From positions 1 to 54,463 of IMG/VR virus record IMGVR_UViG_3300037419_001463: DNA of 54,463 nt; one strand, 5' to 3'. Within the stretch, counting starts at the first letter, position 1, and every line of letters starts with the position of its first letter. Origin of the DNA: a virus. The translations under genes were made by a program, and so were the position numbers. Below, one piece after another: positions 1 through 54,463 of the stretch. The notes below the pieces were generated by a model, which ran no database searches, had not been told where the DNA came from, and worked only from the letters and a program-made list of their open reading frames with translations.

Positions 1-127
1 CCCTGGTCACCGGCAAGGAGAACAACGGCTCCGACGTCGTCGAGACCTTCGAGGTCGCCGGCACCGGGCCGGGCCGCACCGCCCAGGTGAAGATCACGCT
101 GCCGTCCTACCAGGTCGGGATCTACAG
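1..127. repeat. 127-bp exact duplication of the window end (1..127 = 54337..54463); circular-assembly overlap
   Basis: Base-by-base comparison of both ends. The offset of 54336 is divisible by 3 and the repeat lies inside one continuous reading frame. Confidence 0.95.
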
Positions 128-341
128 AGACCCCCGCTTCCCGTTCAAGGTCATCACCTACAACGGCAACGAGGGCTTCGACCGCGAGGACGTGCAGAAC
201 TACTACGGCGGGCCCGAGCTGGTGCCGGCCGAGGTGAAGCGCAAGTACGTCGAGAACGTCCTCTGCTACGACATCCGCACCGTGGTGCGGGCCATCAACG
301 ACGAGTACCGCCGGCTGCAGCTGACGGGGAAGGTGAAGTGA
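1..341 (+). CDS. 3-prime part of a ~285-aa hypothetical protein gene split by the linearisation point (5-prime part at 53820..54463)
   Basis: Same frame as 53820..54463 across the overlap. Stop TGA at 339..341. The ORF-track entry 87..341 is only its tail. No motif recognised. Confidence 0.7.
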   Translation, partial: LVTGKENNGSDVVETFEVAGTGPGRTAQVKITLPSYQVGIYRDPRFPFKVITYNGNEGFDREDVQNYYGGPELVPAEVKRKYVENVLCYDIRTVVRAINDEYRRLQLTGKVK

Positions 342-964
342 CCATGAGCACGGAGGAGTACACCGAGACGATCGAGCTCTCGGACCAGGACCAGGAGGAC
401 ATCGCCAAGCTCTACGCGCTGCCCACCGCCGAGGAGGAGGTGCCCGTCCAGCACACCATCCTCGAGGTGTGGCGCGAGGTGCTCGCCCCGGCCCAGAAGC
501 TGGCCGGCGAGAAGGTCACCCCGCAGTACGCCAGCAAGATGGTGGCCACCTACCCCGGGCTCACGCTGGCCGACTGCCGCGAGGTGCAGGCCCGCTACTA
601 CGCCAAGATCGGGCAGCTGGCCGAGATCCTCGACCTCGAGATCTCGTCCGACCCGGACTGCCTGTCCTACCTCGACGCGCCCGAGGAGGACGCGGCCGAG
701 AACGCCTACCACTACAAGGGCCTGCTGATCACCTGGCAGCAGCTGTTCCTGCAGTGGGAGCTCGAGTGGACCTGCACCGACCCCGACGCCGCGGCCGAGC
801 TGGCCGCGATCTCCGAGGTCCACAAGCTGTTCTTCGGGCCCACCGGCCTGACCCAGCACCTCGACAACATCCGCCTCGAGTACACCGAGGACGACGCGGC
901 CACGCTTGCCGAGGTGCTGCAGGAGCAGCGCGAGGCGTACACCGAGGCGGTGAGCGGTGAGTGA
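338..964 (+). CDS. hypothetical acidic protein (208 aa)
   Basis: ORF track. GTG 338 overlaps the upstream stop (GTGA); ATG 344 is an alternative start. GC3-rich and very acidic. No motif recognised. Confidence 0.7.
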   Translation: MTMSTEEYTETIELSDQDQEDIAKLYALPTAEEEVPVQHTILEVWREVLAPAQKLAGEKVTPQYASKMVATYPGLTLADCREVQARYYAKIGQLAEILDLEISSDPDCLSYLDAPEEDAAENAYHYKGLLITWQQLFLQWELEWTCTDPDAAAELAAISEVHKLFFGPTGLTQHLDNIRLEYTEDDAATLAEVLQEQREAYTEAVSGE

Positions 965-2060
965 GCAGCAGCCGGAGGCCATCGAGATTCCTCGTCATGG
1001 CGACGCTGCGTTCGCGGCGCTGGTGGACTTCCTGGCGCCAGAGCCGGCTGGAGAAGCGAATCCAGCGGGAGCGGCGCCGGCTGCTCCTGCTGCACCAGCT
1101 GGAGCGGGAGACGATGGCTCGGCTGGAGCAGCTGGAGGAGCAGCGGCACCCGCAGCTGTTCCTGGAGACGGAGCCGCAGCCGGAGCCGGAGTATCTGGTG
1201 ACGCCGCAGCCGGGGCAGCTGCCGACGGTGGAGCTGGTGGAGCCACTCCCCCAGCCGGCACCGCACCCGCTGTCGATGGCGGGCAGGGAGCCGACGCCGG
1301 TGCCGGAGCCGGAGGAGACGCAGCCGCCGGCGCTGCTGGAGATCGCCCAGCGACTTGGACTGCCAGCGCAGCCGAGCTGACCCCGAAGTTCGGGGAGCTG
1401 GCGACCTCGCTCGAGGAGCGGACGCTGCAGGCCTACCAGGCCCAGGCGCTCGAGGAGGTGCAGACCGAGCACGCCAAGTACTTCGAGGCGCTCAACAAGC
1501 ACCCTCGTCTCCTGGTCGGCGCCAAGGTCCCCTCGGCCCGTGGTGAGGGCGAGGAGACGCTGCGCGACGCCGAGGACGCCCGCGACTGGCAGGAGGCGAT
1601 CAAGTCCATCCTGGTCGACGAGGTCCGCTCCCGGGCCTCCAAGGCGATGGACGAGAACGCCGACTTCCTGCGCACCGTCCACGCCAGCATCGAGCTGTTC
1701 CAGAACAACGTCGACCTGGTGCCCGGCACCAAGGAGTTCGACGTCGAGCTCGCCAACCGGTTCGTCAACCTGGCCACGCCCTACGAGATCCGTCACGAGG
1801 GCAAGCTCCAGGGCTACTCGATCCCGGTGCAGCCGATCGTCGAGCAGCTCCGTGCGCAGATCGCAGCGGAGCGCCAGGCGAAGGCCACTCCCCCGGCCGC
1901 GGCGGCCGCCCCCTCCACCACGGCTGCCGCGGCCGCGCCCCCGGCTGACCCGCCGCAGGCAGGGATCCAGTCCAAGGCCGGCGCCGGCGGCGACGGGGCC
2001 GAGGACTTCTCCACCCTGTTCGGCACCATCAGCTCGGAGCTCGCCCACCTGCAGATCTGA
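957..2060 (+). CDS. Ala/Gly/Pro-rich helical protein (367 aa); scaffolding-like or internal protein by composition only
   Basis: ORF track. The N-terminal ~140 aa are A/G/P low complexity, followed by an E/A/R-rich helical body and a second A/P tract. Several overlapping shadow ORFs in 957..1400 come from the low-complexity GC-rich DNA. Confidence 0.6.
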   Translation: MSEQQPEAIEIPRHGDAAFAALVDFLAPEPAGEANPAGAAPAAPAAPAGAGDDGSAGAAGGAAAPAAVPGDGAAAGAGVSGDAAAGAAADGGAGGATPPAGTAPAVDGGQGADAGAGAGGDAAAGAAGDRPATWTASAAELTPKFGELATSLEERTLQAYQAQALEEVQTEHAKYFEALNKHPRLLVGAKVPSARGEGEETLRDAEDARDWQEAIKSILVDEVRSRASKAMDENADFLRTVHASIELFQNNVDLVPGTKEFDVELANRFVNLATPYEIRHEGKLQGYSIPVQPIVEQLRAQIAAERQAKATPPAAAAAPSTTAAAAAPPADPPQAGIQSKAGAGGDGAEDFSTLFGTISSELAHLQI

Positions 2061-2105
2061 TACAGCCCGGGGTCTTTCGCCCCACCCCCGCAAGGGATCT
2101 GCACC

Positions 2106-2291
2106 ATGACCAACCCCCTCTACGAGGTCATCCCGGCTGCCGCCCGCAAGTACGTGTACGCCGTGCTGACCCTGGCCGCCATCGTCTTCTCCGTCTACCA
2201 GGCGGCCGACGGCGACTGGGTCAAGATGGCCAACGGCCTGATCGTCGCGCTGATCGGTGCGACCGCGGCCTCGAACACGAACGTGGTTTGA
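2106..2291 (+). CDS. small membrane protein with two hydrophobic helices; holin candidate
   Basis: 61 aa. Hydrophobic segments YAVLTLAAIVFSVY and LIVALIGATAAS. Lies two genes upstream of the amidase. Confidence 0.55.
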   Translation: MTNPLYEVIPAAARKYVYAVLTLAAIVFSVYQAADGDWVKMANGLIVALIGATAASNTNVV

Positions 2292-2485
2292 GCATGTTCG
2301 CCGAGTTCGAGGCCAGGAAGGCCAACTGCACGGGCCAGGTGTTCATCAACCCGGCCGAGGTCGTCTCCGTCGCCGTGACCAGCGACGACCTCGACACGGT
2401 CTACGTCGAGCTCACCTCCGGCAACACCTTCCCCGTCGCCGGTCCGATCGAGGACGTGCTGCACGCCCTCACCGCAGGACAATGA
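2288..2485 (+). CDS. hypothetical protein (65 aa)
   Basis: ORF track. Start is TTG 2288 or ATG 2294. Its stop overlaps the next ATG (ATGA). Confidence 0.5.
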   Translation: MSMFAEFEARKANCTGQVFINPAEVVSVAVTSDDLDTVYVELTSGNTFPVAGPIEDVLHALTAGQ

Positions 2486-3249
2486 CCAGGACCTCGCCGC
2501 AGCGCAGCTTCGGCGGGGCGAACATCAAGGGCACGCCACCCATGTCGCGCGCCGCCGTTCGCTCCGACATGCGCAAGCTGAAGCGGTACCTCGACATCAT
2601 CGCGCTGCAGGAGTACCGGCACCGCTGGTACTGGGCGGTGCTCGCCTCGCTGTTCGCCTTCACCTGGCGCAGCTTCCCGTCGGCCAAGGTCGGGCTCAAG
2701 CAGCCCGTCTACGGCGGCCAAGCCATCCTCTGGAAGACCCGGCTGGTGCGGAAGACCTGCTCCAGGGTGATCCCGGCGTTCGACTTCGACGACGACAACT
2801 CCGGGATCATGGAGAACCGCTGGATGCGGGCGGTGCTGCTCGAGTGCCGCTGGTCCAAGCTGGCCTGCTGGTACATCTCCACCCACTTCGTGGTGCACGG
2901 CGACGACTACGAGGAGGGCCCGCGGCGCCAGGCCTTCATGGAGCAGAACCTGATCCGGCTGGCCCAGCTGCTCGACTGGTGCTCGCGCACCGGTGAGCCG
3001 ATGGTGCTCGAGCTGGACGCCAACATCCACCCCGACACGTGGGCCTACTTCCGCTTCATGCAGCTCGTGAAGCAGCACGGCGGCCGCGTGATCGGCGAGA
3101 AGGGCGTCGAGTTCCTCGTCGTCTTCAACGGCGACCACACCCGCGTGGTCGTCGACCAGGCCTTCGTGCTGCGACCCCGCGACTACGGGCTCAAGACCGA
3201 CCACGAGGTCCGCTGCATCGCCCACCACCTCGAGAGCAGGACACCATGA
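2482..3249 (+). CDS. endonuclease/exonuclease/phosphatase (EEP) family hydrolase (255 aa)
   Basis: ATG 2482 forms an ATGA overlap with the upstream stop. EEP landmarks seen by eye: ANIKG near the N-terminus, DIIALQE, LELDANI (GDxN-like) and C-terminal TDHEV (SDH-like). The longer 2257 track ORF has an Arg-rich, non-coding-looking extension. Confidence 0.6.
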   Translation: MTRTSPQRSFGGANIKGTPPMSRAAVRSDMRKLKRYLDIIALQEYRHRWYWAVLASLFAFTWRSFPSAKVGLKQPVYGGQAILWKTRLVRKTCSRVIPAFDFDDDNSGIMENRWMRAVLLECRWSKLACWYISTHFVVHGDDYEEGPRRQAFMEQNLIRLAQLLDWCSRTGEPMVLELDANIHPDTWAYFRFMQLVKQHGGRVIGEKGVEFLVVFNGDHTRVVVDQAFVLRPRDYGLKTDHEVRCIAHHLESRTP

Positions 3250-3881
3250 CCATCACCCAGCGTGTCGTACGCCGTGCCCGGCAGCGCGGCGTCACCGTGC
3301 TGACCCACCGACAGTGGGGCAGCACCGAGATGCGGACCTACGCCGAGCGCCGCAAGCTCACCCGTGAGGGCCACTGGCCGGGGTTCCGCCAGCTGGTCGA
3401 CACGGTCGCCCAGCACATCACGGTCACCGCGGCGACCGACGACTTCGCCCACGACTGTCGCGTGGTCGAGCAGATCGGCATGCAGAGGTTCGGCTCCGGT
3501 GTCAGCTACAACTTCCTGGTCCACATCCGCAGCGGTGAGGCGGCCGTCGGCCAGCCCCTGGACTCCAAGGGCACCCACACCGTGAACGACAAGGGCGTCG
3601 AGGGCTACAGCTACGACCAGAACCTGGCCGCCCGGGCGATCGCCGTGGTCGGGATGCCCGGCGACAAGCTGAGCCGCAAGGCCAAGCGCACCATCGTGCA
3701 CCTGCTCGCCGCCATGGTCGAGGAGGGCGCGGTCACACGCGGCTTCGACTACGTGCCGCACTCGCTCTTCGCGTGGAAGGACTGCCCGTGCGACTCCACG
3801 CGCAGCCAGATGCCGAAGATCAGGGCGGCCGTCGACCGCAAGCTGGCCAAGCCGGTCCGGTTCCTAGGCGGTCCGCGATGA
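3246..3881 (+). CDS. N-acetylmuramoyl-L-alanine amidase (amidase_2/PGRP, T7-lysozyme type) endolysin
   Basis: ATG 3246 overlaps the EEP stop (ATGA). Landmarks: AQHITVTAA, GTHTVN and VPHSLFAWKDCPC, consistent with His/His/Cys zinc ligands. Confidence 0.7.
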   Translation: MTITQRVVRRARQRGVTVLTHRQWGSTEMRTYAERRKLTREGHWPGFRQLVDTVAQHITVTAATDDFAHDCRVVEQIGMQRFGSGVSYNFLVHIRSGEAAVGQPLDSKGTHTVNDKGVEGYSYDQNLAARAIAVVGMPGDKLSRKAKRTIVHLLAAMVEEGAVTRGFDYVPHSLFAWKDCPCDSTRSQMPKIRAAVDRKLAKPVRFLGGPR

Positions 3882-4051
3882 GCTGGCACGCACGGCGCAG
3901 CGTGCTGAAGCTGCACAAGCAGATCGCCAAGCGCGAGCGCGAGGAGCTGGTCGCTGCCCGCCGCAAGGGCGAGTACCACCCGCGGCTCTCGCTGAGCGAG
4001 AAGCTCGGCAAGGCCGTTGCCGCCTCCTACATCCGCGCCACCAAGGGCTGA
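3878..4051 (+). CDS. small basic protein (57 aa) directly upstream of terL; small-terminase candidate by position only
   Basis: ATG 3878 overlaps the amidase stop (ATGA). Lys/Arg/Glu-rich and helical. No motif recognised. Confidence 0.4.
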   Translation: MSWHARRSVLKLHKQIAKREREELVAARRKGEYHPRLSLSEKLGKAVAASYIRATKG

Positions 4052-5534
4052 GCTCGTGGCCACGTTCCCTGTCCACTACGAGCCCCGGCCGTACCAGATG
4101 GAGCTGCACCGCATGTGGCAGTCCAAGCGGTACGGCATCGGGGTGCTCCCCCGCCAGTCGGGCAAGGACGTGGCCGCGAGCATGGAGCAGCTCGAGTCCC
4201 GGCTCAAGACGCCGAAGACCACCGGGGTCTACATCAGCCTGAACAACCCGATGATCCGGGACATCCTCTACGACAAGACCTACCTGTGCACGCACTGCGG
4301 CGAGTACATCCAGGCGATGCAGGACAACGTGCCCAAGGACGCGGTCGACTGGCGCGACACCTATATGGAGGGCCGGTTCAAGAACAAGAGCCGGCTCAAG
4401 CTGCAGGGCTACTTCCAGTCCGGCCAGGACAAGTCCGGTGTCGGCACCAGCTTCCAGGACTACACGTTCACCGAGCTGGCGCTGTTCTTCCGTGAGGACC
4501 CGATCCCCCGGATCTGGCCCATCCTCCAGAACAAGGCCGAGCGCAAGCGGCTGATGGTCGTGACCACTCCTCGAGGCCGGCGGAAGAACCCGCTGTGGCA
4601 GCTGATGGAGTCGGTCAAGGGTCTGCCCGACGCCCAGGTCATCATCCGCACGATCGACGACCTGAACGAGATGATGCAGCGCGAGGGCCTGCCGCCCGTG
4701 TTGACGCAGGCCGAGCTCGAGGAGATCCGCGAGACCTACCTCAAGCGGTTCGGCAACGACCGGATGTTCGAGCAGGAGTACTACTGCAGCTTCGACGAGA
4801 TCGACGCGGCCGCCGTCTACGGCGAGGCGTACATGAAGCTGATCGCCGAGAAGCGCGCGCACATCTTCAACCTGCGCGACGGCCACCCGGTCTACGTCCA
4901 GTTCGACATCGGCTCCTCCGGCATGCACTCCGACGCCACCGCCTGGATCGCCTTCCAGTGGATCAACGGACAGAAGTTCATCTACGACTGCGGTGAGGGC
5001 CACGGCAAGGCGCTGCCCGAGTACGTCGACGTGCTGCGCGAGAAGCACTGGTTCAACCGCATCGCGTGGATGATCCTCCCCTGGGACGGTGACCACCACG
5101 AGAAGGCCGTGAACACCACGCCGGCCGACATGATGCGGCAGAAGTTCCCCAACGTCGCGGTGCTCGCCAAGTCGAACAAGGTCTACAAGATCCCCGGCTC
5201 ACGGCAGGGCGACTACGACCTGATCACCGACATCCAGCAGACCCGGATGGAGCTCTACAACACCATCATCCACGCCGATCCCGAGACCGGCGAGGGCAAC
5301 TGCCAGTGGCTGCTGGAGTGCCTCGAGAACTACAAGTACGAGTTCAACACCAAGCTCCAGCTGTGGACCGAGAAGCCGCTCCACGACAAGCACAGCCACA
5401 TGATGGACGCCCTCCGCTACTGCGACCAGGCGACCAAGGAGCTGGGCTTCTTCGGCGGCACGTTCTTCGACGTGCCCGGCCAACAGAAGAGCGTCGACTA
5501 CGAAGAGGACTGGAGCTCGGTATGGGCCAGGTGA
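4017..5534 (+). CDS. terL: terminase large subunit
   Basis: 505-aa ORF; GTG 4056, just after the upstream stop, is a likely alternative start. Walker-A-like VLPRQSGKDV, the FEQEYYCSF motif common in large terminases, and a typical size. Confidence 0.75.
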   Translation: MPPPTSAPPRAELVATFPVHYEPRPYQMELHRMWQSKRYGIGVLPRQSGKDVAASMEQLESRLKTPKTTGVYISLNNPMIRDILYDKTYLCTHCGEYIQAMQDNVPKDAVDWRDTYMEGRFKNKSRLKLQGYFQSGQDKSGVGTSFQDYTFTELALFFREDPIPRIWPILQNKAERKRLMVVTTPRGRRKNPLWQLMESVKGLPDAQVIIRTIDDLNEMMQREGLPPVLTQAELEEIRETYLKRFGNDRMFEQEYYCSFDEIDAAAVYGEAYMKLIAEKRAHIFNLRDGHPVYVQFDIGSSGMHSDATAWIAFQWINGQKFIYDCGEGHGKALPEYVDVLREKHWFNRIAWMILPWDGDHHEKAVNTTPADMMRQKFPNVAVLAKSNKVYKIPGSRQGDYDLITDIQQTRMELYNTIIHADPETGEGNCQWLLECLENYKYEFNTKLQLWTEKPLHDKHSHMMDALRYCDQATKELGFFGGTFFDVPGQQKSVDYEEDWSSVWAR

Positions 5535-5731
5535 AGACCACGCACGTGAAGTTCCCGGTGCCCGACGACGTGGAGATCATGACCGCCGGGATCTTCATCG
5601 GCACCTACATCCGCGAGGACGGCAGCAACGGCTACTGGGTGCACACCCGCGGCCAGGCTCCGATGACCACCTTCCTCGGCATGACGCTGCTCGCGCAGGA
5701 AGCGATCAAGCAGTGGGGCCACGAGGAATGA
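5522..5731 (+). CDS. hypothetical protein (69 aa)
   Basis: Internal ATG of track ORF 5306..5731. Overlaps the terL end by 13 nt. Its stop overlaps the next ATG. Confidence 0.5.
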   Translation: MGQVKTTHVKFPVPDDVEIMTAGIFIGTYIREDGSNGYWVHTRGQAPMTTFLGMTLLAQEAIKQWGHEE

Positions 5732-5844
5732 ACGACTTCCCGCGCTGCACCAAGTGCGGCCACAGCTGGCACGGCCTCCCCTGCCCGGTGCTCGCCGGCA
5801 CCCAGTGCCTCTGCCCGAGCGCGTACACCGAGGAGGACGAGTGA
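5728..5844 (+). CDS. Cys-rich mini-protein (38 aa), zinc-ribbon-like
   Basis: ATGA overlap upstream and GTGA overlap downstream. Sequence MNDFPRCTKCGHSWHGLPCP...CLCP. Below the ORF-track size cutoff. Confidence 0.4.
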   Translation: MNDFPRCTKCGHSWHGLPCPVLAGTQCLCPSAYTEEDE

Positions 5845-6158
5845 AGAACGTGAGCATCCGGCAGGCGCTGCAGTACGTGGCCGACTACCCCGAGCCGATC
5901 TCCGACGAGCTGATCCAGATGCCGGTCTACGAGCTCGTCGCCCGGTCGCTGTTCGACATCGCCAACCGGCCGGACGCCTCGGTGCGCGGCTCGATGGCAC
6001 GGGCCAACAAGGCGCGCAAGATGATCCTCGACCGGCTGGCCGGCAAGCGCCGAGCCGGCACGAAGCCCACCATCAAGGGCACGGTGGAGATACAGTTCCG
6101 GGACCTGACAGGAGGAGAGCTCGATGCCCCCAGCACCCCACCCGAAGCAGAAGCCTGA
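5841..6158 (+). CDS. hypothetical protein (105 aa)
   Basis: GTG 5841 overlaps the upstream stop. It is the C-terminal part of track ORF 5754..6158. GC3-rich. Confidence 0.5.
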   Translation: MKNVSIRQALQYVADYPEPISDELIQMPVYELVARSLFDIANRPDASVRGSMARANKARKMILDRLAGKRRAGTKPTIKGTVEIQFRDLTGGELDAPSTPPEAEA

Positions 6159-6288
6159 CGTCGGTCTCTGGCTAGTCGGCATCCTGTTCGGCACACCGGC
6201 AGTCCTGGTCCTGGCCTGGTTGGTCTGGCTGTTCGTGTCCACCGTCTTCCTCGGAGAGGGGTCAGCATGTCCGCAGAACTCGTGCTAG
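6124..6288 (+). CDS. small membrane protein (54 aa)
   Basis: ATG 6124. One long hydrophobic stretch, LWLVGILFGTPAVLVLAWLVWLFVSTVF. Overlaps both neighbours. Below the track cutoff. Confidence 0.35.
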   Translation: MPPAPHPKQKPDVGLWLVGILFGTPAVLVLAWLVWLFVSTVFLGEGSACPQNSC

Positions 6289-6566
6289 TCCGGAAGTTCC
6301 GGCACCAGGTCCCCGACAGCCACCGCGGCAGCCTGGACACCCGGATCCAGTGGCTGTGGAACCAGCGATTCGGCACCGTGCAGACGATCTGGAAGGCCTC
6401 GCAGGGCCCGGGCGGTGACGTCCTGGACCACACCGCCGCCACGCTGATCCTGCAGGCGATCATGGGCAAGGACATCGAGTCGATCTCCCAGCTCTTCCAG
6501 CGCCTCGAGGGCGGCGCCGTGAACGACGACCAGCTGCCCGAGGACGAGGCTACGATCCGCGTCTAG
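6267..6566 (+). CDS. hypothetical protein (99 aa); last gene of the plus-strand arm
   Basis: ORF track. Converges on the minus-strand gene 6550..6852 with a 17-nt overlap. Confidence 0.55.
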   Translation: MSAELVLVRKFRHQVPDSHRGSLDTRIQWLWNQRFGTVQTIWKASQGPGGDVLDHTAATLILQAIMGKDIESISQLFQRLEGGAVNDDQLPEDEATIRV

Positions 6567-6852
6567 CCCGGCGCCACAGCTCGGCGGCCGCCGGCCGGGT
6601 GCACACCTCACACCGGCACCAAGCGCGGTGCTCGAGGGTCTCCTCGTCGGGCCTGGTGGCCGGCATGTCCCTGGCCTCGTCCGGGGCCAGCTCCAGGGGC
6701 AGGAACCAGTTGCCGTGGAATCGGACGGCGTCAGGGTGATCGGGCTTCAGGACCCGGTTCTTGCGCTGCTCAGGCGCCACCGGGCGGTACCGCTTGCCCT
6801 CTGCGTAGACCCGGGTCCCGTCGGCCTCGACCCGGATGGGCCGGTGCGTCAC
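6550..6852 (-). CDS. hypothetical protein (100 aa)
   Basis: GTG 6852 overlaps the upstream stop (GTGA). The rest of the 205-aa track ORF looks like shadow sequence. Confidence 0.45.
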   Translation of the reverse strand: MTHRPIRVEADGTRVYAEGKRYRPVAPEQRKNRVLKPDHPDAVRFHGNWFLPLELAPDEARDMPATRPDEETLEHRAWCRCEVCTRPAAAELWRRARRGS

Positions 6853-7385
6853 GGGTACAGCGTCCCGGCCTGGTACTCCGCCCACAGCGTCAGCGTGAGC
6901 GGCCGGTGCCGGCGCACGTACCAGCCCGGCGGGACCCGGAAGGCGTTGGGCACCTTGCGGCCAGCGATGTAGGTCATGTACGGCTTGCCGAAGTGGTGGC
7001 GCAGCACCTGGTTGATCTTGCGCAGATCGGCCTGGGCCGAGCCGCCGGCGGCCATGAGCTCGGCCACCTTGATCCCGGTGGCCCACTCGTAGATCATCAC
7101 CGCCGCCACCCGGTGACCGTGGTTCGGGGAGAGGTTGCGCAGGAACTTCCGCACCTCCCGCTCCCACTGCACGAGATGCGGGTTCTCCTTCACCAGGTAC
7201 TTGTCCTTGGTGAGTGGCATCCTTGCTCTCTCGTTGTCAGGCAGTACCAGCTGGTCAAGCCGGTCAGACCCGGCAGCAGCGCGGGCCGTACTAGGCACGC
7301 GCTGCTTGGCGGAGTCCTTGTCAAACCTCTGCTTCAGTAGCTCTTCTACTTCTGTCAGGAGTGACGGCTCCAGCTGGTTGCTCAT
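6849..7385 (-). CDS. hypothetical protein (178 aa)
   Basis: ORF track. ATG 7385 follows an intrinsic terminator and an A/T-rich tract. Confidence 0.65.
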   Translation of the reverse strand: MSNQLEPSLLTEVEELLKQRFDKDSAKQRVPSTARAAAGSDRLDQLVLPDNERARMPLTKDKYLVKENPHLVQWEREVRKFLRNLSPNHGHRVAAVMIYEWATGIKVAELMAAGGSAQADLRKINQVLRHHFGKPYMTYIAGRKVPNAFRVPPGWYVRRHRPLTLTLWAEYQAGTLYP

Positions 7386-7403
7386 GCAGAAAATTTTTCC
7401 ACT

Positions 7404-7441
7404 AAAAAAGAGAGAGTCACGTCCGAGTGGACGTGACTCTC
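7404..7441 (-). terminator. rho-independent terminator (13-bp perfect stem, 4-nt loop, T6 tract on the minus strand)
   Basis: Stem arms GAGAGTCACGTCC (7412..7424) and GGACGTGACTCTC (7429..7441). A6 at 7404..7409 on the plus strand gives a U-tract downstream in minus sense. Confidence 0.75.
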
Positions 7442-7467
7442 CCCTACTTCTATGAGTGCCTGGCAGG

Positions 7468-7608
7468 CTACACCTTCGCGTGCGCGTCCCGCTTCTTGCT
7501 CGCCACCTCGTGTGTCGTCGGCTTGATCGACCACGGGCAGCCGCGGCACAGCACCGCCCACTTCCCGGTCACCGAGTCCCACACCAAGAACGGGTGGTGC
7601 TCGGTCAC
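7468..7608 (-). CDS. hypothetical mini-protein (46 aa, CxxC)
   Basis: GTG 7608 overlaps the upstream stop (GTGA). GC3-rich. Ends just before the terminator. Not in the ORF track. Confidence 0.4.
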   Translation of the reverse strand: MTEHHPFLVWDSVTGKWAVLCRGCPWSIKPTTHEVASKKRDAHAKV

Positions 7609-7808
7609 CTTCGCCACGGGCGGTTGGGCATCTCAGCCCGGATCGCTGCAGCGAGGGCCCAGGCCTGGTTGGCCAGCCCAGGGTCTCCGATGCTGTCACC
7701 GATCGACTCCGCCCGATCCGCCAGCACCACCCACGGGTGGCAGTTCGGGTGCTTCGGGCAGTGACGGCGGTGGGAGCCGAGACCCTGGCACCCACCGCAG
7801 TCGATCAC
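7605..7808 (-). CDS. Cys/His-rich small protein (67 aa)
   Basis: ORF track. GTG 7808 overlaps the primase stop. N-terminus CGGCQGLGSHRRHCPKHPNC. Confidence 0.5.
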   Translation of the reverse strand: MIDCGGCQGLGSHRRHCPKHPNCHPWVVLADRAESIGDSIGDPGLANQAWALAAAIRAEMPNRPWRR

Positions 7809-8713
7809 GGCGCGCCGACCAGCTGCTGCTGGCTGATCGCGTAGGTCTTGATGTTGCTGACCAGCTTCTCGAGCTCGTCACCGGGCAGCCCGATCTGCAG
7901 CCCGCGCTCGACGAGCAGGTCGTCCCAGCCCGGGACCTGGGCCTGCACCATCTCCGAGCCGATGGCGAACAAGGTGTTGTTGCGCTTGCCGGCCGGGATC
8001 GGCCGCTTCAGCTTGCTGATGATCTCGTCGTGAAGCATGAGCACCTCCGTGGTGTCTTGAGTGGCCAGCACCGAGGTGATCCTGGCCGCGGTTGCCGCGA
8101 GCTTCTGCTCACGGTGCTGCATCAATTCGATGAGGTGGTCCGGCAGGAGCGCCGGCCCGCGGTTGTTCCACCGCTGCTGCGGGTGGTGGTAGATGCAGCC
8201 GGTCGCCCGGAAGTCCACGCCCTGCTCGATGCCGATGCGGTCACCTAGCAGGCCGTAGCCCCTCACGTCGTCCCACTCCTCGTCCACCAGGTAGAACAGG
8301 TGGTAGCCGTTGCCCGACTTCGAGGTCTCGGCCATCGTCGGCGGCAACATGCCGAGCCGCTTGGCGTGGTCGAGCCCACCGTTCTTCCCGTCGATGTCGA
8401 TGGCCACCAGGCGCAGCGACCTCATGATGAACGCGAAGCTCCACTTGCCCTTGTTGTAGCCGTAGAGCACCCGCTTGTCGTTGAACTCGCCACGCATGTA
8501 GCGCGGCATGAATCCGTCGGTCTCCCCCGATGGTGGGTTGAGCCCCCAGCCCTTGTCGGTGCGGCCGTCAGGCCACGCCCGAACCAGGGCCACGCCTCGA
8601 GGTCCGGCCCAGTGGTGGTCGAACTGCAGCGGGTAGGGGCCCTGCCCCTCGTAGCTGTCAGTCCTCCACCAAGGCATCGAGGATTGCTGCGTCGCTGCTG
8701 CCGATTCCGGCAC
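7805..8713 (-). CDS. AEP-family primase-polymerase (Prim-Pol) with PriCT-like C-terminus
   Basis: Motifs VAIDIDGKNGG and SKSGNGYHLFY, plus C-terminal PAGKRNNTLF. Start is ATG 8713 or 8677; both overlap the upstream helicase gene. Confidence 0.75.
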   Translation of the reverse strand: MPESAAATQQSSMPWWRTDSYEGQGPYPLQFDHHWAGPRGVALVRAWPDGRTDKGWGLNPPSGETDGFMPRYMRGEFNDKRVLYGYNKGKWSFAFIMRSLRLVAIDIDGKNGGLDHAKRLGMLPPTMAETSKSGNGYHLFYLVDEEWDDVRGYGLLGDRIGIEQGVDFRATGCIYHHPQQRWNNRGPALLPDHLIELMQHREQKLAATAARITSVLATQDTTEVLMLHDEIISKLKRPIPAGKRNNTLFAIGSEMVQAQVPGWDDLLVERGLQIGLPGDELEKLVSNIKTYAISQQQLVGAP

Positions 8714-10067
8714 TGTCGTCTCCCTTCAGCGAGTCGAGGAAGGCCTGCGCCTCCTGCTTGAATGCGGTGATCTTGCGGACCTTCCGAGGACCAGCCGGCG
8801 TAGAGACCGACTTCCTCTCGGTGTGGAGCAGCGGCTGGAACAAGGCCTGGACGTCGGGCTCGGCCCACGTGCCCAGGTCGTTCTCCTTCAGCCGCCATGA
8901 GTGGAACTTCTGGATCAGCGTGGTCATCGGCTCGCCGATCAACCCCACTGCACCCATCGCGTCGGTCTCCTCCATCCACTTGAGGAACTGCAGACCGAGG
9001 CTGTTGCTGTACATCTGCTCGAGCTGGAGCTCGATCGCCTTGGTGGTCGGCGCCAGCCTGGTAGCCAGCTCGTCCTCCGGTACGTAGCGGTCGATGAGCA
9101 GAGCCATGAACGCACCGAGTGCTTCCTCGGTCAGCATCGACTTCTCGAACTTGTGGTCGAGTGAGTAGACGTTCGGGAACTGGAAGCGGACCAGCCGCTT
9201 CTGCAGTGCCGTCGACTTGTCGTGCGTCTTCGGCTCCCGGTTCAGGCCCTCGATGAACAGGGCGTTGGTCTGCACAGGTGTGGCCGTCGACTCATAGAGC
9301 CGGCGGATCGGCACCTGCTCGCCCGCGACCAGTGACTTCTCGTAGCCGGAGTCCTTGAGGTACTCGGCCCGACCGTCGTAGACGATGTTGAGCAGCTTGC
9401 CGTTGAGCTCGGTGACCACCGGGTTCCCCTCGGCCATCGCCTGCCTGGTGACGTTAGAGACGTTGTCCGCACCGAACAGTGCGTGCAGCATCTTCAGCAT
9501 CACCGACTTGCCGTTGCGCCCCTCCCCCAGCAGCAGCACGTACTTCACTGCAGACCAGCCAGGGGCCAGGCTGGTAGCCAGGTGGCTGAGCAGCGACTCG
9601 GCCTCCTCATCGGAGTTGAGCCAGCCGGAGATCACGTCGAAGACGCGGCCCTTCTCGACCGGGTCGTCGCTGAGCATCGGCACCAACGTGTTGGGCCTGA
9701 ACTCCCTCGACGCCTCGACCAGCGCGCCGGTCTCATCGAGCTCGCGCAGTCCATCACTGGTCCGCACGAGCAGCGTGGAGGCCGCCTTGTCGATCTGGAT
9801 GGCGGTCTGCGCCACCATGAAGTCGAAGGACGAGAGCTCGCCGTCGGTGCTGAACAGCGTGTCGAAGTGATATGCCGCGAGTCGCCTGATCTTGTCCCGG
9901 TTCAGGGGCAGCCAGATGGTACGGTCGATGTCGGGTGAGACCAGGGTCTCCCGAGTCTCGAAGTCGGCAGGGATGTAGGTGATGCTTCGGTACCGCACCA
10001 GATTGAAGCTCTTGGCCAGCGTGAACGCTTCCTTTGCCAGGGTCTGCTTGGTCTTGAGCTCGAGCAC
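8658..10067 (-). CDS. D5/P4-type SF3 DNA helicase (NTPase)
   Basis: GTG 10067 preceded by GAGAGGAGG. Walker A LLLGEGRNGKSVM. 469 aa. Adjacent to the AEP primase. Confidence 0.75.
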   Translation of the reverse strand: MLELKTKQTLAKEAFTLAKSFNLVRYRSITYIPADFETRETLVSPDIDRTIWLPLNRDKIRRLAAYHFDTLFSTDGELSSFDFMVAQTAIQIDKAASTLLVRTSDGLRELDETGALVEASREFRPNTLVPMLSDDPVEKGRVFDVISGWLNSDEEAESLLSHLATSLAPGWSAVKYVLLLGEGRNGKSVMLKMLHALFGADNVSNVTRQAMAEGNPVVTELNGKLLNIVYDGRAEYLKDSGYEKSLVAGEQVPIRRLYESTATPVQTNALFIEGLNREPKTHDKSTALQKRLVRFQFPNVYSLDHKFEKSMLTEEALGAFMALLIDRYVPEDELATRLAPTTKAIELQLEQMYSNSLGLQFLKWMEETDAMGAVGLIGEPMTTLIQKFHSWRLKENDLGTWAEPDVQALFQPLLHTERKSVSTPAGPRKVRKITAFKQEAQAFLDSLKGDDSAGIGSSDAAILDALVED

Positions 10068-10089
10068 AGGTACCTCCTCTCTGTCCTTG

Positions 10090-10130
10090 GAACGGGCGGA
10101 GCCGAGATGGGAACTCGGCCCCGCCCGTTC
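10090..10130 (-). terminator. strong intergenic hairpin (17-bp stem with 1 mismatch, 7-nt loop), no U-tract
   Basis: Arms GAACGGGCGGAGCCGAG and CTCGGCCCCGCCCGTTC, lying between the stop at 10138 and the start at 10067. Confidence 0.4.
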
Positions 10131-10137
10131 TGGTGTC

Positions 10138-10272
10138 TCACGCCTGCTGCAGCTCTTGCTGCTGAAGGAGCTCGACCTGTCGCATGATCCGTTCCCGCTT
10201 CCGATCGGAGAGATCGGGTCCGTCCAGCTGGTCCAGCAGTCGTGAGATCCGGGCGTCGACGTCCTCCGTCAT
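10138..10272 (-). CDS. hypothetical coiled-coil mini-protein (44 aa)
   Basis: Internal ATG 10272 preceded by GGAAGGAGGG. The longer 111-aa track ORF has an Arg-rich, non-coding-looking N-terminus. Confidence 0.5.
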   Translation of the reverse strand: MTEDVDARISRLLDQLDGPDLSDRKRERIMRQVELLQQQELQQA

Positions 10273-10340
10273 CAGCCCTCCTTCCTTTCCCGAGGCAACG
10301 GCAGGGTGCCGAAGCCCTCCCCCGGGTCTCGGGTCGGAAG

Positions 10341-11546
10341 TCACGTGAGCACCAATCGGTGCACCTGCTTGCAGCTGGCGTCTCCGCCCTCGCCTCTCGG
10401 CATGATTCGTCCGACGAGCTGACGACGAAGGCTGTCGTCGTCGGTGTCGTCGAGGATGATGAGCTGGTCGCACACCTTGTCCAGCCCGTCGGTGCCTGTG
10501 GCCAGGCTCGCCGTGCCAACCAGGACATGCACCTTGCCGGCGCGGAACGCATCGAGTGCTTCCGCCTTCTTCTTCGCCGACGTGTCGCCGGTGACCACTG
10601 CATGATTCACCCGGTTCTTGTGAAGCGACGCGCTCAGTGCCAACGCCACGGTTGAGTGGGCGGCGAAAACGAGGGAAGGCGTCGTCGCAGCACCGACCAG
10701 ATCGGACAGGATCTCGTAGATGTGCTCCCTGATCATGCCGTAGTCATCGACCAGAGCAAGGCTGACACGCGCGTGCCGCTCCTCGATCTGGCTGGCGAAG
10801 AGCCGGTCGGCCCTCCGGTTCAGGCCGTACTTCTCGGCCTCGGTCGGCCACATCGACAGGACAGGGATGTCCATGATCTGGTAGGCCAGGTCGTCCGGCA
10901 GGTAGTACACGCCGGGCAACGTGGCCAGATACTGAGCGGCCGCGTCGTCCCCGCTGAAGTTGCGGAACCCGAGCACCTTCGGCTCCTGCGCGAACGGGTT
11001 GGCCTCGGTCAGGCAGTGCTGGTAGAGGAACTCCAGGTAGCCGCCCCTGCAGCTGAACGGGTCGAGTACGTGCTGGATGCAGTACACCCGCTCCGCGTCG
11101 TTGTAGTTCGGCGTTGCGCTGGCGATGATCAACGGCGCCTGCAGGTGCCGGGCCAGGGTGTCCATCTTCTTCCAGCCCTGGCCCTTGTGCCCGCCGAGCA
11201 GGTGGAACTCGTCGGCGATGATCGCCTCGGTCCTGCTCAGCTTGGTGTTCTTCATCCGGAACTTGGCGTGCGACATCGGGTCGACGGTCACCCCGAACTT
11301 CGCCGCCGCCTGACGCCACTGGCTGTGGGTCGACGGCGGTGCGATCACCACGGCCTGCGTGTGGCCGGCCTGGCGGACCGCACCGAGGGCGGTGAAGCTC
11401 TTGCCCGCCCCGGTCTTGAAGTGCAGCAGAGCACGCAGCGGTGCAGGCTGAGAGGCCATCCCGACCAGGGCATCCCACTGGTAGTCGAACCACCGGATCC
11501 CGGCCGTGGCCGAGAAGTCGTTCAACTCCTCGAGCACGGCCGTCAC
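10341..11546 (-). CDS. SF2 (DEAD/DExH-type) helicase (401 aa)
   Basis: GTG 11546 overlaps the upstream stop (GTGA). Motif I FKTGAGKS, motif II ADEFH, motif III ASATP, motif VI QLVGRIMPRG. Confidence 0.75.
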   Translation of the reverse strand: MTAVLEELNDFSATAGIRWFDYQWDALVGMASQPAPLRALLHFKTGAGKSFTALGAVRQAGHTQAVVIAPPSTHSQWRQAAAKFGVTVDPMSHAKFRMKNTKLSRTEAIIADEFHLLGGHKGQGWKKMDTLARHLQAPLIIASATPNYNDAERVYCIQHVLDPFSCRGGYLEFLYQHCLTEANPFAQEPKVLGFRNFSGDDAAAQYLATLPGVYYLPDDLAYQIMDIPVLSMWPTEAEKYGLNRRADRLFASQIEERHARVSLALVDDYGMIREHIYEILSDLVGAATTPSLVFAAHSTVALALSASLHKNRVNHAVVTGDTSAKKKAEALDAFRAGKVHVLVGTASLATGTDGLDKVCDQLIILDDTDDDSLRRQLVGRIMPRGEGGDASCKQVHRLVLT

Positions 11547-11821
11547 GCTGCCACCGCCGCGACGAAGGCTACCGCCTTGGCCCGCTGGACCAGGTAGTCG
11601 ATGACTCCCCGGTTGTTGAGCGGGATCTCGGGCTGCATCTTCAGCCAGGCCACGAGCTCGTCGTGCGGCATGGTGGCCGCCGCCTCCTCGGTCATGATGT
11701 AGCCGGCTGTGTTCTTCACCAGGCCCCGAATACGGTCGAGGTAGTGCACCTCGCCGAAGGCCCAGCGCTTCTCCCAGCGACCGTCGATGGTGGGGTTCCA
11801 CTCGAAGTACTTGCGCTCCAT
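11543..11821 (-). CDS. hypothetical protein (92 aa)
   Basis: ORF track; tightly packed between the HD gene and the helicase. Confidence 0.6.
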   Translation of the reverse strand: MERKYFEWNPTIDGRWEKRWAFGEVHYLDRIRGLVKNTAGYIMTEEAAATMPHDELVAWLKMQPEIPLNNRGVIDYLVQRAKAVAFVAAVAA

Positions 11822-12375
11822 CAGAGCACCGCCGTCCTGAGCAGCGCCTCGAGCCGCGAGAGGTACGCCTGCTCTGCCGACTGTGGCTTCCAGCAGGCGA
11901 TCGGAACACCCAGCGGCAGAAGGCCGTCGACGGCCCAGGCCGCCGGCGTACCGTCGAACAGCGCCTCGCGCTCGTCGAGGAGGATCCGGTTGTCCGCGGC
12001 CTTGACCTCGTCCACCATGATCTCGCCTTCGACGCCGAACCGCTCGGCGATCAGCGGCATCAGCTTGTCCTCGACCACGACGAAGTCAGGCATGTGCCGC
12101 TTCAGCGGCCGCACCATGTCTCCGATGTAGGCCTCGGTGGCGTCGTGCAGTAGCGCGCGCAGTGCGTTCTCCTGCGAGACGAACATGCTCATCAGCACGC
12201 AGTGCTCAGCCACCGAGTAGAACTTGTTGCAGTGGCCGTTGTACCTGCACTGCAGGGACAGCGCATGCGCGATGTCGAGCGGGTCGATGTCTTCGACCAG
12301 CGGGGCGAGCGGGTAGAACTGCCGACCCGTGAAGGTCTGCATCCAGCTGCCGCGTTCCCACGTCTCCGTCATCAC
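11821..12375 (-). CDS. HD-domain phosphohydrolase (YfbR-like 5-prime-deoxynucleotidase pattern)
   Basis: SVAEHC ... LLHDATEAYIGD matches the H..HD..D metal ligands. 184 aa. Confidence 0.7.
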   Translation of the reverse strand: MMTETWERGSWMQTFTGRQFYPLAPLVEDIDPLDIAHALSLQCRYNGHCNKFYSVAEHCVLMSMFVSQENALRALLHDATEAYIGDMVRPLKRHMPDFVVVEDKLMPLIAERFGVEGEIMVDEVKAADNRILLDEREALFDGTPAAWAVDGLLPLGVPIACWKPQSAEQAYLSRLEALLRTAVL

Positions 12376-12797
12376 GCACCTGCCTCATCGAGCGGCCGGA
12401 CGAACCGGTCGTCGTAGTCGGGCAGCCGCTCCATGAACTCGAGCAGCGCCATCGCGTGGAAGATCACCGAGGTCAGGTGCGGTAGCCCCGTCTCGGTGTC
12501 GTTGTCCTCGCCGGCCCAGAACTGGGTGGCGTGCCGCATCATGGCGGCGTAGGACTTGGACCACTCGTAGCCGCGGCGCCAGTTGTGGTCCGCGTACTTC
12601 TCGGCTCCCCGGCCGTAGAGCTCGGCGACCTTGGTCAGCGGGCCGACCGGGATCAGGTCGAACCGTGCGGGCTTGACACCCTTCTCTCCGCCCGTAGCGG
12701 AGACGGTGCGCACCTCGTCGGTGTGGACCGAGGTGAGCCCGGGCATGGCGTACGGCGCAGCGCCGTCGATGGTCTCTGGCTTGAGCATGGTTGTCAC
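12372..12797 (-). CDS. all-alpha dATP/dGTP pyrophosphohydrolase-like protein (MazG-related)
   Basis: KPARFDLIP...AELYGRGAEKYADHNWRRGYEWS...MRHATQFWAGEDND.ETGLPHL resembles the phage dNTP diphosphohydrolase N-domain pattern, recalled from memory. Confidence 0.55.
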   Translation of the reverse strand: MTTMLKPETIDGAAPYAMPGLTSVHTDEVRTVSATGGEKGVKPARFDLIPVGPLTKVAELYGRGAEKYADHNWRRGYEWSKSYAAMMRHATQFWAGEDNDTETGLPHLTSVIFHAMALLEFMERLPDYDDRFVRPLDEAGA

Positions 12798-12823
12798 TTT
12801 CTGTTGGTGTGGTGGTGGAGAGA

Positions 12824-13090
12824 TCAGGCCGTGGCCCGGGCTGCTGCCTTGGCTTCACGACGTAGCAGCTGTGCCCGCTCGGAGGCGGTCATGCCACCGA
12901 GCACGCACGGCTGCACGCTGCCGGTGCGACGCTCGAACCGCAGCGTCGAGGCCAGGCAGTCGTCACGCTCGGGGCACAGGCCGCAGAGCTTCTTGGCCAG
13001 CTGCTCCGGCGTGCTGTTCTTCTTCCCGAACCAGGTGTCCGGGTTGTTGTTGTGCGGCTTGCAGGGCACGTCACCGTCAGTGATGTACAC
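12824..13090 (-). CDS. whiB: WhiB-family iron-sulfur transcription factor
   Basis: Four Cys including CGLCPERDDC, a VLGGMT turn and a basic C-terminus. 88 aa. GTG start overlapping the RuvC gene. Confidence 0.75.
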   Translation of the reverse strand: MYITDGDVPCKPHNNNPDTWFGKKNSTPEQLAKKLCGLCPERDDCLASTLRFERRTGSVQPCVLGGMTASERAQLLRREAKAAARATA

Positions 13091-13580
13091 GCCAGCCCCG
13101 TCCCTCGAGGTTGTCCTTGACCACCTCGGTCAGCAGCCGGTTCAGCTCCTGGTGCTTGAGCATCCCGAGCAGCGCGATCCGCGCGGCCGAGCGCAGGTCC
13201 TGGTGGTGCGTGGTGGTGGAGAACTTCCACACACCGAGCAGCTCCATGAGCGGCTGGCGCACCACCTTCTTGACCCCGGTGTTGTTGAGCACCGTGCCGC
13301 GGGTCTCGCGCCTCATGTCGGCTACGGCGGCCAGCATCTTCGGGTCGGTACCGAAGTGGGACCGAGGCTTGTAGTCCTCGATCCAGATGAACGGTTGGGG
13401 CAGAACGCCCAGCCCGAGGATGGCGCTGCTCTTGATCCATTGGCCAACTGCGTAAGCGTTGGGCCCGGTGATCGCCTCGTGCTGGAGCAGCACCTCTCGG
13501 TGCCGAGGCACGAAGACGAACCGAACCACGCCGGTGTGGACCAGGCCTGGGTCCACCCCGATGACGTGGGTAGTCTGCAT
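13077..13580 (-). CDS. RuvC-like Holliday junction resolvase
   Basis: Motifs IGVDPG, WIEDY and HHQDLRSAARIAL, in the order expected for the RuvC fold. Confidence 0.7.
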   Translation of the reverse strand: MQTTHVIGVDPGLVHTGVVRFVFVPRHREVLLQHEAITGPNAYAVGQWIKSSAILGLGVLPQPFIWIEDYKPRSHFGTDPKMLAAVADMRRETRGTVLNNTGVKKVVRQPLMELLGVWKFSTTTHHQDLRSAARIALLGMLKHQELNRLLTEVVKDNLEGRGWRVHH

Positions 13581-13660
13581 TCTGTGTTCCCTTCTCGAAC
13601 ACGTGGATCCAGCCGGCGACCTTGTGTAGTGGTCGCCGGCTGGATCTGTGAGAGGTATGA

Positions 13661-15802
13661 CTACTTGGTGTAGCGGTAGTCGTCCTTGATCTCGGCCGCG
13701 AGCGGGAAGCTCTGGAACGGACCGGGATCGGACATCATCTTGCCGAGCTGCAGCTTGGCCTCAGGCAGGCTGAGCGCAGCAACGGTTGGTTGCCAGTCTG
13801 CCACGATCTCATCGTGGAACTGACCGACGAGCTCGATGTTGCTGTGCCACTTGGCCCACTCGTGGACCTGGCGCAGCACCATGAAGAACAGCTCGCGGCA
13901 GAGAGACTGGGTCAGGATCCCTGCCAGCTTCCCGCCGTAGATCTGGTAGAACCTGATCTGCTTTGTCTTCTGATCCCGGTAGTTGTTCTTCCACAGGTCA
14001 CCCGTCTTGCGGTCGCTCGGCTTGTAGTAGCAGATGTTGCGACCTCGGACGTACACCCCGTGGAAGTACCGACGTAGCACAGCAGTGCCAGTCGAGTCGA
14101 CCACCCAGATCGCCAGTGTCTGAGCGTTCGGGTGCTGGCGTTGCAACGACTTGGGCGATGGGACCAGGTGCATCTTCAGCACAAAGCCGTCCGGCCAGGC
14201 GAGCCGGTCGACCGTGAGCTTGCCCTCGACTACGTCATGGAGCATGCGATCGAGGTCAGCCCAGTAGTCAACGATCTTCGGGTTGGAATCCCGCCAGTCG
14301 TAGACGACCTTCGCCGCCTCGGCTTCGGTCAGCTTCACACCCATGCCGGCTGCGAAGTTGCCGACCGCGTCGGCGCCCGCCTGATACCCACAGGACAGCT
14401 CACCCACCTTGCCGAACAGACGCTGGTCCTTGGTGACCACGTCGTACGGCGTGCTGAACTGGCGGCTGGCTGCGACCTTGTACAGGTCCTTGCCCTGGCG
14501 GAAGGCCTCGAGCTTCCAGTCCTCCCCTGCCTGCCAGGCCAGGCCTCGGGCCTCGACCGAGCTGAAGTCACCAACGATCAGTGACCCCTGCGGGTGGCTG
14601 GCGGTGAAGCACTGGCGCAGGTTGCGCGCCAGCTGCTCGTTGTCCCAGTCGACGTCGACCTCGTGGAGTTCCTCCACATCGTCGATCTCCGCACCCAACC
14701 GCTTGAGGTTCTGCATCTGAACCGACCGCCCTGTGGTGCGCAGCGTCTGCGCCGCACCGCAGTGCAGGTACTGGTCCTTCAACCGGTGGGTGCCGTCGCC
14801 CATGTCGAGCGCCGTGTCGAGGATGACCTTCAGCTTCTTCAGACTGGAGCCACCGAGAATCTGCTTGGTGCGCAGGAGATCGGCCACCGCGATGTAGTTG
14901 CTGATCTGATCGGTGGTCAGATTGGCTGAGTTCTCCAGCTTCTTCTTGATGGCTGCGAGGTAGCGAGTCACGTGCGCTTCGTCGAAGCTCGTGGCCTTGA
15001 CTCCACGCGCAGCACACCACTCCTTCATCTGCTTCAGGCTGTTGAGGTTGAAGTCGTACTCCAGGGTCTTGGGGTTGAGCTTCACCCCGTACCTGGCACG
15101 GAACTCGGCCAGCGCCTGGTCCTGGTTCTCCAGGTAGCGGCGCTGCATCTCCTCTACCAGCGGGATGTCCACGCACCAGCCGGTGCGGTTCATGTCCATG
15201 GTGATCGCGGCGTAGCCGAGCTCGCTGGTGGTGAGCCCAATCTCGTTCTGCTCGACGATGGTCAAGCTGAGCTCAGCGTCGAGCTCGCAGTACTCACAGA
15301 ACTTCGCCCACTCTTGCGGGTGGTCATCGATCACCTGCGGGTCGAAGGCCGGAGACCCGCTGTCCTCCTGGTACTTGCCCGGGATGGAGAACAGCTTGAT
15401 CAGGTCCTTGCCCTCCTCCATCTTGTTGATGTTCAGCAGCTGTGGTGCTGCAGCCTCCAGCCTCGACGCAGCGCCGGCGGCACGTGCCACCACTGCCGAG
15501 TCGATGAACCGACTGGACGGGTACTCCAGCCCCAGGTGGTCGAGCACCGCCTGCTCGAACGGCGCGTTGTGCGCCACGATGTAGCGCATTGCGAGCACCC
15601 CCTCGAGGTCACGCCTCGAGGCACGCCGGTCGGAGACGAAGTCGAACGTCCGCTTCACCAGACTGCCCTGACCTTGTGGCCGCCAGGCCACACTGCCGAT
15701 CAACGGCTGGAACGTCTTGTGCTGGGTGTACCTGGCCAACCCATGAGTGGGCAGGTCCTCGGCACCGTAGGTCTCGAAGTCGAGACCGATGTACTCGGGC
15801 AT
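13661..15802 (-). CDS. family A DNA polymerase with 3-5 exonuclease domain
   Basis: Exo I IGLDFETYG, motif A DFSSVEARGLAW, motif B RLFGKVGELSCGYQAG, motif C GQFHDEIV. 713 aa. Confidence 0.9.
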   Translation of the reverse strand: MPEYIGLDFETYGAEDLPTHGLARYTQHKTFQPLIGSVAWRPQGQGSLVKRTFDFVSDRRASRRDLEGVLAMRYIVAHNAPFEQAVLDHLGLEYPSSRFIDSAVVARAAGAASRLEAAAPQLLNINKMEEGKDLIKLFSIPGKYQEDSGSPAFDPQVIDDHPQEWAKFCEYCELDAELSLTIVEQNEIGLTTSELGYAAITMDMNRTGWCVDIPLVEEMQRRYLENQDQALAEFRARYGVKLNPKTLEYDFNLNSLKQMKEWCAARGVKATSFDEAHVTRYLAAIKKKLENSANLTTDQISNYIAVADLLRTKQILGGSSLKKLKVILDTALDMGDGTHRLKDQYLHCGAAQTLRTTGRSVQMQNLKRLGAEIDDVEELHEVDVDWDNEQLARNLRQCFTASHPQGSLIVGDFSSVEARGLAWQAGEDWKLEAFRQGKDLYKVAASRQFSTPYDVVTKDQRLFGKVGELSCGYQAGADAVGNFAAGMGVKLTEAEAAKVVYDWRDSNPKIVDYWADLDRMLHDVVEGKLTVDRLAWPDGFVLKMHLVPSPKSLQRQHPNAQTLAIWVVDSTGTAVLRRYFHGVYVRGRNICYYKPSDRKTGDLWKNNYRDQKTKQIRFYQIYGGKLAGILTQSLCRELFFMVLRQVHEWAKWHSNIELVGQFHDEIVADWQPTVAALSLPEAKLQLGKMMSDPGPFQSFPLAAEIKDDYRYTK

Positions 15803-15813
15803 CTGCCCTCCCT

Positions 15814-16530
15814 TCAGAGCGTGAGGATTGCGTCCTCGTCGGTGTGGTCCGGGTAGAACATCGACATCAGGACCGGGCAGAACGGCCGGCCCTTCAGCCC
15901 ACGTCCATGTGGGTTGGCAGCACAGAACGTGCAGTGGTCACCCGGCCCGAAGGTCGTGTCACCTGCTGCGATCGCCGCCTCGGTGGCGAGCGCGTCGGCC
16001 TTGAACTTGGCCAGCACGTTGGTGTCTGCGAACCACGAGTCGAAGTTGTCGATGGCCGGCTGCATCACGTGGAGCGTGACGCCCTTGGCCTTCGGTGCCA
16101 GGTCGGCGAAGGTCACCGCGTAGTACAGGAGCTGGGTGTTGTTCACCGCCGAGACTGGGATCTTTCCCCACTTCCCGTCGAGGATGTGCAGCTCGTCCTG
16201 GGTGGCGAGCGCGTAGTCGACGGTGGTCTTCGGCTTCGACTGAAGCCACTCGACCTCTCGTGTCTCCTCGACCAACACCGTGGTGAACCTGCGCAGCGCA
16301 CGCACGTCGGCCACGTACTCGAGGTACTTGATCAGCTGACGCTGCCGAGCAAGCGGCAGGTGCATGATCGGCTCGACAATCTCGTGCATCTTGGTGCCGT
16401 CGTTTGCGGCGTTGACCGCGGATGGGTCTTCGACTGGTGCAACCCAGTGCGGGATGGCTGCGCCCAGATCAGCCGATGCGTGGCAGGCCATGTGTCGGCC
16501 TGCCACGCTGGCGCTGAACCGCTCAGCCAT
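15814..16530 (-). CDS. PD-(D/E)xK nuclease, Cas4/DUF2800-like
   Basis: HILDGKWGK (D-x-K), QLLYY (QxxxY), C-terminal CTFCAANP...FCP plus an N-terminal Cys. ATG 16530 is preferred; TTG 16548 is an alternative. Confidence 0.55.
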   Translation of the reverse strand: MAERFSASVAGRHMACHASADLGAAIPHWVAPVEDPSAVNAANDGTKMHEIVEPIMHLPLARQRQLIKYLEYVADVRALRRFTTVLVEETREVEWLQSKPKTTVDYALATQDELHILDGKWGKIPVSAVNNTQLLYYAVTFADLAPKAKGVTLHVMQPAIDNFDSWFADTNVLAKFKADALATEAAIAAGDTTFGPGDHCTFCAANPHGRGLKGRPFCPVLMSMFYPDHTDEDAILTL

Positions 16531-16903
16531 TGCTCTTCTCACGAGCAACCAACTCGAACGGGAACTCGTCGGTCGGGTTGTCCTTGTTCACCGCCAGCAG
16601 CTGCATCAGCGGGAACGTGCGGCTGCGGATCTCGACGGACCAGGAGCCGAACCCGTCGGTCACGACGAGGACGTTCATGATGGGCTGCGCCTTGCGCAGC
16701 GTGTTGATCAGGCAGCCCTCGAAGTAGACGCCGGGCTTGACTGAAAGTGTGAAGGCCGTGTCGTCGGTGAACAGCAGGTTCACGTCCGGCACCGGGCCGT
16801 TGTCGTGCGTCGGTCGCACACCTCGGATGGTCTTGCCCTCGAGAGCAGCCAGCCATTCGGTGTCACTGATCGCGGAGGTGGGGTCCTGGATCTGCGTCGT
16901 CAT
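16523..16903 (-). CDS. hypothetical protein (126 aa)
   Basis: ORF track; preceded by the conserved CTCCACCA-GAGAAAG leader. Confidence 0.65.
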   Translation of the reverse strand: MTTQIQDPTSAISDTEWLAALEGKTIRGVRPTHDNGPVPDVNLLFTDDTAFTLSVKPGVYFEGCLINTLRKAQPIMNVLVVTDGFGSWSVEIRSRTFPLMQLLAVNKDNPTDEFPFELVAREKSNG

Positions 16904-16940
16904 GGAGCGTCTTCTTTCTCTGGTGGAGTTGCGTCCTGTC

Positions 16941-17016
16941 CTCCCCGCTTGGGGAGGCCCGGCCCACTCGGACGCATGAGTGGGCCGGGCCGGTCTTGCA
17001 CGGGCGTGCTAGGCCC
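16941..17016 (-). other. three consecutive intergenic hairpins, the last with a CTAGCAC loop
   Basis: 16941..16956 is CTCCCC/GGGGAG. 16956..16991 has a 14-bp stem. 17002..17016 is GGGC-CTAGCAC-GCCC in minus sense. Confidence 0.6.
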
Positions 17017-17019
17017 TGG

Positions 17020-17712
17020 TCAGTCGGCGAAGATCTCGTCCTCGTCGATGGACACGCCGCCGCCGAACCGCTCGTCGTCCGCCTTGAAGACGGCGACGCT
17101 GACGCCGGCGCTGAGGCCGACGCCCTTGCCCGGGTGGTAGACGTAGAAGTTCATCGTCACCGCCACCTGGGCACCGGGGTACATCGAGTGCACCGTCCGG
17201 TTGATGGGCCGGATCACCGGGAACGAGAGCAGGTCCGGCTCCGGCACGAGCAGCTCGTCCTCGTCGTTGACGATGGCCTTCTGCTCGATGTCGACACCTG
17301 CGTTGCCGAGCACCTTGACCGCGGCCACGCCGGCCGGCGCCATCTTGGCGGTCGACTCGGACAGCGGCTTGAACGGCAGGTTCAGCATGCCGGCGAAGTC
17401 CGGCGTCTCGATCTGGTTGATGAGCATGTCGGCCTCGGCCTGGGTGAGGATGTCCTTCTTCTCACCGGCGGCCTCGCGCGCCACGCACCAGCGGATGTAG
17501 TCGAGGGCCGCGGCCTTCACCTTGTCCAACTGGTGCTGCTCGACGACCAGCTCGAAGTAGGGCTTGGCCTCGGCCACGGACTTGGCCGGGTACTGCCCCT
17601 TCTGGCTGCGGTCGTAGGACTCCTGCGCCGTCCACACCGGCCAGCTCAGCCGGCCGTAGCAGGTGACGTTCTTGACCTTGGTGTTGCTCAGGTCGAGGGT
17701 TGCAGTGGTCAC
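17020..17712 (-). CDS. ssDNA-binding protein candidate (gp2.5/DUF2815-like) with acidic C-terminal tail
   Basis: GTG 17712 lies 9 nt after GAAAGGGG. C-terminus DEDEIFAD. Sits beside the PD-(D/E)xK nuclease and PolA, as in other phage replication modules. Confidence 0.45.
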   Translation of the reverse strand: MTTATLDLSNTKVKNVTCYGRLSWPVWTAQESYDRSQKGQYPAKSVAEAKPYFELVVEQHQLDKVKAAALDYIRWCVAREAAGEKKDILTQAEADMLINQIETPDFAGMLNLPFKPLSESTAKMAPAGVAAVKVLGNAGVDIEQKAIVNDEDELLVPEPDLLSFPVIRPINRTVHSMYPGAQVAVTMNFYVYHPGKGVGLSAGVSVAVFKADDERFGGGVSIDEDEIFAD

Positions 17713-17768
17713 AGGGGTGACCCCTTTCTGTTGGTGGAGAGTGCTGAAAATTTTTTCTGCTATCCCGG

Positions 17769-17805
17769 GTGTGGCCCCGCCTGCTTCCACCAGGCAGGGC
17801 CACAC
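17769..17805 (-). terminator. intergenic hairpin immediately after the vWA gene stop
   Basis: Arms GTGTGGCCC and GGGCCACAC plus an inner 5/6 stem, followed in minus sense by an A6T4 tract. Confidence 0.4.
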
Positions 17806-17807
17806 GA

Positions 17808-18794
17808 TCAGGACATGACGTAGTAGCTGCTGCCGATGAGCAGCGGCTGCACGTCAGCGGCCAACTGCCCGACGCACTGCGCCAGGAAGGTCGGCTTGTT
17901 GACCAGGCTGATGTCGAGCACCTGGTCGATGCGGCCGGTGCACTGCTTGAGCACACCCTTCGCCTCCGGGCTGGAGTCGTAGTCCGCGATCGTGATGACC
18001 ACGCCCCAGTCCTTCTCGAACAGCGGAGCCAGCTCCTCGTAGTGGGTGCCGCCGTACTCGCCGACCGACAGGATCGTGTCGACGTCGTAGGTCCCCGGCT
18101 CCCAGTACCGGCAGGTGTTGGACACCAGCGCGAAGTGGGCGTTGGCCTGGTAGCTGAGCGCCACCACGTCCTCGATGATGCGCTGGACGGTGCCGGCGTT
18201 GACCGACCCCGAGTCGTCCAGGATCACCAGGTTCTCCGCCTGCCTGGCGTGCGTGACCGAGGCACGGAAGTCCCCGAGCGTGGGCCGCTTGGCGTTCAGC
18301 TTCATCATGTGGCCGAACACCATCGAGCCCTGCTTGCCGGGCAGCCGGTTGAGCACGGCGTCGTTCAGCTTGGCGGCCACGTCCTTGATGGACTGGGCGA
18401 CCGTGACCTCGAGCTGCTCCCACACCTGCGGCAGGATCTCGCCGGCCGGGACCACGGCCTGCCCGGTGACGGCATCACCGAACGAGACCTCGTAGTCGTC
18501 GACGTCGACGATGTCGCAGATGTAGTCCTGCAGCTCGTTGCTGTGGTCCTGGCCCTCGGCGAACAGCGCCTCGGACAGGTCCGACTTCAGCACCTGACGG
18601 AGCAGGTCGGACAGCTGGTAGGCGTCCAGGTCGTAGACCTTGCCGAAGAACAGGATGGTCTCCGTGTCCGGCAGCAGAGCCTTGAGCGTGGCCAGGCTGA
18701 ACCTGAGCCCCGGCTTGATCTCGACCAGGTCGAGGCTGCGCTTCAGCTCAGCTGAAGACATCTTCGTTGAGGATGGCATCGAGGTTGTCGTCAT
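17808..18794 (-). CDS. von Willebrand factor A (vWA) domain protein
   Basis: MIDAS motif LVILDDSGSV (DxSxS). 328 aa. Start is ATG 18794, 18779 or 18761. Paired with the upstream AAA+ gene. Confidence 0.65.
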   Translation of the reverse strand: MTTTSMPSSTKMSSAELKRSLDLVEIKPGLRFSLATLKALLPDTETILFFGKVYDLDAYQLSDLLRQVLKSDLSEALFAEGQDHSNELQDYICDIVDVDDYEVSFGDAVTGQAVVPAGEILPQVWEQLEVTVAQSIKDVAAKLNDAVLNRLPGKQGSMVFGHMMKLNAKRPTLGDFRASVTHARQAENLVILDDSGSVNAGTVQRIIEDVVALSYQANAHFALVSNTCRYWEPGTYDVDTILSVGEYGGTHYEELAPLFEKDWGVVITIADYDSSPEAKGVLKQCTGRIDQVLDISLVNKPTFLAQCVGQLAADVQPLLIGSSYYVMS

Positions 18795-19716
18795 CCGTAG
18801 TGGTTCCCTTCTCGTTGCGGATCTCCTCCATCTCGACGAGCTGAAGGTTGAGATCCCGGTTCAGCCGCTGGACCGGGGTGAGCTTCTCGACCGGCAGCGA
18901 CTTGGCCCGGTCGAGATATGAGCCGGGCAAGGTGGCTGCCTTGCCGTCGAGCAGGAAGACGTACTGCGGCTTGCCGTCCTGCATGGCCCGGGCGTTGTTC
19001 ATCGCCAGCAGCTCCTTGAGTGCAGCCGAGTGCACGTCCCGGAGCTTGGCCTGCCCGATCAGGTTGCGGATGCTGCGGCCCTTGACCAGAGCCGGAGCAC
19101 TGGACTTGTTGGCCAGGCTGTCGAGCACGTCATACATGGGCAGCACCTCACTGGTGAGGAGCTGGTCCATCTCCATGCTGTCCCGCATCTTCGGCAGCAG
19201 GCCGAGCTCGTCGACGACGACCTGGGCCAGCTGCTTCTTGGCGCGCTTCGACTTCCGTGGATCTGGCACCGGGATGTGGTGCAGCCTGTCCTCGAGCGCC
19301 TTGTCGTAGGCGACGGTGGAGTTCGAGGCAGCCAGCATGAACACCGGTGGCAGGTCCAGACCAGCCACCGACCTGCCGGTGATGATGTCGAGCAGCCCGT
19401 TGTACACCTCCGGGAATCCCCGGAGGAACTCGTCGAAGAGGATGATGTCCTTGGGCTTGAGCTGCGTCCACGTAGTGGCGTGCAGCATCTTGAGGATCAT
19501 GTCCTCGCCCGAACCGTTAGGCATCTGAACGCCTTCGAGGTCGAGCGGGTTGAGCCTGCTCACGTTGATCACGTGCACGTTGACACCGACCAGCTTGGCC
19601 AGCTCCCGGACCACGGTGCTCTTGTTACTGCCCGGTGGACCGAACAGATGGGGCACCGGGCTCGTGACACCCGTGGCCATGGCGGTGACGTAGAGCTTGA
19701 GGATTGTCTCGAGCAT
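18748..19716 (-). CDS. MoxR/AAA_5-like AAA+ ATPase
   Basis: Walker A FGPPGSNKST and Walker B IILFDEF. 322 aa. Confidence 0.7.
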   Translation of the reverse strand: MLETILKLYVTAMATGVTSPVPHLFGPPGSNKSTVVRELAKLVGVNVHVINVSRLNPLDLEGVQMPNGSGEDMILKMLHATTWTQLKPKDIILFDEFLRGFPEVYNGLLDIITGRSVAGLDLPPVFMLAASNSTVAYDKALEDRLHHIPVPDPRKSKRAKKQLAQVVVDELGLLPKMRDSMEMDQLLTSEVLPMYDVLDSLANKSSAPALVKGRSIRNLIGQAKLRDVHSAALKELLAMNNARAMQDGKPQYVFLLDGKAATLPGSYLDRAKSLPVEKLTPVQRLNRDLNLQLVEMEEIRNEKGTTTDDDNLDAILNEDVFS

Positions 19717-19763
19717 GTGGTTCCCTTGTCTGAGTCACTTTTCTATGGTGGAGAGATGACTTG

Positions 19764-19796
19764 GAGGGCGGCACCTGTGCTAGAGGTGCCGCCCTC
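19764..19796 (-). other. 13-bp-stem hairpin with CTAGCAC loop
   Basis: GAGGGCGGCACCT-GTGCTAG-AGGTGCCGCCCTC on the plus strand. Lies between the stop at 19805 and the TCTCTCCACCA leader of the AAA+ gene. Confidence 0.6.
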
Positions 19797-19804
19797 TCTT
19801 GTTG

Positions 19805-20293
19805 TCAGGCGCCGACGGTGGGCACGCCGTCGGTGAGCACGCCGTCGAACGCCGGGTCTCCGGCCGGGCCGTCGAACGCCGGCAGCGGGGTGTCCGCCTC
19901 GAGGATCTCGAGCTGATCGTCGCCGACCCAGATCACCCGGCCGGTGCCCCGGTTCTGCTCGATGAGCCGGAGCACGATGCTGTCGTGCGTCAGCTTGACG
20001 AGCTGCTCGGGCTGGGGCGCCTGGCCCTCGACCGCCTCACGCAGCACGACGTAGCTGGCCGGGTCGGCCGGCCGCTCGAGGGTCTTGGCCAGGGTCTCCG
20101 ACGCCTGGACCAGCGGAGCGAAGAACTCCTCGACCGCGGCGTCGAACGCCTCGGCCGCCTGGTCGTAGGCCTTGTCGGCGTTGACCTCGTCCCACTGGGT
20201 GGAGTCGAGGATCGCCTGGCCCTTGTTGCCGAACACGTCGGAGCCGCCGACGAGCACGCGGTTGCCGACGAGACGGGTGGTGGTGAACGTCAT
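19805..20293 (-). CDS. hypothetical protein (162 aa)
   Basis: ORF track; preceded by the CTCCACCACAGAAAGG leader. Confidence 0.65.
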   Translation of the reverse strand: MTFTTTRLVGNRVLVGGSDVFGNKGQAILDSTQWDEVNADKAYDQAAEAFDAAVEEFFAPLVQASETLAKTLERPADPASYVVLREAVEGQAPQPEQLVKLTHDSIVLRLIEQNRGTGRVIWVGDDQLEILEADTPLPAFDGPAGDPAFDGVLTDGVPTVGA

Positions 20294-20362
20294 GGATGAC
20301 GCCTTTCTGTGGTGGAGTGGTTGATCAACCGATGAACGGTGGCGTGCGGACAGAGCGCCCTA

Positions 20363-20530
20363 CTAACGCGGGGCACCCTCTCCGTACACCGACACGGCGC
20401 CGATGACGCCGGCCTCCTTGGCCTTCCTGAACAGGCTGGCCAAGTTGGGGACAGATGCCTGTTGGATCAACGAATCCATCGTCTCATCCGGCACCGACAC
20501 TGCCCCTGCTTCTGCAGTGGTGTCGCTCAC
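20363..20530 (-). CDS. hypothetical mini-protein (55 aa)
   Basis: GTG 20530 overlaps the upstream stop (GTGA). GC3-rich. Not in the track. Confidence 0.4.
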   Translation of the reverse strand: MSDTTAEAGAVSVPDETMDSLIQQASVPNLASLFRKAKEAGVIGAVSVYGEGAPR

Positions 20531-20712
20531 GAGTGAACCCCCTGCAGTCCTGATCCCTGGTTCTCGAAGATCACCAGGTCCACGTCAACGGCGTAGCCGC
20601 TGGCCGTGGTGATGGTGATGCCTCGGCCGGTGGCCTGTGCGGCCGCCAGCTTCTGGATCACCTCGTCCCTGTCCGCCGAGGACGGGACGTCGATCACGAG
20701 CTGGAGCCTCAT
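20527..20712 (-). CDS. hypothetical protein (61 aa)
   Basis: Internal ATG 20712 preceded by GGAAGGGG, overlapping the upstream stop (ATGA). Confidence 0.5.
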   Translation of the reverse strand: MRLQLVIDVPSSADRDEVIQKLAAAQATGRGITITTASGYAVDVDLVIFENQGSGLQGVHS

Positions 20713-20831
20713 CGTCTCCGCCCCTTCCTGTCGTCCGGGTGCAACCCGTTCTTCATGAAGTCCCGCACGGCGTAGGCCAGGATCGGCCAGCCGAGCAGGA
20801 GCAGATGCCTGGCCCTGAGCGGCGGCATCAT
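20709..20831 (-). CDS. hypothetical mini-protein (40 aa, one hydrophobic helix)
   Basis: ATGA overlaps at both ends. Sequence MMPPLRARHLLLLGWPILAYAV... Confidence 0.35.
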   Translation of the reverse strand: MMPPLRARHLLLLGWPILAYAVRDFMKNGLHPDDRKGRRR

Positions 20832-20902
20832 CGTCGTGACTGCCATTCGAGCGTGGCGCAGACACCGATCAAGAAGCCGATGATGAAGACGACGCCGATC
20901 AC
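20828..20902 (-). CDS. hydrophobic micro-ORF (24 aa)
   Basis: GTG 20902 overlaps the upstream stop (GTGA). Sequence VIGVVFIIGFLIGVCATLEWQSRR. Confidence 0.3.
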   Translation of the reverse strand: MIGVVFIIGFLIGVCATLEWQSRR

Positions 20903-21702
20903 TCGAGTGCCTCCATGATCGTGTCGAGGCTGTCCTTGTAGTCGATCTTCTTGGCGACCTCGACGAGCTGGTCGATGTTGTCCAGCTCGATGTGGTCAGC
21001 GATCGCTGCGTAGAACTGGCCGAGCGTCTGCTTGTCCTGGTCGAAGTGTGTGGACAGGTAGAGCCACGCCGCCCGGTAGCCGGTGGCGAGATCGTCCTTG
21101 ACCAGGCTCATGTCGTAGCCGTACTGGTAGTACTTGGCGTACCGACCCATCTCGCGCAGCCCGTTGTACTGGCTGATGAATCCGTTGCGCCAGTTGCTCC
21201 GCTTGTTGGGCATCATCGGCAGAGCGATGGACTCCCAGCTCCCGTACTTGATGGCGTCGAGCTCTCGCTCCGGGAACAGGTACGGACGCATGTCTCGGAA
21301 CGTGTCGGTCTCGAGATCCCAGCCCACACCGAGCAGTCCGAAGTCGAACGACTCGAGCACTTCGGCCAGGCTGGTGGCAGCGTGACCTTCGGTCAGCTTG
21401 TACACCAGGTTCGTCTCGATCCCCCCCGGGCTCATGAGACGAAGGCTGTTGGTGTGCCAGTTCTTCATGCCGTACCGAAGCCAGCGCTCCCACACCCGTG
21501 AGAATCGGTCGTCCAGCTTGTAGCCCTGGTCGATCAGGTACTGACCGACCGAGATGAGGACCTGCTGCGTCGGGCAGAACAGGTCGACATCGTGGTAATC
21601 ACCGATGCCGTACGTGTCTGCTGCCACGAGGGAGCCGGCCAGGAAGACCGGCCTCCCCCGCAGCAGCGAGCGCACGTCGGCGATGACAGCCGACGTGGAC
21701 AT
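20899..21702 (-). CDS. nucleotidyltransferase-fold protein (267 aa)
   Basis: FLAGSLVAADTYGIGDYHDVDLF fits the minimal NTase signature G[GS]-x(9-13)-D-x-D. Confidence 0.5.
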   Translation of the reverse strand: MSTSAVIADVRSLLRGRPVFLAGSLVAADTYGIGDYHDVDLFCPTQQVLISVGQYLIDQGYKLDDRFSRVWERWLRYGMKNWHTNSLRLMSPGGIETNLVYKLTEGHAATSLAEVLESFDFGLLGVGWDLETDTFRDMRPYLFPERELDAIKYGSWESIALPMMPNKRSNWRNGFISQYNGLREMGRYAKYYQYGYDMSLVKDDLATGYRAAWLYLSTHFDQDKQTLGQFYAAIADHIELDNIDQLVEVAKKIDYKDSLDTIMEALE

Positions 21703-21703
21703 G

Positions 21704-21985
21704 TCAGACCGCCGCGGCCTCGTCGTCCTCGACGACGGTGAGCGAGGGCTTGGACACGGCCAGGTCCGGCGTCCGCTCGACGATGATCACGAGCTCGGCA
21801 TCGATGCCGTCGAGCTTGGTCTGGCGCTCCTCGATCTGCTCGACGAGCTTGGCCCGCTGCACGTGCAGCTCGTCGTACCGCTTGACGTCCGCCGCCCGGG
21901 CCTTGGCCTCGAGCGCGTCGAGCGTGGCCTTCGCCTTGGCGATGCGCTCCTCGGGCGTGAGCGTCCTGCGCTTGGTGTCACCCAT
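21704..21985 (-). CDS. coiled-coil protein (93 aa)
   Basis: Internal ATG 21985 preceded by the TCTCCACCATCGAAAGG leader. Heptad-like K/E/A-rich sequence. Confidence 0.55.
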   Translation of the reverse strand: MGDTKRRTLTPEERIAKAKATLDALEAKARAADVKRYDELHVQRAKLVEQIEERQTKLDGIDAELVIIVERTPDLAVSKPSLTVVEDDEAAAV

Positions 21986-22031
21986 GTCTGGGTCCTTTCG
22001 ATGGTGGAGAGGTGAAGGTATGAACTGGCAT

Positions 22032-22070
22032 CCGCCGGCCCGACTGAGTGCAAGACAGCCGGGCCGGCGG
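22032..22070 (-). other. 11-bp-stem hairpin whose 17-nt loop contains CTTGCAC
   Basis: Arms CCGCCGGCCCG and CGGGCCGGCGG. Lies between the stop at 22081 and the leader of the 21985 gene. Confidence 0.5.
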
Positions 22071-22080
22071 AGATCGTGGG

Positions 22081-22449
22081 TCAGCGGACCTCGGCCTTCG
22101 CCTTGGCGACGCTGTCGCCCCAGGTCTGGCCGCTGTCCTGCTTGCCCTGGGCTGCGCCCAGCAGCCGACGAGTCCTGCCGTCGGTCTTCAGCTGAGGGAG
22201 GTACTCGTCGAGAGACCACACCCCGATGCCCTCGAGCTCACGGATCAGCTCGAGGTCGACGCCCTTGTAGACCAGGACGTGGCCGACGATGCAACCCGGC
22301 TCGTTGCCGTGCAGGTAGAGGCACTCGTCGTGGCCGTCGGGGCCCCTGTCGTAGACGAAGTCAGCGCCCTTCTCGGCGACGGCTCGGTCGAGCAGCTCGA
22401 CCGCCTCGTCGTAGGTGAGCTCGAGGGTCTCGATGGTTGCAGTGGACAT
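22081..22449 (-). CDS. hypothetical protein (122 aa)
   Basis: ORF track; preceded by the CATCTCTCCACCATCGAAAGGG leader. Confidence 0.65.
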   Translation of the reverse strand: MSTATIETLELTYDEAVELLDRAVAEKGADFVYDRGPDGHDECLYLHGNEPGCIVGHVLVYKGVDLELIRELEGIGVWSLDEYLPQLKTDGRTRRLLGAAQGKQDSGQTWGDSVAKAKAEVR

Positions 22450-22495
22450 GCTGAATCCCTTTCGATGGTGGAGAGATGCGGGTTGCGGTCGAGTG

Positions 22496-22843
22496 CTAGT
22501 CGACCTTGAAGTTCAGGCGCCAGCTGTCGTGTGGTACCCGGGTGAACACGAACTCCCAGCTGAAGCCGAGGCAGTTGGTGTAGCTACGCACCTCCTGCTT
22601 GGTCTCGGGCATACGACCCGAGGCCGGGATCACCCGGTACTCGAGGCGAGTGCCGCGCGAACCGAGGATCTCGTTGACGTGGTAGCGGGAGAACCCCTTG
22701 TGCAGTCCCGTCAGGTGGGTCAGCGTCGGGCAGTGGCCGTCGGGCTCCGAGGCCTGGGCCTCCTTGGCCAGGCCGATGGTCGTGAGCACGACCAAGAGCA
22801 AGGCGACACCGAGGACTGCGCCTCGAGTGAGCGGGTGATTCAT
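22496..22843 (-). CDS. secreted or membrane-anchored protein (115 aa)
   Basis: N-terminal hydrophobic segment GAVLGVALLLVVLTTIGLA followed by KEAQA. Confidence 0.6.
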   Translation of the reverse strand: MNHPLTRGAVLGVALLLVVLTTIGLAKEAQASEPDGHCPTLTHLTGLHKGFSRYHVNEILGSRGTRLEYRVIPASGRMPETKQEVRSYTNCLGFSWEFVFTRVPHDSWRLNFKVD

Positions 22844-22864
22844 CAGAACTCCTTCGTTGAAGGC

Positions 22865-23095
22865 TCATGCGTCCTGGATCAGGAAGCACAGCCGTGGATG
22901 GGCCTTGCCCTTCTGCACGTAGTGCAGATCGCAGAGCGGGCAGATGCGCCAGCCCTTGGGCAGGTTGACCACCGGTGACGGTGGTGCTGGTGGATGAGAT
23001 CGACCACTCGAGATCGAGGGGTTGATCTTGGACCGGATGGCCTGCCGGTTCTTCGGAGTCGGCAGTGCGCACTCGCAGGTAGATGCGGTGATCAT
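22865..23095 (-). CDS. Cys-rich small protein (76 aa)
   Basis: ATG 23095 overlaps the upstream stop (ATGA). CEC ... CPLC pattern. Confidence 0.45.
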   Translation of the reverse strand: MITASTCECALPTPKNRQAIRSKINPSISSGRSHPPAPPSPVVNLPKGWRICPLCDLHYVQKGKAHPRLCFLIQDA

Positions 23096-23307
23096 CACTC
23101 GACTCCGAGCTCGGCGAGCTTGGCCTTGATCTTCTGTGCAGCAGGGTTGGCCATCCCCTTCCACAGGTAGACCTGCTGGTTGGTGGTGAGGTAGCGGCTG
23201 AGCGAGGACTCAGCTGCGACCCGCCGGCCGACCACGCCTGCGGCGTGACGGTGGTGGGTCTCCGAGCTGTGCCCCGCTTGACGCTCACTGGTCAGGTAGT
23301 CGTTCAT
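23095..23307 (-). CDS. hypothetical protein (70 aa)
   Basis: Internal ATG 23307 preceded by the CCTCTCCACCATCGAAGGG leader. Confidence 0.5.
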   Translation of the reverse strand: MNDYLTSERQAGHSSETHHRHAAGVVGRRVAAESSLSRYLTTNQQVYLWKGMANPAAQKIKAKLAELGVE

Positions 23308-23426
23308 CGTGCGTCCCTTCGATGGTGGAGAGGTGGCTGCGCGTCCGATGTCCCCGGTGCTAGCGGGGGCATGCAGCTGATGCCGGCCCACCCGAAGGTG
23401 GCCGGTGATGAGTCCGGTGCTACGGA

Positions 23427-23783
23427 CTAGATGTGGTTCGGACCCGCGCGCACAGGTGTGCACGGGTCGAAGACCCTGCCGTCATGAGACTCGGTCGCCA
23501 CGAGGTGGCGGACGGAGCGAGTCTCCAGAACGTGACGGACTGGTGAGGTCGGCTCGATGGCCGGTGAACTGTGGTCCAGGTGGTTGGCGACATCGTCGCC
23601 ACTCCCCCGGTCGGTGTGCTCGATGTTGGTCGACACGCACGGGACCGGCTGGTACGGTCTGACAAGCTCGGCCTTGCGCGCGAGGCGCATGTCGTCGCCG
23701 ATGCTGTAGCCGGTGGCACCCATGAAGCAGAGGGCGACAGCGATCGCTGCTAGTACAGCTAGCGCTCGCCTCCCCGCCTGCAT
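23427..23783 (-). CDS. membrane or secreted protein (118 aa)
   Basis: Internal ATG 23783. N-terminal RRALAVLAAIAVALCFMGA. The upstream part of the 193-aa track ORF looks non-coding. Confidence 0.5.
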   Translation of the reverse strand: MQAGRRALAVLAAIAVALCFMGATGYSIGDDMRLARKAELVRPYQPVPCVSTNIEHTDRGSGDDVANHLDHSSPAIEPTSPVRHVLETRSVRHLVATESHDGRVFDPCTPVRAGPNHI

Positions 23784-23901
23784 GCCGAGAGTTCTACACC
23801 CGGAGTTTGCCGTCCCCGAAAGTGGGTAGGCAGATCCATTCGAGAACCACTCGACCGGGCTACGGATCCGTAGCCCAGCCGGGTGATGTCGCTGTGTCCG
23901 A

Positions 23902-24024
23902 TCAGTGGATGATGAACCACCAGTCCAGGTCGGGCATGAGCACGGCGAGCATGAGCGCGCACACCGCCGTGCCCCAGGCCAGAATCCTGAGGGCACGGCA
24001 GTAGTCACGCTGCCACTCGTTCAC
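23902..24024 (-). CDS. hydrophobic mini-protein (40 aa)
   Basis: GTG 24024 overlaps the upstream stop (GTGA). Contains LRILAWGTAVCALMLAVLM. Confidence 0.35.
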   Translation of the reverse strand: MNEWQRDYCRALRILAWGTAVCALMLAVLMPDLDWWFIIH

Positions 24025-24371
24025 AGCTCGGGGCAGTCGGGCAGCATGGTGCCGCCGAGCACGCGCTGTGCGTGTGCCACGTTGGCGTTCTCGACCTGAC
24101 CGAGCAGGTTCTCGAGCTCGCCGGCCAGGCGCTGGTTGTATCCGACCAGGTCCTGGTTGTTGATGGTCAGCTGGCGGTTGCGGATCACCAGCCGCTGGCT
24201 GTTGTTGACCTCGAACTGCAGCATGCGCTGCAGGTTGTGCACGTCCGCGATGAGCTGGTGGTTGCGGCTCTTGGTCAGGACCAGCGAGGCCCTGGTCTTG
24301 CGCCGGTCCTCGCTCACCGTGAACAGCGAGGCGAGCAGGACAGCGATGACGAGCAGGCAGACGATGAGCAT
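24021..24371 (-). CDS. membrane-anchored coiled-coil protein (116 aa)
   Basis: Internal ATG 24371 preceded by the CATCTCTCCACCACCTGAAAGG leader. N-terminal MLIVCLLVIAVLLASLF, then a Q/N/L-rich helix. Confidence 0.6.
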   Translation of the reverse strand: MLIVCLLVIAVLLASLFTVSEDRRKTRASLVLTKSRNHQLIADVHNLQRMLQFEVNNSQRLVIRNRQLTINNQDLVGYNQRLAGELENLLGQVENANVAHAQRVLGGTMLPDCPEL

Positions 24372-24698
24372 GGCGTGCGTCCTTTCAGGTGGTGGAGAGA
24401 TGCAAAGAGCCGGCCACACTCACGAATGAATGTGACCGGCTCGGTCTGAACTCTGAAGCCCACACACCTTGGTGGCCCCTTACTCCTCCGGAGAGGAGCC
24501 ACCAGGCGTGGGCGTTATCTCTTGGATACTCCCTTAGAAGCTACTTCTTTTCACTCCCTTGGTTTCCCAATTCCCCAAAGAGTTTCTTCTCTTGGGATCT
24601 ATGCGTAGATCTGGCGCAAGCGTGCGCCGCACCGCAACGGCGGTGGTCGACAGCGTCGACTGAGTGAACCCGAACCAACCGAGTCCACTCCCCCACTG

Positions 24699-24971
24699 TT
24701 ACACGTGTGACTGACCAGGATCGGGAAGATCCTCCAGCCTGAAGGGCTTCGGCTGGAACTGACGCAGCAGCTCCTCACCTTCGGCGAGGCGACGCTGGTG
24801 CTCGTGCCGCTGCCGGCTGAGGCCGAGCTCGTGCTCGAGCATCAGGTCAACGGCGCGACCTACCAGCCAGGAACGGCTGCGGTCCTGCAGCTGCCGCAGG
24901 TCATCGAGACCGCGGAGCTGGAACTCGTCCAAGCGGACCGAGGTGGGTAAGGCGGGCTTGCGCTGGGTCAT
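24699..24971 (-). CDS. ribbon-helix-helix (CopG/Arc/MetJ-type) DNA-binding regulator
   Basis: TSVRLDEFQLRGLDDL...RSWLVGRAV reads as a beta strand plus two helices. ATG 24971, or 24992. First gene of the minus arm, next to the repeat array. Confidence 0.55.
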   Translation of the reverse strand: MTQRKPALPTSVRLDEFQLRGLDDLRQLQDRSRSWLVGRAVDLMLEHELGLSRQRHEHQRRLAEGEELLRQFQPKPFRLEDLPDPGQSHV

Positions 24972-24991
24972 GTCTGCGTCCTCCGGTGCCA

Positions 24992-25357
24992 ATAGTCACC
25001 TGACGTGAGGGTGACTACGTTCGACTACATCGTAGTCACCAGGTCCGACAGTGGCATCTGCCCAGGTCAGAGCGGGTGTAGCGGTAAAGACGACCGCCCG
25101 AATGGTTGTCGATCACAACCATGTAGTCACCCTGTAGTCACCCCCCAGGTGACTACATGTTTCCGCAGGTCAGAGGCGGTTTTCCGGTGATGTAGTCACC
25201 TAGTCACCCCCAAGAATTGGGACGAAGGGTCAAGAAGAGTTACGAAGTTCAGGGTGACTACGTGACTACAACGGGAAAAAAGGGCCTCTGACCTGGGCAA
25301 ACATGTAGTCACCCCGGGGGTGACTACGGGGGTGACTACCGGCCCGAGGGTGACTAC
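24992..25357. repeat. array of about 15 copies of GTAGTCACC / GGTGACTAC, including two inverted ~55-bp composite elements
   Basis: Forward copies start at 24992 (variant), 25032, 25123, 25134, 25192, 25201 and 25305. Reverse copies start at 25010, 25148, 25253, 25262, 25319, 25331 and 25349. Composite units lie at 25123..25177 (+) and 25284..25339 (-). Confidence 0.9.
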
Positions 25358-25547
25358 ACCCGCGTGGTCGGGAGGATGGACTCCTCCCGGCGACACCCAC
25401 TCCCCTGTCACTCGAGACCCCGTGACCAATGAGACGGTGTCTCTCGTGACCGCCACCGACAACTGGCAGTTGTCAGAAGATGAGCTCTCCCGGCCGCGCA
25501 GGCCTCGACCGGGTCGGAGGCCCAGGCGCTACCGGGAAAGCGACGAG

Positions 25548-25802
25548 ATGGCCGGCATGGTGCGCCGCGTGACCAGAGCCATGGTCAGGCGCGCAGCAGC
25601 CGGAGATCTCCATGCACTCACAGCTCTGAGGCAGATGCGTGAGTACGTGGACCAGGCGACGAGGGCTGCAGCTCAAGAGCTGCACGACCCCATCGAGTGG
25701 TCGGGTGGTTACAGCTGGACGGTGATAGCCCAGGAGCTGGGCATCAGCCGGCAAGCGGCACGCCAGCAGTTCGGACTCACCAAGTCTGACGAGTCAGACT
25801 GA
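25548..25802 (+). CDS. helix-turn-helix DNA-binding protein (84 aa; start may lie further upstream)
   Basis: HTH SWTVIAQELGISRQAARQQFG. ATG 25548 lies 8 nt after GGAAAG. The N-terminal part of track ORF 25320.. is a translation of the GTGACTAC repeats (VTT...) and is not credible as coding. Confidence 0.55.
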   Translation: MAGMVRRVTRAMVRRAAAGDLHALTALRQMREYVDQATRAAAQELHDPIEWSGGYSWTVIAQELGISRQAARQQFGLTKSDESD

Positions 25803-25988
25803 TCACCGCGCTACCGCTTGGACAGCCGAGTCATAGAATCCGGCAACTCCAAAAGAAACTGCATGCGTACGCACACCTTGTCGTATGACGATCGGCCGCT
25901 CAGTATCCTGAGCGCAAGCGTCACGCGACTAGGCGAACGTGTTCATGCCAGCTGTTGTGTCAGCGTCATCACTGCGTGCACATGCACT

Positions 25989-26024
25989 AAAAAAGAGTTG
26001 CCTCCCGGCTGTTAACCGAGAGGC
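25989..26024 (-). terminator. rho-independent terminator of the orphan minus-strand gene
   Basis: Stem GCCTCCCGG/CCGAGAGGC (1 mismatch) at 26000..26024. A6 at 25989..25994 on the plus strand gives a U-tract in minus sense. Confidence 0.65.
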
Positions 26025-26030
26025 ATCTCC

Positions 26031-26273
26031 TCACGCTGCGGCGTACTTGTTCAGCATCCGGCGGTAGGCCTCGACCACGACTCCGTCGTTGTCGTTGTCC
26101 TTCGCCTTGGCGATGAGCTGCTCGAGCAGCTGCATCGTCTTGATGCGTTCCTGGTCCAGGTCCAGGTCCGCTCGTGCCACCTGCTGGTTGGCGTACTGCT
26201 TCACGACGCCGTTCATCGGGTCAAGCCCTGCGATCATGCTCTGCGTGATTGCGTCAGCAAACGGAGATGCCAT
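26031..26273 (-). CDS. hypothetical helical protein (80 aa), orphan minus-strand gene inside the plus arm
   Basis: Internal ATG 26273 lies 7 nt after GGAAGGA. Has its own terminator. The upstream part of the 162-aa track ORF runs through AT-rich non-coding DNA. Confidence 0.6.
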   Translation of the reverse strand: MASPFADAITQSMIAGLDPMNGVVKQYANQQVARADLDLDQERIKTMQLLEQLIAKAKDNDNDGVVVEAYRRMLNKYAAA

Positions 26274-26280
26274 TGGTGCG

Positions 26281-26470
26281 TCCTTCCATAGATGGGAATT
26301 CCAAAAAGTCAATCGAAACAAACGAAACAGGTTTCTAATTTGCATAGATGGTAATTGGATACCTAATACCATATATACATATATAGGGGGTATAGATTGT
26401 TTTGTTTGTTTCTTTTGTATATGTTCCAACCTCACTGAAAAGTTTTCTACATTCGTGACATCCGAAGCAT
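26281..26470. promoter_or_regulatory. AT-rich island with direct and inverted repeats (divergent promoter region and/or replication origin candidate)
   Basis: Sharp compositional drop relative to the flanks. CATAGATGG[G/T]AATT at 26287 and 26343, with ATAGATTG at 26392. GAAACAAACGAAACA (26315) is inverted against TGTTTTGTTTGTTTC (26398). An (AT)n tract lies at 26371..26385. Confidence 0.6.
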
Positions 26471-26752
26471 TCGATGCACGAGGTGGCCGGGTTCGGCCCC
26501 GACTTCGCCCTCGTGACACCCGCTACGGGCTGACTCCCCCGCTCCCCCGGTCTCCGGCGGTCTCCCGCCGCCACAGCCTCCTCGCTGGGTCGTAGGTCGG
26601 CGCAGGGCTCGAAGGCCGTCAGGGCCCGATTCCCGACAATCGCCAGTTGTCAGCCGGGCTAGGTAGAGGCCCGATCTACACCTACCCTTGCTGTTCAGCA
26701 GCCCCGATCGGCGGCCGCGCCTCATACGGTCACTCGATCAGGAGGCGGCGGC

Positions 26753-29700
26753 GTGCCGGAGAAGGACCAGCTCGGTCAGTCGAACCTCGGGCAGCTCGCC
26801 CAGCAGCAGAACCAGCCGGCTGCGCCCGAAGGTCTGCACCAGGCGGCAGGGGCCGCCGAGGGCGTGGTCCGTGGCAACCCGGCCCTGGCACAGTCGAGGC
26901 TCGGGCAGCTCGCCGCCGACGAGGGATATCTCCCGGTCGCGCAGTCCTGGTACACCGGCGCCAACCAGGAGGGGATCCGCAACGGCTGGGACACCGACTT
27001 CTGGAACCGGGCCATGGAGCAGAACACCCGGCTCGGCGAAGAGGGTCTGCTGCACTACCAGTTCGAGCAGCCCGACGCCACCGGCGTGGTGACCTGGGAC
27101 CACGACTCGGCCGACGGCCGGCACACCTACCACTTCGGCGACGTGTACGACAACGGCGTCAAGCAGGGCAACGTCTTCGACCAGTTCGACGAGGACACGG
27201 CCAACCTGATGATGGCCGACATCCTGTTCCCGAAGGAGGACAAGGCCCGGCTGTTCGAGCAGGTCGAGGTCGACCCCCAGACCGGGAAGATCACCGACAC
27301 CTCCGCGCTGGCCGCGGCCGTCCAGGCCAAGCGGCAGCAGAACAACACCGACATCCCGAAGGCCGCGGAGGCCGCCGACTTCAACGCCGACGTCGCGGCC
27401 CGGGCCGAGGACTTCCGCGAGGGCCACGTCGACGAGGCGATCACCGCCGGGGGAGCGGCCGGTGGTGCCGCGCTCGGTGCGGGCATCGGTACCTTCGTCG
27501 CACCCGGTATCGGTACCGCGATCGGTGCCGGCGTCGGTGCCGCGATCGGTGGGCTCGGCGCCCACCTGAACGAGGACGCGCTGGTCGAGCAGGCCGCCCG
27601 TGCCTACGAGATCACCGCGATGAGCGACCGGGAGAACGGCACCGGTGCCGCGATCGCCACCGGGCTGCAGCAGTGGGCCGGGTTCGGCGGGAAGCTGATC
27701 TCCCCGCTGTCGAACACCGTGCAGGGCATCGACGACGCCGCCCAGGGCAAGATCGGCGACGGGGTCTCCGAGTTCTACCGGCTCGACGAGCAGGGCCACT
27801 CGGTGGTCCCGAAGTGGGTGAAGGTCGCCGACGTCGGGGCCAGCATCGGCGACGCCGCGCTGCAGTTCGCTACCCCGATCGGCCGTGGTCTCTACACCGC
27901 CCAGATGTCCGGGGTCATCACCGGCGAGGTGGGCGAGCTCGCGCTGACCGGCGGCAAGTCCTTCGACTACACCCGCGGCGGCTTCGACTCGATCTTCACC
28001 GACGATGAGGGCAACTTCTCCCCGACCCAGGCGCTGGCCGGGATCGGCAAGGTCACCATCGACGCGGTCCAGCTGGGCATGGCCCGGGGCCTGATGAGCA
28101 AGGGCCAGTACGCGCTGGCCGCGGTGGGGGAGAAGCAGGTCGGGGGAGCGGGCACGGGGCTGCTCTCCAGGTTCACCCGACGGATCTCCGGCGGCACCGC
28201 CAAGGAGAACACCGCCGAGCTGGCCGGCTTCCGGTTCACCCTGAACGAGGCAGGCGAGGCCACCGGCCGCCGGGCCACGCTGTCGCTGCTGGCCCCGTCC
28301 GAGTCGCTGCAGGCGCTGAGCGCCCGGGTGCTGGCGATGCGCACCTCGGCCAAGAAGGCCGGCGCCCTGTCGGCCGACGACTTCTACAAGGCGGCCAAGC
28401 AGCTCTCCGCCGGCGAGAAGCGGTGGACCACCGCGCTGGTCACCGGCATGGGGGAGGGCTACGAGGAAGCGGTCCAGGCCGTGCTCGACCCGTACTCCCA
28501 CGACGCCGCGATCTCGATGGGCGACATCGGCAACAGCGCGCTGTACGGCTTCGCCGGCGGTGTCGGCATGGGCGCCGGTGTCGGGATCCGGATGCCGAGC
28601 TCGGCCGACAAGCTCTACGCGATGGCCGCCACCGGCCACCGGCTGCTGACCGGGGGAGAGGAGCTCACCCGCTCGGAGTTCGACCGGCTCCCGGAGGTCG
28701 AGCAGCGGGCCCGGGCCTCCCTGTCCGGGATGGCTAAGGCCACCGCCGACGCGGCCTACACCAAGTTCGTGGAGGACCAGAGCGCCACCCGGACCAAGTC
28801 GGTGGCCGCCATCCACAAGCTGGCCGACGCGATCCAGACCCAGCTCACCTCGAGCCTGGCCACCGCGAACCCGCGGCTCAACGGCGCGTTCGTGATCTCC
28901 CAGCTCGAGGACGCCGGCCGGGTCGACGCCGACGGCAACCTGCTGCCCGGCTACATCCCGGCCGACGGTGTCGGGGCCTCCGCGTTCCAGACCGTGGCGA
29001 ACATGGTCAACCACATGCGCGGGGTCTCGGTCCAGCTCGAGCAGCTGCGGCGGGACCTGGAGCTGGCGACCGAGGCGGCTGCGGCCGACCCGAACAACGT
29101 CGAGCTCACCAACGAGGCGGTCCGGCTGCAGGGCCAGGTCGCGTTCACCGAGTCGGTGCTCGAGCTCGGCCGCAAGCTCAACGAGGACCTCGAGGCCCGG
29201 ATCCACCGGATGTACTTCGACCCGGTCACCGGCGTCCAGCCGAGCCCGGCCGACATCGAGGCCGAGGCCGAGTCGATCAACGCGGTGCTCCGCGACCTGT
29301 TCCACCAGCGCCTCGACCTCGCCCCGGACGGCCAGCCGCTGACCGACCAGGAGAAGCTGGCGCTGGCCCACGCGGTCGGGATGGTCTTCACCCGGGACCC
29401 GCAAGATCAGGCCGGCTCCTACCAGCTGCTGGTCCCGCAGATCAGCGCCAAGCTGACCGCGGCGAACTCCAACGACTTCCTCCAGATCAGCGCGAGCATC
29501 CGGCCGGCGCTGACCGCCGACCACGACGGCGACAAGATCCGCCCGCTCAACGAGCTGATCCTCGACGACCAGGCCTACACCGCCGCCCGGTCCGGTGCGT
29601 TCTTCCTGGGCGCCGGCACCAGCGTCAACGTCGGCACCCCGAAGTACGAGAAGTGGATCCTGGAGTACCTGGGCCAGGCGGCCGGCGGCGCCAACCAGGC

Positions 29701-32700
29701 GCTGGCCAACTTCGCCGAGGGCACCATCCTCTCGATCAGCGACGCGATCCGCCGCCGCTACGACGGGGTCATCGACACCGCCGTGCTCGACAAGGTGCTC
29801 GACCCGTTCGTCGACGCGGCCAAGGCCGGCTCGGACAACGCCCGCGAGATCCTGCTGGATGGTCTCGCGCGTGAGGCCGGCGGCCAGATCACCGAGTTCT
29901 CCCGTGGTCACCTGTCCAACGAGTGGCTCTGGCTGGACCAGCTGATCCGGGCCAGCCTGGACGCCTTCCAGGAGGGCTTCGCCGCGCACAGCCCGGACAT
30001 CGGCCCGGTCCCGAACACCGACGTCGTGCTGCCGAACAAGCAGTCGGTCGACGTGCAGGACCGCAAGGCCGACCGGGCCGCAGTCACCGGCGCCACGGTC
30101 GGGCTGCTGCTCACCGGCGACGCGCCGTTCCGGCAGTCCCAGAAGCTGCACTACTCCGCGCTGGTCGCCGCGGTGGTCTCGGCCGAGGAGGCCGGCTCCC
30201 GCGAGCAGCTGTTCGCGCTAGCCCAGCTCTACGAGGCGCTCGGCCAGGGGCTGGCCACCACCGAGCTCGACGCCGTGCGCGCCAAGGACGACATCACCGC
30301 CAGGGTCTACGCCAGGCTCGACCGAATCGCACGAGACGCAGTAGAGCTGGATCCGGGTCTGAACCGGCATGAGGCCCTGGCGGTGGTGGCGAACCTGCGG
30401 GTGGCTGACATCGACGTCGCCACCGACGGCACCATCACCCCGAACGGCCGGGAGATCTCCCTGGCCCAGCTGCTGCTGCGCCAGTCGCTGGCCCAGTGGC
30501 GCCGCGAGGTCGACGAGGTCTTCGACGCCAGCCCGGAGATGCAGTCGAAGTACCACCGGATCAAGTCGATGACCAACGCCGACGGCCAGGGCCGCAAGGG
30601 TAGCCGGGTCAACGCCAGCCGCGCGTTCATCGAGGTGATCGGCGCCCAGCAGCTGTTCACCCTGCTCGGCGACGACGCCCTGGTCTTCGGCCCGCACCTG
30701 ACCGTCGAGCAGTTCCTGCGCTCCTACGTGGCCATGGACGAGCACGGCCGGCGGGCCACCGACCGCAAGCTGAAGGGGGAGGCCGCCTACCTCGAGGGCG
30801 ACCGGACCCAGCACCACAACCCGCCGTACGACCTGGACGAGGTCACCAACGGGGAGATCTCCGGGTTCCGTGCCGTGGTCGACGCGATCCTGGCGGTCGG
30901 CCACAACCGCATCACTATCGACGAGTCGGCCACCTCCGACAAGGACGTGTCCAAGCCGCACCTGCACGGCGAGCTGGCCGAGCGCAGCTACACCACCGGC
31001 GACCAGCTGCGTGACGCGGTCGCCCGGATCCAGCAGGCGATGCGGGAGTTCACCGGGCTGACCGGCCGCAAGGACGGCGAGCTGACCACCGAGATGGTCG
31101 AGCGGCTGTTCAAGGACAACCCCGACTTCGAGCGGCTGGCGCTGAACCTGATCCCCACCGCCAGCGCCAACGCGGTGATCTTCCGCCGCGAGGACGGCAC
31201 CGTCGACCTGGCGAACTGGTTCTACAAGACCTTCACCCTGGACCCGGCCGAGGCCGAGGTGCACGTGTGGCGCAACGTGCTGTTCGCGCAGCTGCGGGCC
31301 GCCGGCGTGAACTTCAACGAGGAGGAGGTCAACGAGGGCGACGCCGGCCGGAAGATGGCCAAGCTCGACCGGCGTACGCACCGGCTGATCCAGCGCCTGG
31401 CGCTCACCCCGGACGGCGGGCTGCTGCTGCGGCAGCTCTTCGACCAGATCGAGTCCGCCAAGTCCATGGAAGGGCTGATGCGCTGGATCAACACCACGCC
31501 CGGCATCCGGGGCGAGCAGGCACCGCTGACCGCCTGGGTCGACGACGTCGCCGACTTCGACGCCGACAAGGCCGAGGGCGGCTGGACCAAGAAGCTGTCC
31601 GGCTCCGAGCTGCGCGAGGCGATCTCCGCCCTGCAGCGCGGCGCCCAGAACCTGGTCGACGACCTGGTCGAGGAGCGGGCCGCGTTCAAGCGCGACACCC
31701 GGGTGATCAACGCGATCGAGAAGGATCTGAAGAACGGCGGCGGCAAGACGCTGTCCCTGCTCGAGACCGCGATCGACGAGGCCGCCGAGCGCGTGGTCGG
31801 GCTGGGCCCGTCGGCGATGATCTACCAGACCGTGGCCGCGGCCCGGGGCTTCTACCCGCAGGCGCACACCAAGGGCAAGAACCCCGACTACCTGGACCCG
31901 GCGGCCGCCCTCGAGGCACACCGGGACGCCTTCGGCTACGTCACCAACTTCGAGCGGGTGATGGCCGCGCTGACCAGCGTCAACCTGGACGCGGTTTCCG
32001 GCAACATGTCCGAGCTGGCCAAGGACAACCTGCGCACCATGGACGACTTCGGCCGGCCGGTGGAGTGGCAGAAGCCCACCGCCGAGCAGTGGCTGGAGCT
32101 GTTCAAGAACCCCGACACCCGGCCGATGGCCCGGGCGATCCTGTTCCCGCAGGCGATGGAGCGCGACTTCGACGGCCAGACCCGGCCCAAGCTGCTGGTC
32201 GGCAAGGACCTGAAGGCGCTGCTCGAGGGCACCAGCCACAAGGACCTGTTCCCCAAGCACGGCCGACTGGACCGGGACCCGGCGCTGAAGTACGTGGCCG
32301 CGCTGGAGGCCGAGGCCCGCAAGCACGGCGGCCACTTCTCGGTGCAGCGGCTGGCCAACGACATCGTCATCGCCCGCACCTCAGCGGCCGACCACGTGCT
32401 GTCGACGGCCGAGCTGGAGAAGATGACGGTCGAGGCGTACCGCCAGATCGCCGAGCTCTTCCAGGCCACCGCCTCGATCGCCGCGGCCGCGCACACCCCG
32501 GGCACCGACCCGCTGGCCGAGATGCGCACCAAGGTCCGGCAGGCCCAGCGCACGGCCGCCGTCGCCCGCCGGGTCGGGATGGCCGGCACCGCGGCCGACG
32601 CCGAGCTCGGGAAGCAGACCTTCGAGATCCTGGTCCGTGACCGGGAGGCCGAGCTCGAGGCCGAGCGCCGGCTGCTGCTGGACGCCTCCGCGGCCGCCGA

Positions 32701-35700
32701 CGACCCGGTCGAGGCAGCCCGCCTGGCGCAGGCCGCCGAGGACGCGCTGGCCGACCTGGACCGGTTCAAGACCCGGCTCGAGCTGCTGCTCGACGAGGAC
32801 ATGACCGGCCGCGTGGTCGCCATGTTCAGCCTGCCCGCCGACCAGGCCGCGGCCGCCCCGGTCAAGGACGCGCTGGTCGACTACGTGCTGACCCACCTGT
32901 CGATCATGGAGCGGTCGTCCTCGAGCATGCTGCTGCTCGACAAGGTCACCCGGCAGCTGCAGGACTCCGGCCGGGCCGGTCAGCTCGACCTGAGCGCAGG
33001 GGAGTGGGACCAGCTCTCGCGCGTGGTGATCGCCGACTACATCTCGGCGCTGACCGCCACCACCGCTGCCGGTGTCTCGGTGGCGCCGTTCCCGGACGCC
33101 GACCACACCGAGGACCAGCGGTACTACGACACCACGTTCTCCTACCTGGTCGACCCGTTCTTCGACGAGAACCACCCGCTGATGAAGGCGGCCAAGCACC
33201 TGCACGGGCTGGCCGGCCGGCTCGGGATGCCGCCGGCGGACGAGACCGACGTGACCCGGTTGCTCGACCGGGGGATCCTCGGCGAGTACAACCTCGGCCA
33301 GTGGACCGCCGAGATCCCGCGGCTGAGCGTCGAGGCGAACCAGCGGCTGGACTCCTCGGCCGCCGAGGTCGCCATCGCCATGAACGGCAACGCGCCGAAG
33401 ACCCAGGCCGTGGTCTCGGCCGCCACCCGCCGCACGTTCAAGGTGCCGGGCCCCGAGCTGCTCTCGGCCGCGAGGCTGAACTGGGACCAGCTGAACCGCA
33501 CCGCCTTCGACGAGGTCGAGCTCACCATGCCCGGCGGCGCCACGGCGCTGCGGCCGCTGGCCCAGCTCAACAACCGGTTCGCCCGGTCGGTGGTGCTCAA
33601 CTACGTCGACGGCGCCGGTCAGGCGCAGCAGGTCGACCTGCTCGCCGGGGCTCCGAACCTGGGCCGGGTGTGGCCCGGTGACGAGGTTCCGGCCAACACC
33701 GGCTACCAGCTGATCCACCTGGACCGGGTCCGGCAGGCGGTCGAGGACTTCACCCGGAACCTCCAGGTCGACCCGCACGGCCCCGGTGTCTCGGTGGCCA
33801 TCGAGTTCTTCCACCCCGACAGCCAGCCAGCCGAGCCGGAGTGGATGAACAACCTGTTCTTCGAGGGCACCAGCTTCCGGCTGGACGCCGACCACCACGA
33901 GTCGCTCAACGCCACCCTGTGGTTCGCGTTCTCCTCGATCAGCCAGACCGGGCAGCGCAACGCCCTGGACGCCAGCAAGCTCGGCATGCCGGCCATGAAG
34001 GTGGTGCCCACCCCGACGGCCGCCGACCTGGCCACCATCGAGTCGACCTGGCCGGTGGACTTCTCCGCGATGCTGCGCGCCAAGACCCAGGTGATGCTCA
34101 CCTCCGACCTGGGCTTCGGCAAGCTCGAGGAGGAGCCGGGCAGCGAGTTCTACAACGCGGTCTACAAGAACCTCAAGCTGCGCCACTTCGTCCGCACCGC
34201 CGACGCGCTGCTCACCGCCGAGCAAGTGATTGCCATGCAGGCCCGTGGGGAAACCCTGCCGGAAGAGGCTTCACTCTGGGTCCCGTCCGACGACGTGCTC
34301 CGCTCGATGCTGGGGGAGCAGGGCACCCAGGGCGTGGCCCGGCTCTTCGACGACCAGCTCGAGGTCGACCTGGCCAAGGTGCCGACCTACCGCGGCGTCA
34401 CCGAGACGATGCGGCAGCGGTTCGCCGAGGGCATGACCGGGCAGAAGGCCGAGCTCGCCTCGACCTCGGTGGCGCACCGGGCCCGGCAGCAGCTGCTCGA
34501 GATCCGGCCCTACCTCGACGACGCCGCCCGCCACGCCTACGACGCCAAGATGCGGTTCTTCGCAGACGAGCGCCGCGACGCCTACGCCGAGCGGGCCGCC
34601 TGGTCCGGCCGCACCGGCCAGGGTGGCTTCGACCCGAAGGCCAACCTGGGCCGGGCGCTGCAGCGTGCCGACGGGATGCTCCGGGCCGAGAACATCGCCT
34701 TCGACTGGTCCGAGGCCGGGATCACCTTCATCGGCCCCCGGGTCTCCGCCGACTCCGACCTGGGCCGGATGCTGCTGCAGGAGCTGAACGCCGCGCTGCA
34801 GAACGACGGCTACCGCACCGGCTGGATCTACCGGGAGGGCAGCGAGGCCAACGAGCCGCAGGGCATCCTCTCCGAGGTCAGCCTGTCCGGCCAGAAGCGC
34901 GCGCTGCGCGTGGCGCCGGGCGACCTGGTCGTGGTCGAGCTCGACAGCTTCGGCGGTGACGACGTGCTGGCCCGGAAGCGGCTGGACTACCTGGTCGACC
35001 ACGGCGCCACCGTGGTGCTGGGCGAGGACGAAGGCGGCAACAACCTCCGGGTCGAGATGGCGAACTACCTGGAGTCCCGCGCCTACGAGCGGTACGCCGG
35101 CTCCGGCTTCGTCTACCGCCCGGTGGAGACCAACACCCGCTACCAGAACCAGCGGGCCCGGGTGTCCACGCTGCTGGAGACCCGCGGCGTGAGCTCCCGC
35201 TCGCACGTGGCCGCGCTGCTGCTGCCGGACCAGGCGATCGAGGAGAACGCCGCCTGGGTCAACGGCGACAACCCGCGGCTCGGTGGGATCGCCACCACCC
35301 TCAACCTGGTGCCCACCGACTTCCTGGCCGGGTTCAACGTCCCGGTCGAGGGCTTCGCCAACCGCAGCCAGATCGAGGACGTGCGCCAGCAGCTGCGCAG
35401 CCTGGACAACCCCGAGGGCCGCGACCTGCTCCGCAAGCTGGCGGGGGAGTCCGGCATCGAGCTGGACCAGGCGCTGACCCGGATGTTCGACCGGTTCGAC
35501 TCCACCGACGGTGCGGTGCTGCCGGCCGCCGGCCAGGAGTTCGGCACCGGCGACCTGATCCCGCTGGTCGACTCCTTCGGCCGGATCCTGCTCTACCGCC
35601 ACGGCTACAAGGCGCCGACCCGCGAGCAGCTCGAGCGGCAGTTCGAGCAGTCCGAGGGCAAGAACGTCGCGGTCTTCTCCGCCGAGCCGCAGCCCGCGGC

Positions 35701-38700
35701 CACCACCCACCGCGGCACGGTGATCGGGTTCAAGCCGCGCGCCGGCTACGGCATGGCCGTCGAGCTCGACATCCCGCTGCCGGTCTTCGGCGACAAGATG
35801 GTGCTCGAGTGGAACGGCATGAAGTACCTGCTGACCCCGAAGCCGGACAGCGTGGTGCTCCCCGACCACGGGTTCTTCCCGCAGTGGGGGATCGACCTGA
35901 TCACCAGCGCCCACGACGTCGCCAGCAAGGAGGCGTTCGACGGCCTGGTCAACAACCACCGCAACGCCTTCGCCTACTTCGGTGTCGACTTCCTGCCCGA
36001 CGTGGCCAAGTTCTTCGGCGTCGACCTGCACGTGGCCCGGCAGATCCTGCGGGCGATCTCGACCAGCGGGCCGCGGATCTCGGTGCAGGCCGCCGACGAG
36101 CTGCTCAACTCCGCCCACCTCGGCCCCGGCTTCATGGACCAGCTGACCCAGGTCGCCACCCTGCTGCCGGACTCGGTCGCCAACAACTGGACCCGCCGGC
36201 TCGAGGACGCCGCCACGGTCGAGGGGCAGATCACCCGGGCGCTGATCATCTACCTGTCGGTCAACGGCACCCGGGTCGAGGACGTGCTGCAGTCCGGCGG
36301 GTTCAACGACGACACCGCTGCGCCCGAGGCTCAGTCGAGGCTGATGCCGCGCCTGTTCACCCAGGTCTTCGACAACGCCGCGATCGACTCGCCGCTGCGC
36401 CGGGAGATGAACCGCCGGTTCAACGCCCAGCTGCACAACCCCAACGGTGACGGCACCGGCTACAGCCTGAGCCAGACCTGGCAGTTCAGCGTCCGCAACG
36501 CCGACCGGTCCAAGAACCTGGTCGGGATGCTGCAGTTCTCCGAGGCCCACTCCTCGGGCGACAGCCCGCTGAAGAACGGCATGGCCTTCGACGAGCGGGA
36601 GCGGCAGGCGGTCAGCCAGCACTCGGCCGCCATCGCCTACCAGGCGATCGGCGCCCGCACCGCGATGGACCGCGACGTCGAGAAGGCCCGGGCCTTCGCC
36701 GAGGGCCGCGGCATCGACCGGGACCTGGTCGACGGCGGTGTCTGGCGGCTGCTGACCAACGTCCACAAGGACGACGTGGCCGCGGCCGCGAACTGGCGCA
36801 CGCCCACCCTGGCTGAGGCCGAGGCCCGGCGCCGGGCGCGCGAGCACCTGACCAAGTTCCGGCAGCCGGTGACGGCCGCCCGCGAGCCCAGCGACGAGGA
36901 CGAGACCGGCTGGAACGAGCAGCAGCGCAAGGAGGCCGCCAAGATCGGCCGGCAGATCCTGCAGAAGCTGAACCTGCACGACAACCAGATCGAGCTCGTC
37001 GACTTCTGGGTGCGGCAGATGAACGGCGCCGACGACCGGATCACCGGCAAGGCCTACCTCGAGGAGGCCGCGGCGATCCGGGACAACGTCACCAACGGCT
37101 TCCTGCCGGTGGCCGGCGCCGAGATCCCGCTGCTGCACGTGCACGACCTGCAGCTGATCCACCGGGTCAACAAGGGCAAGGCGGACGGCTGGGCGCCGTA
37201 CGAGACCCTGGACCGGGACCGGACCGCCGGCTCGTGGGACGAGTGGGTGCAGGTCGCGCTCGGCTCGATATTCCTGTCCGAGGACTCCTTCGACCCGATC
37301 TACCGGCCGGCGCTCGACGGGCTGCTGCACACCTACCAGAACGCCACCAAGGCGCTGCTCGACATGCCGGTCTCGGTGGACCGGATGGTGCAGGAGCGGC
37401 TGCTCGACCCGCAGTTCAACGCCCTGGTCGCGGTCTCCCTGGACGCCAACGAGAACCGGCGGGCGATCGAGCCGATGCTGCTCGGAGTCGCCAACACCAC
37501 CGTCGACGACCTGCTCGGCGGTGTCCGGATCTCCGGCAAGTCCAAGTCCGCCCCGGCCAGCGAGCGCGCGAAGAAGCGGGCCCGGCTGCACAAGTGGCGC
37601 AAGGAGACCGGCACCCCGCTGCCTGTCGAGGCGCCGCTGAAGGACATGGCGGCCAACGGCTCGAGGTTCATCGAGAAGTCGACGGCGAGCTCGTCGCTGG
37701 CCCGCATGCTGATCAACGCCCGCGTCGGCACCGCGCTGATCAACCCGGCGCTGTACGTCTCGATGGGCCCGGAGCAGTGGATGCGCGGAGCCCTGGACCA
37801 GGGCGCCAACCTGATCACCGGCCAGGCGACCGACGGCGTGCTGGCCACCGCGGCCGCCAAGCTGCACCTCTCGCAGTACAGCACCGACCAGCTCGCCAAG
37901 CTGTCCCGGCTCTACCAGACCCTCGGTGACAACGCCGACTTCAAGACGATGATCAACCGGGAGCTCTGGTACCTGCGGCCGCACGAGCCGGGTATGAGCC
38001 GGCCCGAGCGGTGGCTGGAGAACTACGCCAAGATCGGCTCCCGGATGCAGGACCCGACCCGGGGGATGAGGGCCAAGACCCTGGCCCGCCGCTACGTCGA
38101 CGCCGCCTGGCAGCACATCCAGGCGACGCCGGCGATGAACGTGATCAGCCTGGACCGGCTGATCGCCGAGCTCTCGGTGAACCCGAAGTTCCTCGAGGAC
38201 TACTTCCCCGAGGCGCACCAGGCCGCCACCAACGCCATCGCCCAGCTGCGGTCGCTGAAGAACACCGTGCTGTCCCAGACGCTGCGCGGGATCTACGAGC
38301 CGCTTTCAGAGTCCACCCACAGCGGCCGGGCCTTCTTCGGCACCGTGCTGCTGCGGATGCCGCTGCTGTTCAGCGGCTACGCGATGAACGTGCTGACCAC
38401 GATCACCGGCATGCAGGGGCTCAACGACGCCACCGCGATGTGGCTGCACGGCCGCAACAAGGGCCCGAACTCCCTGTTCGGCCGGATCCAGGCCAAGCTC
38501 CGCGGCGAGCAGTTCGACCCGCAGCGCGACGCCGAGTTCGACATGAGCACCGTCATGGAGGGCATCGACCTCACCCGGTCCTTCATCCGAGGCGGGCTGA
38601 CCCACTCCGCGCTGTTCATGTTCGGCATGATGGCCAGCGGGCTGGGCCTGTCCGGTGAGGACGACGAGACCAAGAAGCGCCGTCGGCTGGCGCAGCTGCA

Positions 38701-40546
38701 GGGCGCCGGCTTCGTCTACGACCCGCGCCGGATCGAGAATGACTTCCGCAACGCCGACGCGCTGTTCGTCGACTGGCTGCCGTTCAACCTGGACTCCTAC
38801 TTCCGGGTGACCGGTGACGACGCGCCCGGCGGCGCCCGGTCGATGGCACAGGCGCACTGGATGCTCAAGCAGTTCATTAGCCCGATCATCGGCATGGAAC
38901 GGTTCTACGAGACCGGCGACTTCCACCAGGTGACCTGGGGCTTCCAGGACGCGCTCGGCTCCTTCCCGCTGATCAACACCCTGATGTGGGACGACGCGGT
39001 CTCCACCGCCAGCGAGATGGCCAAGATGGCTGACGACGAGCAGAAGCTCGGCGGCCCCTCGAACATGGTGGCCAGCGCCGGGTTCCTCACCAACGCCGTC
39101 GGGGTCTACGAGCGGATGCTGTTCGAGAACAGCTTCGTGAACATGATCTACACCGGCCACGACCGGTACGACCGTGACCCGTACGCGCTGCCGCTGCGGG
39201 ACAGCGACGGCACCATCCAGCGCGACATCGAGGGCCAGGCCCGCAAGCAGAACATCTCGCTGGAGAAGTTCGTCGACCCGGAGACCGGCCAGGTCCGCGA
39301 GGGCTACATGGGCCGCGACTACCAGTCGGGGATGTTGCACGCGCTGACCGAGAACCGGGCCACCCTGGCCGCGTTCATGTGGGCGCTGCCGGGCTACGGC
39401 GACGAGGACTACTGGCGCTACAACATGCCGATCAAGACCCGGGAGATCGAGAAGGACCCGGTCTCCAAGGACGAGGCCGAGGCCTTCGTCCGGGCCGCGG
39501 TCCAGGGCGCCGGCGGGCTGCAGAACCTGACCGCCGACGAGCTCTCCCAGATCTGGAAGAACCAGGCCAAGGCGGCCGGCGTGTACGTCGACTGGTCCAT
39601 GCTCGACGACCAGGCGGCCGCGGCCGAGCAGTTGGGCGCAGCAGGCACCGGTCAGCCGGCCGCGCTCTCGATGCTCGACAAGGACGGGCGCGAGGTGCTC
39701 ACCAAGGCCGGCGCCTGGGGCGTGGTCCGCGGCCTGGCCAAGGGCAGCGTGCAGCTCGGCGACGCCAGCCTGGCCGGCATCTACATCACCCCCGAGGTCC
39801 GCGAGGAGATCCAGAAGGAGTGGATGGCCGAGCTGATCCAGGAGGGCGTCAACATGGGCCTGGACCAGACCAAGGCCACCAGCCGGATGAAGCGGCTCTG
39901 GTTCGGTCCGCTCGACGACCCGAGCATCCAGGGGCTGGGCGACATCCTGTGGAGCAAGGACATCTCCTACTCCGACACCGCCACCTACAACCAGCTGAAC
40001 ACCACCTACGTGATGGGCCCCGACGGCCGCCCGTGGGCCACCGGCTGGACCCGTGACGGGATCGCCGGTGCGCTGGGCCTGAAGCCGCTGAAGCGGGCCT
40101 ACGTCTCCGAGCAGGGCGCCACCGGCACCGACAACCGGCTCAACACCACCGACCTGGTCAACGGGCTCAACACCGGCCTGCGCGCCCTCGAGCTGGTCGA
40201 CGAGACCCGCAACATCCCGACCGACGTCGAGATCGGCAAGAAGATCGAGGACGCGATCAAGGAGGCCTCGGCCCAGACCTACACGCCGTACGACACCAGC
40301 AAGACCGGTGGCGGTGGCTACGGCGGGTACGGCGGCTACGGCTACCGCAGCTACGGCGGCGGCTACGGCGGCGGCGGAAGCGGCTACTTCCCCGACTTCA
40401 CCCGGATGTACGCGCTGCCGAACAACATCTCGCCCTACGGCAACAACATCCCGTTCATCAACACGAGCAACCCGATCATCCGTCGCGCCGACGTCCGGCG
40501 GGAGCGGGTCTGGTCAGAGCGAGGAAGGCTGAAGCAGTGGCAGTAG
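26753..40546 (+). CDS. giant virion-module polyprotein (4,597 aa) with a beta-prime-like DPBB catalytic motif; candidate packaged RNA polymerase / ejection protein
   Basis: Uninterrupted 13,794-nt ORF. GTG start 7 nt after AGGAGG. GC3-rich throughout. The end overlaps the portal start by 10 nt. Motifs are detailed in the findings. Confidence 0.9.
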   Translation: MPEKDQLGQSNLGQLAQQQNQPAAPEGLHQAAGAAEGVVRGNPALAQSRLGQLAADEGYLPVAQSWYTGANQEGIRNGWDTDFWNRAMEQNTRLGEEGLLHYQFEQPDATGVVTWDHDSADGRHTYHFGDVYDNGVKQGNVFDQFDEDTANLMMADILFPKEDKARLFEQVEVDPQTGKITDTSALAAAVQAKRQQNNTDIPKAAEAADFNADVAARAEDFREGHVDEAITAGGAAGGAALGAGIGTFVAPGIGTAIGAGVGAAIGGLGAHLNEDALVEQAARAYEITAMSDRENGTGAAIATGLQQWAGFGGKLISPLSNTVQGIDDAAQGKIGDGVSEFYRLDEQGHSVVPKWVKVADVGASIGDAALQFATPIGRGLYTAQMSGVITGEVGELALTGGKSFDYTRGGFDSIFTDDEGNFSPTQALAGIGKVTIDAVQLGMARGLMSKGQYALAAVGEKQVGGAGTGLLSRFTRRISGGTAKENTAELAGFRFTLNEAGEATGRRATLSLLAPSESLQALSARVLAMRTSAKKAGALSADDFYKAAKQLSAGEKRWTTALVTGMGEGYEEAVQAVLDPYSHDAAISMGDIGNSALYGFAGGVGMGAGVGIRMPSSADKLYAMAATGHRLLTGGEELTRSEFDRLPEVEQRARASLSGMAKATADAAYTKFVEDQSATRTKSVAAIHKLADAIQTQLTSSLATANPRLNGAFVISQLEDAGRVDADGNLLPGYIPADGVGASAFQTVANMVNHMRGVSVQLEQLRRDLELATEAAAADPNNVELTNEAVRLQGQVAFTESVLELGRKLNEDLEARIHRMYFDPVTGVQPSPADIEAEAESINAVLRDLFHQRLDLAPDGQPLTDQEKLALAHAVGMVFTRDPQDQAGSYQLLVPQISAKLTAANSNDFLQISASIRPALTADHDGDKIRPLNELILDDQAYTAARSGAFFLGAGTSVNVGTPKYEKWILEYLGQAAGGANQALANFAEGTILSISDAIRRRYDGVIDTAVLDKVLDPFVDAAKAGSDNAREILLDGLAREAGGQITEFSRGHLSNEWLWLDQLIRASLDAFQEGFAAHSPDIGPVPNTDVVLPNKQSVDVQDRKADRAAVTGATVGLLLTGDAPFRQSQKLHYSALVAAVVSAEEAGSREQLFALAQLYEALGQGLATTELDAVRAKDDITARVYARLDRIARDAVELDPGLNRHEALAVVANLRVADIDVATDGTITPNGREISLAQLLLRQSLAQWRREVDEVFDASPEMQSKYHRIKSMTNADGQGRKGSRVNASRAFIEVIGAQQLFTLLGDDALVFGPHLTVEQFLRSYVAMDEHGRRATDRKLKGEAAYLEGDRTQHHNPPYDLDEVTNGEISGFRAVVDAILAVGHNRITIDESATSDKDVSKPHLHGELAERSYTTGDQLRDAVARIQQAMREFTGLTGRKDGELTTEMVERLFKDNPDFERLALNLIPTASANAVIFRREDGTVDLANWFYKTFTLDPAEAEVHVWRNVLFAQLRAAGVNFNEEEVNEGDAGRKMAKLDRRTHRLIQRLALTPDGGLLLRQLFDQIESAKSMEGLMRWINTTPGIRGEQAPLTAWVDDVADFDADKAEGGWTKKLSGSELREAISALQRGAQNLVDDLVEERAAFKRDTRVINAIEKDLKNGGGKTLSLLETAIDEAAERVVGLGPSAMIYQTVAAARGFYPQAHTKGKNPDYLDPAAALEAHRDAFGYVTNFERVMAALTSVNLDAVSGNMSELAKDNLRTMDDFGRPVEWQKPTAEQWLELFKNPDTRPMARAILFPQAMERDFDGQTRPKLLVGKDLKALLEGTSHKDLFPKHGRLDRDPALKYVAALEAEARKHGGHFSVQRLANDIVIARTSAADHVLSTAELEKMTVEAYRQIAELFQATASIAAAAHTPGTDPLAEMRTKVRQAQRTAAVARRVGMAGTAADAELGKQTFEILVRDREAELEAERRLLLDASAAADDPVEAARLAQAAEDALADLDRFKTRLELLLDEDMTGRVVAMFSLPADQAAAAPVKDALVDYVLTHLSIMERSSSSMLLLDKVTRQLQDSGRAGQLDLSAGEWDQLSRVVIADYISALTATTAAGVSVAPFPDADHTEDQRYYDTTFSYLVDPFFDENHPLMKAAKHLHGLAGRLGMPPADETDVTRLLDRGILGEYNLGQWTAEIPRLSVEANQRLDSSAAEVAIAMNGNAPKTQAVVSAATRRTFKVPGPELLSAARLNWDQLNRTAFDEVELTMPGGATALRPLAQLNNRFARSVVLNYVDGAGQAQQVDLLAGAPNLGRVWPGDEVPANTGYQLIHLDRVRQAVEDFTRNLQVDPHGPGVSVAIEFFHPDSQPAEPEWMNNLFFEGTSFRLDADHHESLNATLWFAFSSISQTGQRNALDASKLGMPAMKVVPTPTAADLATIESTWPVDFSAMLRAKTQVMLTSDLGFGKLEEEPGSEFYNAVYKNLKLRHFVRTADALLTAEQVIAMQARGETLPEEASLWVPSDDVLRSMLGEQGTQGVARLFDDQLEVDLAKVPTYRGVTETMRQRFAEGMTGQKAELASTSVAHRARQQLLEIRPYLDDAARHAYDAKMRFFADERRDAYAERAAWSGRTGQGGFDPKANLGRALQRADGMLRAENIAFDWSEAGITFIGPRVSADSDLGRMLLQELNAALQNDGYRTGWIYREGSEANEPQGILSEVSLSGQKRALRVAPGDLVVVELDSFGGDDVLARKRLDYLVDHGATVVLGEDEGGNNLRVEMANYLESRAYERYAGSGFVYRPVETNTRYQNQRARVSTLLETRGVSSRSHVAALLLPDQAIEENAAWVNGDNPRLGGIATTLNLVPTDFLAGFNVPVEGFANRSQIEDVRQQLRSLDNPEGRDLLRKLAGESGIELDQALTRMFDRFDSTDGAVLPAAGQEFGTGDLIPLVDSFGRILLYRHGYKAPTREQLERQFEQSEGKNVAVFSAEPQPAATTHRGTVIGFKPRAGYGMAVELDIPLPVFGDKMVLEWNGMKYLLTPKPDSVVLPDHGFFPQWGIDLITSAHDVASKEAFDGLVNNHRNAFAYFGVDFLPDVAKFFGVDLHVARQILRAISTSGPRISVQAADELLNSAHLGPGFMDQLTQVATLLPDSVANNWTRRLEDAATVEGQITRALIIYLSVNGTRVEDVLQSGGFNDDTAAPEAQSRLMPRLFTQVFDNAAIDSPLRREMNRRFNAQLHNPNGDGTGYSLSQTWQFSVRNADRSKNLVGMLQFSEAHSSGDSPLKNGMAFDERERQAVSQHSAAIAYQAIGARTAMDRDVEKARAFAEGRGIDRDLVDGGVWRLLTNVHKDDVAAAANWRTPTLAEAEARRRAREHLTKFRQPVTAAREPSDEDETGWNEQQRKEAAKIGRQILQKLNLHDNQIELVDFWVRQMNGADDRITGKAYLEEAAAIRDNVTNGFLPVAGAEIPLLHVHDLQLIHRVNKGKADGWAPYETLDRDRTAGSWDEWVQVALGSIFLSEDSFDPIYRPALDGLLHTYQNATKALLDMPVSVDRMVQERLLDPQFNALVAVSLDANENRRAIEPMLLGVANTTVDDLLGGVRISGKSKSAPASERAKKRARLHKWRKETGTPLPVEAPLKDMAANGSRFIEKSTASSSLARMLINARVGTALINPALYVSMGPEQWMRGALDQGANLITGQATDGVLATAAAKLHLSQYSTDQLAKLSRLYQTLGDNADFKTMINRELWYLRPHEPGMSRPERWLENYAKIGSRMQDPTRGMRAKTLARRYVDAAWQHIQATPAMNVISLDRLIAELSVNPKFLEDYFPEAHQAATNAIAQLRSLKNTVLSQTLRGIYEPLSESTHSGRAFFGTVLLRMPLLFSGYAMNVLTTITGMQGLNDATAMWLHGRNKGPNSLFGRIQAKLRGEQFDPQRDAEFDMSTVMEGIDLTRSFIRGGLTHSALFMFGMMASGLGLSGEDDETKKRRRLAQLQGAGFVYDPRRIENDFRNADALFVDWLPFNLDSYFRVTGDDAPGGARSMAQAHWMLKQFISPIIGMERFYETGDFHQVTWGFQDALGSFPLINTLMWDDAVSTASEMAKMADDEQKLGGPSNMVASAGFLTNAVGVYERMLFENSFVNMIYTGHDRYDRDPYALPLRDSDGTIQRDIEGQARKQNISLEKFVDPETGQVREGYMGRDYQSGMLHALTENRATLAAFMWALPGYGDEDYWRYNMPIKTREIEKDPVSKDEAEAFVRAAVQGAGGLQNLTADELSQIWKNQAKAAGVYVDWSMLDDQAAAAEQLGAAGTGQPAALSMLDKDGREVLTKAGAWGVVRGLAKGSVQLGDASLAGIYITPEVREEIQKEWMAELIQEGVNMGLDQTKATSRMKRLWFGPLDDPSIQGLGDILWSKDISYSDTATYNQLNTTYVMGPDGRPWATGWTRDGIAGALGLKPLKRAYVSEQGATGTDNRLNTTDLVNGLNTGLRALELVDETRNIPTDVEIGKKIEDAIKEASAQTYTPYDTSKTGGGGYGGYGGYGYRSYGGGYGGGGSGYFPDFTRMYALPNNISPYGNNIPFINTSNPIIRRADVRRERVWSERGRLKQWQ

Positions 40547-42501
40547 ACGGGGGCCACGAGCCCATCACCAGCTTCGAGCAGTGGTACGTCGGCTATGACG
40601 CCACGGGCTCACGCGAGCGTTGCCTGGACTGGCGCGGCATGGCGCCGTGCGCCCAGGAGATCCAGCGCGAGTGGACCTTCTTCAAGCGCGAGATGGACGC
40701 CCGGGTGGCCGGCTACGACGTGCTCGAGAAGATCGCCGACGGCGAGGTCATCAGCCCCAAGCCCGACCTGCCGAACATCTCCTCGGGCGAGACCTCGGGC
40801 CTGGTCATGCGCATGGCGCGCAACCTGGTGCAGAACACCCCGAACGTCGAGGTGATCAGCTGCTACGACGACGACGGGGTGAAGGGGATCTTCTCCCGGC
40901 ACATCCTGACCCAGAAGATCATCGGGTCGGACCTGTACTCCAACGACATGCAGCAGAACCTGTTCGCCTCGGTGAAGACCAGCTTCACGCTCGGCTTCGC
41001 GTGCGCGATCCCGGTGCTGCTGCGCGACGCGGCCAACGGCTGGTACATGAAGTACGACAGCATCCACTACCGCGACGTGTTCCCCGAGCCGGGCGCCAAG
41101 GACGTGCGCGACGCCACCATCGTCTACGTCCGTCGCTACCTGACCCCGGGGGAGGTGCGCGGTCTGATCCGCACCAACGCCCCGGGCTGGGACGTCAACG
41201 CGCTGAAGCGGATGCTGCTGACCCGGCCGCCGGCGCGTGAGCAGCAGTCGGCCGCGCACCAGGACAAGAAGCACCGGCAGGTGCCGGACGGCTACGAGGT
41301 CATCACCCGCTACACCAACGACGGCGACAACTTCCTGACCTTCGCTGGCGGCGGCGCGAACCACATGATGCTGCTGCGGATCGAGAAGAACAAGCACCCG
41401 CTCAAGCAGCACCCGGTGCACTTCCTGGTCCTGGAGAAGGACGACCAGCAGCCGCTGGGCAAGTCCCAGGTCGAGCGCCTGGTCGGCCGCCAGGACTTCC
41501 AGGACCTGATGCTCAACGGCGCGATGAAGCTGTGGTACCGCAACATCAACCCGTCGATCATCGGCTTCGGCACCAACGCCGTGCCCAACCTGAGCCCGGG
41601 GAAGTACACCCAGATCAGCAACCCGAACGCCAAGGTCGAGGCGTTCGAGGTGAACACCCAGACGCTGATGCAGTATCCCCAGATCAGCCGGGACAACCTG
41701 GGCGCGATGGTCAACATCGTCGGCGCCCCGGACCAGCAGATGCAGCAGGCGGCCGGCGGCGGGATGTCCGCCACGCCGCAGGGTGTCGACGCTCAGGCCG
41801 CCGTGGTCGACGTGACCACGAACAACTTCCAGAAGGCGATCGAGTCGTTCTTCAGCCACTACTGCTCGTACGCGCTGACGATCTACTTCCAGGAGCTGCG
41901 GTCGGTCAAGAGCGTGAAGCTGACCGCCGACGCGCGGATCAAGCTGGTCGAGGCCGGGCTGCCCACCGAGCTGATCAACGACGACGAGACCCTCGACGTC
42001 GACTTCGAGGAGATGGCCAAGGAGTACTGGGTGCGCTGCGTGCCCGGCTCGCTGACCGAGCTCGAGGACGAGAAGCAGCTGCGGCTGCTCAACCAGATGT
42101 TCGTCCCGCTCTCCCAGGCGATGCCGGCGCTGGCCGCGGCCCAGGACCCGCAGATGCTCGGCTACGCCGCCAAGGCCATGCAGTACATCATCGGCAAGCA
42201 GATCGAGCTGTCCGGCGCCAGCAGCGCCGACAGCATCAGGCGGATCTGGAAGACCGGTGACGTCGAGGAGGTCAACGAGCGCGACCAGCGCATCGCCGAG
42301 CTCGAGCAGCGACTCGACGGATTCGGCGCCGACCGCGAGCTCGAGGCCGCCGCGCAGACCACGCTGCTGCAGCAGCTGCAGGAGCAGGTGTCCCTGCTCA
42401 CCCAGAACAACCAGGTATTGCTCGAAAAGCTAGGTGTGATGAACGGGCCATCCGAGGGTAGTTCGCCTACTCCTGACGAATCTGTTCCTTCGGGCGTGTA
42501 A
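40537..42501 (+). CDS. portal protein (by position and size)
   Basis: 654 aa. GTG 8 nt after GAGGAAGG. Immediately upstream of the capsid gene. C-terminal coiled coil and acidic tail. Confidence 0.55.
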   Translation: MAVDGGHEPITSFEQWYVGYDATGSRERCLDWRGMAPCAQEIQREWTFFKREMDARVAGYDVLEKIADGEVISPKPDLPNISSGETSGLVMRMARNLVQNTPNVEVISCYDDDGVKGIFSRHILTQKIIGSDLYSNDMQQNLFASVKTSFTLGFACAIPVLLRDAANGWYMKYDSIHYRDVFPEPGAKDVRDATIVYVRRYLTPGEVRGLIRTNAPGWDVNALKRMLLTRPPAREQQSAAHQDKKHRQVPDGYEVITRYTNDGDNFLTFAGGGANHMMLLRIEKNKHPLKQHPVHFLVLEKDDQQPLGKSQVERLVGRQDFQDLMLNGAMKLWYRNINPSIIGFGTNAVPNLSPGKYTQISNPNAKVEAFEVNTQTLMQYPQISRDNLGAMVNIVGAPDQQMQQAAGGGMSATPQGVDAQAAVVDVTTNNFQKAIESFFSHYCSYALTIYFQELRSVKSVKLTADARIKLVEAGLPTELINDDETLDVDFEEMAKEYWVRCVPGSLTELEDEKQLRLLNQMFVPLSQAMPALAAAQDPQMLGYAAKAMQYIIGKQIELSGASSADSIRRIWKTGDVEEVNERDQRIAELEQRLDGFGADRELEAAAQTTLLQQLQEQVSLLTQNNQVLLEKLGVMNGPSEGSSPTPDESVPSGV

Positions 42502-42587
42502 TCCGCCCCTGCCGCCCATAACTTCATAGCAGATCTGCCGCTCATTCCTGTCCGGGTTTTAGGCCCACAACAGACGAGGAGAGCGAC

Positions 42588-43955
42588 ATGGTCGCCCCGG
42601 TTCAGAAGGACAGCCTGACCGACTACCAGGTCGCTCTGGCCACGTACCTTCGCATCACCTCTCCGGTCGCCGGCATGTTCACCGGCTCGGAGATCAAGCC
42701 CAACCCGAACGCCCGCAGCATCCGCGTGCCCGACATCCGGGTCGACGACTACATCGTGGACGCCGACATCAGCCGGATCGGCGCGGACCACTACTCGGGC
42801 TCGGAGTTCACCGGCGAGTGGAAGAACGGCGTGCCGCCGATCGAGTGGCGCACCTACTCCATGAGCCGTCACCGCTCCTTCGGCTTCACCGTCTTCGACG
42901 AGCAGCTCCGCTACTCGCCGATCAAGAACATCGTCCAGGAGTACACGGGTCGCAAGATGCAGACCACGGTGCTCCGTGACCACGACAAGTACTGCCTCCT
43001 GGCGGCCGTGTCGGGTCACATGACCGGCAAGCTCGTGCCCCGCACCGCCGCGGACACCGTGCCCCCGGTCACCACGGACGCCGCGAAGATCGCCTGCACG
43101 GGCAACGCCGCCGACTACAAGTGGGTGGCCGAGCCGGGCGAGGACTACGACAACCAGATCCAGCCGTCGTTCGCCACGATCACCGGTGTCTACCTCGACG
43201 ACGCCGACCCGCTGGCCACGCTCGACGCGCTGACGCTGCTGTTCAGCGACAACTGGTTCGACAGCAACTTCGGCAACAACGAGCGGTTCCTGCTCATCAC
43301 CTCGGCCCTCGAGCTGGTCTTCATCAACCAGCTCATCGACGCGGGTGCTGGCACGGAGTCGGCGTTCAAGCTGCTCAAGGACGGCGACATCTCCGGTGCG
43401 AACGCGGCCGGCTATCTCGGCACCCTCAAGGGTTCGTGGAAGCTCGTCAAGATCCACCCGGAGTTCCTGCCCAAGGTCTACACCGACGCGAACCTGGTCG
43501 TCGACCCGGTCGCCACGTCGGCCACCGCGGGTCGGACGCTGCGCCAGGTCGTGGCCCTGGCCGTGTACAAGAACGCGGTCCAGACCTACGAGCACTTCTC
43601 CGAGAGGCGGCAGCAGGATGGCGGCACCCGGTTCAAGGGCACGGAGTACGTGCAGGACTTCTCCTACGACTGCTGGGTCATCGACCAGCTGTCCGAGGGT
43701 GTCGTGCCGATCTTCCTGCCGGCCGTCGTGAGCAACCTGCAGGTCGTCTCCGACAGCTTCACCAACGTCGCGGCGATGGTGGCGGCTGCTCGGGCGCAGC
43801 AGGGCGTCTCGCCGGAGACCTACCCGCTCTCCGGTGCGACCACGCTCAAGTCCACTCCCGAGTGGTTCACGAGCCCGTACAACGCGACGGCCAACCTGGA
43901 CGCCGGCCTGGCTGTCCAGGAGACCGGAGACGTCGCCCACTACGAGGGCGTCTGA
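42588..43955 (+). CDS. major capsid protein (by position and size)
   Basis: 455 aa. ATG after GAGGAGAG. Followed by a strong hairpin, as is common after capsid genes. No motif check was possible. Confidence 0.55.
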   Translation: MVAPVQKDSLTDYQVALATYLRITSPVAGMFTGSEIKPNPNARSIRVPDIRVDDYIVDADISRIGADHYSGSEFTGEWKNGVPPIEWRTYSMSRHRSFGFTVFDEQLRYSPIKNIVQEYTGRKMQTTVLRDHDKYCLLAAVSGHMTGKLVPRTAADTVPPVTTDAAKIACTGNAADYKWVAEPGEDYDNQIQPSFATITGVYLDDADPLATLDALTLLFSDNWFDSNFGNNERFLLITSALELVFINQLIDAGAGTESAFKLLKDGDISGANAAGYLGTLKGSWKLVKIHPEFLPKVYTDANLVVDPVATSATAGRTLRQVVALAVYKNAVQTYEHFSERRQQDGGTRFKGTEYVQDFSYDCWVIDQLSEGVVPIFLPAVVSNLQVVSDSFTNVAAMVAAARAQQGVSPETYPLSGATTLKSTPEWFTSPYNATANLDAGLAVQETGDVAHYEGV

Positions 43956-43959
43956 GACA

Positions 43960-43998
43960 CCCGGGCAGCGGCCTACTCCTCCGGGGCCGCTGCCCGGG
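43960..43998 (+). terminator. 14-bp-stem hairpin directly after the capsid gene (terminator/attenuator candidate, no clear U-tract)
   Basis: Arm CCCGGGCAGCGGCC (43960..43973) pairs with GGCCGCTGCCCGGG (43985..43998). Confidence 0.45.
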
Positions 43999-44033
43999 TC
44001 TCCACCCTCTGACGACAGGAAGCGAGACCACCG

Positions 44034-44189
44034 ATGGACAAGCTCGTCGAGCTGCTCCAGCAGATCCAGGACCTGGCCGGCGTGGCCATCGACGCACTGC
44101 AGGGTGCGGCCGGTGGCGGCGAGGGCGGCGAGGCACCTGCCGAGAGCTCTACCCCGCCCGAGGGCGGCGGCGAGTCCGGCAAGTACTGA
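44034..44189 (+). CDS. hypothetical mini-protein (51 aa)
   Basis: ATG 44034. Helical N-terminus and a Gly/Glu/Pro-rich tail. Flanked by two hairpins. Not in the track. Confidence 0.35.
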   Translation: MDKLVELLQQIQDLAGVAIDALQGAAGGGEGGEAPAESSTPPEGGGESGKY

Positions 44190-44198
44190 CCACCATGG

Positions 44199-44240
44199 AC
44201 GCCGGGGCGCAGCTGAGGCAAAGGCAGCTCGCCCCGGCGT
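44199..44240 (+). terminator. long GC hairpin (about 16-bp stem with one bulge)
   Basis: ACGCCGGGGCGCAGCTG ... CAGCTCGCCCCGGCGT. Confidence 0.4.
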
Positions 44241-44260
44241 TCTGACGAACGGACGCCGCC

Positions 44261-44548
44261 ATGGAAGACCTTCTGAAGTCGGCCGCACAGTTCAACTCCG
44301 GATGGGGTGTCGCGGCCCTGCTGATCATCCTGTTGTTCCTGCTCGCCTGGCGCTTCGGCAACCAGCTGATCTCGCTGCTGCAGGAGAACGCGCGAGTGTC
44401 CGCGGCTGTACACGCCGAGGCCCAGAACATCTCTCAGTCGATCATCACCAACCACGGCAGCAAGAACATCGGCGACGCCGTGGACCGCCTGACCGAAGCC
44501 GTCCAGGACATACAGGAGCGAGTGACTCGCCTCGAGCAGAAGGGGTAG
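44261..44548 (+). CDS. membrane protein (95 aa) within the virion module
   Basis: ORF track. Transmembrane segment WGVAALLIILLFLLAW followed by a coiled-coil tail. Confidence 0.6.
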   Translation: MEDLLKSAAQFNSGWGVAALLIILLFLLAWRFGNQLISLLQENARVSAAVHAEAQNISQSIITNHGSKNIGDAVDRLTEAVQDIQERVTRLEQKG

Positions 44549-44557
44549 GGACCAGCG

Positions 44558-45877
44558 ATGCTGCCCACGGAGCGAACCCCCGCGTCGTCCAAGCCGGCGC
44601 CGGCCAAGCCGGCCGCCCAGCCTGCGGTCTCCAGCCCGCAGCCGCCGCTGACGACCGCTGCTGCCACCGAGCGGTACCCGGCCGAGGCCGTCACCTCTGC
44701 GGTGCAGCAGATCCTCGGCGCGCTCACCCAGAAGTCCGAGACGCTGCCCAAGCCCGAGGCCCAGCCCCCGCTGGTCGAGGCGTTCCAGTCCGCCTACGAC
44801 CAGGACGGCCAGACCCCGGCAGGCTCCGGTGTCGAGCAGATGCTCGCCGCGTACGGCGCCCCGGCTCCGGAGACCTCCACGGTCGGCAAGGGCGACACGC
44901 TCGAGGAGATGCTGCGCGACCGTCGGGCCCTGCGGTCCGAGGCGCTCGAGGGCGGCCGCGGTGACCGGCGCGAGTACCGGATCATCAACCAGCTGCGCAA
45001 GCTAAACGCGCCCGGCTCCACGGTCTACGAGCACTACACCCCGACCCAGCAGGCCGCGGTCGACTTCAACCGGATGCTGGTCGAGGCGGTGCACAAGGAC
45101 CGCAAGCTGCAGGACAAGTACGACAGCCAGTCCGACCTGCAGCGCACCGAGTACGACGACGCGATCTCCCGGATGTTCGGGGAGGACCGCGGCTCGGAGA
45201 CCTTCGCGCCCGAGACCGTGGCGCTGCTGACCCAGCTCGGCTACTCCGACCCGAACGCCGACCTCGACGACTTCCTCAGCCTCAAGGCCGGGATCGGCCG
45301 GAAGAACATCGAGGCGATGGCCGCTCACCAGGCGCCGGCCCCGGCCGCCCCCGGCGTGGAGACCGCGCCCGGGCTGAGCGTGCTGGACTCGATGAACCCG
45401 GAGAAGAAGGACCGGTTCGACCTGGCCAAGTCCCTGGCGCACACCACCGAGCAGATGGAAGCCACGATCGCCCGGAGCAACAAGGTGCTCAGCTCGTTCA
45501 GCGACACCGCCCGGGTCGACCGCAACGACCTGCTCGACAAGTTCGGCGGCCGCAAGAACAAGCCCGAGGGCGGGGTCGGCTACGAGGCGCCCGGCCAGCT
45601 GGACGCCAACGGCAACGCCACCGACCTGAACACCTACTTCCAGCAGGCCTTCGACATGCTCGCCAACAAGAAGGTCGACTCCGAGGCCGTCCTGGCCGAC
45701 GCCCGCTCCGTGCTGTCGCCTGGCTCGCTGAAGCAGTTCATGGCCTACCTCGACGACCGCAGCTCGTACGCCGAGCGGTACGGCATGCCGCTGGGCCAGG
45801 GCAACGGCGCCGAGTACCGCTCGCCCGGGGAGTTCCGCAAGCTGCTCGGCCTGGACAAGGGGGCCTCCGATGCGTAA
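44558..45877 (+). CDS. virion-module protein of unknown function (439 aa)
   Basis: ORF track. Pro/Ala-rich N-terminus. Assigned by position between the capsid and tail genes. Confidence 0.65.
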   Translation: MLPTERTPASSKPAPAKPAAQPAVSSPQPPLTTAAATERYPAEAVTSAVQQILGALTQKSETLPKPEAQPPLVEAFQSAYDQDGQTPAGSGVEQMLAAYGAPAPETSTVGKGDTLEEMLRDRRALRSEALEGGRGDRREYRIINQLRKLNAPGSTVYEHYTPTQQAAVDFNRMLVEAVHKDRKLQDKYDSQSDLQRTEYDDAISRMFGEDRGSETFAPETVALLTQLGYSDPNADLDDFLSLKAGIGRKNIEAMAAHQAPAPAAPGVETAPGLSVLDSMNPEKKDRFDLAKSLAHTTEQMEATIARSNKVLSSFSDTARVDRNDLLDKFGGRKNKPEGGVGYEAPGQLDANGNATDLNTYFQQAFDMLANKKVDSEAVLADARSVLSPGSLKQFMAYLDDRSSYAERYGMPLGQGNGAEYRSPGEFRKLLGLDKGASDA

Positions 45878-46835
45878 GCCCGGCCGCGACTACCACACCG
45901 GCGGGATCACCCGCACCCCCGACGAGGACAAGCCCAAGCCCAAGGACGACAAGGACAAGGGCAAGGGCGGCGACGGTGGTGGCGGCGGCTACAAGGCCAA
46001 GGCCGCCCGCCGCTACCTCGAGGAGGCCGAGACCCTGGCGCTGCAGGCCAAGGCGCTGCGCGTCGCGCTCGGGAAGCACGGGTTCCGGCGTGCGCTGAAC
46101 CGCGGCCTGGCCAACATCAACCAGGCGATGCACCAGTCCGACGACGAGCTGATGCGTGGCTACCGCGATCGGCTCTCCTCGCTGCAGCAGTCGGCCGAGG
46201 ACAACGACAAGGCGGCCGCCGGCCAGGGCTACGCGAACACCGCCAACGCCGCGCGTGAGCGGGCCAACGCCATCAGCGAGGTGGCGGCCAACGGAGCGGG
46301 GGAGTCGGACCTGCTGCGCGCGCAGCAGATGTCGCTGCGGAACTGGAACCAGAACCAGAGCGAGATCGCTCGCTCCTACTTCGACACCCGCACCTCGATC
46401 AACGCCAGCCTGCACGACCTCGACGCCGACACCCGCTCGGCCCGGGTGAACAACGTGCTGCAGGCCCAGGCCGACAAGAACCAGCTGTACACGAACTACT
46501 ACAACCAGCGGTCGGAGACGCTGACCCAGCTCGGCAATGTGCTCGGCCAGATGGCCGCGGACTACAGCGCGGCCAACGAGCAGAAGGGCAGCAAGAAGAC
46601 CCGGCGCCGGCGCAAGCGGGCCAGCGAGGCCAGCGGTGAGGCGTTCATGGACGCCTCGCACGAGATCGGCCGCAGCCACAAGTCGCGTCCCGGGCCGGTC
46701 GACCGGCTCGGCCGCTGGACCGGGGCCGAGGACTTCGAGAACACCATGACCGGTCCCGTCGGCGGGATCTCGATGGGCACCACCACCGAGCTCGCTCGGC
46801 CCGAGGGTGCGTCGCTGAGGAGGTGGGAGGCATGA
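45870..46835 (+). CDS. virion-module protein of unknown function (321 aa)
   Basis: ORF track. Lys/Asp/Gly-rich N-terminus, Q/N/A-rich helical core and an RRRRKR patch. Confidence 0.65.
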   Translation: MRKPGRDYHTGGITRTPDEDKPKPKDDKDKGKGGDGGGGGYKAKAARRYLEEAETLALQAKALRVALGKHGFRRALNRGLANINQAMHQSDDELMRGYRDRLSSLQQSAEDNDKAAAGQGYANTANAARERANAISEVAANGAGESDLLRAQQMSLRNWNQNQSEIARSYFDTRTSINASLHDLDADTRSARVNNVLQAQADKNQLYTNYYNQRSETLTQLGNVLGQMAADYSAANEQKGSKKTRRRRKRASEASGEAFMDASHEIGRSHKSRPGPVDRLGRWTGAEDFENTMTGPVGGISMGTTTELARPEGASLRRWEA

Positions 46836-47629
46836 GCAACCCCGAGGTGAAGCTCACCCTGGAGGTGGCGGTCGAGGAGGTCCTCGGCATGCTGACCGGG
46901 CTGGACCTGGCCTACGACCCGACCTTCGACCGGTTCCGGGTGATCGCCCGGATGCTGAACCGGGCGCTGCGCGCCAACGCCCTCGAGCACGAGTGGTCCT
47001 GGTACAACACCACCGAGTCGATGGGCGCGTGGGCGGACGGCCAGACCACGGTCACGCTGCCCGACACGATGCGGCCGCGGGTCACCGGTGACGACGCGGT
47101 CCGCATGGTCGAGCTCGGCACCGACGCCGGTGACGTCATCCGCACCTGGGCCTACTTCCTGCCCCGCGACGCGCTGCACAAGTACGGCCACCGGGCCGGG
47201 CTGTGGGTGGCCGTCCGGCGCCAGGAGCTGATGTTCTCCCGGCCGCCGTTCGACTCCGAGATCGGGCTGGACATCCAGGTCCCGGTGATGCGGGAGCCCA
47301 CCATGTTCGACCTGCCGCCGGCACCGCAGGACCCCGCCGACCCGATCGTCGCGGTCGACCCGCTGGTGCTCGCCCAGGAGATCGACTTCTGCTACCCCGA
47401 CATCATCACGGCACGGGCGGCCTACTACTACGCCCTGACCGACCCGGTGATGCAGCCGCGGGCCCAGACCCTCGAGGCGCTCTACAAGGACCTGATGTAC
47501 CAGGCCATCGAGCGTGACGACCGGAACACCGACATGCCCTACCTGAACGACTTCTTCGTCCCGGTGCAGAACGGCATCTACGCCGAGACGACCTACCGTC
47601 CTCACCCGCTGGCCGACGAGCGGAGGTAA
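46832..47629 (+). CDS. tail adaptor / tubular-protein-A-like candidate (265 aa), by position only
   Basis: ATG 46832 follows AGGAGGTGGGAGG and overlaps the upstream stop (ATGA). Precedes the large tail protein. Confidence 0.4.
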   Translation: MSNPEVKLTLEVAVEEVLGMLTGLDLAYDPTFDRFRVIARMLNRALRANALEHEWSWYNTTESMGAWADGQTTVTLPDTMRPRVTGDDAVRMVELGTDAGDVIRTWAYFLPRDALHKYGHRAGLWVAVRRQELMFSRPPFDSEIGLDIQVPVMREPTMFDLPPAPQDPADPIVAVDPLVLAQEIDFCYPDIITARAAYYYALTDPVMQPRAQTLEALYKDLMYQAIERDDRNTDMPYLNDFFVPVQNGIYAETTYRPHPLADERR

Positions 47630-47631
47630 TC

Positions 47632-50600
47632 GTGGCCAAGCAGCAGACGCCGGCGCCGATCGACCGGCCGCTGAGCAGGGCGTACCTGCGTGAATTCAGC
47701 GGCTGGTCGACGGCCTACCCCCCAGGGATCTCAGAGCCTACCTCCCTGCGGATCATGGAGAACGTCCAGATCAACCGGGACGGCTCGGCGCGTGTACGGC
47801 CGGGGCTGCGCTACCTGTCCTACATCGGCGGCGGCCTCCCCACCGACCTCGACATCGTCGGCTCCCACGAGGCGTTCTTCCTCAACGACGGCTCCAAGGC
47901 CTACCTGGTCGCGGTGCGCGAAACCGACGGCACCGTCGGCTTCCGGGTGCTGGCTGACCTCGGCGACGGCCTGGCCCTGCAGGGGCTCAGCGCGGTCGGG
48001 GTCGACTTCTCCGTGACGTCCTCGGCGACGCTGAACTTCACCTCGGCCACCACCTACGTGAAGTACCTGCAGATCGACAACAAGATCTTCGCGCTGAGCA
48101 ACGCCGGCGAGGCCATGCGGATCTTCTACGTCGGCACCAGCAAGAGCGCCAAGCGGCTCAACTCGATCGAGGTGCCCGCCTGGTCGGTGGCCGACAAGCT
48201 CTCCGTCGTGCATCCGGACGGTGCCTGGATCACCTCCGGCACCCCGACCAGCGTGCGCACCAACCTGATCCCCAACCCGAACTTCGAGATCGGTGTGGGG
48301 AACTGGTCCGGCAACACGTTCGCCGCGCTGGTCCGCTCCGACACCGTCGGGGCCCAGGACGGCTCCTACGCGATGCGGCTGGAGTCGCTGCCCCAGCTCA
48401 CCAACCTGTGCCCCTACCCGCTGCGCGGCCCGGTCACCAGCACGGCTGGCTGGGCGGCGGGATCCAACGCCGACATCTTCGAGGTGAACGGCGGCTACCT
48501 GCACATCTCGGTCGCCGCGATCGCGGGCCGCCGGGGCTACGCCAACAGCCCCTACTTCGGTGGCATCGTGGGCGGCAACACCTACTACATCGCCTTCGAC
48601 GTCGTCCGCAACAACCCCTACTGCGACGTCCGCTGCCTGGTCCGGTACTTCGCCTCCAACGGCGCGCTGCTCTCCGAGCAGGACCTGGACATCGCCAACG
48701 TTGATGGCCGGCCCATAGTGACGGCCACGGCCCCGGCCGGCGCCACGGCCATGCAGTTCTACCCCAGCGTGACGAACACCCAGGGGAACTACCCCACCGG
48801 CTTCAGATTCCGCAACGTGCTGGTCGGGAAGTACGGTGACGGCTCCGGCGGCACCTACTTCGACGGCGACTCCGGCGCGAACTACTTCTGGACCGGTACG
48901 CCCGGCGCCAGCGCCTCGGTCTACCACCCGCCGCAGGACATCCAGGCCTGGTCGGACCTGATGCCGGTGGTGGCCGGCTCCACCTACACCGGCTCCGCTT
49001 ACATCAAGGCGGGCGGCACGGTGCGCGGCGCGTACCTCTCCCTCGTCTGGTACAACTCGAGCTTCGGGGTGACTGGCATCAGTGCCGACGCCGCGGTCAA
49101 CGACAGCGCGGCCAGCTGGACCCGTAGATCCATCTCACCCGCCGCTCCGGCCGCGTCGGTCTGGGCCCAGCACGTGGTGACGTTCAACCAGGTGCCGCGC
49201 GGGGAGTACCACTACGTCGACGCCGCGATGTTCGAGAAGGCCGCGGCCGTCGGCACCTACTTCGACGGCTCGACCAGCTCCACCTCCACGCTACTGCACG
49301 CCTGGTCTGGAGCCGCGCACGGCAGCGCCAGCACCGAGTCGGTGCTCTCCACACCGGCCACCGTGCCCTCGGCCGAGACCAAGACCGCCAACACCCTGAT
49401 CGGCTCGGGCACGAACACCTACAACTTCGGCTTCTTCTACACCTTCGCCAACGAGGTGGGGGAGTCGGCCGCCTCCCAGGTGACCGTGGTGAGAACCCAG
49501 CGCGGCTGGGGTCAGTGGAAGTGGGAGACCCCCAACGCTGCCGGCGAGCCCTCGGGCAGCGGTACCACAGACCCGCTGGCGTGCGCCGACCAGCTAGTGG
49601 CGATCATCCCTCAGACCGTCTACAACCAGGCGCTGGCCCAGGGCGCAATCAGCTGGAAGCTGTACATGATGACCTGGTCCGACCAGGACCCGGCGCCGGT
49701 GACCGCGGTCAAGGTGGCCGAGCGCAAGCTGGCCTCGAACTCGCTGTACGGCTCGAACGGCTGGCTGCAGGCCACCCCGCAGCAGGCTGACGCCACTGCC
49801 GGCGTCTCGACGATCCCCAACCAGACCACCCGGTACAACTACTCCACCCCGTCCAGCGGCGGCCAGGGCCTGGTGGCCAGCGACCGGATGGTCCTGGTCA
49901 ACGACCCGAACGCGGCCGCGGTGATCCGGTGGAGCTCCAACCAGCAGGGCTCCTACACCGACTTCAGCGCCAACAAGGGCGGCGGGTACAAGACGCTCAC
50001 CTCCGGCAACCTGTTCGTGCCGGCGTGCGTGAAGCTGTGGCAGAACCCGCAGTCCGTCGACACCCTGACCATCTTGTGCACGGGCGTGGACGGCCACTCC
50101 ACCGGCTACTACATGGCGCCGGCCCAGGTGGCCCAGCAGTCCGAGGCCGTCAACATCATGGGCTTCGAGGAGACCACGGCCACCCCCGGCACCACCTCGC
50201 CGTACGGCTGCGAGGTGCTGAACAACGCGCTCTACCACCCGCTCGACGAACTGCTGATGAAGAGCACGGCCACGAACTACAACATCAACCACTCCTCGAT
50301 GACCGACGTCATCCAGGACCAGTGGCTCCAGCTGGTCTCCAAGCACCACATCGTCTCGAGCCAGCACGACAACCGGATCTACTACCTGGTGCACAACCCC
50401 GAGGGTGCCGAGCTCGAGGAGGGCTGCTGGGGCAACGAGGTGTGGGTGCTCGACGCCGCGCAGAAGCAGGGCACCTGGTCGCGCTGGCTGGTGCAGGGCC
50501 AGAGCCTGCGCAAGATCGAGCTCGGCGGCAAGGTCGTGATGAGCCTGACGCGGCCCGACGGGATCTACTACTTCGACCCGGACTACGCCAACGACGACTA

Positions 50601-51693
50601 CGTCGATACCGGCGAGGTGCTCAGCCGTGCCATCCCGTGGCGGCTGGAGACCAACACCCAGGGCGCGAACCGGGCCCACGACGCCTGGGCCCACCTGCAG
50701 CAGGCCAACATCGTAGTCGGCTTCTTCCAGGGCCAGATGCGCTACGGGATCCGCGGCTACGACCTGCACGGCAAGCCGGTCGACGTGAGCAAGGTCGTGC
50801 GCGACAACGCCGACCCCGGTGTCGAGGCGTACGACCTCGAGGACTACCTGCTGATCCGGCGGGTGATGAAGGAGTGGTTCTTCTACGCCGAGTCCATCGT
50901 CGAGGAGTTCACCGAGATGCAGGAGGTGTGGGCCGAGGCCCGCCGCAACCTGTTCCCCTCGCCGAACGCCGAGGTCGACATCGCCGGCTGGGAGTCCAAC
51001 GCCGCCTTCGACACCAAGGGCCTCTGCACCTTCGAGCGATCCTCCGAGCAGGCGCACACCGGCACCTACTCGATCAAGGCCACGATCACCTCGCTGGTGG
51101 GCGGCACCGCCTGGATCGACCGAGCCGTCACGCTGGAGGACACCAGCCAGCCGATCACCTTCTCCGCCTACGTCTACTCCGCCACCGGCGGTGTGTTCAA
51201 TGCCGAGATCCTGTTCAAGGCCGCCTCGACCGGCATCACCATCCCAGCCGGACAGTGGACCCGGATCTCGGTCACCCTCGCAGAGCCCGAAGCCACGCTG
51301 TTCTTCGGCATCGTCAAGCGGGAAGCCACGGTCGGCGACGTCTTCTACGTCGACGACGTGATGATCGAGTACGGCTCCGAGCTGCAGCCCTACTTCGACG
51401 GAGGCACTCTCGACACCGCGACCGAGCGGTACAGCTGGGTCGGCTCGGCCGGGCAGAGCGTCTCTGTTCAGGAGACGATGACCCTGGTGCCGGTCGTGAT
51501 CGACGCCGAGGTGCGCGACTCCGCCGGCCAGATCAGCCTGGTGCAGTACCGGTACGCACCGTCCACCGTGAACACCGGCTACGAGTACGGGTCGGTCGAG
51601 ACCTTCGAGTACGGCCGCTCCAGCAACGCTGCTGACGCCCGCACCACCGACAGCGGTGTGCCGATGCCCTACATCGACACCAGGAGGCCGTGA
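47632..51693 (+). CDS. large tail (nozzle/fibre) protein with three CBM4/9-like jelly-roll modules (1,353 aa)
   Basis: NLIPNPNFEIGVGNWSG at aa 211. Three module ends carry YFDG...W[TSV]G at aa 409, 543 and 1254. FYVDDVMIE-type strands precede the motif. Confidence 0.7.
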   Translation: MAKQQTPAPIDRPLSRAYLREFSGWSTAYPPGISEPTSLRIMENVQINRDGSARVRPGLRYLSYIGGGLPTDLDIVGSHEAFFLNDGSKAYLVAVRETDGTVGFRVLADLGDGLALQGLSAVGVDFSVTSSATLNFTSATTYVKYLQIDNKIFALSNAGEAMRIFYVGTSKSAKRLNSIEVPAWSVADKLSVVHPDGAWITSGTPTSVRTNLIPNPNFEIGVGNWSGNTFAALVRSDTVGAQDGSYAMRLESLPQLTNLCPYPLRGPVTSTAGWAAGSNADIFEVNGGYLHISVAAIAGRRGYANSPYFGGIVGGNTYYIAFDVVRNNPYCDVRCLVRYFASNGALLSEQDLDIANVDGRPIVTATAPAGATAMQFYPSVTNTQGNYPTGFRFRNVLVGKYGDGSGGTYFDGDSGANYFWTGTPGASASVYHPPQDIQAWSDLMPVVAGSTYTGSAYIKAGGTVRGAYLSLVWYNSSFGVTGISADAAVNDSAASWTRRSISPAAPAASVWAQHVVTFNQVPRGEYHYVDAAMFEKAAAVGTYFDGSTSSTSTLLHAWSGAAHGSASTESVLSTPATVPSAETKTANTLIGSGTNTYNFGFFYTFANEVGESAASQVTVVRTQRGWGQWKWETPNAAGEPSGSGTTDPLACADQLVAIIPQTVYNQALAQGAISWKLYMMTWSDQDPAPVTAVKVAERKLASNSLYGSNGWLQATPQQADATAGVSTIPNQTTRYNYSTPSSGGQGLVASDRMVLVNDPNAAAVIRWSSNQQGSYTDFSANKGGGYKTLTSGNLFVPACVKLWQNPQSVDTLTILCTGVDGHSTGYYMAPAQVAQQSEAVNIMGFEETTATPGTTSPYGCEVLNNALYHPLDELLMKSTATNYNINHSSMTDVIQDQWLQLVSKHHIVSSQHDNRIYYLVHNPEGAELEEGCWGNEVWVLDAAQKQGTWSRWLVQGQSLRKIELGGKVVMSLTRPDGIYYFDPDYANDDYVDTGEVLSRAIPWRLETNTQGANRAHDAWAHLQQANIVVGFFQGQMRYGIRGYDLHGKPVDVSKVVRDNADPGVEAYDLEDYLLIRRVMKEWFFYAESIVEEFTEMQEVWAEARRNLFPSPNAEVDIAGWESNAAFDTKGLCTFERSSEQAHTGTYSIKATITSLVGGTAWIDRAVTLEDTSQPITFSAYVYSATGGVFNAEILFKAASTGITIPAGQWTRISVTLAEPEATLFFGIVKREATVGDVFYVDDVMIEYGSELQPYFDGGTLDTATERYSWVGSAGQSVSVQETMTLVPVVIDAEVRDSAGQISLVQYRYAPSTVNTGYEYGSVETFEYGRSSNAADARTTDSGVPMPYIDTRRP

Positions 51694-52079
51694 TGGGCCA
51701 CACCCACCTGCGCTCGGACATCACCAACTTCACCCACGACCACACGGAGGACTCCGGCTGGATCGTGCCCACGCTGCTCAACGGCTGGGTCAACTGGTCG
51801 CCCACATCAGGCGGAGCGTGGAATCAGGCGGGCTACCGCAAGCTCAATGGTGTCGGCTATCTCAAGGGACTTATCCGAGCTGGGACCACTACTGCGGGAA
51901 CGGTGTTCTTCAACCTGGCGGTCGGCTACAGACCAGTCGGTGACATGCACGTGGCTGTGGCTTCCGCCGGCGCTTTCGCGATCATCAACATCATGTCGAA
52001 CGGTGACGTGAAGGCCAACACCAACATCAGCAATGTCTGGGTGTCGCTCGACGGCATCTCATTCCCGGCGGACAACTAG
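51690..52079 (+). CDS. tail fibre / receptor-binding accessory protein candidate (129 aa)
   Basis: GTG 51690 or ATG 51693, after CAGGAGG. Starts GHTHLRSDITNFTH. Beta-rich sequence. Follows the fibre gene. Confidence 0.4.
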   Translation: MMGHTHLRSDITNFTHDHTEDSGWIVPTLLNGWVNWSPTSGGAWNQAGYRKLNGVGYLKGLIRAGTTTAGTVFFNLAVGYRPVGDMHVAVASAGAFAIINIMSNGDVKANTNISNVWVSLDGISFPADN

Positions 52080-52090
52080 GAGGAGCTCGG

Positions 52091-52856
52091 ATGGTCACCA
52101 TCCTTCCCGCCGTCGCGCGGGCCACAAACATCCTGATCATCGACATCGAACGGCTGCCTGGCCTCGCCGAGGTCTGGGACCAGAAGACCGGCTTCGTCTC
52201 CCACCACAAGTTCCAGCGTCTGCCGAGCACCATCTGCTTCGCCGCCCGACGTTACGGCTTCCCGGGGGAGGAGTTCTGGGCCGACTGGGACCAGGGCCAC
52301 GAGGCGATGGTGCGGCGCAGCTGGGAGCTCTACGACCGCGCCGACATCGTGGTCACCTACAACGGGATCAGCTTCGACAACCGCCACCTGCGCACCGACT
52401 GGGAGCTGGCTGGCCTGCCCGAGCCCAGCCCATGGAAAGGATGTCGACCTGTTCCGGGTCAACAAGAACCTCGGCCTCGTCTCCTACTCGATGCAGCACG
52501 CCGCGCGTGTGCTGGGCATCGGGGCGAAGGACGGGCACTACGACCCCGAGGTGGCCAAGCGTGCTGTGGCCGGCTCGGTGAAGGACCAGCTGCAGCTGCG
52601 TCGCTACAACATCGGGGACATCAAGCTCACCGAGAAGATGTACGACAAGCGCCGCGGGCACATGCCCAACCACCCGCACATGGGGGTGGCCACCGAGCTC
52701 AGCTGCAACCAGTGCGGGTCGACCAAGCTCGAGCCGGCGGGGGAGTACACCGCCCAAGTCCTGGTCTACCCCGCCTACCGCTGCACACGCTGCGGCGCTC
52801 CCCTCAAGGACCGGAAGTCCTGCGGTCGGGTCGCATACACCGCCGGAATCCGTTGA
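52091..52856 (+). CDS. RNase H-fold (DnaQ-like) exonuclease with C-terminal zinc ribbon, interrupted by a +1 frameshift near 52439
   Basis: The first frame (52091..~52438) reads ILIIDIERLP...TYNGISFDNRHL...PEPSPWK. The second frame (~52440..52856) reads DVDLFRVNKNLGLVSYSMQHAARVLGIGAK...CNQCG...CTRCG. After 52439 the first frame turns Arg/Pro-rich. Confidence 0.6.
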
Positions 52857-52884
52857 TACCCACCCTCCAGAGAAAGGCAGCACC

Positions 52885-53202
52885 ATGAGCTACACCTTCA
52901 CCCGGCCGCGGTTCAAGACGTCCACCCGTCTGGCCAAGGGCCCCCGTCACGGCTCGGTCACCGTCGACCTGGCCTCGCTGGCCGCCGACGGTGACAACGC
53001 CACCACCACCGTCGCGGTGGCCGGCGCCGAGGTCGGCGACAACGTCACCGTCCACCCGGAGCTCCCGGTCAACGACCTGGTCTACAAGGCCTACGTCTCG
53101 GCCGCGGACACGGTCACGGTCATCGTCTCGAACCCGACCGCCGGTGCGATCGACGCGCCCTCGGTCGAGCTCCGAGTCGTGGTCTGGAAGGCCGACGCCT
53201 AG
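52885..53202 (+). CDS. hypothetical beta-rich protein (105 aa)
   Basis: ORF track. ATG after AGAGAAAGG. Confidence 0.6.
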   Translation: MSYTFTRPRFKTSTRLAKGPRHGSVTVDLASLAADGDNATTTVAVAGAEVGDNVTVHPELPVNDLVYKAYVSAADTVTVIVSNPTAGAIDAPSVELRVVVWKADA

Positions 53203-53204
53203 CC

Positions 53205-53381
53205 ATGGCCCGGCGCTTCTGGAACAGCCGTCGATTCATCCAGGCCACACCCCTGGGTGGATCGACGGCTGACCGGCCGGTCAACCCGCTGGTCGGGTTC
53301 ATGTACTTCGACCAGACCCTCAACAAGCCGGTCTGGTGGGACGGCACCAACTGGCGCACGGCGTCCAACGTCATTGCGTGA
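53205..53381 (+). CDS. 58-aa ORF carrying a tail-fibre-type motif (RP..P..GF.YFD.TL.KP.WW.G..W)
   Basis: ATG 53205. Sequence MARRFWNSRRFIQATPLGGSTADRPVNPLVGFMYFDQTLNKPVWWDGTNWRTA. Below the track cutoff. Confidence 0.45.
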   Translation: MARRFWNSRRFIQATPLGGSTADRPVNPLVGFMYFDQTLNKPVWWDGTNWRTASNVIA

Positions 53382-53392
53382 CCAGCTGGGCT

Positions 53393-53636
53393 GTAGTCAC
53401 GTAGTCACCCTATAGTCACCCCCGGGGTGACTATACGTTTCCGCAGGTCAGAGGCCCTTTTCGGCCGTTATAGTCACGTAGTCACCCAACTTTAGAAACG
53501 AATCTGTAGAGCCAGAACTACAGGGTTTCAAGTTCTCGGGTGACTACGTGACTATGACCCGCCTGATGGTCGCGTTTCCGCAGGTCAGAGGCGGTAGTCA
53601 CGTAGTCACCCACCCAGTGGTCGGCGGGGTGACTAC
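53393..53636. repeat. second array of about 11 copies of GTAGTCACC / GGTGACTAC, with one full and one partial composite element
   Basis: Forward copies start at 53393, 53401, 53412 (variant), 53470 (variant), 53478, 53594 and 53602. Reverse copies start at 53426 (variant), 53539, 53548 (variant) and 53628. The composite unit is 53401..53455, with an extra GTTTCCGCAGGTCAGAGGCGG box at 53574..53594. Confidence 0.9.
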
Positions 53637-53819
53637 AGCCCGTTGTAGGGTCCTCGAGCTAAGCTCTAGTAAGACCACTAAAACAGTCCCGATAACATAC
53701 CTTATGTCAAGTCGGGGCTGTCACTTCTCCCCTGGGCTGGACATCGCCGTTCCAGCAGCTACGGTCGGTACAACTCATTCACTCATGCGGATCGCGTTCC
53801 CTACCGACCTAGGAACACC

Positions 53820-54463
53820 ATGAGTCAGAGTGAGAAGTCGGGTTACTTCCAGGCGCTGAAGGCAGCCGGGGTCACCTTCGACAGGCACTACCGCGAGTAC
53901 ACGACCGCCGAGCTCAAGGCGGCCTACGACCGGCTCCCGTCGCAGCCGCAGCTGCCGACCCCGCCCTCCGACGTCGTCCGTACCGACGCCGACGGCCTGG
54001 TCCCGCCCGCTCCGGGCGTCGTGCCCGAGCCGGCCTTCGACCCGGCCGCCCTGGCCGAGGCATACGCCGGTCTCGTCCAGCCTGAAGGCCCGGCCGTCGC
54101 CCGACCCGAGCCGTACCCCGTGTTCGAGGAGCCCGCTCCCCCGCCGCTCCCGGTCCGTGCGGCCGACCCGAACGAGATGGCCGGCGCCCGGCTGAACACC
54201 AAGGACGCCGACGAGCCGATCCGCCGTGACGAGCACGGCCGCCTCTGGTACCAGGAGGAGGTCCGCAAGCCGGGCTACCCCAAGCCCCGCGGCCGCCGCG
54301 TGCTGACCTACACCGACACCGGCACCGAGACCCGGACCCTGGTCACCGGCAAGGAGAACAACGGCTCCGACGTCGTCGAGACCTTCGAGGTCGCCGGCAC
54401 CGGGCCGGGCCGCACCGCCCAGGTGAAGATCACGCTGCCGTCCTACCAGGTCGGGATCTACAG
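53820..54463 (+). CDS. 5-prime part of the ~285-aa hypothetical protein gene that continues at 128..341 after circularisation
   Basis: ATG 53820. Open to the window end. Pro-rich linker, then RKPGYPKPRGRRVLTY... The last 127 nt duplicate the window start. Confidence 0.7.
   Translation, partial: MSQSEKSGYFQALKAAGVTFDRHYREYTTAELKAAYDRLPSQPQLPTPPSDVVRTDADGLVPPAPGVVPEPAFDPAALAEAYAGLVQPEGPAVARPEPYPVFEEPAPPPLPVRAADPNEMAGARLNTKDADEPIRRDEHGRLWYQEEVRKPGYPKPRGRRVLTYTDTGTETRTLVTGKENNGSDVVETFEVAGTGPGRTAQVKITLPSYQVGIY
54337..54463. repeat. second copy of the 127-bp terminal overlap
   Basis: Identical to 1..127. Confidence 0.95.

Follow-up and report, generated by a model that had tools for sequence, protein, structure and literature searches.

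The leftward early arm of an uncultured actinobacterial phage (IMG/VR record IMGVR_UViG_3300037419_001463) contains hairpins whose stems differ and whose loop recurs, raising the question of which molecule carries this signal, what reads it and with what outcome. The window, meaning the entire 54,463-nt stretch that we analysed, represents the whole genome, in permuted form, of a phage distantly related to the Microbacterium cluster EK/Burro podophages. Its early arm spans roughly 19 kb, and the loop motif is restricted to the first 7.5 kb. The early genes of this left arm are small, unique and without annotation.

Six hairpins at stop codons share a CTAGCAC-type loop but not a stem

All six hairpins (H1 to H6) of the preliminary description were found in place on the minus (sense) strand, at or just after stop codons, in five intergenic regions. 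Their stems are mutually unrelated and range from 4 to 16 bp, with loops of 6-9 nt. The loop is CTAGCAC in H1 to H4, TAGCAC in H5 and CTTGCAC in H6, as the preliminary description had listed. H1 (17002-17016; GGGC-CTAGCAC-GCCC, 4-bp stem) lies directly 3' of the TGA of an SSB-like gene (17020-17730) and is the weakest example among the six, with an RNA fold of -5.1 kcal/mol and an alternative GCAC/GUGC pairing that competes in context. Two large hairpins follow downstream, a stable pair at 16940-16991 (minus strand; a 14-bp stem with loop AUGCGUCC and a 7-bp stem with loop AAGC) that sits between H1 and the leader at 16921-16928. H2 (19764-19796) has a 13-bp stem topped by CTAGCAC (-27.4 kcal/mol as RNA) and lies between ORF 19805-20293 and an AAA-ATPase gene. 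H3 (22487-22505; GGTCGA-CTAGCAC-TCGACC, -6.9 kcal/mol) had been described as a 5-bp hairpin with a TAG stop in its loop; its location and its stop codon, which is that of ORF 22496-22843, were borne out, while the stem proved to be 6 bp long.

H4 (23352-23368; CCCCG-CTAGCAC-CGGGG, 5-bp stem) and H5 (23411-23428; AGTCCG-TAGCAC-CGGACT, -8.0 kcal/mol) occupy the same intergenic region, and the 5' arm of H5 shares its first two bases with the TAG stop of the upstream gene (23427-23429). Between them lies a stable UUCG-tetraloop hairpin (23383-23405, minus strand), with a closing C-G pair and one bulged stem base, that was read directly; folding the entire region by MFE does not recover it. H6 (22031-22071) has a 16-bp stem with one G.U pair and the 9-nt loop U-CUUGCAC-U. 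Its G.U pair on the sense strand corresponds to an A.C mismatch on the opposite (template) strand. As RNA, the small hairpins reach only -5 to -8 kcal/mol and are, because of this, too weak to block exonucleases. They adjoin strong hairpins: H1 and H5 lie directly upstream of such hairpins, and H4 just downstream of one.

As the preliminary description had stated, no U-tract follows any of the six hairpins on the sense strand, by terminator calls and by direct reading, and none of the six was called as a canonical intrinsic terminator on that strand. Since canonical U-tract terminators exist elsewhere in the same genome (26025-25999 and about 7412-7441), the early-arm hairpins constitute a different class. 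The mycobacterial polymerase is reported to require the U-tract (PMC3993855).

The loop is set apart by its placement, and the hairpin covaries

Two checks proposed in the preliminary description, a genome-wide search for the heptamer with shuffled controls and an analysis of covariation, both came out in its favour. CTAGCAC is not over-represented in the genome (5 copies versus 4.6 expected). However, all five read on the minus strand, and in 4 of the 5 the heptamer forms the 7-nt loop of a perfect stem no shorter than 4 bp (binomial P ~6e-9); the signal is the placement of CTAGCAC, not its copy number. A 7-nt loop recurring 4 times was seen in 0 of 200 dinucleotide shuffles. The fifth copy (6282-6288, minus strand) is without a hairpin and lies at the junction between two arms. 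The tetramer CTAG is four-fold depleted genome-wide (23 copies versus 94.9 +/- 8.9 expected), and 5 of these 23 copies fall in the hairpins described above.

The hairpin upstream of the AAA-ATPase gene, the positional orthologue of H2, is kept in 14 related phages, where it is 99% paired with compensatory changes at 10 of 15 pairs; 0 of 500 shuffles were as good. Its loop is of the CTAGC type in 6 of the 14 phages and different in the rest. CTAGC-type loops are also found on different stems in relatives L134, L135, L171, L173 and L188 (AAA-ATPase 66-81% identical), in which sense-strand TAGC loops number 7 versus 1.55 +/- 1.18 expected, with the variants CUAGCC, CUAGCCA and CUAGUCC. Sister phages of similar protein identity (L172, L189, L139 and L168) retain the hairpin, in many cases together with the leader, but have other loops; the basic role of the hairpin therefore does not depend on the loop motif. 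Long intergenic hairpins of the phage group tolerate sense-strand G.U far more than A.C: sense-strand mismatches in stems of at least 14 positions were G.T in 10 cases versus A.C in 2 (a tally from the hairpin list), and the corresponding counts for all hairpins with at least 10 pairs were 16 versus 10. Taken together, the unrelated but paired stems, the constant loop, the strict sense orientation, covariation, the recurrent CTAGC loops and the tolerance of G.U uphold the core inference of the preliminary description, namely that the structure is read in single-stranded form.

A leader motif lies downstream of the hairpins

The leader CTCCACCA, said to follow each hairpin, indeed does so, and is present in 13 copies versus 3.0 expected. 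In the form (A)UCUCUCCACCA-N2-4-GAAAGG it occurs in ten copies on the minus strand within 12813-24397, the CTCCACCA sites being 24390-97, 23323-30, 22466-73, 22002-09, 20310-17, 19746-53, 17732-39, 16921-28, 13214-21 and 12813-20. Eight of these copies immediately precede left-arm genes that come after an intergenic gap; gene assignment is less secure for the copies at 13214-21 and 12813-20. No copy precedes any right-arm gene, the leader being confined to left-arm genes, mostly after an intergenic gap. The CTCTCCACCA motif is located 10 to about 75 nt downstream of the hairpins.

The giant virion protein contains a predicted two-barrel RNA polymerase

A giant ORF of 4,597 aa (26753-40546, plus strand) encodes a homologue of the giant protein of Burro and cluster EK phages, which in Burro is virion-associated (PMC7302621). 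Grouping at 50% identity places these proteins of roughly 4,500 aa in at least 167 clusters. Codons 29393-29533 (plus strand) encode R881-x-P883 ... D923-H-D-G-D927, a signature of the beta-prime-type catalytic barrel of two-barrel RNA polymerases; the spacing, R881-x-P883-x39-DHDGD, fits the two-barrel pattern [RK]xP-x20-100-DxDxD. R-x-P...D-x-DGD is invariant in 120 of 120 full-length giant proteins (the window protein plus 119 cluster representatives). The family profile matches the phiKZ and AR9 beta-prime subunits in the PDB (E about 1e-3), and a separate comparison matched E. coli beta-prime (conditional E 5.6e-6). RNA polymerase largest subunits account for 32 of the 36 PDB matches, and all alignments inspected were centred on the catalytic motif. 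The candidate second barrel gave no match to E. coli beta, a profile of the catalytic-motif segment gave none to N4 gp50, and sequence searches of Pfam and PDB gave no match of the giant protein to a T7-like single-subunit polymerase. The phage probably carries a two-barrel virion RNA polymerase, the signature coming from one barrel, and this predicted enzyme of the EK/Burro-like giant protein was previously unrecognised.

A tentative model for punctuation of early transcription

We tentatively favour the view that the hairpins are sense-strand RNA-level signals that punctuate the early transcription units. The molecule read would be RNA, the reader the virion polymerase, and the outcome termination or 3'-end formation. 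A hairpin after the stop codon may be an old trait of the phage group, whose loop in this lineage, (C)UAGC(A/C) of the YUNR type, would have become a sequence-specific recognition element. This putative element would either top a large hairpin (H2, H6), be carried on a small 'presentation' hairpin beside a large one (H1, H4, H5) or stand alone (H3). The candidate reader is the two-barrel polymerase domain of the giant virion protein or a partner factor. Reading of the loop might lead to a pause, termination or 3'-end definition of each early transcript, with CTCTCCACCA downstream serving as a restart signal that supplies the following gene with a promoter or a 5' leader. The leader could also be a purely translation element.

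The only polymerase of the two-barrel virion kind that has been mapped is that of the Thermus phage P23-45, in which the tape-measure-fused two-barrel virion polymerase gp96 transcribes pre-early units (PMC10770324). These units end in hairpins with CTAGCC or TTAGCC, and the next 11-nt pyrimidine-rich promoter lies 6-50 nt further on (PMC10770324). By analogy, the CTAGCC-bearing terminators of P23-45 are the nearest parallel of our hairpins. Both phages have GC-rich hairpins with a CTAGC core just after small early ORFs, a short pyrimidine-rich motif after the hairpin (TTATTCCTTTA in P23-45, CTCTCCACCA here), and a catalytic motif near residue 800-900 of a giant virion protein. In contrast to P23-45, where the motif spans the loop end and the 3' stem, the stems are conserved, a T-run follows and transcript 3' ends have been mapped, the motif here is wholly within the loop, the stems are unrelated and no T-run follows. 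At the protein level the two polymerases resemble each other in the catalytic motif only (P = 0.038). CTAG is common all along the P23-45 genome, so coincidence could account for the pentamer that the hairpins share. It is possible, though rather doubtful, that EK/Burro-like podophages inject a two-barrel RNA polymerase within a virion protein and that the CTAGC-loop hairpins are its terminators or hairpin-dependent start sites, with a core shared with the unrelated P23-45; virion two-barrel polymerases would then seem to use one conserved class of signals.

To our knowledge, N4 is the only phage for which it is understood in detail how an injected polymerase locates its start and stop sites, and two-barrel virion enzymes are nearly unknown in this respect; we know of no common motif in crAss-like phages and of a single unexplained terminator motif in P23-45. 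If true, our reading would add a second, unrelated group with such a polymerase, whose signal depends on the loop and not on the stem, and with it a testable handle on the start/stop question. A predicted function is now at hand for the giant gene of the EK cluster, long a puzzle in a phage collection much used in teaching, and experiments can draw on cultured relatives such as Burro, Akoni and ArMaWen.

Alternative readers of the hairpins

It is unlikely that the loop is instead bound by a phage-encoded regulator that acts on host-polymerase transcripts in a boxB-like manner, changing read-through of the strong hairpins, mRNA stability or translation of the next gene. The energies of the 4-6 bp hairpins are typical of protein-binding hairpins, the arrangement of H1, H4 and H5 around strong hairpins suits such a role, a lineage-specific loop is expected of a co-evolving phage factor, and the small, unique and unannotated early genes could supply one. 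However, no early protein matches an RNA-binding or antiterminator family, none tracks the presence of the motif apart from a weak WhiB-like correlation, no boxA-like partner was noticed in an unsystematic look, and the motif is spread over five intergenic regions, in contrast to the one or two operon-proximal sites of such systems. An identity with boxB, one of several readings among which the preliminary description had made no choice, was not sustained. Lambda-type boxB elements are, as here, small RNA hairpins upstream of terminator-like hairpins that are recognised by the loop rather than the stem. They have a 5-bp stem, a GNRA-like pentaloop, two sites per genome, a boxA partner and the N protein, whereas our elements have a heptamer loop, CUAGCAC, with no GNRA-like pentaloop, occupy five intergenic regions versus two nut sites, and match nothing in Rfam; the early proteins match no family. 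A search of 12000-27000 with the Rfam 15 covariance models gave chance-level matches only, up to E = 10. We likewise rejected mimicry of a tRNA or anticodon arm. The window loops fit an anticodon-type loop and CUCCACCA resembles a tRNA 3' end; ARAGORN called no tRNA, no acceptor 5' strand was seen, and loops of the relatives break the Y-U-NNN-R-N rule.

Processing sites, also offered in the preliminary description, are a possible but improbable reading, in which an endoribonuclease cuts a polycistronic early RNA in or near the loop and the hairpins protect the upstream messages. T7 early RNA is cut between genes, and five intergenic sites in about 6.4 kb of early operon, post-stop and without U-tracts, would suit such a scheme. 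Mycobacterial RNase E prefers purine-N / C-N-U, which the loop AG-CAC resembles in part, but the match breaks at +3 and in the relatives' loops (CUAGCC, CUAGUCC). Bacterial RNase III ignores the apical loop and needs about 20 bp, of which 4 of the 6 hairpins, with stems of only 4-6 bp, fall short; an RNase III site of the T7 early-RNA type was rejected on this basis. Moreover, a host nuclease site is not expected to differ between sister phages.

We consider it very unlikely that the hairpins are N4-style DNA promoters, extruded or single-stranded during genome entry, from which the virion polymerase starts the next gene. A conserved heptamer between non-conserved inverted repeats is the N4 pattern (PMC4496689). 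In both cases the element belongs to the early genes of a podophage that has a giant virion polymerase and is read as a single strand, the polymerase and the mode of reading being predicted here. A virion polymerase is probably present, every hairpin is upstream of a gene, and a crAss-like two-barrel virion polymerase transcribes single-stranded, not double-stranded DNA (bioRxiv 10.1101/2020.03.07.982082). However, the N4 promoter combines a stem of 5-7 bp with a purine-rich loop of 3 nt and with conserved bases in the stem at -11, -10 and -8 (PMC4496689), features absent from our hairpins, which share no stem base. Nor do they have the fixed distance to +1, the three copies at a genome end or the T7-like enzyme of N4. 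Their 4-16 bp stems allow no fixed start-site geometry: with the six elements aligned on the loop, no downstream base is conserved and the 3' arm varies by 12 nt. The small template-strand DNA hairpins reach only -2.7 to -5.4 kcal/mol, the H6 mismatch is A.C on the template strand, and the hairpins overlap stop codons. Leader-bearing left-arm units have a non-CTAGC hairpin at 24371 and 17730 and none at 20293, and the giant protein is without similarity to N4 vRNAP. As with boxB, an identity with the N4-style element of the preliminary description was not sustained.

We give similarly little credence to the absence of any dedicated reader, whereby the CUAGC type would be a favoured, well-folding loop that spread in the lineage and the hairpins generic stabilisers of mRNA 3' ends. 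Many 7-nt loops in relatives also begin Y-U-N-R, and the sister phages function with other loops. Against this, the same 7-mer sits on four unrelated stems in a genome that avoids CTAG, four of the hairpins are too weak for stabilising, and the loop persists on changing stems among phages with 66-81% protein identity.

A DNA-level role on the lagging-strand template, as priming signals for a primase-polymerase or as recombination hot spots that shuffle early cassettes (compare the promoter-early stem-loops of T4-type phages), is highly improbable. In its favour, a fork that leaves the iteron region near 25 kb would have the sense strand as its lagging-strand template, and the genes flanked by H3-H6 are without homologues in relatives, consistent with a hyperplastic region. 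Against it, the motif is confined to part of the arm, the unrelated stems provide no homology for recombination, and the small DNA hairpins are marginal.

A further comparison concerns the start-associated and extended start-associated sequences of Cluster K mycobacteriophages, a short conserved motif that lies immediately 5' of the start codons of a subset of genes and sometimes has inverted repeats ahead of it. In Cluster K the arms are conserved and the spacer is variable, whereas here the arms are variable and the loop is conserved.

Genome organization and relatives

The G+C content over the 54,463-bp window is 61-71%. A leftward-transcribed arm extends from ~26.3 kb to 6.8 kb, while the rightward arm starts with a 4,597-aa ORF (26753-40546) and wraps past the window end. 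Megablast of the hairpin region against phage genomes found no DNA-level match among GenBank phages. The DNA polymerase is 47% identical to its counterparts in Microbacterium phage Burro, cluster EK phages and Arthrobacter phage MissAmericana, the giant ORF is ~31% identical to its homologues in the same phages, and the gene order of Burro is that of the window, circularly permuted. The window phage was also present in one JGI metagenome and one Logan assembly at 99.97-100% identity, and 1,207 AAA-ATPase homologues at E <= 1e-30 indicate a large phage group. Pfam and PHROGs gave no informative family match for ten early proteins.

Hairpins of the early arm

The preliminary description had placed six hairpins on the minus (sense) strand of the early arm, and all of them were confirmed. 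H1 (17002-17016), H2 (19764-19796), H3 (22487-22505) and H4 (23352-23368) bear the loop CTAGCAC, H5 (23411-23428) bears TAGCAC, and H6 (22031-22071), with 16 bp including one G.U pair, bears CTTGCAC inside a 9-nt loop. Minor corrections to that description concern H3, whose stem is 6 bp rather than 5, and the stem and loop of H6 as just given; the claim that a U-tract is lacking was true of all six. Canonical U-tract terminators follow the small first leftward gene (26025-25999) and mark the end of the arm (~7412-7441). RNA folding energies were -5 to -8 kcal/mol for the small hairpins, -27 for H2 and -36 for H6. Strong hairpins lie just downstream of H1 and H5 and just upstream of H4; in H2 and H6 the motif tops the strong hairpin itself, and H3 is isolated. 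With respect to the upstream ORF, the loop TAG has no consistent frame (0, +1 or +2).

A heptamer search with a shuffle control, suggested in the same description, gave a divided answer: CTAGCAC is not enriched (5 copies vs 4.6 expected), whereas its placement in loops is highly nonrandom. The five copies are all minus-strand, and perfect stems enclose four of them in 7-nt loops; with a per-site chance of 0.006 for a stem of this kind, P is ~6e-9, and 0 of 200 dinucleotide shuffles produced any 7-nt loop recurring four times. The fifth copy (6282, minus strand) is at the non-coding junction of the two arms. CTAG is four-fold depleted genome-wide (23 copies vs 94.9 +/- 8.9 in dinucleotide shuffles), and 5 of the 23 are inside the six-hairpin set. 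Ten of the 23 belong to the 17.0-26.7 kb interval, where most occupy structured non-coding sites. Two further CTAGC copies 4 nt apart (GCTAGCTGTACTAGC) occupy 23750-23762 (minus strand), intergenic and before gene 23723; they can pair with one another within a longer predicted hairpin, an arrangement unlike the loop motif.

The genes flanked by H3-H6 (22081-23723, minus strand) are small and mostly without homologue in any related contig, unlike the conserved replication genes downstream. This interval is a hypervariable early region with hairpin-plus-leader units at its bounds.

Conservation of the hairpins and the leader

A hairpin between the AAA-ATPase gene and its upstream neighbour was found in relatives from IMG/VR, JGI, ENA, Logan and NCBI assemblies. 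Covariation among related phages had been put forward as a check, and this hairpin does covary: across 14 aligned phages 99% of alignment cells were paired, 10 of 15 pairs showed compensatory changes, 0 of 500 shuffles matched this pairing and covariation, and pairing fell to 42-63% in slid registers. It follows that the hairpin is an old structure under selection. Its loop differs by lineage, being CTAGCAC in the window, CTAGCC in the related phages L134, L173 and L188, CTAGCCA in L135, GTAGCA in L171 and TTCGG in Burro, while other phages of similar protein identity have GTCACCT, ACGCAAC, ATCCCCC, CTCATCA, TGATGCAG or TGTCCCG.

CTAGC-positive phages have extra copies of the motif on unrelated stems, as in L173 (CGCCTG-cCTAGCCa-CAGGCG, plus a 10-bp stem with loop CTAGTCC) and L188 (a bulged stem with loop CTAGCCA). 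The five CTAGC-positive relatives together have 7 TAGC-containing hairpin loops on the sense strand, for which 100 shuffles gave 1.55 +/- 1.18 and never more than 5; the antisense strand has 2. Across the group, stem mismatches in long intergenic hairpins, read on the sense strand, are chiefly G.T with fewer A.C (10 vs 2 in stems of at least 14 positions; 16 vs 10 in all hairpins with at least 10 pairs), and H6 has the same asymmetry. This asymmetry, together with the strict orientation, points to hairpins that are read at the RNA level, or at least from the sense strand.

The leader motif CTCCACCA occurs 13 times vs 3.0 expected. Ten copies are in the left arm, on the minus strand, and no copy precedes any right-arm gene. 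Eight of the ten lie immediately 5' of a gene after an intergenic gap, at a distance of 15-19 nt, in one case 29 nt, from the start codon, where they adjoin the 5' side of a long Shine-Dalgarno sequence (GAAAGG); assignment is less secure for the copies at 13214-21 and 12813-20. The leader is common to L134, L135, L139, L168, L172 and L173 regardless of loop type. Hairpin and leader thus make up a recurring unit in which loop motif and leader are mutually independent. Searching the collections for CTAGCAC-N10-40-CTCCACCA or for the leader gave only chance matches, in unrelated, mostly low-GC contigs; an exact leader scan gave four loci, none with anything in the loop- and leader-motif scan.

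A candidate RNA polymerase in the giant virion protein

The giant protein was described in 2020 as virion-associated in Burro and without similarity to N4 polymerase (PMC7302621). Alignment of the window, Burro, MissAmericana, Akoni and ArMaWen proteins revealed an invariant D-x-D-G-D ~40 residues past an invariant R-x-P...G-S, which is the arrangement of the beta-prime catalytic barrel (E. coli NRAPTLHRLGIQAF...IQLHPLVCAAYNADFDGD vs TRDPQDQAGSYQ...LQISASIRPALTADHDGD in the giant protein). In the window, the codons of this two-barrel RNA polymerase signature, R-x-P-x39-D-H-D-G-D, are at 29393-29401 and 29519-29533 (plus strand). Scanning 1.84 billion representatives in full with HMMER gave 167 giant-protein clusters, 119 of them full-length (4.0-4.9 thousand residues). 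The motif was present in all 120 full-length sequences (the window protein plus the 119 cluster representatives), as DFDGD in 55, DYDGD in 31 and DHDGD in 28, with R881, P883, D923, D925, G926 and D927 100% conserved.

A 35-sequence profile of the segment, run against all PDB sequences, matched the beta-prime subunits of phages phiKZ and AR9 (E = 0.00095-0.0017), followed by bacterial beta-prime, cyanobacterial gamma and eukaryotic RPA1 chains. RNA polymerase largest subunits made up 32 of the 36 matches, aligned on the catalytic motif in all alignments inspected. In a local search E. coli beta-prime was matched at a conditional E of 5.6e-6, while reversed decoys and N4 polymerase gave no match; profile comparison with the motifs aligned gave P = 0.011 for E. 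coli beta-prime and 0.038 for P23-45 gp96. Pfam, PHROGs and direct PDB searches of the giant protein were uninformative, a word-indexed protein search was empty, and a single-sequence structure model was unusable (pLDDT 44.6). No second barrel was found; a candidate at ~K3015/K3024 (FGDKMVLEWNGMKY), resembling the GDK...K of the beta subunit, was rejected because its profile misses E. coli beta and because the family lacks a conserved GDK.

It is likely that the giant protein contains an RNA-polymerase-type catalytic barrel. Given the invariant signature and the phiKZ and AR9 profile matches, the giant gene of cluster EK/Burro phages probably encodes a virion RNA polymerase fusion. Our literature search found no paper assigning such a barrel to this protein; the signature gives the gene, so far without an assigned function, a predicted one.

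Parallels with known virion polymerases

In Thermus phage P23-45 the giant tape-measure protein carries a fused two-barrel polymerase, which transcribes the pre-early genes from an 11-nt promoter (TTATTCCTTTA); at the pre-early genome end, seven mapped 3' ends share a 26-nt motif in which the authors see evidence of an unusual termination mechanism (PMC10770324). According to the supplementary tables of that paper, the motif is a GC hairpin (...GGGC-G(N)YUA-GCCC..., i.e. CTAGCC/TTAGCC) followed by a T-run, with the next promoter 6-50 nt downstream of each hairpin. These terminators are the closest parallel to the window hairpins. Both systems have the order small early ORF, CTAGC hairpin, short spacer, pyrimidine-rich 11-12-mer, next ORF; unlike those of P23-45, the window hairpins have no T-run, hold the motif entirely in the loop and have unrelated stems. 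Since CTAG is common throughout P23-45, the shared CTAGC pentamer may be due to chance. In Burro (~18490-18554) and Araxxi (~19120-19181), both on the minus strand, a U-tract terminator after the small pre-early gene has CTAGCC atop its 5' arm (TCTAGCC-ATTT-GGCTAGG), recalling the P23-45 motif.

The virion polymerase of crAss-like phages accepts single-stranded DNA as template but not double-stranded DNA, and its early transcripts have no common motif (bioRxiv 10.1101/2020.03.07.982082). For these reasons a structure-dependent signal, albeit without precedent, is plausible for virion two-barrel polymerases.

Candidate roles of the hairpins

We tentatively propose, as the likeliest of several readings, that the hairpins act on the sense strand as RNA signals punctuating the early transcription units. 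Their reader would be the transcription machinery of the phage itself, and the leader would serve as a restart or 5' element for the next gene.

A boxB-like site for a putative phage RNA-binding protein is unlikely. Neither the boxB-type nor the N4-style option of the preliminary description matched, and the hairpins are not boxB, RNase III sites or canonical terminators. A search for a protein tracking the motif gave only a WhiB-like gene (12824-13090, minus strand), which is not an RNA-binding protein and whose co-occurrence is weak. Its homologues were seen in L135, L171 and L173, three CTAGC-positive relatives reaching this region, and not in L005, L170 or L189, a pattern that is probably just phylogenetic. 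Loop-specific processing is quite improbable. The odds are poorer still for an N4-like DNA hairpin promoter: N4 promoters require a 3-nt loop together with conserved stem bases and a fixed spacing (PMC4496689), features that the hairpins lack. As template-strand DNA the small hairpins reach only -2.7 to -5.4 kcal/mol. The odds for a loop with no dedicated reader are as poor as those for the N4-like promoter. A DNA-level role in replication or recombination is highly improbable.

ARAGORN found no tRNA and Rfam no RNA family. In pattern the loop matches an anticodon loop, and the leader looks like the 3' end of a tRNA; tRNA mimicry was rejected, as no acceptor stem was seen, the loops of relatives violate the pattern and ARAGORN was empty. 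Kissing with a trans-RNA was unsupported, the full loop complement GTGCTAG being absent elsewhere in the genome.

Other elements of the early region

A ~40-nt non-coding element, CTAGTCGCGTGACGCTTGCGCTCAGGATACTGAGCGGCCG (25893-25932, minus strand), is also present in Burro, MissAmericana, Araxxi, L004-L006 and L135, nearly invariant in phages whose proteins are only 30-60% identical. Its 7-bp hairpin has a G-N-T-A loop and a compensatory change (CGCTCAG/CTGAGCG vs CGCTCGG/CCGAGCG), and its possible roles include small RNA, promoter and origin element. Conserved across the group is also an AT-rich block (26300-26430) containing CTATACCCCCTATATATGTATATATGG. It is followed by an 80-aa leftward gene (26273..26031, minus strand), the counterpart of Burro gp26, which ends at the U-tract terminator at 26025..25999; block, gene and terminator look like a separate pre-early unit.

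At least 12 direct and inverted copies of GTAGTCACC(C) lie at ~25000-25390, with paired CTGACCTGCGGAAACATG repeats around the rightward ORF 25320-25802, and these repeats recur at ~53400-53440. Relatives have versions of their own (TGTAGACACCC in L005/L006, GGTAACG in Burro), and the GTAGTCACC(C) repeats could be iterons or regulator sites. Finally, an imperfect palindrome whose A-run/T-run centre is constant (GCAGAAAAAATTTTCAGC; 17743-17760, minus strand) is upstream of the SSB-like gene in the window and, with varying arms, in all relatives examined; a second copy, at ~7389-7400 (minus strand), comes after the arm-end terminator.

Follow-up and report, generated by a model that had tools for sequence, protein, structure and literature searches.

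The window, that is, the whole 54,463-nt stretch of IMG/VR virus record IMGVR_UViG_3300037419_001463, carries at the divergence point of two gene arms a repeat array (24992-25357, array 1) that is best read as a composite, two-layer protein-assembly site on double-stranded DNA. One layer comprises at least 15 copies of an 8-9-bp site of the general form (G/A)TAGTCAC(C), referred to here as the 9-mer, which look like lineage-specific operators for a phage-encoded sequence-specific DNA-binding protein. The other is a ~22-bp box with the 19-base motif GTTTCCGCAGGTCAGAGGC, to which a conserved host factor, architectural or acting as a roadblock, most likely binds, by analogy with the IHF sites of E. 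coli phages.

We consider it an evenly balanced proposal that the two layers form a host-factor-assisted operator complex controlling divergent early promoters and the packaging operon. The host factor at the boxes would bend or lock the DNA between the operator blocks, and the phage protein would then build one higher-order complex over the ~200-bp palindrome and its AT-richer centre. Such a complex would control the divergent early promoters, leftward for the RHH/replication arm and rightward for the HTH gene; the packaging operon would be governed by a twin module at 53393-53636.

Architecture of array 1

The exact 9-mer GTAGTCACC was found 16 times in the window against 0.24 expected, a number reached in none of 100 shuffles, and all 16 copies are confined to two intergenic regions; a short repeat far above chance is thus concentrated in intergenic control regions, as in operator arrays. 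Eleven of the exact copies lie within 25010-25357, and together with one-mismatch copies at 24992, 25200 and 25261 and a partial one at 25023 the total for array 1 is ~15 in 366 bp, in agreement with an earlier note on this DNA which had counted about 15 in ~370 bp. The two ~55-bp composite units in inverted orientation described there were recovered with sequences exactly as quoted, and its symmetric tandem 17-mers were located at 25192-25208 and 25253-25269. The array and the genes that flank it comprise the following features.

24699-24971, minus strand: RHH gene, 90 aa, ATG at 24971, Shine-Dalgarno GGAGGA; first gene of the leftward early/replication arm
24992-25040, no strand: proximal cluster of putative operators adjoining the RHH start, with ATAGTCACC at 24992 (+), GTAGTCACC at 25010-25018 (-), the palindrome GACTACATCGTAGTC at 25023-25037 and GTAGTCACC at 25032-25040 (+)
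25029-25034, reverse complement: -10-like TACGAT overlapped by the proximal cluster, a pattern match only
25055-25077, plus strand: degenerate third box (CATCTGCCCAGGTCAGAGCGGGT) with the core CAGGTCAGAG exact; repeat families D7 and I8
25123-25156, plus strand: left unit, with an extra 9-mer at 25123-25131 and the inverted pair GTAGTCACC-CCCCA-GGTGACTAC at 25134-25156
25157-25179, plus strand: left copy of the box, AT-GTTTCCGCAGGTCAGAGGC-GG, without mismatches
25192-25208, plus strand: tandem pair, GTAGTCAC abutting CTAGTCACC in 8-bp register, beginning 14 nt past the box
25209-25252, no strand: central spacer of 44 bp, 47.7% GC against 66.8% for the genome
25253-25269, minus strand: inverted tandem pair, GGTGACTAC abutting GTGACTAC
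25284-25304, minus strand: right, inverted copy of the box, with two mismatches; its reverse complement is ATGTTTGCCCAGGTCAGAGGC
25305-25357, no strand: right unit, with an inverted pair at 25305-25327, a 9-mer at 25331-25339 (-) and an outlying one at 25349-25357 (-)
25447-25802, plus strand: weak-HTH gene, in an ORF open from 25320, likely start GTG at 25447

The 9-mers are arranged as abutting tandem pairs in an 8-bp register, as inverted pairs and as a cluster overlapping the -10-like TACGAT just upstream of the RHH gene, an element that is conserved, GTGACTACGAT(A/G)TAG being kept in the RHH-bearing relatives L270-L272. The box-to-tandem geometry of 25192-25208 is seen again in other elements. 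All -10 assignments around the modules are pattern matches that mark putative promoters; a consensus scan of 24400-26900 returned no promoter-like site, which bears out the earlier remark that no sigma-70 -35/-10 is obvious here.

The quasi-palindrome proposed from the first inspection was also confirmed, at ~200 bp: its arms (25130-25209 and 25252-25331, 80 nt each) are 83% complementary with 42 nt between them, and 25116-25345 folded as single-stranded DNA gave -79.1 kcal/mol against -34.0 ± 3.6 for shuffles (z = -12.45). Within the units, hairpin stems are 9-12 bp long with loops of 2-5 nt. The hairpin arms are the same 9-mer that is also found as direct repeats, which argues for protein sites on duplex DNA. 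A search with Rfam covariance models gave no family at its gathering score, only chance-level matches with E up to 10, and ARAGORN found no tRNA or tmRNA.

Regarding the flanking genes, which the earlier note had described as divergent RHH and HTH regulators, the RHH product matched Pfam RHH_1 above the curated cut-off (E = 1.9e-4), while matches for the HTH were weak, with HTH_23 below the cut-off (E = 0.006) and PHROG 686 at E = 3.7e-4. GTG 25447 was taken as the likely start of the latter, not 25320, because a homologous gene of 129 aa is present in L270. Both genes flank the array in the close relatives L270-L272; more distant genomes (L003) have the same 9-mer array with neither gene, and pattern searches of IMG/VR found no relatives of the RHH or HTH protein. 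The multi-operator control put forward earlier is thus retained in kind, the sites being lineage-specific and in tandem and inverted arrangement, with the RHH or HTH protein as no more than a candidate binder. The grammar of the repeats would be like that of ribbon-helix-helix repressors such as omega. Conserved early proteins encoded at 20899-21702, 21704-21994 and 19805-20293 gave no informative Pfam, PHROG or PDB match.

The second array and the layout in relatives

A second array, absent from the earlier note as is the degenerate third box of array 1, lies at 53393-53636 and contains five exact 9-mers and two exact boxes, so that five box copies are present per genome, three of them in the region of array 1. 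The window is moreover a circular assembly, its first 127 nt being identical to its last 127 nt, which that note had also not recorded, and the gene following array 2 runs over the junction.

53393-53636, no strand: array 2, heading the terminase/packaging operon
53393-53434: three direct 9-mers and an inverted partner
53435-53457, plus strand: first box, exact
53470-53486: tandem pair
53487-53538: spacer of 52 bp, 42% GC
53539-53555: inverted tandem pair
53572-53594, plus strand: second box, exact
53594-53610: tandem pair
53628-53636, minus strand: 9-mer
53688-53712, plus strand: candidate sigmaA-type promoter remnant GATAAC..CCTTATGTCAAG, a pattern match between array 2 and gene 53820
53820-54336, plus strand: first packaging-operon gene (gene 53820), 285 aa, running on to 1-341 of the window over the circular junction
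4017-5534: terminase gene, downstream of gene 53820

The same module precedes the gene-53820 homologue in nine other contigs; in these 10 contigs modules of this type lie 16-230 nt upstream of that gene, with a -10-like element between module and gene. The putative remnant at 53688-53712 aligns with TATAAT..CCTTATGTGC of MissAmericana and with the same element in L266, and in Burro and MissAmericana the position of module 2 is taken by a plain TATAAT promoter, with the array missing. Modules of the region-1 type were found in the window, L003, L249-L251 and L270-L272. The modules are located at the heads of transcription units.

The k-mer differs by lineage at the same genome position, being GTAGTCACC here, CGTTACCT in Burro and Araxxi and CTCGTTAC in MissAmericana; as in operator arrays, it co-varies with lineage and the layout and position are retained. 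Moreover, the layout recurs in unrelated IMG/VR contigs with the k-mers GGACGTATC, TAGGGCAGT, GTGCCACTTT or TCCCGCG, where an inverted repeat, a box, tandem repeats and a spacer are followed by mirrored tandem repeats, box and inverted repeat. The equivalent spacers of relatives are 43-52 bp long, several of them palindromic with GGAAACTT...AAGTTTCC. In some relatives (L257, Burro, L261/L264) the same 9-mer design exists without any box; the box is therefore auxiliary, and these genomes count against our main reading.

Initiator repeats, a host-factor site and an AT-richer centre are a grammar found also in replication origins, in lambda cosB and in SPP1 pac, and both replication and packaging, which the earlier note had rightly kept among the options, were weighed as functions of the modules. 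As replication origins, an unlikely reading in our opinion, the 9-mers would be initiator iterons, the boxes would recruit a host architectural factor and the AT-richer spacer would unwind. Spacers of 42-48% GC in a 67% GC genome, the palindromic symmetry, the position at the divergence of two gene arms and iteron-like repeats that vary between related phages would all agree with this, as would the finding that in chromosomal oriC the same box is set at fixed spacing between DnaA boxes. However, there are two modules per genome, the second one in late-region DNA, where the packaging operon directly follows, and at that second position some relatives have only a plain promoter; no initiator gene adjoins the array, and GC skew was uninformative and located no origin. 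A conserved island of 33% GC at 26280-26450, far more AT-rich than the array spacers, is a better candidate for unwinding, and the box is also present at non-origin sites (attP, P_left, carD).

We likewise regard a packaging site as rather improbable; in that case, at least in module 2, repeats bound by the terminase small subunit would lie on either side of the cleavage region and enclose a host-factor site, much as R3-I1-R2 do in lambda cosB, with module 1 serving as a further or regulatory copy. This would suit the location of module 2 immediately upstream of an operon ending in the terminase gene in 10 contigs, the box 50-110 bp from the right genome end in cos phages of clusters F, P and M, and the report that relatives are circularly permuted headful packagers (PMC7302621). 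Set against it, the gene-53820 product has neither detectable terminase small-subunit similarity nor any informative match, Burro and MissAmericana package without an array at the module 2 place, and an identical module at the head of the early arm is unexpected for a pac site.

Distribution and contexts of the box

The conserved box recognised in the earlier note is real but not phage-specific. The 19-base motif matches 681 GenBank phage records, mostly of temperate siphoviruses of Mycobacterium, Gordonia and Streptomyces, where nearly all copies lie in unannotated intergenic DNA, and the exact 19-mer is present in at least 118 viral and at least 120 bacterial loci, chromosomal oriC included. 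Judged by these matches, the box is a pan-Actinomycetota motif common to phages, integrated elements and bacterial replication origins.

Its contexts are varied. It adjoins attP cores and tRNA ends, and in cluster A and Faith1 it is placed between the attP core and paired arm-type repeats; cluster A phages also have a copy flanked by stoperators and abutting the -35 of the L5-type P_left. Bacterial copies lie between DnaA boxes in the dnaA-dnaN oriC (three genera), ahead of dnaB (four loci) and of carD, and downstream of tRNA genes in both orientations. Several of these flanking sites are bound by proteins that oligomerise. Relative to the box, downstream neighbours run in the same or opposite direction in 49 and 52 cases and upstream neighbours in 35 and 61. 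Conservation ends beyond ~25 bp, and no -10 or -35 element was found at a fixed distance from the box. Viral contexts have tandem 7-mers after the box in 17% of cases and genome contexts in 15%, compared with ~3-6% at control positions; in 15/22 cases they begin 12-18 nt past it.

As with IHF sites, therefore, the box is shared by unrelated assemblies (oriC, dnaB, attP, cos ends, P_left and this array) and is independent of the orientation of transcription, its neighbour counts being near even; its behaviour is thus that expected of a site for a conserved host architectural factor, and differs from that of a promoter read by a phage or injected polymerase. Against our main reading stands its exact conservation over 19 bp, tighter than that of typical IHF sites.

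These data bear directly on the suggestion of the earlier note that the units are hairpin-plus-box promoters, face to face as in coliphage 186, for a phage-specific or virion-injected (N4-like) polymerase, or for the host enzyme. A hairpin followed by a ~20-bp conserved box has about the size of a single-subunit polymerase promoter, the consensus scan left the region without a sigma-70-like promoter, and a giant virion-associated protein without assigned function is encoded nearby (PMC7302621). Nevertheless, we now hold such promoters to be very improbable: the box is exact in hundreds of unrelated phages lacking the giant gene and in bacterial oriC, dnaB, carD and tRNA loci, it has no directional bias to downstream genes, and the two boxes of module 2 point the same way in the window and are convergent in relatives. 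The face-to-face arrangement finds no support either: no -10 or -35 lies at a fixed distance from the box, and where a sigmaA-like -10 was seen, in ten related contigs, it is situated past the module, on the way to the gene downstream. The giant protein of this phage (4597 aa) matched no family in Pfam, polymerase domains included, and according to a published study of relatives it does not resemble the N4 virion polymerase (PMC7302621). Membership of the box in the multi-copy early promoter family of phiC31 was rejected too, since phiC31 has a single box.

That single copy lies beside attP, after gp28 in sense orientation at the prophage edge, and a gene or tRNA precedes the box, in sense orientation, in phiC31 and likewise in L5-type phages, which fits a role in termination or insulation as well. 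The modules would then be bordered by inward-facing terminators or insulators, the inverted pair followed by GTTTCC and the box stopping transcription into the module, with the box-bound factor as a roadblock. In several contigs no more than ~12 nt separate module 2 from the stop codon of the late gene before it, a terminator is annotated at the box in the FRAT1 record and a putative one occupies the box position at the cluster K attP, and among the bacterial matches listed 14/120 copies (~12%) form one arm of a perfect terminator-like hairpin with a T-run after tRNA genes. This interpretation seems rather improbable to us, however, as 61 upstream genes point away from the box and only 35 towards it, hairpins are not enriched upstream of the box, most copies lack a partner arm and in viral contexts one adjoins it in 0/88, the box by itself permits only a ~4-bp stem, and hairpin termination leaves the strict conservation of GCAGGTCAGAGGC unexplained. 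As a general function of the box, a hairpin terminator was rejected on the partner-arm counts, the hairpin control and gene orientation.

Other candidates for the box were also discarded. A site for the attP core or integrase only was rejected on the few loci with a tyrosine integrase nearby (17/120 bacterial and 9/118 viral among the matches listed) and on lytic phages with several copies; a mimic of CRISPR repeats, on the absence of arrays, with one copy per 8 kb in all 120 bacterial loci among the matches listed. None of the SigF, SigH, ECF and WhiG consensus sequences, the DnaA box, parS or dif fits the box.

Returning to a host factor as the ligand of the box, Actinobacteria to our knowledge lack IHF alpha/beta, and mIHF is unrelated to IHF; we know of no specific DNA site for mIHF, nor of a defined host-factor site in actinobacterial phage biology so far. 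Integration of L5 reportedly needs mIHF. We take GGTCAGAGGC-TTG to be loosely like the IHF core WATCAANNNNTTR, a resemblance of use as a lead only. In the literature the motif and its sub-strings were found only in unrelated primers, and papers on cluster EK, D29/L5, cluster K, Sbash, mIHF and HupB make no mention of the box. The actinobacterial candidates mIHF/sIHF and HupB have been reported to bind without sequence specificity, which speaks against our main reading, and mIHF ChIP-seq yielded no motif (PMC6155035, PMC10028186).

It is plausible, if somewhat short of an even chance, that GTTTCCGCAGGTCAGAGGC is the specific site of an unrecognised Actinomycetota-wide architectural or roadblock factor, or reflects a specific binding mode of HupB or mIHF. 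Such a factor might serve chromosomal origins, the control regions of dnaB and carD, integrated elements linked to tRNAs and phages in their hundreds, organising the DNA between bound initiators, integrases, terminases or repressors. If so, GTTTCCGCAGGTCAGAGGC would fill, for Actinobacteria, the place that the IHF site has in E. coli, and the box between attP core and arm sites, between DnaA boxes and between lytic-phage operators would provide a concrete bait sequence to search for the factor. For Burro/cluster-EK-like podoviruses, with their giant protein of 4,400-4,600 residues, the two modules would mark the control points of the early and packaging operons and would point to host RNA polymerase and a phage DNA-binding switch protein instead of an N4-like injected polymerase. 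In the annotation of actinobacterial mobile elements, the box can also help to locate att sites, regulatory regions and origins.

Comparison with known systems

With the N4 hairpin promoters and the pR-pL region of 186 the array has in common short inverted repeats that adjoin a conserved sequence, and two units in convergent orientation. Unlike those, it has a box that is not phage-specific and bears no fixed orientation to genes, its hairpin arms consist of ordinary repeat sites on duplex DNA, and no polymerase domain was found; N4 hairpins, extruded in single-stranded form ahead of the early genes they drive, have a 5-7-bp stem and a 3-nt loop, whereas the stems here are 9-12 bp with loops of 2-5 nt and are made from the direct-repeat 9-mer.

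The L5 stoperators are likewise short, asymmetric, phage-specific sites in many copies, and in cluster A a box lies between two of them, abutting the P_left -35. Stoperators, however, are dispersed genome-wide in one orientation, and the sites described here are concentrated in two palindromic modules. Closer in grammar is omega, the RHH protein of pSM19035, whose sub-sites of 7-9 bp are direct and inverted, abutting and upstream of the regulated genes, like those of the array; an RHH gene adjoins the array in this phage and its close relatives, but the same 9-mer arrays exist without one.

In the P' arm of lambda attP (C'-H'-P'1P'2P'3) and in cosB (R3-I1-R2-R1), a host-factor site lies between element-specific sites, with tandem repeats at a fixed short distance, and in other elements the box takes up just this lambda-like position, near cos ends or flanked by the attP core and the arm-type pairs. 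It differs from the lambda IHF sites in being far more strictly conserved and in belonging to Actinobacteria, which lack IHF alpha/beta.

The early operator of phage Mu consists of O1, O2 and O3 with an IHF site between O1 and O2 and divergent promoters. The array differs from it in its host-factor motif and host clade, in its dyad symmetry with two or three boxes, in having a candidate repressor only and in belonging to a phage that appears lytic. The likeness to Mu lies in the many short repressor repeats spread over ~200 bp, in the host-factor site embedded among them and in the higher-order complex that would be built on both.

A pair of repeat arrays in a circularly assembled podovirus genome

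The first and last 127 nt of the window are identical (1-127 = 54337-54463), indicating that a complete phage genome was assembled as a circle, with a true length of 54,336 bp. Its GC content is 66.8%, and it groups with podoviruses that include Microbacterium phages Burro and Araxxi and Arthrobacter phage MissAmericana, with 81-83% identity in the major capsid protein. Replication functions are encoded in a leftward arm (genes 6849-24992), while a rightward arm runs from ~25.4 kb through the circular junction to ~7 kb. Members of this group are known to encode a virion-associated giant protein of unknown function, 4,400-4,600 residues long (PMC7302621); the corresponding protein of the window retrieved no family at all in a Pfam search.

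The 9-mer GTAGTCACC has 16 exact matches in the window, against 0.24 expected. The first array (module 1, 24992-25357) contains 11 exact copies and four near-copies, in agreement with the earlier note, which had counted about 15 in ~370 bp; the two ~55-bp composite units and the two tandem 17-mers also read as quoted there. The quasi-palindrome was borne out as well, its arms (25130-25209 and 25252-25331) being 83% complementary over 80 nt, and this segment folds into one long hairpin (-79.1 kcal/mol, z = -12.45). As for the two regulators said to flank the array, the left gene does encode a ribbon-helix-helix (RHH) protein, whereas the helix-turn-helix (HTH) likeness of the right one is weak. 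The 19-mer box GTTTCCGCAGGTCAGAGGC occurs exactly at 25159, 53437 and 53574, with a copy at 25284 carrying two mismatches. Three of the features below (all except the giant gene) had been overlooked.

Features of the genome
24992-25040: proximal cluster of 9-mer sites, overlapping a -10-like TACGAT ~50 nt before the start of the RHH gene
25055-25077: degenerate third box
26753-40546: giant gene, 4597-aa ORF, ~25% of the genome, counterpart of the giant virion-associated protein of cluster EK and Burro
53393-53636: second complete array (module 2) of GTAGTCACC and box, between the last late gene (stop 53381) and gene 53820

Module 2 is kept at the same position in nine other contigs. In all ten it follows the last late gene's stop codon directly and precedes the homologue of gene 53820 by 16-230 nt. 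Gene 53820 itself encodes a 285-aa product over the circular junction to position 341 and is the first gene of an operon closed by the terminase gene. This placement before the terminase operon would suit a pac site, a role we consider improbable. The start at a stop codon, together with the annotation of the box as a terminator in FRAT1 and cluster K, would suit inward-facing terminators or roadblock insulators, to which we give a similarly low probability. Between module 2 and gene 53820 lies a sigmaA-like -10, either TACTGT (5 contigs) or GATAAC..CTTATGTCAA (window and L266); in Burro and MissAmericana the array is absent from this position and a consensus TATAAT stands alone. The element downstream of the module and the plain TATAAT of the array-less relatives thus put the modules ahead of predicted promoters, where transcription units begin, rather than making them promoters themselves.

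The region between the HTH gene and the giant gene holds further elements. Two terminator-like hairpins with T-runs (25861-25876 and 25999-26025, - strand), in the stretch separating the HTH gene from a small leftward gene (26031-26273), suggest that the HTH gene is a short unit with its own termination. A noncoding hairpin plus tail at 25893-25935 (CGCTCAGTATCCTGAGCG and CAAGCGTCACGCGACTAG) is conserved at the nucleotide level in Burro, Araxxi, MissAmericana and contig L003, its flanks not being conserved; it has no match in Rfam. Between the small leftward gene and the giant gene, a 33% GC island in this 67% GC genome (26280-26450, containing ATATACATATATAGGGGGTAT) is kept in all relatives and may serve as a strong host promoter region or as an unwinding element. 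Moreover, in Burro and Araxxi the conserved hairpin element and the small leftward gene lie between perfect inverted repeats of 13-16 nt spaced ~600 bp apart (L120 6276-6290 / 6912-6926; L121 6900-6915 / 7529-7544), and a weaker counterpart seems to exist in the window at about 25849-25858 and 26408-26417.

The 9-mer layer

The corresponding genome position is occupied by arrays of CGTTACCT in Burro and Araxxi and of CTCGTTAC in MissAmericana, all sharing with the window a grammar of abutting tandem pairs (8-bp register), a 43-52-bp spacer and an inverted tandem pair; judged from these sequences, the 9-mer layer is lineage-specific. Contigs of the GTAGTCACC design in IMG/VR and ENA fall into two positional classes, a region-2 type at the position of module 2 (the ten contigs above) and a region-1 type, the latter adjoining the giant gene and early arm (L003, L249-L251, L270-L272). 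In three metagenome contigs the array is likewise adjoined by homologues of the RHH protein (73-77% identity), with a homologue of the HTH ORF on the opposite side; pattern searches of IMG/VR retrieved no relatives of either protein. L003 has the same 9-mer array with neither gene, and shares 44-68% identity with the window in its core early proteins. No informative match came from family and structure searches with the conserved early proteins. The tandem GTAGTCA(C/T)GTAGTCAC design is also present in unrelated contigs of 48-49% GC: L264 (730-1040) and L261 (4160-4460) combine it with an AT-rich spacer and an inverted tandem, lack the box and have no proteins in common with the window. As a lead, the abutting direct and inverted 8-bp sub-sites recall the way RHH repressors, omega for example, read DNA.

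Spread and setting of the box

The exact 19-mer was found at no fewer than 118 loci in IMG/VR, the flanks of the listed matches being wholly unrelated, and at at least 120 loci in a bacterial scan of one genome per species, where the listed matches include Streptomyces, Nocardioides, Arthrobacter, Frankia, Corynebacterium and Bifidobacteriaceae, among others. By blastn against GenBank phages it occurs in 681 records (including 607 Mycobacterium, 37 Gordonia and 22 Streptomyces), nearly always in unannotated DNA. The conserved unit spans ~25 bp, G[C/T]-box-[T/C]T[G/T], with no conservation at promoter distance. No Rfam family matches it and the searchable literature does not mention it; within that literature it appears undescribed so far.

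Settings of the box
Cluster A phages, P_left: stoperators on both sides; box abuts the P_left -35
Cluster A attP: tRNA-Gly-derived attP core, box, paired arm-type repeats, in that order
Faith1: enclosed by GGTATCAAC repeat pairs; adjoins the integrase gene
Cluster F phages: ~50 bp from the right genome end
Gordonia phage Bantam, right end (L123 1490-1900): ~10 degenerate copies (core CGCAGGTCAG), both orientations, in ~400 bp of non-coding DNA
phiC31: one copy, between gp28 and attP
Bacterial tRNA genes: 1-21 nt after the gene, either orientation
Protein genes: directly 3' of stop codons of glnA and other genes bordering integrated elements
carD (L141, L157, L173, L186, L216, L232): 61 nt 5' of the start codon in Nocardioides-like genomes, within the spacer separating carD from a divergently oriented UbiA-prenyltransferase gene
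dnaA-dnaN oriC: L132 932-950, L175 5120-5138, L244 51-69 (Isoptericola, Frankia and a third genome)
Upstream of dnaB (L149, L153, L189, L211): four loci, TCCACA-N13..16-box-N26..27-TCCACA

At oriC and dnaB, in several actinobacterial genera, the box has DnaA boxes on both flanks at fixed spacing, which at oriC is TGTGGA-N17-box-N10-TGTGGA in L132 and L244, with N21 downstream in Frankia L175. The oriC parallel and the AT-richer spacer are points in favor of an iteron replication origin; however, there are two modules per genome, and relatives have a plain promoter where module 2 stands. We regard an origin as unlikely.

The orientation of neighboring genes speaks against a directional promoter or terminator as the general function of the box: downstream genes are co-oriented in 49 cases and opposed in 52, upstream genes in 35 and 61. 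An adjacent partner arm was seen in 0/88 viral and 14/120 bacterial contexts among the matches listed, and hairpins are not enriched upstream, so the box is not a regular hairpin part. The leading idea of the earlier note, hairpin-plus-box promoters for a phage-specific or injected polymerase, is disfavored by how the box is distributed and by its neutral orientation, and we hold it very improbable. Also rejected were a CRISPR repeat, a site confined to integrase loci (the box occurs beyond them) and a site specific to phages with a giant gene, to which it is not restricted.

Repeats accompany the box in several forms. Tandem repeats start 12-18 nt after it in 15/22 cases, tandem 7-mers after it are 3-5 times commoner than at control positions, and 8-mers present on both sides were found in 10/53 viral contexts versus 0-3/53 in controls; in unrelated phages the complete palindromic module is found again, built on four other k-mers. 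Repeatedly, the box is sandwiched between sites for DNA-oligomerising proteins, namely DnaA, integrase arm domains, the L5 repressor and the putative 9-mer binder.

A proposed host-assisted operator complex

We give about even credence to the array being a host-factor-assisted operator complex, of which we infer the binding, bending and regulatory outcome. A putative phage protein would occupy the 9-mers and a conserved host factor at the boxes would bend or lock the DNA; the complex would cover the palindrome and, over the TACGAT element, the proximal cluster, and would set how the early arm (leftward) and the HTH gene (rightward) are expressed. Its twin, module 2, would control the packaging operon in the same way; a switch between early and late expression is plausible. 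Exact conservation of the box across phages, integrated elements and origins of one phylum would be unexpected for specialists, and it offers a direct handle on the targets of host factors at att sites and origins in actinobacteria.

In E. coli, IHF sites occur at oriC, lambda attP H', cosB I1 and the Mu operator, and by analogy the distribution of the box is the signature of such sites; as a further lead, GGTCAGAGGC-TTG with the upstream T-tract of the box loosely resembles the IHF site WATCAANNNNTTR. The obvious candidate factors, mIHF/sIHF and HupB, have been published as sequence-nonspecific, and mIHF ChIP-seq gave no motif (PMC6155035, PMC10028186). Read in this way, the array would be a variant of operator arrays already known, those using a host architectural site.

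Follow-up and report, generated by a model that had tools for sequence, protein, structure and literature searches.

A giant virion protein of actinobacterial podophages that probably combines the two catalytic modules of a multisubunit-type RNA polymerase

Introduction

What is the function of a single gene that accounts for 25% of the 54-kb genome of a podophage? This question is raised by the window, i.e. the whole stretch of 54,463 nucleotides of viral DNA analyzed here, in which a giant open reading frame (ORF) is the opening gene of the rightward virion arm. Related genes of more than 13 kb are known from Microbacterium phages, and it was reported in 2020 that their products share no motifs with the virion RNA polymerase (vRNAP) of phage N4 (PMC7302621). 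The role of these genes was described as unclear at that time, and in 2021 the function of the product was still given as unknown. Papers and GenBank entries refer to the giant proteins of the relatives as "hypothetical", of "unknown function" or "tape measure". Virions of the Microbacterium phage Burro contain a protein of ~250 kDa, which exceeds every other predicted product and was attributed to gp27 (PMC7302621). Our literature searches found no paper linking the giant genes of Microbacterium/Burro-type phages to an RNA polymerase (RNAP), and these phages are not mentioned in the accessible part of the supplementary text of PMC10770324.

Based on a short motif, it was originally predicted that the giant ORF encodes an RNAP, and this interpretation is supported by the analysis described here. 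The giant ORF probably encodes a virion protein, which contains both catalytic modules of a two-barrel RNAP of the cellular (multisubunit) type on one polypeptide, and the most likely product of the "mystery 13-kb gene" of Microbacterium podophages is an RNAP carried by the virus.

The giant gene, its neighbors and its relatives

The features of the locus are listed in Table 1. The stop of the giant ORF and the start of the adjacent portal-like ORF overlap by 10 nt. The product of the portal-like gene itself has no Pfam match; its position and size match those of the annotated portals of Gshelby23, MissAmericana, Burro, Araxxi, Akoni, Astartes and ArMaWen, which agrees with the predicted location of the giant ORF in the virion module beside the portal. 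The other arm of the genome encodes PolA, a primase-polymerase and helicases. Arrays of the repeat GTAGTCACC are located at positions 25010-25357 and 53401-53636.

Table 1. Positions of the giant gene, its predicted modules and the adjacent portal-like gene in the window.
Feature	Position (nt)	Strand	Details or basis
Giant ORF	26753..40546	+	4,597 aa, 501.6 kDa, GTG start, zero cysteines
Gly/Ala-rich hydrophobic "glycine-zipper" segment, aa 228-281	27434..27595	+	Kyte-Doolittle scan
β′-like module, modelled aa 301-1500	27653..31252	+	AlphaFold2 model, Foldseek, BFVD
β′-like catalytic barrel segment, aa 877-932	29381..29548	+	Motif, conservation, hhalign, profile alignment
R881-D-P883	29393-29401	+	Start of catalytic barrel motif
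D923-H-D925-G-D927	29519..29533	+	GAC CAC GAC GGC GAC
β-like module, modelled aa 2250-3449	33500..37099	+	AlphaFold2 model, Foldseek
Candidate second (β-type) barrel motif, aa 3012-3070, FGDKMVLEWNGMKYLL...IDLITSAHDVASKEAFDGLVNNH	35786..35962	+	Conservation, hhalign
K3015	35795-35797	+	Within candidate β-type barrel motif
K3024	35822-35824	+	Within candidate β-type barrel motif
K3059	35927-35929	+	Within candidate β-type barrel motif
C-terminal region, aa ~3950-4597	38600..40543	+	Most conserved part of the family (conservation profiles)
Portal-like gene, 654 aa	40537..42501	+	Position and size as annotated portals of relatives

Homologs were gathered by an exhaustive search of representative proteins, which yielded a family of 172 clusters (50% identity) of proteins from metagenomes and genomes, almost all of them 4,400 to 4,900 amino acids long. 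The closest relative of the window protein is a metagenomic protein with about 50% identity. The giant products of Microbacterium phages of cluster EK and Burrovirus, namely Burro gp27, Akoni gp31 and ArMaWen gp31, and gp30 of the Arthrobacter phage MissAmericana belong to the same family; they are collinear over their full length at 24-36% identity and share the same invariant motifs. The corresponding genes are found at the same spot of the respective genomes, just upstream of the portal gene, and the order of giant gene and portal is also kept in a metagenomic relative at 24% identity. With regard to the predicted presence in virions, the protein attributed to Burro gp27 shows that a homolog is virion-associated, a result that concerns a relative rather than the window phage (PMC7302621).

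The glycine-zipper segment is the sole strongly hydrophobic stretch of the giant ORF in a Kyte-Doolittle scan and is a candidate membrane-insertion element. Comparison of the whole protein with Pfam, PHROGs and the PDB (phmmer) gave no RNAP match; a tape-measure-like match was obtained on the Gly-rich segment only, where the tape-measure family phrog_167 aligns weakly with aa 228-691 (E=6e-6), and weak DUF1269/TraT-like matches fall on the same segment. The highly conserved C-terminal region of ~650 residues contains a Gly/Tyr-rich stretch (aa ~4515-4545) and a near-invariant basic tail (...RRxxxRRERxxSERGRLxQWQ); it has zero Pfam or PHROG matches, and packaging or ejection are candidate roles. 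The family median for cysteines is zero, as is their number in the window protein, which therefore lacks the Zn sites of cellular β′.

A conserved catalytic motif of the β′ type

The predicted R-x-P...DHDGD peptide is present in the giant ORF. Its location was given correctly, but the quoted peptide begins with G876, whereas nt 29381 belongs to the codon of M877. The barrel sequence of Escherichia coli β′ that had been given for comparison is an exact match to residues 421-474 of RpoC, and the Gln at +10 and the Pro at +14 from the Arg as well as the Gln at -12 from the first Asp are found in both the giant ORF and E. coli β′.

In one sequence, the D-x-D-G-D motif alone is weak evidence, and a chance occurrence is possible. 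When the giant ORF was shuffled 5,000 times with its composition preserved, D.DGD was found in 13.6%, the loose published signature [RK]xPx{20,100}DxDxD in 38% and the tight pattern R.P.{30,50}D.DGD in 0.8% of cases. It is the conservation across diverged homologs that raises the motif above chance. The tight pattern occurs in 126/126 full-length homologs, which are 23-52% identical to the window protein, and the gap between R-x-P and D-x-DGD comprises 39 residues in 105 of these (range 38-47). In the family alignment, just 142 of the 4,597 positions are conserved to at least 90%; R881, P883, D923, D925, G926 and D927 are each present in 127/127 sequences, S889 in 123/127, P895 in 114/127 and G888 in 112/127, and the position flanked by the first and second Asp holds F, Y or H in 116/127. 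The Asp triad is conserved in all homologs, and neither this check nor those of fold and of virion association in a relative refuted the original prediction. R881 and P883 also correspond to the [RK]-x-P strand located 20-100 residues before the triad in the signature of PMC10770324 (Supplementary Data 4).

Profile and structure comparisons of the β′-like module

No match to the RNAP families of Pfam was obtained for the window protein, eight region fragments and ten diverse full-length homologs, even at E<=10, and a megablast search with the region likewise retrieved nothing from 50,697 phage records. Family profiles were then compared with 177,635 PDB sequences. The top three matches of a 10-sequence full-length profile were the PhiKZ nvRNAP subunit gp55 (E=0.025) and two β′ chains of AR9 (E~0.09), and PhiKZ gp55 was also the best match of a subsequent 31-sequence profile (E=0.0059), with an alignment spanning N843, RxP, GS and DFDGD. 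In pairwise hhalign comparisons, the catalytic barrel segment aligned with residues 421-474 of E. coli β′ (E=2.8e-3), and the family aligned with P23-45 gp96 and gp64 over the catalytic motif (E=2e-4 to 1e-3). The strand R-x-P-x4-G-[SGQ] is common to the giant protein, gp96, gp64 and gp66. Membership in the crAss-like group was considered and rejected, since hhalign gave no meaningful alignment with crAss gp66.

The two modules were folded as separate AlphaFold2 models from shallow alignments (31 and 17 sequences; pTM 0.46 and 0.44). The model of aa 301-1500 has a mean pLDDT of 77, which reaches about 90 around the motif, where predicted strands flank the Asp loop; its confident parts are aa ~721-1080 and ~1181-1390. 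The top 50 Foldseek matches in the PDB are all largest subunits of RNAPs, i.e. of the β′ type, with probabilities up to 1.00. These include Thermus thermophilus 9uko_D (E=7e-4), subunits of Mycobacterium smegmatis, E. coli and Bacillus subtilis, and vaccinia Rpo147. In BFVD, largest subunits of viral RNAPs were again matched: those of pithovirus, poxvirus, ASFV, AaV and the jumbo phage RP31 were retrieved, and the match to ASFV RPB1 covers 128 columns (rmsd 5.2, prob 1.00). For both models, Foldseek TM-scores are about 0.1 and the rmsd is large, indicating that local cores alone match. Profile and structure searches thus place a β′-type barrel at aa 877-932, as had been predicted, and according to these computations the β′-like module spans aa ~300-1800 and contains a predicted double-psi barrel, with the R881-x-P883 strand and with D923, D925 and D927 as the Mg-binding triad.

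The β-like module and a candidate second barrel

By eye, no convincing β-like barrel had been recognized. A candidate was now found, located not near the first barrel but ~2,090 residues downstream of it. The model of aa 2250-3449 has a mean pLDDT of 69 with a confident part at aa ~2810-3269, and its top 50 Foldseek matches in the PDB are all RNAP β chains, 26 of them at E<=1e-3; the best match is Mycobacterium tuberculosis 9fjs_c (6.5e-5), PhiKZ nvRNAP 7ogr_C is among the top 50, and the matches extend over ~600 columns. K3015 (124/127), K3024 (126/127) and K3059 (125/127), the basic residues with the highest conservation in the region, fall in consecutive predicted strands. hhalign paired aa 3013-3069 with residues 1063-1116 of E. 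coli β (GDKM...GNKG...PSRMN) and the three lysines with K1065, K1073 and R1106, in an alignment that is non-significant (pairwise E=0.41). HMMER and a local hmmsearch with E. coli β gave no significant match for the module, and a 40-sequence profile of the β-like barrel had zero PDB matches at E<=10; the assignment therefore rests on the predicted structure. The modelling suggests a β-like module at aa ~2000-3300, whose predicted barrel (candidate, aa ~2990-3070, about 2,100 residues downstream of the first) would supply the basic residues K3015, K3024 and K3059.

Single-subunit two-barrel structures are absent from both Foldseek top-50 lists. The layout of crAss gp66, YonO and QDE-1, which the original prediction had in mind, was not borne out: the fold matches are β′ and β of cellular or multisubunit enzymes. 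By structure and sequence, the closest relatives are the β′ and β subunits of cells, nucleocytoplasmic viruses and jumbo phages. Pfam detected no RNAP among 30 other ORFs, in line with the earlier observation that no further RNAP gene is visible in the genome, and the scanned ORFs likewise yielded no α-, ω- or σ-like partner. The missing α and ω subunits do not exclude a relationship with multisubunit enzymes, because the jumbo-phage enzymes also lack both.

Alternative interpretations

Several other readings of the giant protein have to be weighed. It could be an RNAP-derived, catalytically retired scaffold, which acts as a tape-measure-like ejection or internal-core protein and leaves transcription entirely to the host polymerase. 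The protein is far larger than catalysis would need, its N-terminal match is tape-measure-like and some GenBank entries are annotated accordingly, and neither a σ-like factor nor a cognate promoter was identified. However, the Asp triad, G926, R881 and P883 are invariant and the β-type basic residues nearly so (124-126/127) in a family that has diverged to 23-30% identity, a pattern expected of an active site under selection. A retired scaffold is therefore considered unlikely.

If the protein were a single-subunit two-barrel RNAP of compact design, like crAss gp66, YonO, QDE-1 or P23-45 gp96, it would have its barrels within ~1,000 residues, the β-like one upstream, and the remainder of the chain would be unrelated cargo. 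Indeed, the motif lies at aa 923 of 4,597, similar to its place in P23-45 gp96, where DFDGD is found at residue 779 of 5,002 (PMC10770324), hhalign aligned the motif region with gp96 and gp64, and the PHROG match at aa 228-691 is tape-measure-like. Yet the top 50 matches of aa 301-1500 are of the β′ type alone, with no β, 6VR4, 2J7N or gp96-type structure among them, while the separate downstream stretch of 1,200 residues matches β chains over ~600 columns. Known single-chain enzymes place the β-like barrel before the DxDxD barrel, and here the order is reversed (PMC10770324). A β-like barrel upstream of the triad was looked for and rejected: the invariant residues P515, S516, E568, E571, E572, G599 and G603 are acidic, Gly or otherwise non-basic, no conserved basic motif precedes the barrel, and there was no β match. 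Taken together, the compact arrangement is quite improbable.

It is very unlikely that the likeness to β′ is coincidental and that D-x-D-G-D forms a structural Ca/Mg loop or a Toprim- or HAD-like motif in another fold. The frequency of D.DGD in shuffles of an ORF this long (13.6%), the absence of Pfam RNAP matches and weak topoisomerase I matches of an 8-sequence profile (E~0.1) would fit such a reading, but the topoisomerase matches lie downstream of the motif and vanish with deeper profiles, which rank jumbo-phage β′ subunits first instead and align over RxP, GS and DFDGD; a Toprim-like alternative was rejected on these grounds. Moreover, two independent structure models retrieve β′ and β exclusively.

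Least probable of all, and only barely conceivable, is a two-barrel polymerase that uses a different template or makes a different product (RNA-dependent RNAP, primase-like or PolD-like DNA polymerase) that serves replication or priming: template and product are not fixed by sequence alone, QDE-1 has dual DNA- and RNA-dependent activity (PMC9508822) and archaeal PolD is also a two-barrel enzyme (PMC10770324), but structure and profile searches find their best matches in DNA-dependent RNAPs of cellular organisms and DNA viruses rather than in PolD or QDE-1, replication enzymes are already encoded on the other arm, and the giant gene belongs to the virion operon.

Proposed role during infection

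If the giant protein is a multisubunit-type RNAP with both catalytic modules on one chain, flanked by the N-terminal region with the glycine zipper and the conserved C-terminal region, a role at the start of infection may be proposed by analogy with known virion RNAPs. The protein, either entire or as two pieces of about 250 kDa, would be packaged in the capsid beside the portal and ejected into the cell before or together with the DNA. It would then transcribe the first phage genes without the host polymerase, like the virion RNAPs of N4, crAss-like, PhiKZ-like and P23-45 phages. RNA synthesis itself, specificity for early genes and the proteolytic processing implied by the term "polyprotein" are properties that we infer for the protein.

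It is tempting to go one step further and to regard the cysteine-free 502-kDa chain as ejection device and transcriptase in one. In such a scenario, which is possible but as a whole rather doubtful, the chain would pass through the portal, anchor in the membrane via the glycine zipper and act as a β′/β RNAP without α, ω and σ; it would fold whole or as two reassembling halves of ~250 kDa, and, starting from the phage-specific repeat arrays, it would transcribe the entering genome and perhaps also draw it in. The same tentative scenario includes an unrecognized lineage of multisubunit-type RNAPs with reversed, fused modules, which would be widespread in soil actinophages.

The RNAP interpretation proposes a concrete function for a published puzzle, a gene of more than 13 kb that makes up a quarter of the genome of cluster EK/Burro podophages. 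It would add a new route to virion RNAPs beside those of N4 (T7-like), crAss-like phages (gp66), P23-45 (gp96) and PhiKZ-like phages (split multisubunit), the novelty of which lies in fused large-subunit modules with β′ first, in a cysteine-free giant protein of a 54-kb phage of Gram-positive Actinobacteria. Cluster EK/Burro-type phages may not depend on the host polymerase to begin an infection, which bears on host takeover and on inhibition of the rifampicin type. In addition, a minimal relative of cellular RNAP free of α, ω and σ, with 172 clusters to compare, is a resource for structural and evolutionary work.

Comparison with known RNA polymerases

The giant protein resembles cellular RNAP in that two separate stretches of ~1,200 residues match the folds of β′ (RpoC) and β (RpoB). 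The spacing features of the R-x-P...(N)ADxDGD barrel agree with those of β′, and the candidate GDKM...GxK...S(R/K) motif resembles residues 1063-1106 of β (alignment E=0.41). In contrast to the cellular enzymes, β′ and then β are fused in a 502-kDa chain with extra N- and C-terminal regions, which has no cysteine or Zn sites, no α, ω or σ partner found and lies beyond the reach of Pfam models. The best sequence-profile matches in the PDB come from the jumbo phages PhiKZ and AR9, whose RNAPs, according to the accessible part of the source, are of the multisubunit type without α and ω and include one set that is packaged in virions (PMC7598289). As far as described there, the jumbo-phage subunits are separate polypeptides encoded by genomes above 200 kb, whereas the window phage has one fused gene.

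P23-45 gp96 is likewise a giant virion protein (5,002 aa), whose DFDGD barrel lies close to residue 780 and whose fusion partners have membrane and ejection functions; its discovery followed the same reasoning from motifs (Chaban et al. 2024, PMC10770324). However, both barrels of gp96 are located in the first ~1,200 residues, its architecture is flat, clamp-less and single-subunit, and among two-barrel RNAPs it is a member of the other major clade. Furthermore, gp96 is the tape measure of a siphovirus, whereas the phage family with the giant ORF is podoviral (PMC7302621). Like the giant protein, phi14:2 gp66, YonO and QDE-1 have the Asp-triad barrel and the R-x-P strand, and gp66 is packaged in the virion and in some crAss-like phages fused with its neighbors into a huge polyprotein. 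These enzymes differ from the giant protein by the opposite barrel order and a much smaller size, and they are absent from the top fold matches.

A functional analog of the role proposed for the giant protein is the virion RNAP of N4 (about 3,500 aa). The N4 enzyme is a T7-like single-subunit (right-hand) polymerase, the fold of which is unrelated to that of two-barrel enzymes. According to the accessible part of the source, it is a giant polymerase, which is packaged in the podovirus capsid, ejected into the cell and transcribes the early genes (PMC13434306).

A predicted β′-type active-site barrel

The product of the giant ORF, the reading frame that adjoins the portal-like gene of the window, is likely a polymerase of the cellular (multisubunit) type, which combines a β′-like and a β-like module in one chain. 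The original prediction was based on a β′-type double-psi barrel signature at residues 877-932, formed by the strand R881-x-P883 and the Asp triad D923/D925/D927. The peptide was quoted correctly except for its start, which is G876 and not residue 877, and the E. coli β′ segment cited is identical to rpoC 421-474. A Gln at +10 and a Pro at +14 from the Arg and a Gln 12 residues before the first Asp are indeed present in both proteins. Taken in one sequence alone, the motif is uncompelling. The giant ORF is long and rich in Asp and Gly; among 5,000 shuffled versions of it, 13.6% contain D.DGD, 38% the loose signature customary in the field ([RK]xPx{20,100}DxDxD) and 0.8% the tight pattern R.P.{30,50}D.DGD.

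No polymerase was seen for the giant protein by Pfam, PHROGs or single-sequence PDB searches. When a full-length profile of 10 sequences was compared with 177,635 PDB sequences, the PhiKZ non-virion RNAP subunit gp55 ranked first (E=0.025), followed by two AR9 β′ chains (E~0.09). With 31 sequences, the gp55 match improved to E=0.0059, and its 99 aligned positions cover N843, R-x-P, G-S and DFDGD. In hhalign comparisons, the family, i.e. the homologues of the giant ORF, aligned with E. coli β′ 421-474 (pairwise E=2.8e-3) and, over the same motif, with gp96 and gp64 of phage P23-45; it did not align to crAss gp66. A weak early match to topoisomerase I, obtained with a shallow profile and located downstream of the motif, was lost with deeper profiles.

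An AlphaFold2 model of aa 301-1500, built from 31 sequences, has a mean pLDDT of 77, which rises to about 90 for aa ~721-1080, and short strands flank the Asp loop on both sides. The best 50 Foldseek matches in the PDB are all RNAP largest subunits, among them those of T. thermophilus, M. smegmatis, E. coli, B. subtilis, Streptomyces and vaccinia (Rpo147), with E from 7e-4 and probabilities up to 1.00. In BFVD, the family's own members are followed by high-probability matches to viral largest subunits from pithoviruses, poxviruses, ASFV (128 columns, rmsd 5.2 Å), AaV and a jumbo Ralstonia phage; no tape-measure or coiled-coil protein exceeds a probability of 0.23. TM-scores are low (about 0.1), therefore only local cores superpose. 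Both searches that the original prediction had called for, by profile and by structure, thus point to RNAP largest subunits, and the predicted fold is very probably an active-site barrel of the β′ type.

The triad, whose conservation had been named as a further check, is present throughout the family. Across eight phage proteins, the Asp motif takes the form DHDGD, DFDGD, DWDGD or DNDGD without exception, and N843, R881, P883, G888, S889, R946 and G948 do not vary either. In an alignment of 127 sequences, R881, P883, D923, D925, G926 and D927 are each found in 127/127, S889 is kept in 123, and 116 have an aromatic residue or His between D923 and D925; just 142 of the 4,597 positions are at least 90% conserved. 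The tight pattern is matched by 126/126 full-length homologues, with a gap of 39 residues in 105. The strand R-x-P-x4-G-[SGQ] has counterparts in P23-45 gp96 (RNPVMGHGG) and gp64 (RRPDLPTGQ), crAss gp66 (RIPNQGQSS) and β′ (RAPTLHRLG). A retired polymerase fold kept as a scaffold is unlikely; the strongest argument against it is that every catalytic residue is perfectly conserved in a family that has diverged to about 25% identity.

A predicted β-like module far downstream

The second, β-like barrel had not been located in the original prediction. Upstream of the triad, nothing fits such a barrel, and the invariant residues there are acidic or glycine. Far downstream, a conserved block (FGDKMVLEWNGMKYLL, aa 3012-3027) recalls β GDKMAGRHGNKG...PSRMN, and the lysines K3015 (124/127), K3024 (126/127) and K3059 (125/127) hardly vary. 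A second model, which covers aa 2250-3449 and was built from 17 sequences (mean pLDDT 69; 59-92, mostly 75-92, for aa ~2810-3269), has RNAP β chains as its best 50 PDB matches, 26 of them with E<=1e-3; M. tuberculosis 9fjs_c is the best (6.5e-5), and the list extends to E. coli, Thermus, Streptomyces and PhiKZ (7ogr_C). HMMER gave no match for this module. A third hhalign alignment, non-significant by itself (E=0.41), places aa 3013-3069 on E. coli β 1063-1116 and pairs K3015 with K1065, K3024 with K1073 and K3059 with R1106. The triad and the GDK motif, the β-type block with K3015, are 2,092 residues apart (median 2,111 in 109 homologues), close to the spacing of about 2,010 calculated for an end-to-end fusion of E. 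coli-sized β′ and β. Based on the models, there is a high probability that the giant ORF encodes a β-like module.

A compact single-subunit RNAP is slightly less probable than the scaffold; the strongest argument against it is that the fold matches are exclusively β′ or β and that a second module lies downstream. A non-polymerase metal loop is very improbable, and a two-barrel enzyme that uses another template or makes another product even more so.

Flanking regions and composition

The N-terminal region has a tape-measure-like PHROG match and a glycine zipper (aa 239-270), the only strongly hydrophobic stretch of the protein. The C-terminal ~650 residues are the best-conserved part of the family and end, after a Gly/Tyr-rich low-complexity stretch, in an almost invariant basic tail (...RRADVRRERVWSERGRLKQWQ), in which R4577, R4578, R4585, R4592 and L4593 are 100% conserved. 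This end may serve as a signal for packaging, portal docking or cleavage. The 501.6-kDa protein has no cysteines; 126 full-length homologues have a median of 0 and a maximum of 8, compared with 15 in E. coli β′ and 7 in β. Unfolded passage through the tail or an oxidising location may be the reason. A ~250 kDa protein was found in Burro virions, with gp27 as the only possible source (PMC7302621). A split near aa 2250 would yield halves of a computed 242 and 260 kDa, and it is tempting to speculate that both account for this single band.

Family, genome layout and repeat arrays

Features of the window
Feature	Position	Strand	Remark
Plus-strand genes carrying on the rightward arm	1-~5700	+	
Exo_endo_phos	2257-3249	+	
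Amidase-like	3039-3881	+	
Leftward arm	~5900 to 24400		
Giant ORF	26753..40546	+	4,597 codons
GAC CAC GAC GGC GAC	29519-29533		D923, D925, D927; codons read in giant ORF
Gly/Tyr-rich stretch	~40295-40387		aa ~4515-4545
Basic C-terminus	40450-40543		aa ~4577-4597

No near DNA match for the window was found among 50,697 phage records. Protein-level matches to residues 501-2000, at 24-31% identity, come from the giant genes of Arthrobacter phage MissAmericana and of 43 podophages of Microbacterium, which are Burro-like or belong to cluster EK. An exhaustive HMMER search with aa 560-1700 against 1.84 billion representatives matched 172 clusters, nearly all of 4,400-4,900 residues; judged from these sequences, the family is large, old and size-constrained. 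In the relatives, the giant gene opens a rightward virion arm and is followed by portal, a capsid-sized gene, minor tail proteins and lysin, and a leftward replication arm lies on its opposite side. The window has the same layout, and gene order is unchanged in a relative with just 24% identity. Its leftward arm encodes Prim-Pol, helicases, PolA, a Cas4-like nuclease and an AAA ATPase; as originally proposed, no RNAP is recognisable among 30 other ORFs. At 54,463 bp, the window is about as long as the relatives' whole genomes (53.6-54.5 kb) and, with regard to its two end stretches (1-5700 and 43000-54463), looks like a circular permutation.

An ORF at 12372-12797 (-) strongly matches PF18909, the dATP/dGTP diphosphohydrolase N-terminal domain (E=2.7e-33). 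Enzymes of this kind are linked to phages in which a canonical base is substituted; among the window ORFs scanned, no PurZ-like (adenylosuccinate-synthetase) match was found. If the DNA were modified, this would be a further rationale for a phage-borne RNAP.

The element GTAGTCACC occurs in 16 exact copies in both orientations (0.24 expected by chance), all in two clusters at 25010-25357 and 53401-53636. Eleven fall within the divergent, low-GC region that separates the two arms and five within a second intergenic stretch; several are hairpin-capable palindromes (25133-25156, 25304-25327, ~53411-53435), and a second element, CAGGTCAGAGGCGG, occurs alongside. The arrays are candidate phage polymerase promoters, operators or an origin. 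The equivalent divergent regions of two related phages, Gshelby23 (17250-17505: AGGTAACG/CGTTACCT and CCCNTACGNGACATGGAG) and Akoni (8205-8545: GGTTACGCC/GGCGTAACC and CCATGCGAGACATGG), have their own short repeats, and each phage lineage therefore has a GGT(N)AC-type site in a version of its own, which is expected of a co-evolving protein-DNA recognition pair.

Proposed role and comparison with known systems

By analogy with N4, crAss-like and PhiKZ-like phages and P23-45, the giant protein would be packaged in the virion, ejected into the cell and transcribe the first phage genes independently of the host; we regard this role as an injected early transcriptase as moderately probable. Phage virion two-barrel RNAPs are already known as a kind, and the family only as an enigmatic giant gene. 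The roles of the giant genes were called unclear, with no similarity to the N4 vRNAP (PMC7302621), and a 2021 announcement still lists a "protein of unknown function"; our literature search found no paper tying the gene to an RNAP. The assignment of an RNAP function to this family thus appears to be new, as does the occurrence in small Gram-positive podophages. The single-chain two-barrel enzymes known so far have the β-like barrel upstream of the DxDxD barrel (PMC10770324). The original prediction had pictured the layout of crAss, YonO, QDE-1 and gp96; the giant ORF, however, differs from these in that its predicted β-like module is located downstream of the β′-like barrel, and such a fused β′-then-β layout in a cysteine-free 0.5-MDa protein likewise appears to be new.

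Follow-up and report, generated by a model that had tools for sequence, protein, structure and literature searches.

What kind of protein is encoded by a single open reading frame (ORF) that fills a quarter of a viral genome and runs into the portal gene, and what might it do for the phage? In the window analyzed here, a metagenomic contig of 54,463 nucleotides known as sequence alone, the ORF listing gives a frame that opens with GTG and runs for 4,597 codons with zero internal stops, covering 13,794 of the 54,463 bases (25% of the genome). It is preceded by AGGAGG (26740-26745), with a spacer of 7 nt before the GTG at 26753, and it ends with TAG at 40544-40546, after the GTG of the portal gene at 40537, so that the two genes overlap by 10 nt. 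The initial annotation, made from the sequence alone, had described an uninterrupted 13.8-kb frame with exactly this start signal and this end inside the portal gene, and each of these elements was reproduced exactly. High-GC DNA gives long spurious ORFs in several frames, one example being a 1,315-aa ORF on the opposite strand, and the giant frame might thus be read as an artefact of assembly or base composition with no real gene behind it. The GC content at codon positions 1, 2 and 3 is 68, 45 and 97%, the same pattern as in the neighboring portal gene, and we therefore regard the frame as true coding sequence and not as a chance frame in high-GC DNA. Given the gap between positions 3 and 2, the co-linear alignment of 115 independent full-length homologs and the synteny conserved across relatives, the artefact reading is refuted and its probability is practically nil; the initial annotation had itself named an assembly artefact as one outcome that would undo its proposal, and the full-length homologs, at least 115 from isolates and metagenomes, exclude it.

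Judged by its sequence, the 4,597-aa protein is a divergent member of the Burro gp27 / Cluster EK gp31 family. It is homologous, co-linearly and over the full length, to gp27 of Burro, gp27 of Araxxi and gp30 of MissAmericana (E = 0 in tblastn, with 90-97% coverage of the first 3,000 aa); in a MAFFT alignment with 295 invariant columns, identity is 35% with Burro and 24-25% with the EK phages; megablast against 50,697 phage records found no DNA-level relative of the locus. At 50% identity, the family divides into at least 168 clusters, its 115 full-length members measure 4,370-4,898 aa, and a C-terminal profile search retrieved C-terminal fragments (short fragments only) from many metagenomes. 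The giant protein diverges much faster than the capsid or portal, with its length conserved. Giant proteins of Microbacterium and Arthrobacter podoviruses were reported as virion-associated in 2020 (Jacobs-Sera et al. 2020, PMC7302621), and the function of the family was still termed 'elusive' in March 2026; the suggestion in the initial annotation that a protein of this size is unusual in a high-GC phage is thus overtaken by a gene family that has been in the literature since 2020. Purified Burro virions contain a protein of ~250 kDa, above any other gene product, which the authors assign to gp27, either entire or as a processed part (PMC7302621), the association being one of band size in SDS-PAGE and not of mass spectrometry. 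The characterized relatives are all podoviruses (PMC7302621, PMC8281081, PMC13069448), and from the 81-83% identity of the capsid protein and the 57% identity of the nozzle-like protein we infer that the phage studied here probably shares this morphology and carries the giant protein in its virion.

The giant gene opens the rightward structural arm of the genome, and a divergent replication arm with DNA polymerase, helicases and primase runs leftward on the opposite strand. Between the arms lies the AT-rich island to which the initial annotation had drawn attention, presumed to be a promoter region; it contains an inverted repeat (26310-26329 / 26398-26417), and a promoter scan of 24300-26900 did not find a sigma-70 consensus. 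On the other side, the gene that had been read as the portal proves to have annotated portals as its relatives (Table 1), and it is followed by orthologs of the capsid, gp38-40-like and nozzle-like proteins, the Burro counterpart of the capsid protein (gp29) corresponding to an abundant virion band of ~57 kDa (PMC7302621). The order of giant gene and overlapping portal gene recurs in Burro, Araxxi, MissAmericana, Akoni, PhriedRice, ArMaWen and a metagenomic contig (L018). Neither Burro nor MissAmericana has an annotated RNA polymerase (RNAP) gene, and none turned up in those window genes that were scanned or assigned by orthology.

Table 1. Features of the giant gene and its surroundings, in window coordinates; aa, residues of the giant protein.
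Feature	Position	Strand	Basis
AT-rich island between divergent arms, ~310 nt upstream of the giant gene; presumed promoter region	~26290..26440	.	sequence read
Ribosome-binding site AGGAGG, 7-nt spacer and GTG	26740..26755	+	sequence read
Giant ORF, 4,597 aa, Cys-free; homolog of Burro gp27, Cluster EK gp31 and MissAmericana gp30	26753..40546	+	ORF call, homology
Conserved N-terminal domain, aa 60-160; G69, G111, G129, D130, G135, N140 at least 98% conserved	26930..27232	+	hmmalign, 122 members
Glycine-zipper hydrophobic segment, aa 233-272; sole strongly hydrophobic stretch; tape-measure-type resemblance	27449..27568	+	hydropathy, PHROG, HHalign
Acidic block GEGYEExxQ (E568, E571, E572 100%), then second Gly-rich segment GxxxGxGM, aa 599-606	28430..28588	+	122-member alignment
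Block resembling the catalytic half of the RNAP beta-prime double-psi barrel, aa 872-940: R881-x-P883 ... G888-S889 ... D923-x-D925-G926-D927	29366..29572	+	alignment, profiles
DHDGD, aa 923-927, candidate Mg2+-binding catalytic loop	29519..29533	+	family motif count
Block AATxGxT...GxxxFRxxQxLHY, aa 1109-1134; R1127 100%	30077..30154	+	alignment; low-confidence model
Compact beta-rich domain, aa 2905-3095; K3015, K3024, K3059 invariant	35465..36037	+	AlphaFold pLDDT 91
Best-conserved C-terminal module, aa 3940-4510; hydrophobic helix FMFGMMASGLGL, aa 3955-3966, then GEDDETKKRRR; invariant QLNTT / GPDG / WATG	38570..40282	+	alignments
Gly/Tyr low-complexity tract, aa 4519-4545	40307..40387	+	sequence read
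Near-invariant basic C-terminal tail RRxxxRRERxxSxRGRLxxWQ, aa 4577-4597	40481..40543	+	alignments
Portal gene, 10-nt overlap with giant ORF	40537..42501	+	53-60% identity to annotated Burro / MissAmericana portals
Major capsid protein gene	42588..43955	+	81-83% identity to MissAmericana gp32 / Burro gp29

The conservation percentages in Table 1 come from an hmmalign alignment of 122 family members. The five landmarks picked out in the initial annotation are all present: the glycine zipper (with its hydropathy peak at aa 239-266), the R881...DHDGD region, an Ala/Glu/Arg-rich stretch at about aa 1960-2020, the hydrophobic helix FMFGMMASGLGL and the Gly/Tyr tract. The basic tail at the C-terminus is a candidate signal for incorporation or for docking to the portal.

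Araxxi and Arete gp27 (RefSeq) and MissAmericana gp30 (GenBank) are annotated as tail tape measure proteins, and the giant size and helical content of the protein resemble those of long tape measures. Moreover, PHROG 167, a tape measure family, matches aa 228-691 (E 6e-6), and the glycine zipper aligns with the membrane segment of P23-45 gp96 (residues 2821-2852, HHalign E 1.2e-3). The PHROG match is confined to the region of the glycine zipper, which is a module shared with tape measures and does not establish membership among them. Helical tape measures scale at roughly 0.15 nm per residue. A protein of 4,597 aa would thus call for a tail of ~690 nm, against tails of ~10-14 nm in the relatives (PMC8281081, PMC13069448), and the SEA-PHAGES authors state that these proteins resemble no known tape measure (PMC13069448). 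As the initial annotation had observed, the setting is not that of a tape measure either: the neighbor gene scan revealed none of the genes for tail tube, chaperone or distal tail proteins beside the giant gene, which is flanked by a non-coding region and by the portal gene, upstream of the capsid gene. The morphology of the relatives effectively refutes this reading, which we consider highly improbable.

A compositional trait points instead to a protein that leaves the capsid. The giant protein contains no Cys in 4,597 residues, against 74 in 9,535 (0.78%) for the other genes of the window (P ~3e-16), and 92 of the 115 full-length members are likewise Cys-free. The same holds for known ejected proteins, namely T7 gp15 (0/747), T7 gp16 (0/1,318), N4 virion RNAP (0/3,158) and P23-45 gp96 (0/5,002), whereas the portals, capsids and tails checked contain 0.5-1% Cys and the portal, capsid and nozzle-like proteins of the window itself have 6, 3 and 9. 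Absence of Cys is thus a trait common to every validated tail-ejected protein that we checked, and by analogy it argues for injection into the host. We consider it likely that the giant protein is an ejected internal virion protein, with ejection and processing suggested by its relatives and its composition. The initial annotation had likewise favored a packaged internal or ejection protein over a tape measure, and the short tails of the relatives, the Burro band and the absence of Cys all support it.

Could the protein instead be a capsid-internal scaffold or core that organizes head assembly, whether or not it later leaves the capsid? The gene lies directly upstream of the portal gene and overlaps it, with the capsid gene next, no scaffold or protease gene was recognized among these neighbors with Pfam and PHROGs, and the basic tail could serve as a docking site for the portal or DNA. 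Scaffolds are small and abundant and usually exit the prohead. The retention of a 500-kDa protein, seen as a band of ~250 kDa in mature Burro virions, misfits this description, and a scaffold would leave the invariant catalytic-type motif and the membrane-type segments unexplained. The Cys-free signature common to ejected proteins also speaks against it, a weak point given that the T7 scaffold gp9 is Cys-free as well (0/307 aa). On balance, we think a scaffold role unlikely.

The DxDGD region, which the initial annotation had singled out, is the most conserved element of the family. The motif [RK]xP-x38-48-DxDGD is kept in all 122 aligned members, with R, P, D, D, G and D at 100% against an overall identity of 23-50%, and it occurs as DFDGD in 54, DYDGD in 29 and DHDGD in 28 of the 122; a motif of this form passes the RNAP filter of Chaban et al. 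2024 (PMC10770324). When a profile of the block built from 45 sequences was compared with 177,635 PDB sequences, 27 of the 29 matches at E<=10 were RNAP largest subunits, with phiKZ gp55 (E 5.8e-4) and AR9 beta-prime (E 2e-3) at the top over 54-56 columns. HHalign to intact jumbo-phage beta-prime subunits gave probabilities of 86-90% and E values of 1.4e-6 to 5.4e-6 over 57-58 columns; intact homologs were used for this comparison because the phiKZ gp55 reference is misleading, its annotated CDS being split at the motif by an intron/HNH insertion. Across the whole protein, RNAP matches occur only at aa 872-940, in register with jumbo-phage beta-prime, RpoC and gp96 (HHalign E 4e-4 for E. coli RpoC 420-472 and 1.5e-3 for P23-45 gp96 739-797), and the predicted secondary structure near the motif (strand, short helix, loop) agrees with the beta-prime pattern. 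In the searches of PDB sequences, only the narrower and deeper 45-sequence profile was productive: two broad profiles, each built from 7 sequences and spanning aa 700-1350 and aa 2680-3300, gave no meaningful matches. Pfam returned nothing on the whole protein (E<=1) or on 45 motif segments. On profile evidence, the block of ~58 residues, which corresponds to the C-terminal half of the beta-prime barrel, is locally homologous to RNAP beta-prime. In a control search with the DxDGD columns removed, the remaining block retrieved no RNAPs; because the matches vanish in this way, the homology claim leans heavily on the motif and we have downgraded it.

The remaining parts of a two-barrel polymerase were sought along the whole chain. 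RpoB matched none of 30 sliding windows across the giant protein. In the same profile scan, similarity to RpoC was confined to its residues 420-472, with no match to its bridge helix or trigger loop; the block around R1127 lies at a plausible distance from the motif for such an element, in a low-confidence part of the model. An AlphaFold model of aa 420-1619 (pLDDT 73, 25-row alignment, motif loop below 50) was compared by Foldseek with the PDB, which includes gp66, QDE-1 and hundreds of cellular RNAPs, giving a best E of 0.12 and no RNAP; against BFVD, it matched family members only. About 64% of the modeled part is helical, and its structural neighbors are only weak, helical or tape-measure-like. 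Two locations for a second barrel were considered and rejected. Just upstream of DxDGD, where gp96, gp66 and QDE-1 have theirs, aa 612-870 are the least conserved and predicted helical. Within aa 2905-3095, the idea of a beta-type barrel at aa 2930-3060 came from the spacing GDK3015...K3024...SK3059, set beside GDK1065...K1073...SR1106 of E. coli beta (E. coli numbering verified); the pLDDT-91 model of this domain has no RNAP or other significant neighbor (in Foldseek against the PDB, the best E was 0.73 and the 50 matches listed included no RNAP beta chain), and its profile gave noise-level scores against the PDB and RpoB. The beta-type barrels of divergent phage RNAPs often escape sequence methods (PMC10770324), and for this reason the absence of a second barrel is not proven.

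These results leave room for an ejected protein that has no polymerase activity, a long, mostly helical, modular conduit or core comparable to a fusion of T7 gp14, gp15 and gp16, spanning the thick actinobacterial envelope, in which RxP...DxDGD would either be left over from a polymerase barrel or have arisen by convergence as a metal-binding loop, serving structure or some other catalysis. Such a protein would agree with every observation in favor of packaging and ejection, with the helical model and its neighbors, with the failure to detect a second barrel, bridge helix or RNAP fold, and with the loss of RNAP similarity without the DxDGD columns; a length held at 4,370-4,898 aa as identity drops to 23% would be expected if physical length or volume matters. 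Against it, a relic would not hold R, P and D-x-D-G-D invariant in 122 of 122 members while the flanks diverge, and the agreement in register extends over 53-58 columns, beyond the five motif residues, with three independent polymerase families. Furthermore, the validated polymerase of P23-45 gp96 is likewise recognizable from sequence by its motif only (Chaban et al. 2024, PMC10770324). We regard a conduit of this kind as a real possibility, with a probability somewhat below one half.

The reading that we prefer, and to which we give slightly less than an even chance, combines these lines: a giant ejected internal virion protein of an actinobacterial podovirus of the Burro/Cluster EK type, equipped with an RNAP-type active site. 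The protein would be made together with the portal, as the overlap of the two genes suggests, and packed inside the capsid. At infection, the unfolded chain would be threaded out by way of the portal and the very short tail, after which the glycine zipper and the C-terminal hydrophobic segments may insert into the host envelope and contribute to a conduit that crosses both the thick Gram-positive wall and the membrane. The invariant, putatively Mg2+-binding block R881-x-P...D923-x-D-G-D927, as a homolog of the catalytic half of the RNAP beta-prime barrel, would confer nucleotidyl-transferase activity, most likely that of a virion RNA polymerase transcribing the first genes to enter, which may also help to draw in the DNA. 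A precedent for such a mechanism is gp96 of Thermus phage P23-45, a virion polymerase fused to a tape measure. The initial annotation had envisaged membrane or channel modules combined with enzymatic ones, and the likeness of the glycine zipper to tape-measure-type segments and of DxDGD to RNAP active sites speaks for that combination. That the giant protein is an active RNA polymerase is a tentative prediction from sequence, which we hold at somewhat under even. More tentatively still, the family may be a widespread and unrecognized group of virion-delivered RNAPs, with a beta-prime-type barrel nearest to that of jumbo phages inside a 4,600-residue ejection or channel protein; its partner barrel would then have diverged past recognition or be supplied unconventionally, as it might be if two copies of the giant protein came together.

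Across a whole lineage of actinobacterial podoviruses, represented by dozens of SEA-PHAGES isolates and by at least 168 metagenome sequence clusters, a quarter of the genome is given over to the giant gene. The existence of the gene family has been known since 2020; new here are its extent, the absence of Cys and the invariant RNAP-like block. Two of these provide handles on function, namely the Cys-free composition and a candidate active site that can be targeted (D923/D925/D927 with R881/P883). If the polymerase reading is true, a new architecture joins the short list of virion RNAPs (N4, crAss-like, P23-45) as the equivalent, in podoviruses, of the polymerase that P23-45 carries fused to its tape measure, and this would explain a gene called 'elusive' since 2020; the link to jumbo-phage enzymes would bear on the evolution of two-barrel polymerases and on the host-independent start of phage transcription. 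If it fails, what is left is a striking single-chain ejection protein of 0.5 MDa, conserved in length and evolving in sequence much faster than the capsid or portal.

The closest known systems are the family members themselves. Burro gp27, Araxxi gp27, EK gp31/gp32 (ArMaWen, Akoni, PhriedRice) and MissAmericana gp30 are proteins of ~4,400-4,600 aa encoded by ~25% of a 54-kb genome, and like the protein studied here they are Cys-free and share the same invariant motifs; their genes likewise stand first in a rightward arm, overlap the portal gene and have a divergent replication arm upstream. They differ in having 24-35% identity to the present protein and no detectable DNA similarity, as compared with 81-83% for the capsid protein; the Burro and EK phages are isolates, and their giant proteins are slightly shorter. 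The T7 core proteins gp14, gp15 and gp16 are also podovirus internal proteins that are ejected and form a trans-envelope conduit, as we propose here, and gp15 and gp16 share the lack of Cys. The T7 core differs in consisting of three separate proteins (~2,260 aa in total), with a lytic transglycosylase domain in gp16; none of the three has sequence or fold similarity to the giant protein, in which no murein hydrolase domain was detected by Pfam over the whole protein or by Foldseek of the aa 420-1619 model against the PDB.

Among polymerases, N4 gp50 (also Cys-free) and crAss-like phi14:2 gp66 resemble our proposal as very large virion-packaged podovirus proteins injected for early transcription. 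N4 gp50 differs in being a T7-like single-subunit polymerase, a domain not found in the giant protein with Pfam (E<=1), and Jacobs-Sera et al. report no similarity of the homologs to N4-type polymerase (PMC7302621); for phi14:2 gp66, the HHalign profile comparison was at noise level. The N-terminal beta-prime subunits of jumbo phages (phiKZ gp55, AR9; PDB 7OGP, 7S00/7S01) give the best sequence match to RxP...GS...D(F/Y)DGD, but their enzymes are built from four or five separate polypeptides with recognizable beta-type partners, and none is recognizable here. P23-45 gp96, from a Thermus siphovirus, is likewise a giant (5,002 aa), Cys-free virion protein with a similar glycine-zipper membrane segment, and its RxP-x35-DFDGD aligns with RxP-x39-DHDGD of the present protein over 58 columns. 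Unlike the giant gene studied here, which adjoins the portal in a podovirus-type genome, gp96 lies among tail genes, is the real tape measure of an 800-nm tail and has a metallopeptidase domain; the polymerase of gp96, whose activity is proven, occupies the N-terminal part, where residues 327-1124 contain both barrels, whereas in the giant protein no second barrel was found and the polymerase is predicted.

The best explanation for the giant gene is that its product, an internal protein of the virion, is ejected on infection; this probable reading is well supported indirectly, and its strongest new support is the absence of cysteine. None of the 4,597 residues of the giant protein is a cysteine, and the residue is also absent from 92 of the 115 full-length homologs among the matches listed. 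The other genes of the window contain 74 cysteines in 9,535 residues (0.78%), with six in the portal, three in the capsid protein and nine in the nozzle-like protein; the probability that the giant protein lacks the residue by chance is about 3 × 10-16. For calibration, we used proteins known to pass through phage tails, all of which are free of cysteine [T7 gp15, 0/747; T7 gp16, 0/1,318; N4 virion RNA polymerase, 0/3,158; and gp96 of Thermus phage P23-45, a tape-measure-fused virion RNA polymerase, 0/5,002], whereas the T7 portal, capsid and tail proteins and the N4 primase contain 0.5-1.1%. Because of this difference, cysteine absence is a good marker of proteins that have to unfold for passage along the tail channel and to fold again once outside the cytoplasm. 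Together with predicted tape-measure-like membrane segments, it supports the initial annotation, which had read the product as an internal or ejection protein.

The window is one complete metagenomic contig of 54,463 bp, with a leftward replication arm (DNA polymerase I, helicases, primase-polymerase, nuclease and AAA-ATPase) and a rightward structural arm in which the giant gene comes first. Coordinates and sequence agree with the single ORF described earlier, including its ribosome-binding site and its end inside the portal gene, and all five landmarks named at that time were located in the protein. The GC content per codon position (68/45/97%) matches the pattern of the next gene, which marks the ORF as genuine coding sequence, not a frame that high GC content has left open by chance. 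The gene set of the window includes no tail-tube, chaperone or distal-tail genes, so the gene context is, as had been claimed, not that of a tape measure. The nozzle-like protein is far longer than its orthologs, Burro gp41 and the MissAmericana gp45 'nozzle', which cover only 57% of it, and it must therefore carry extra domains. Orthologs of the tail-fibre and lysin genes, which relatives carry between the capsid gene and the gp38-like gene, were not found there in the window.

Table. Features of the window and of the giant protein (nucleotide positions unless marked aa)
Feature	Position	Strand	Remarks
9-mer cluster, first	25010-25357		non-coding
9-mer cluster, second	53401-53636		non-coding
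Perfect palindromes	25134-25156, 25305-25327		formed by 9-mer copies
80-nt inverted repeat	25130-25209 / 25252-25331		at 9-mer cluster
18-nt element	19738-19755, 20302-20319, 21994-22011, 22458-22475, 23315-23332	minus	within 3 mismatches
Burro gp26 counterpart	25999-26276	minus	small leftward gene
Intrinsic terminator	26025-25999		strong; 12-bp stem, T-run
AT-rich island	26290-26440
Giant gene	26753-40546	plus	4,597 codons; AGGAGG, 7-nt spacer, GTG start; TAG at 40544-40546, 10 nt within next gene
Portal gene	GTG start 40537		directly after giant gene; by orthology
Major capsid protein gene			after portal
Three conserved virion genes			downstream of capsid gene; by orthology
Nozzle-like protein gene	47632-51693		1,353 aa; follows the three virion genes; by orthology
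Glycine zipper	aa 239-266
Candidate metal-binding block	aa 881-927		R881, P883, D923, D925, G926, D927
Predicted beta-rich domain	aa 2905-3095 (35465-36037)		compact; K3015, K3024, K3059
Second hydrophobic helix	aa 3955-3966		in C-terminal 650 residues

Genes of this kind are already known, and the window adds a new, divergent member to a family described in 2020. No relative of the locus was found at the nucleotide level among 50,697 phage records; at the protein level 58 records match, nearly all from Microbacterium phages plus one Arthrobacter phage, and these phages are podoviruses of Cluster EK and the Burro group. Jacobs-Sera et al. (2020) described their genes of 'more than 13 kbp' as the largest of any actinobacteriophage and ascribed a protein of about 250 kDa in Burro virions either to gp27 itself or to a fragment left by its processing. 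They saw no resemblance between the giant proteins and the N4 virion polymerase and proposed no function (PMC7302621); as late as March 2026, their function was described as 'elusive' (PMC13069448). HMMER, run exhaustively over 1.84 billion representative proteins, gave at least 168 clusters, with at least 115 full-length homologs among the matches listed (4,370-4,898 aa, median 4,615), so that length is kept within about 12% while identity drops to 23%. At about 35% identity to the orthologs of Burro and MissAmericana and 24-25% to those of EK phages, compared with 81-83% for the capsid protein, 53-60% for the portal (to Burro and MissAmericana) and 48% for DNA polymerase, the giant protein evolves far more quickly than its neighbours. 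Fast sequence turnover is paired here with a strict size constraint. Leftward replication genes with the giant gene first on the right are kept in both metagenomic contigs with distant family members (L018 and L019), and the portal gene overlaps the giant gene in L018. The new elements are the family's breadth, the lack of cysteine as a signature of ejection and a candidate for a polymerase-type active site.

Some database records label the giant gene a tape measure protein, a label that cannot be right because the tails of the related phages are only 10-14 nm long. A weak match to a tape-measure PHROG is explained by the glycine zipper, the sole strongly hydrophobic stretch by hydropathy, which aligns with the membrane segment of P23-45 gp96. 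The best-conserved part of the protein is its C-terminal 650 residues, with the second hydrophobic helix, a charged cluster, invariant QLNTT, GPDG and WATG motifs, a Gly/Tyr tract and a near-invariant basic tail (RRxxxRRERxxSxRGRLxxWQ). The beta-rich domain was modelled very confidently (pLDDT 91, 62-row alignment), and Foldseek found nothing significantly similar to it in the PDB (best E 0.73); as modelled, the domain would be an orphan fold with three lysines invariant across the family, and may represent a new fold or a functional site. The likeness of these lysines to K1065, K1073 and R1106 of the beta subunit (E. coli numbering verified) had suggested a beta-type barrel at aa 2930-3060; we rejected this idea, as the profile was at noise against the PDB and RpoB and the model had neither an RNA polymerase nor any other significant neighbour.

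The non-coding DNA holds repeats of its own. The 9-mer GGTGACTAC occurs in 16 exact copies, against 0.37 expected, in two clusters; 11 copies lie directly upstream of the leftward arm, adjoining the upstream region of the giant gene, and several form perfect palindromes GTAGTCACC-N5-GGTGACTAC. Different 9-mer arrays occupy the same place in relatives [CGTAACCGG, 10 copies, in the EK phage PhriedRice (L005, 1704-2039); TGTAGACAC, 7 copies, in L019 (8810-9018)], and such arrays probably serve a co-evolving DNA-binding protein as operators or origins, or else form promoter hairpins. The 18-nt element CTCTCCACCATCGAAAGG, which contains a Shine-Dalgarno-like GAAAGG, has five occurrences against 0.06 expected; in the one case checked, at 22458-22475, it lies 9 nt upstream of the start codon of a leftward gene, and it may serve the replication-arm genes as a conserved leader or promoter. 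The positional counterpart of Burro gp26, directly opposite the upstream region of the giant gene, is a self-contained unit running from the AT-rich island to the terminator.

The specific proposal that the giant protein is a virion RNA polymerase is more tentative, and we put it at somewhat below even. All 122 members of the family alignment carry [RK]xP-x38-48-DxDGD, most commonly as DFDGD, and the six residues of the block (Table) are 100% conserved; this signature served Chaban et al. as a filter for two-barrel RNA polymerases (PMC10770324). A profile of aa 866-972 built from 45 sequences and run against all 177,635 distinct PDB sequences gave 29 matches at E ≤ 10, 27 of them to the largest subunit of an RNA polymerase; phiKZ gp55 (E 5.8 × 10-4) and the beta-prime of jumbo phage AR9 (E 2 × 10-3) rank highest and align from RxP..GS through D(F/Y)DGD. 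In profile-profile comparison, five intact jumbo-phage beta-prime N-terminal subunits were matched with probabilities of 86-90% (E 1.4 × 10-6 to 5.4 × 10-6, 57-58 columns). When 300-aa family profiles were slid over the whole protein and compared with RpoB, RpoC, gp96, gp66 (the RNA polymerase of crAss-like phi14:2) and the jumbo-phage profile, the only RNA polymerase matches fell at aa 872-940, in correct register with jumbo-phage beta-prime, E. coli RpoC 420-472 (E 4 × 10-4) and gp96 739-797 (E 1.5 × 10-3). As a control, the DxDGD columns were deleted and the RNA polymerase matches vanished, so the flanking RxP..GS contributes only about 8-9 bits. In the jumbo phages phiKZ (L011, 47923-50761) and Goslar (L014), the beta-prime N-terminal gene is split right at its DFDGD codons by an intron/HNH insertion; the annotated CDSs therefore stop inside the catalytic motif and are a trap as reference sequences.

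The same sliding profiles detected no beta-type barrel, bridge helix or trigger loop by sequence in the giant protein. In single-chain two-barrel polymerases, the second barrel sits upstream of the catalytic block (PMC10770324); conservation is lowest in the 260 residues upstream of the DxDGD block, which are predicted to be helical. An AlphaFold model of aa 420-1619 is mostly helical (pLDDT 73 from a 25-row alignment, below 50 in the motif loop), without a significant PDB neighbour and with BFVD matches only to family members. Since the second barrel, a defining feature, was sought and not found, we do not place the giant protein among the two-barrel polymerases, and limit the claim to one block homologous to the catalytic loop region. 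This invariant, candidate metal-binding block shares local homology with the catalytic barrel of the RNA polymerase beta-prime subunit; the literature searched contained no mention of a polymerase-type active site in this family. P23-45 gp96 was first recognised by the same motif signature, and its activity was shown afterwards (PMC10770324). Judged by sequence, the evidence for a polymerase in the giant protein at least equals that behind the discovery of gp96.
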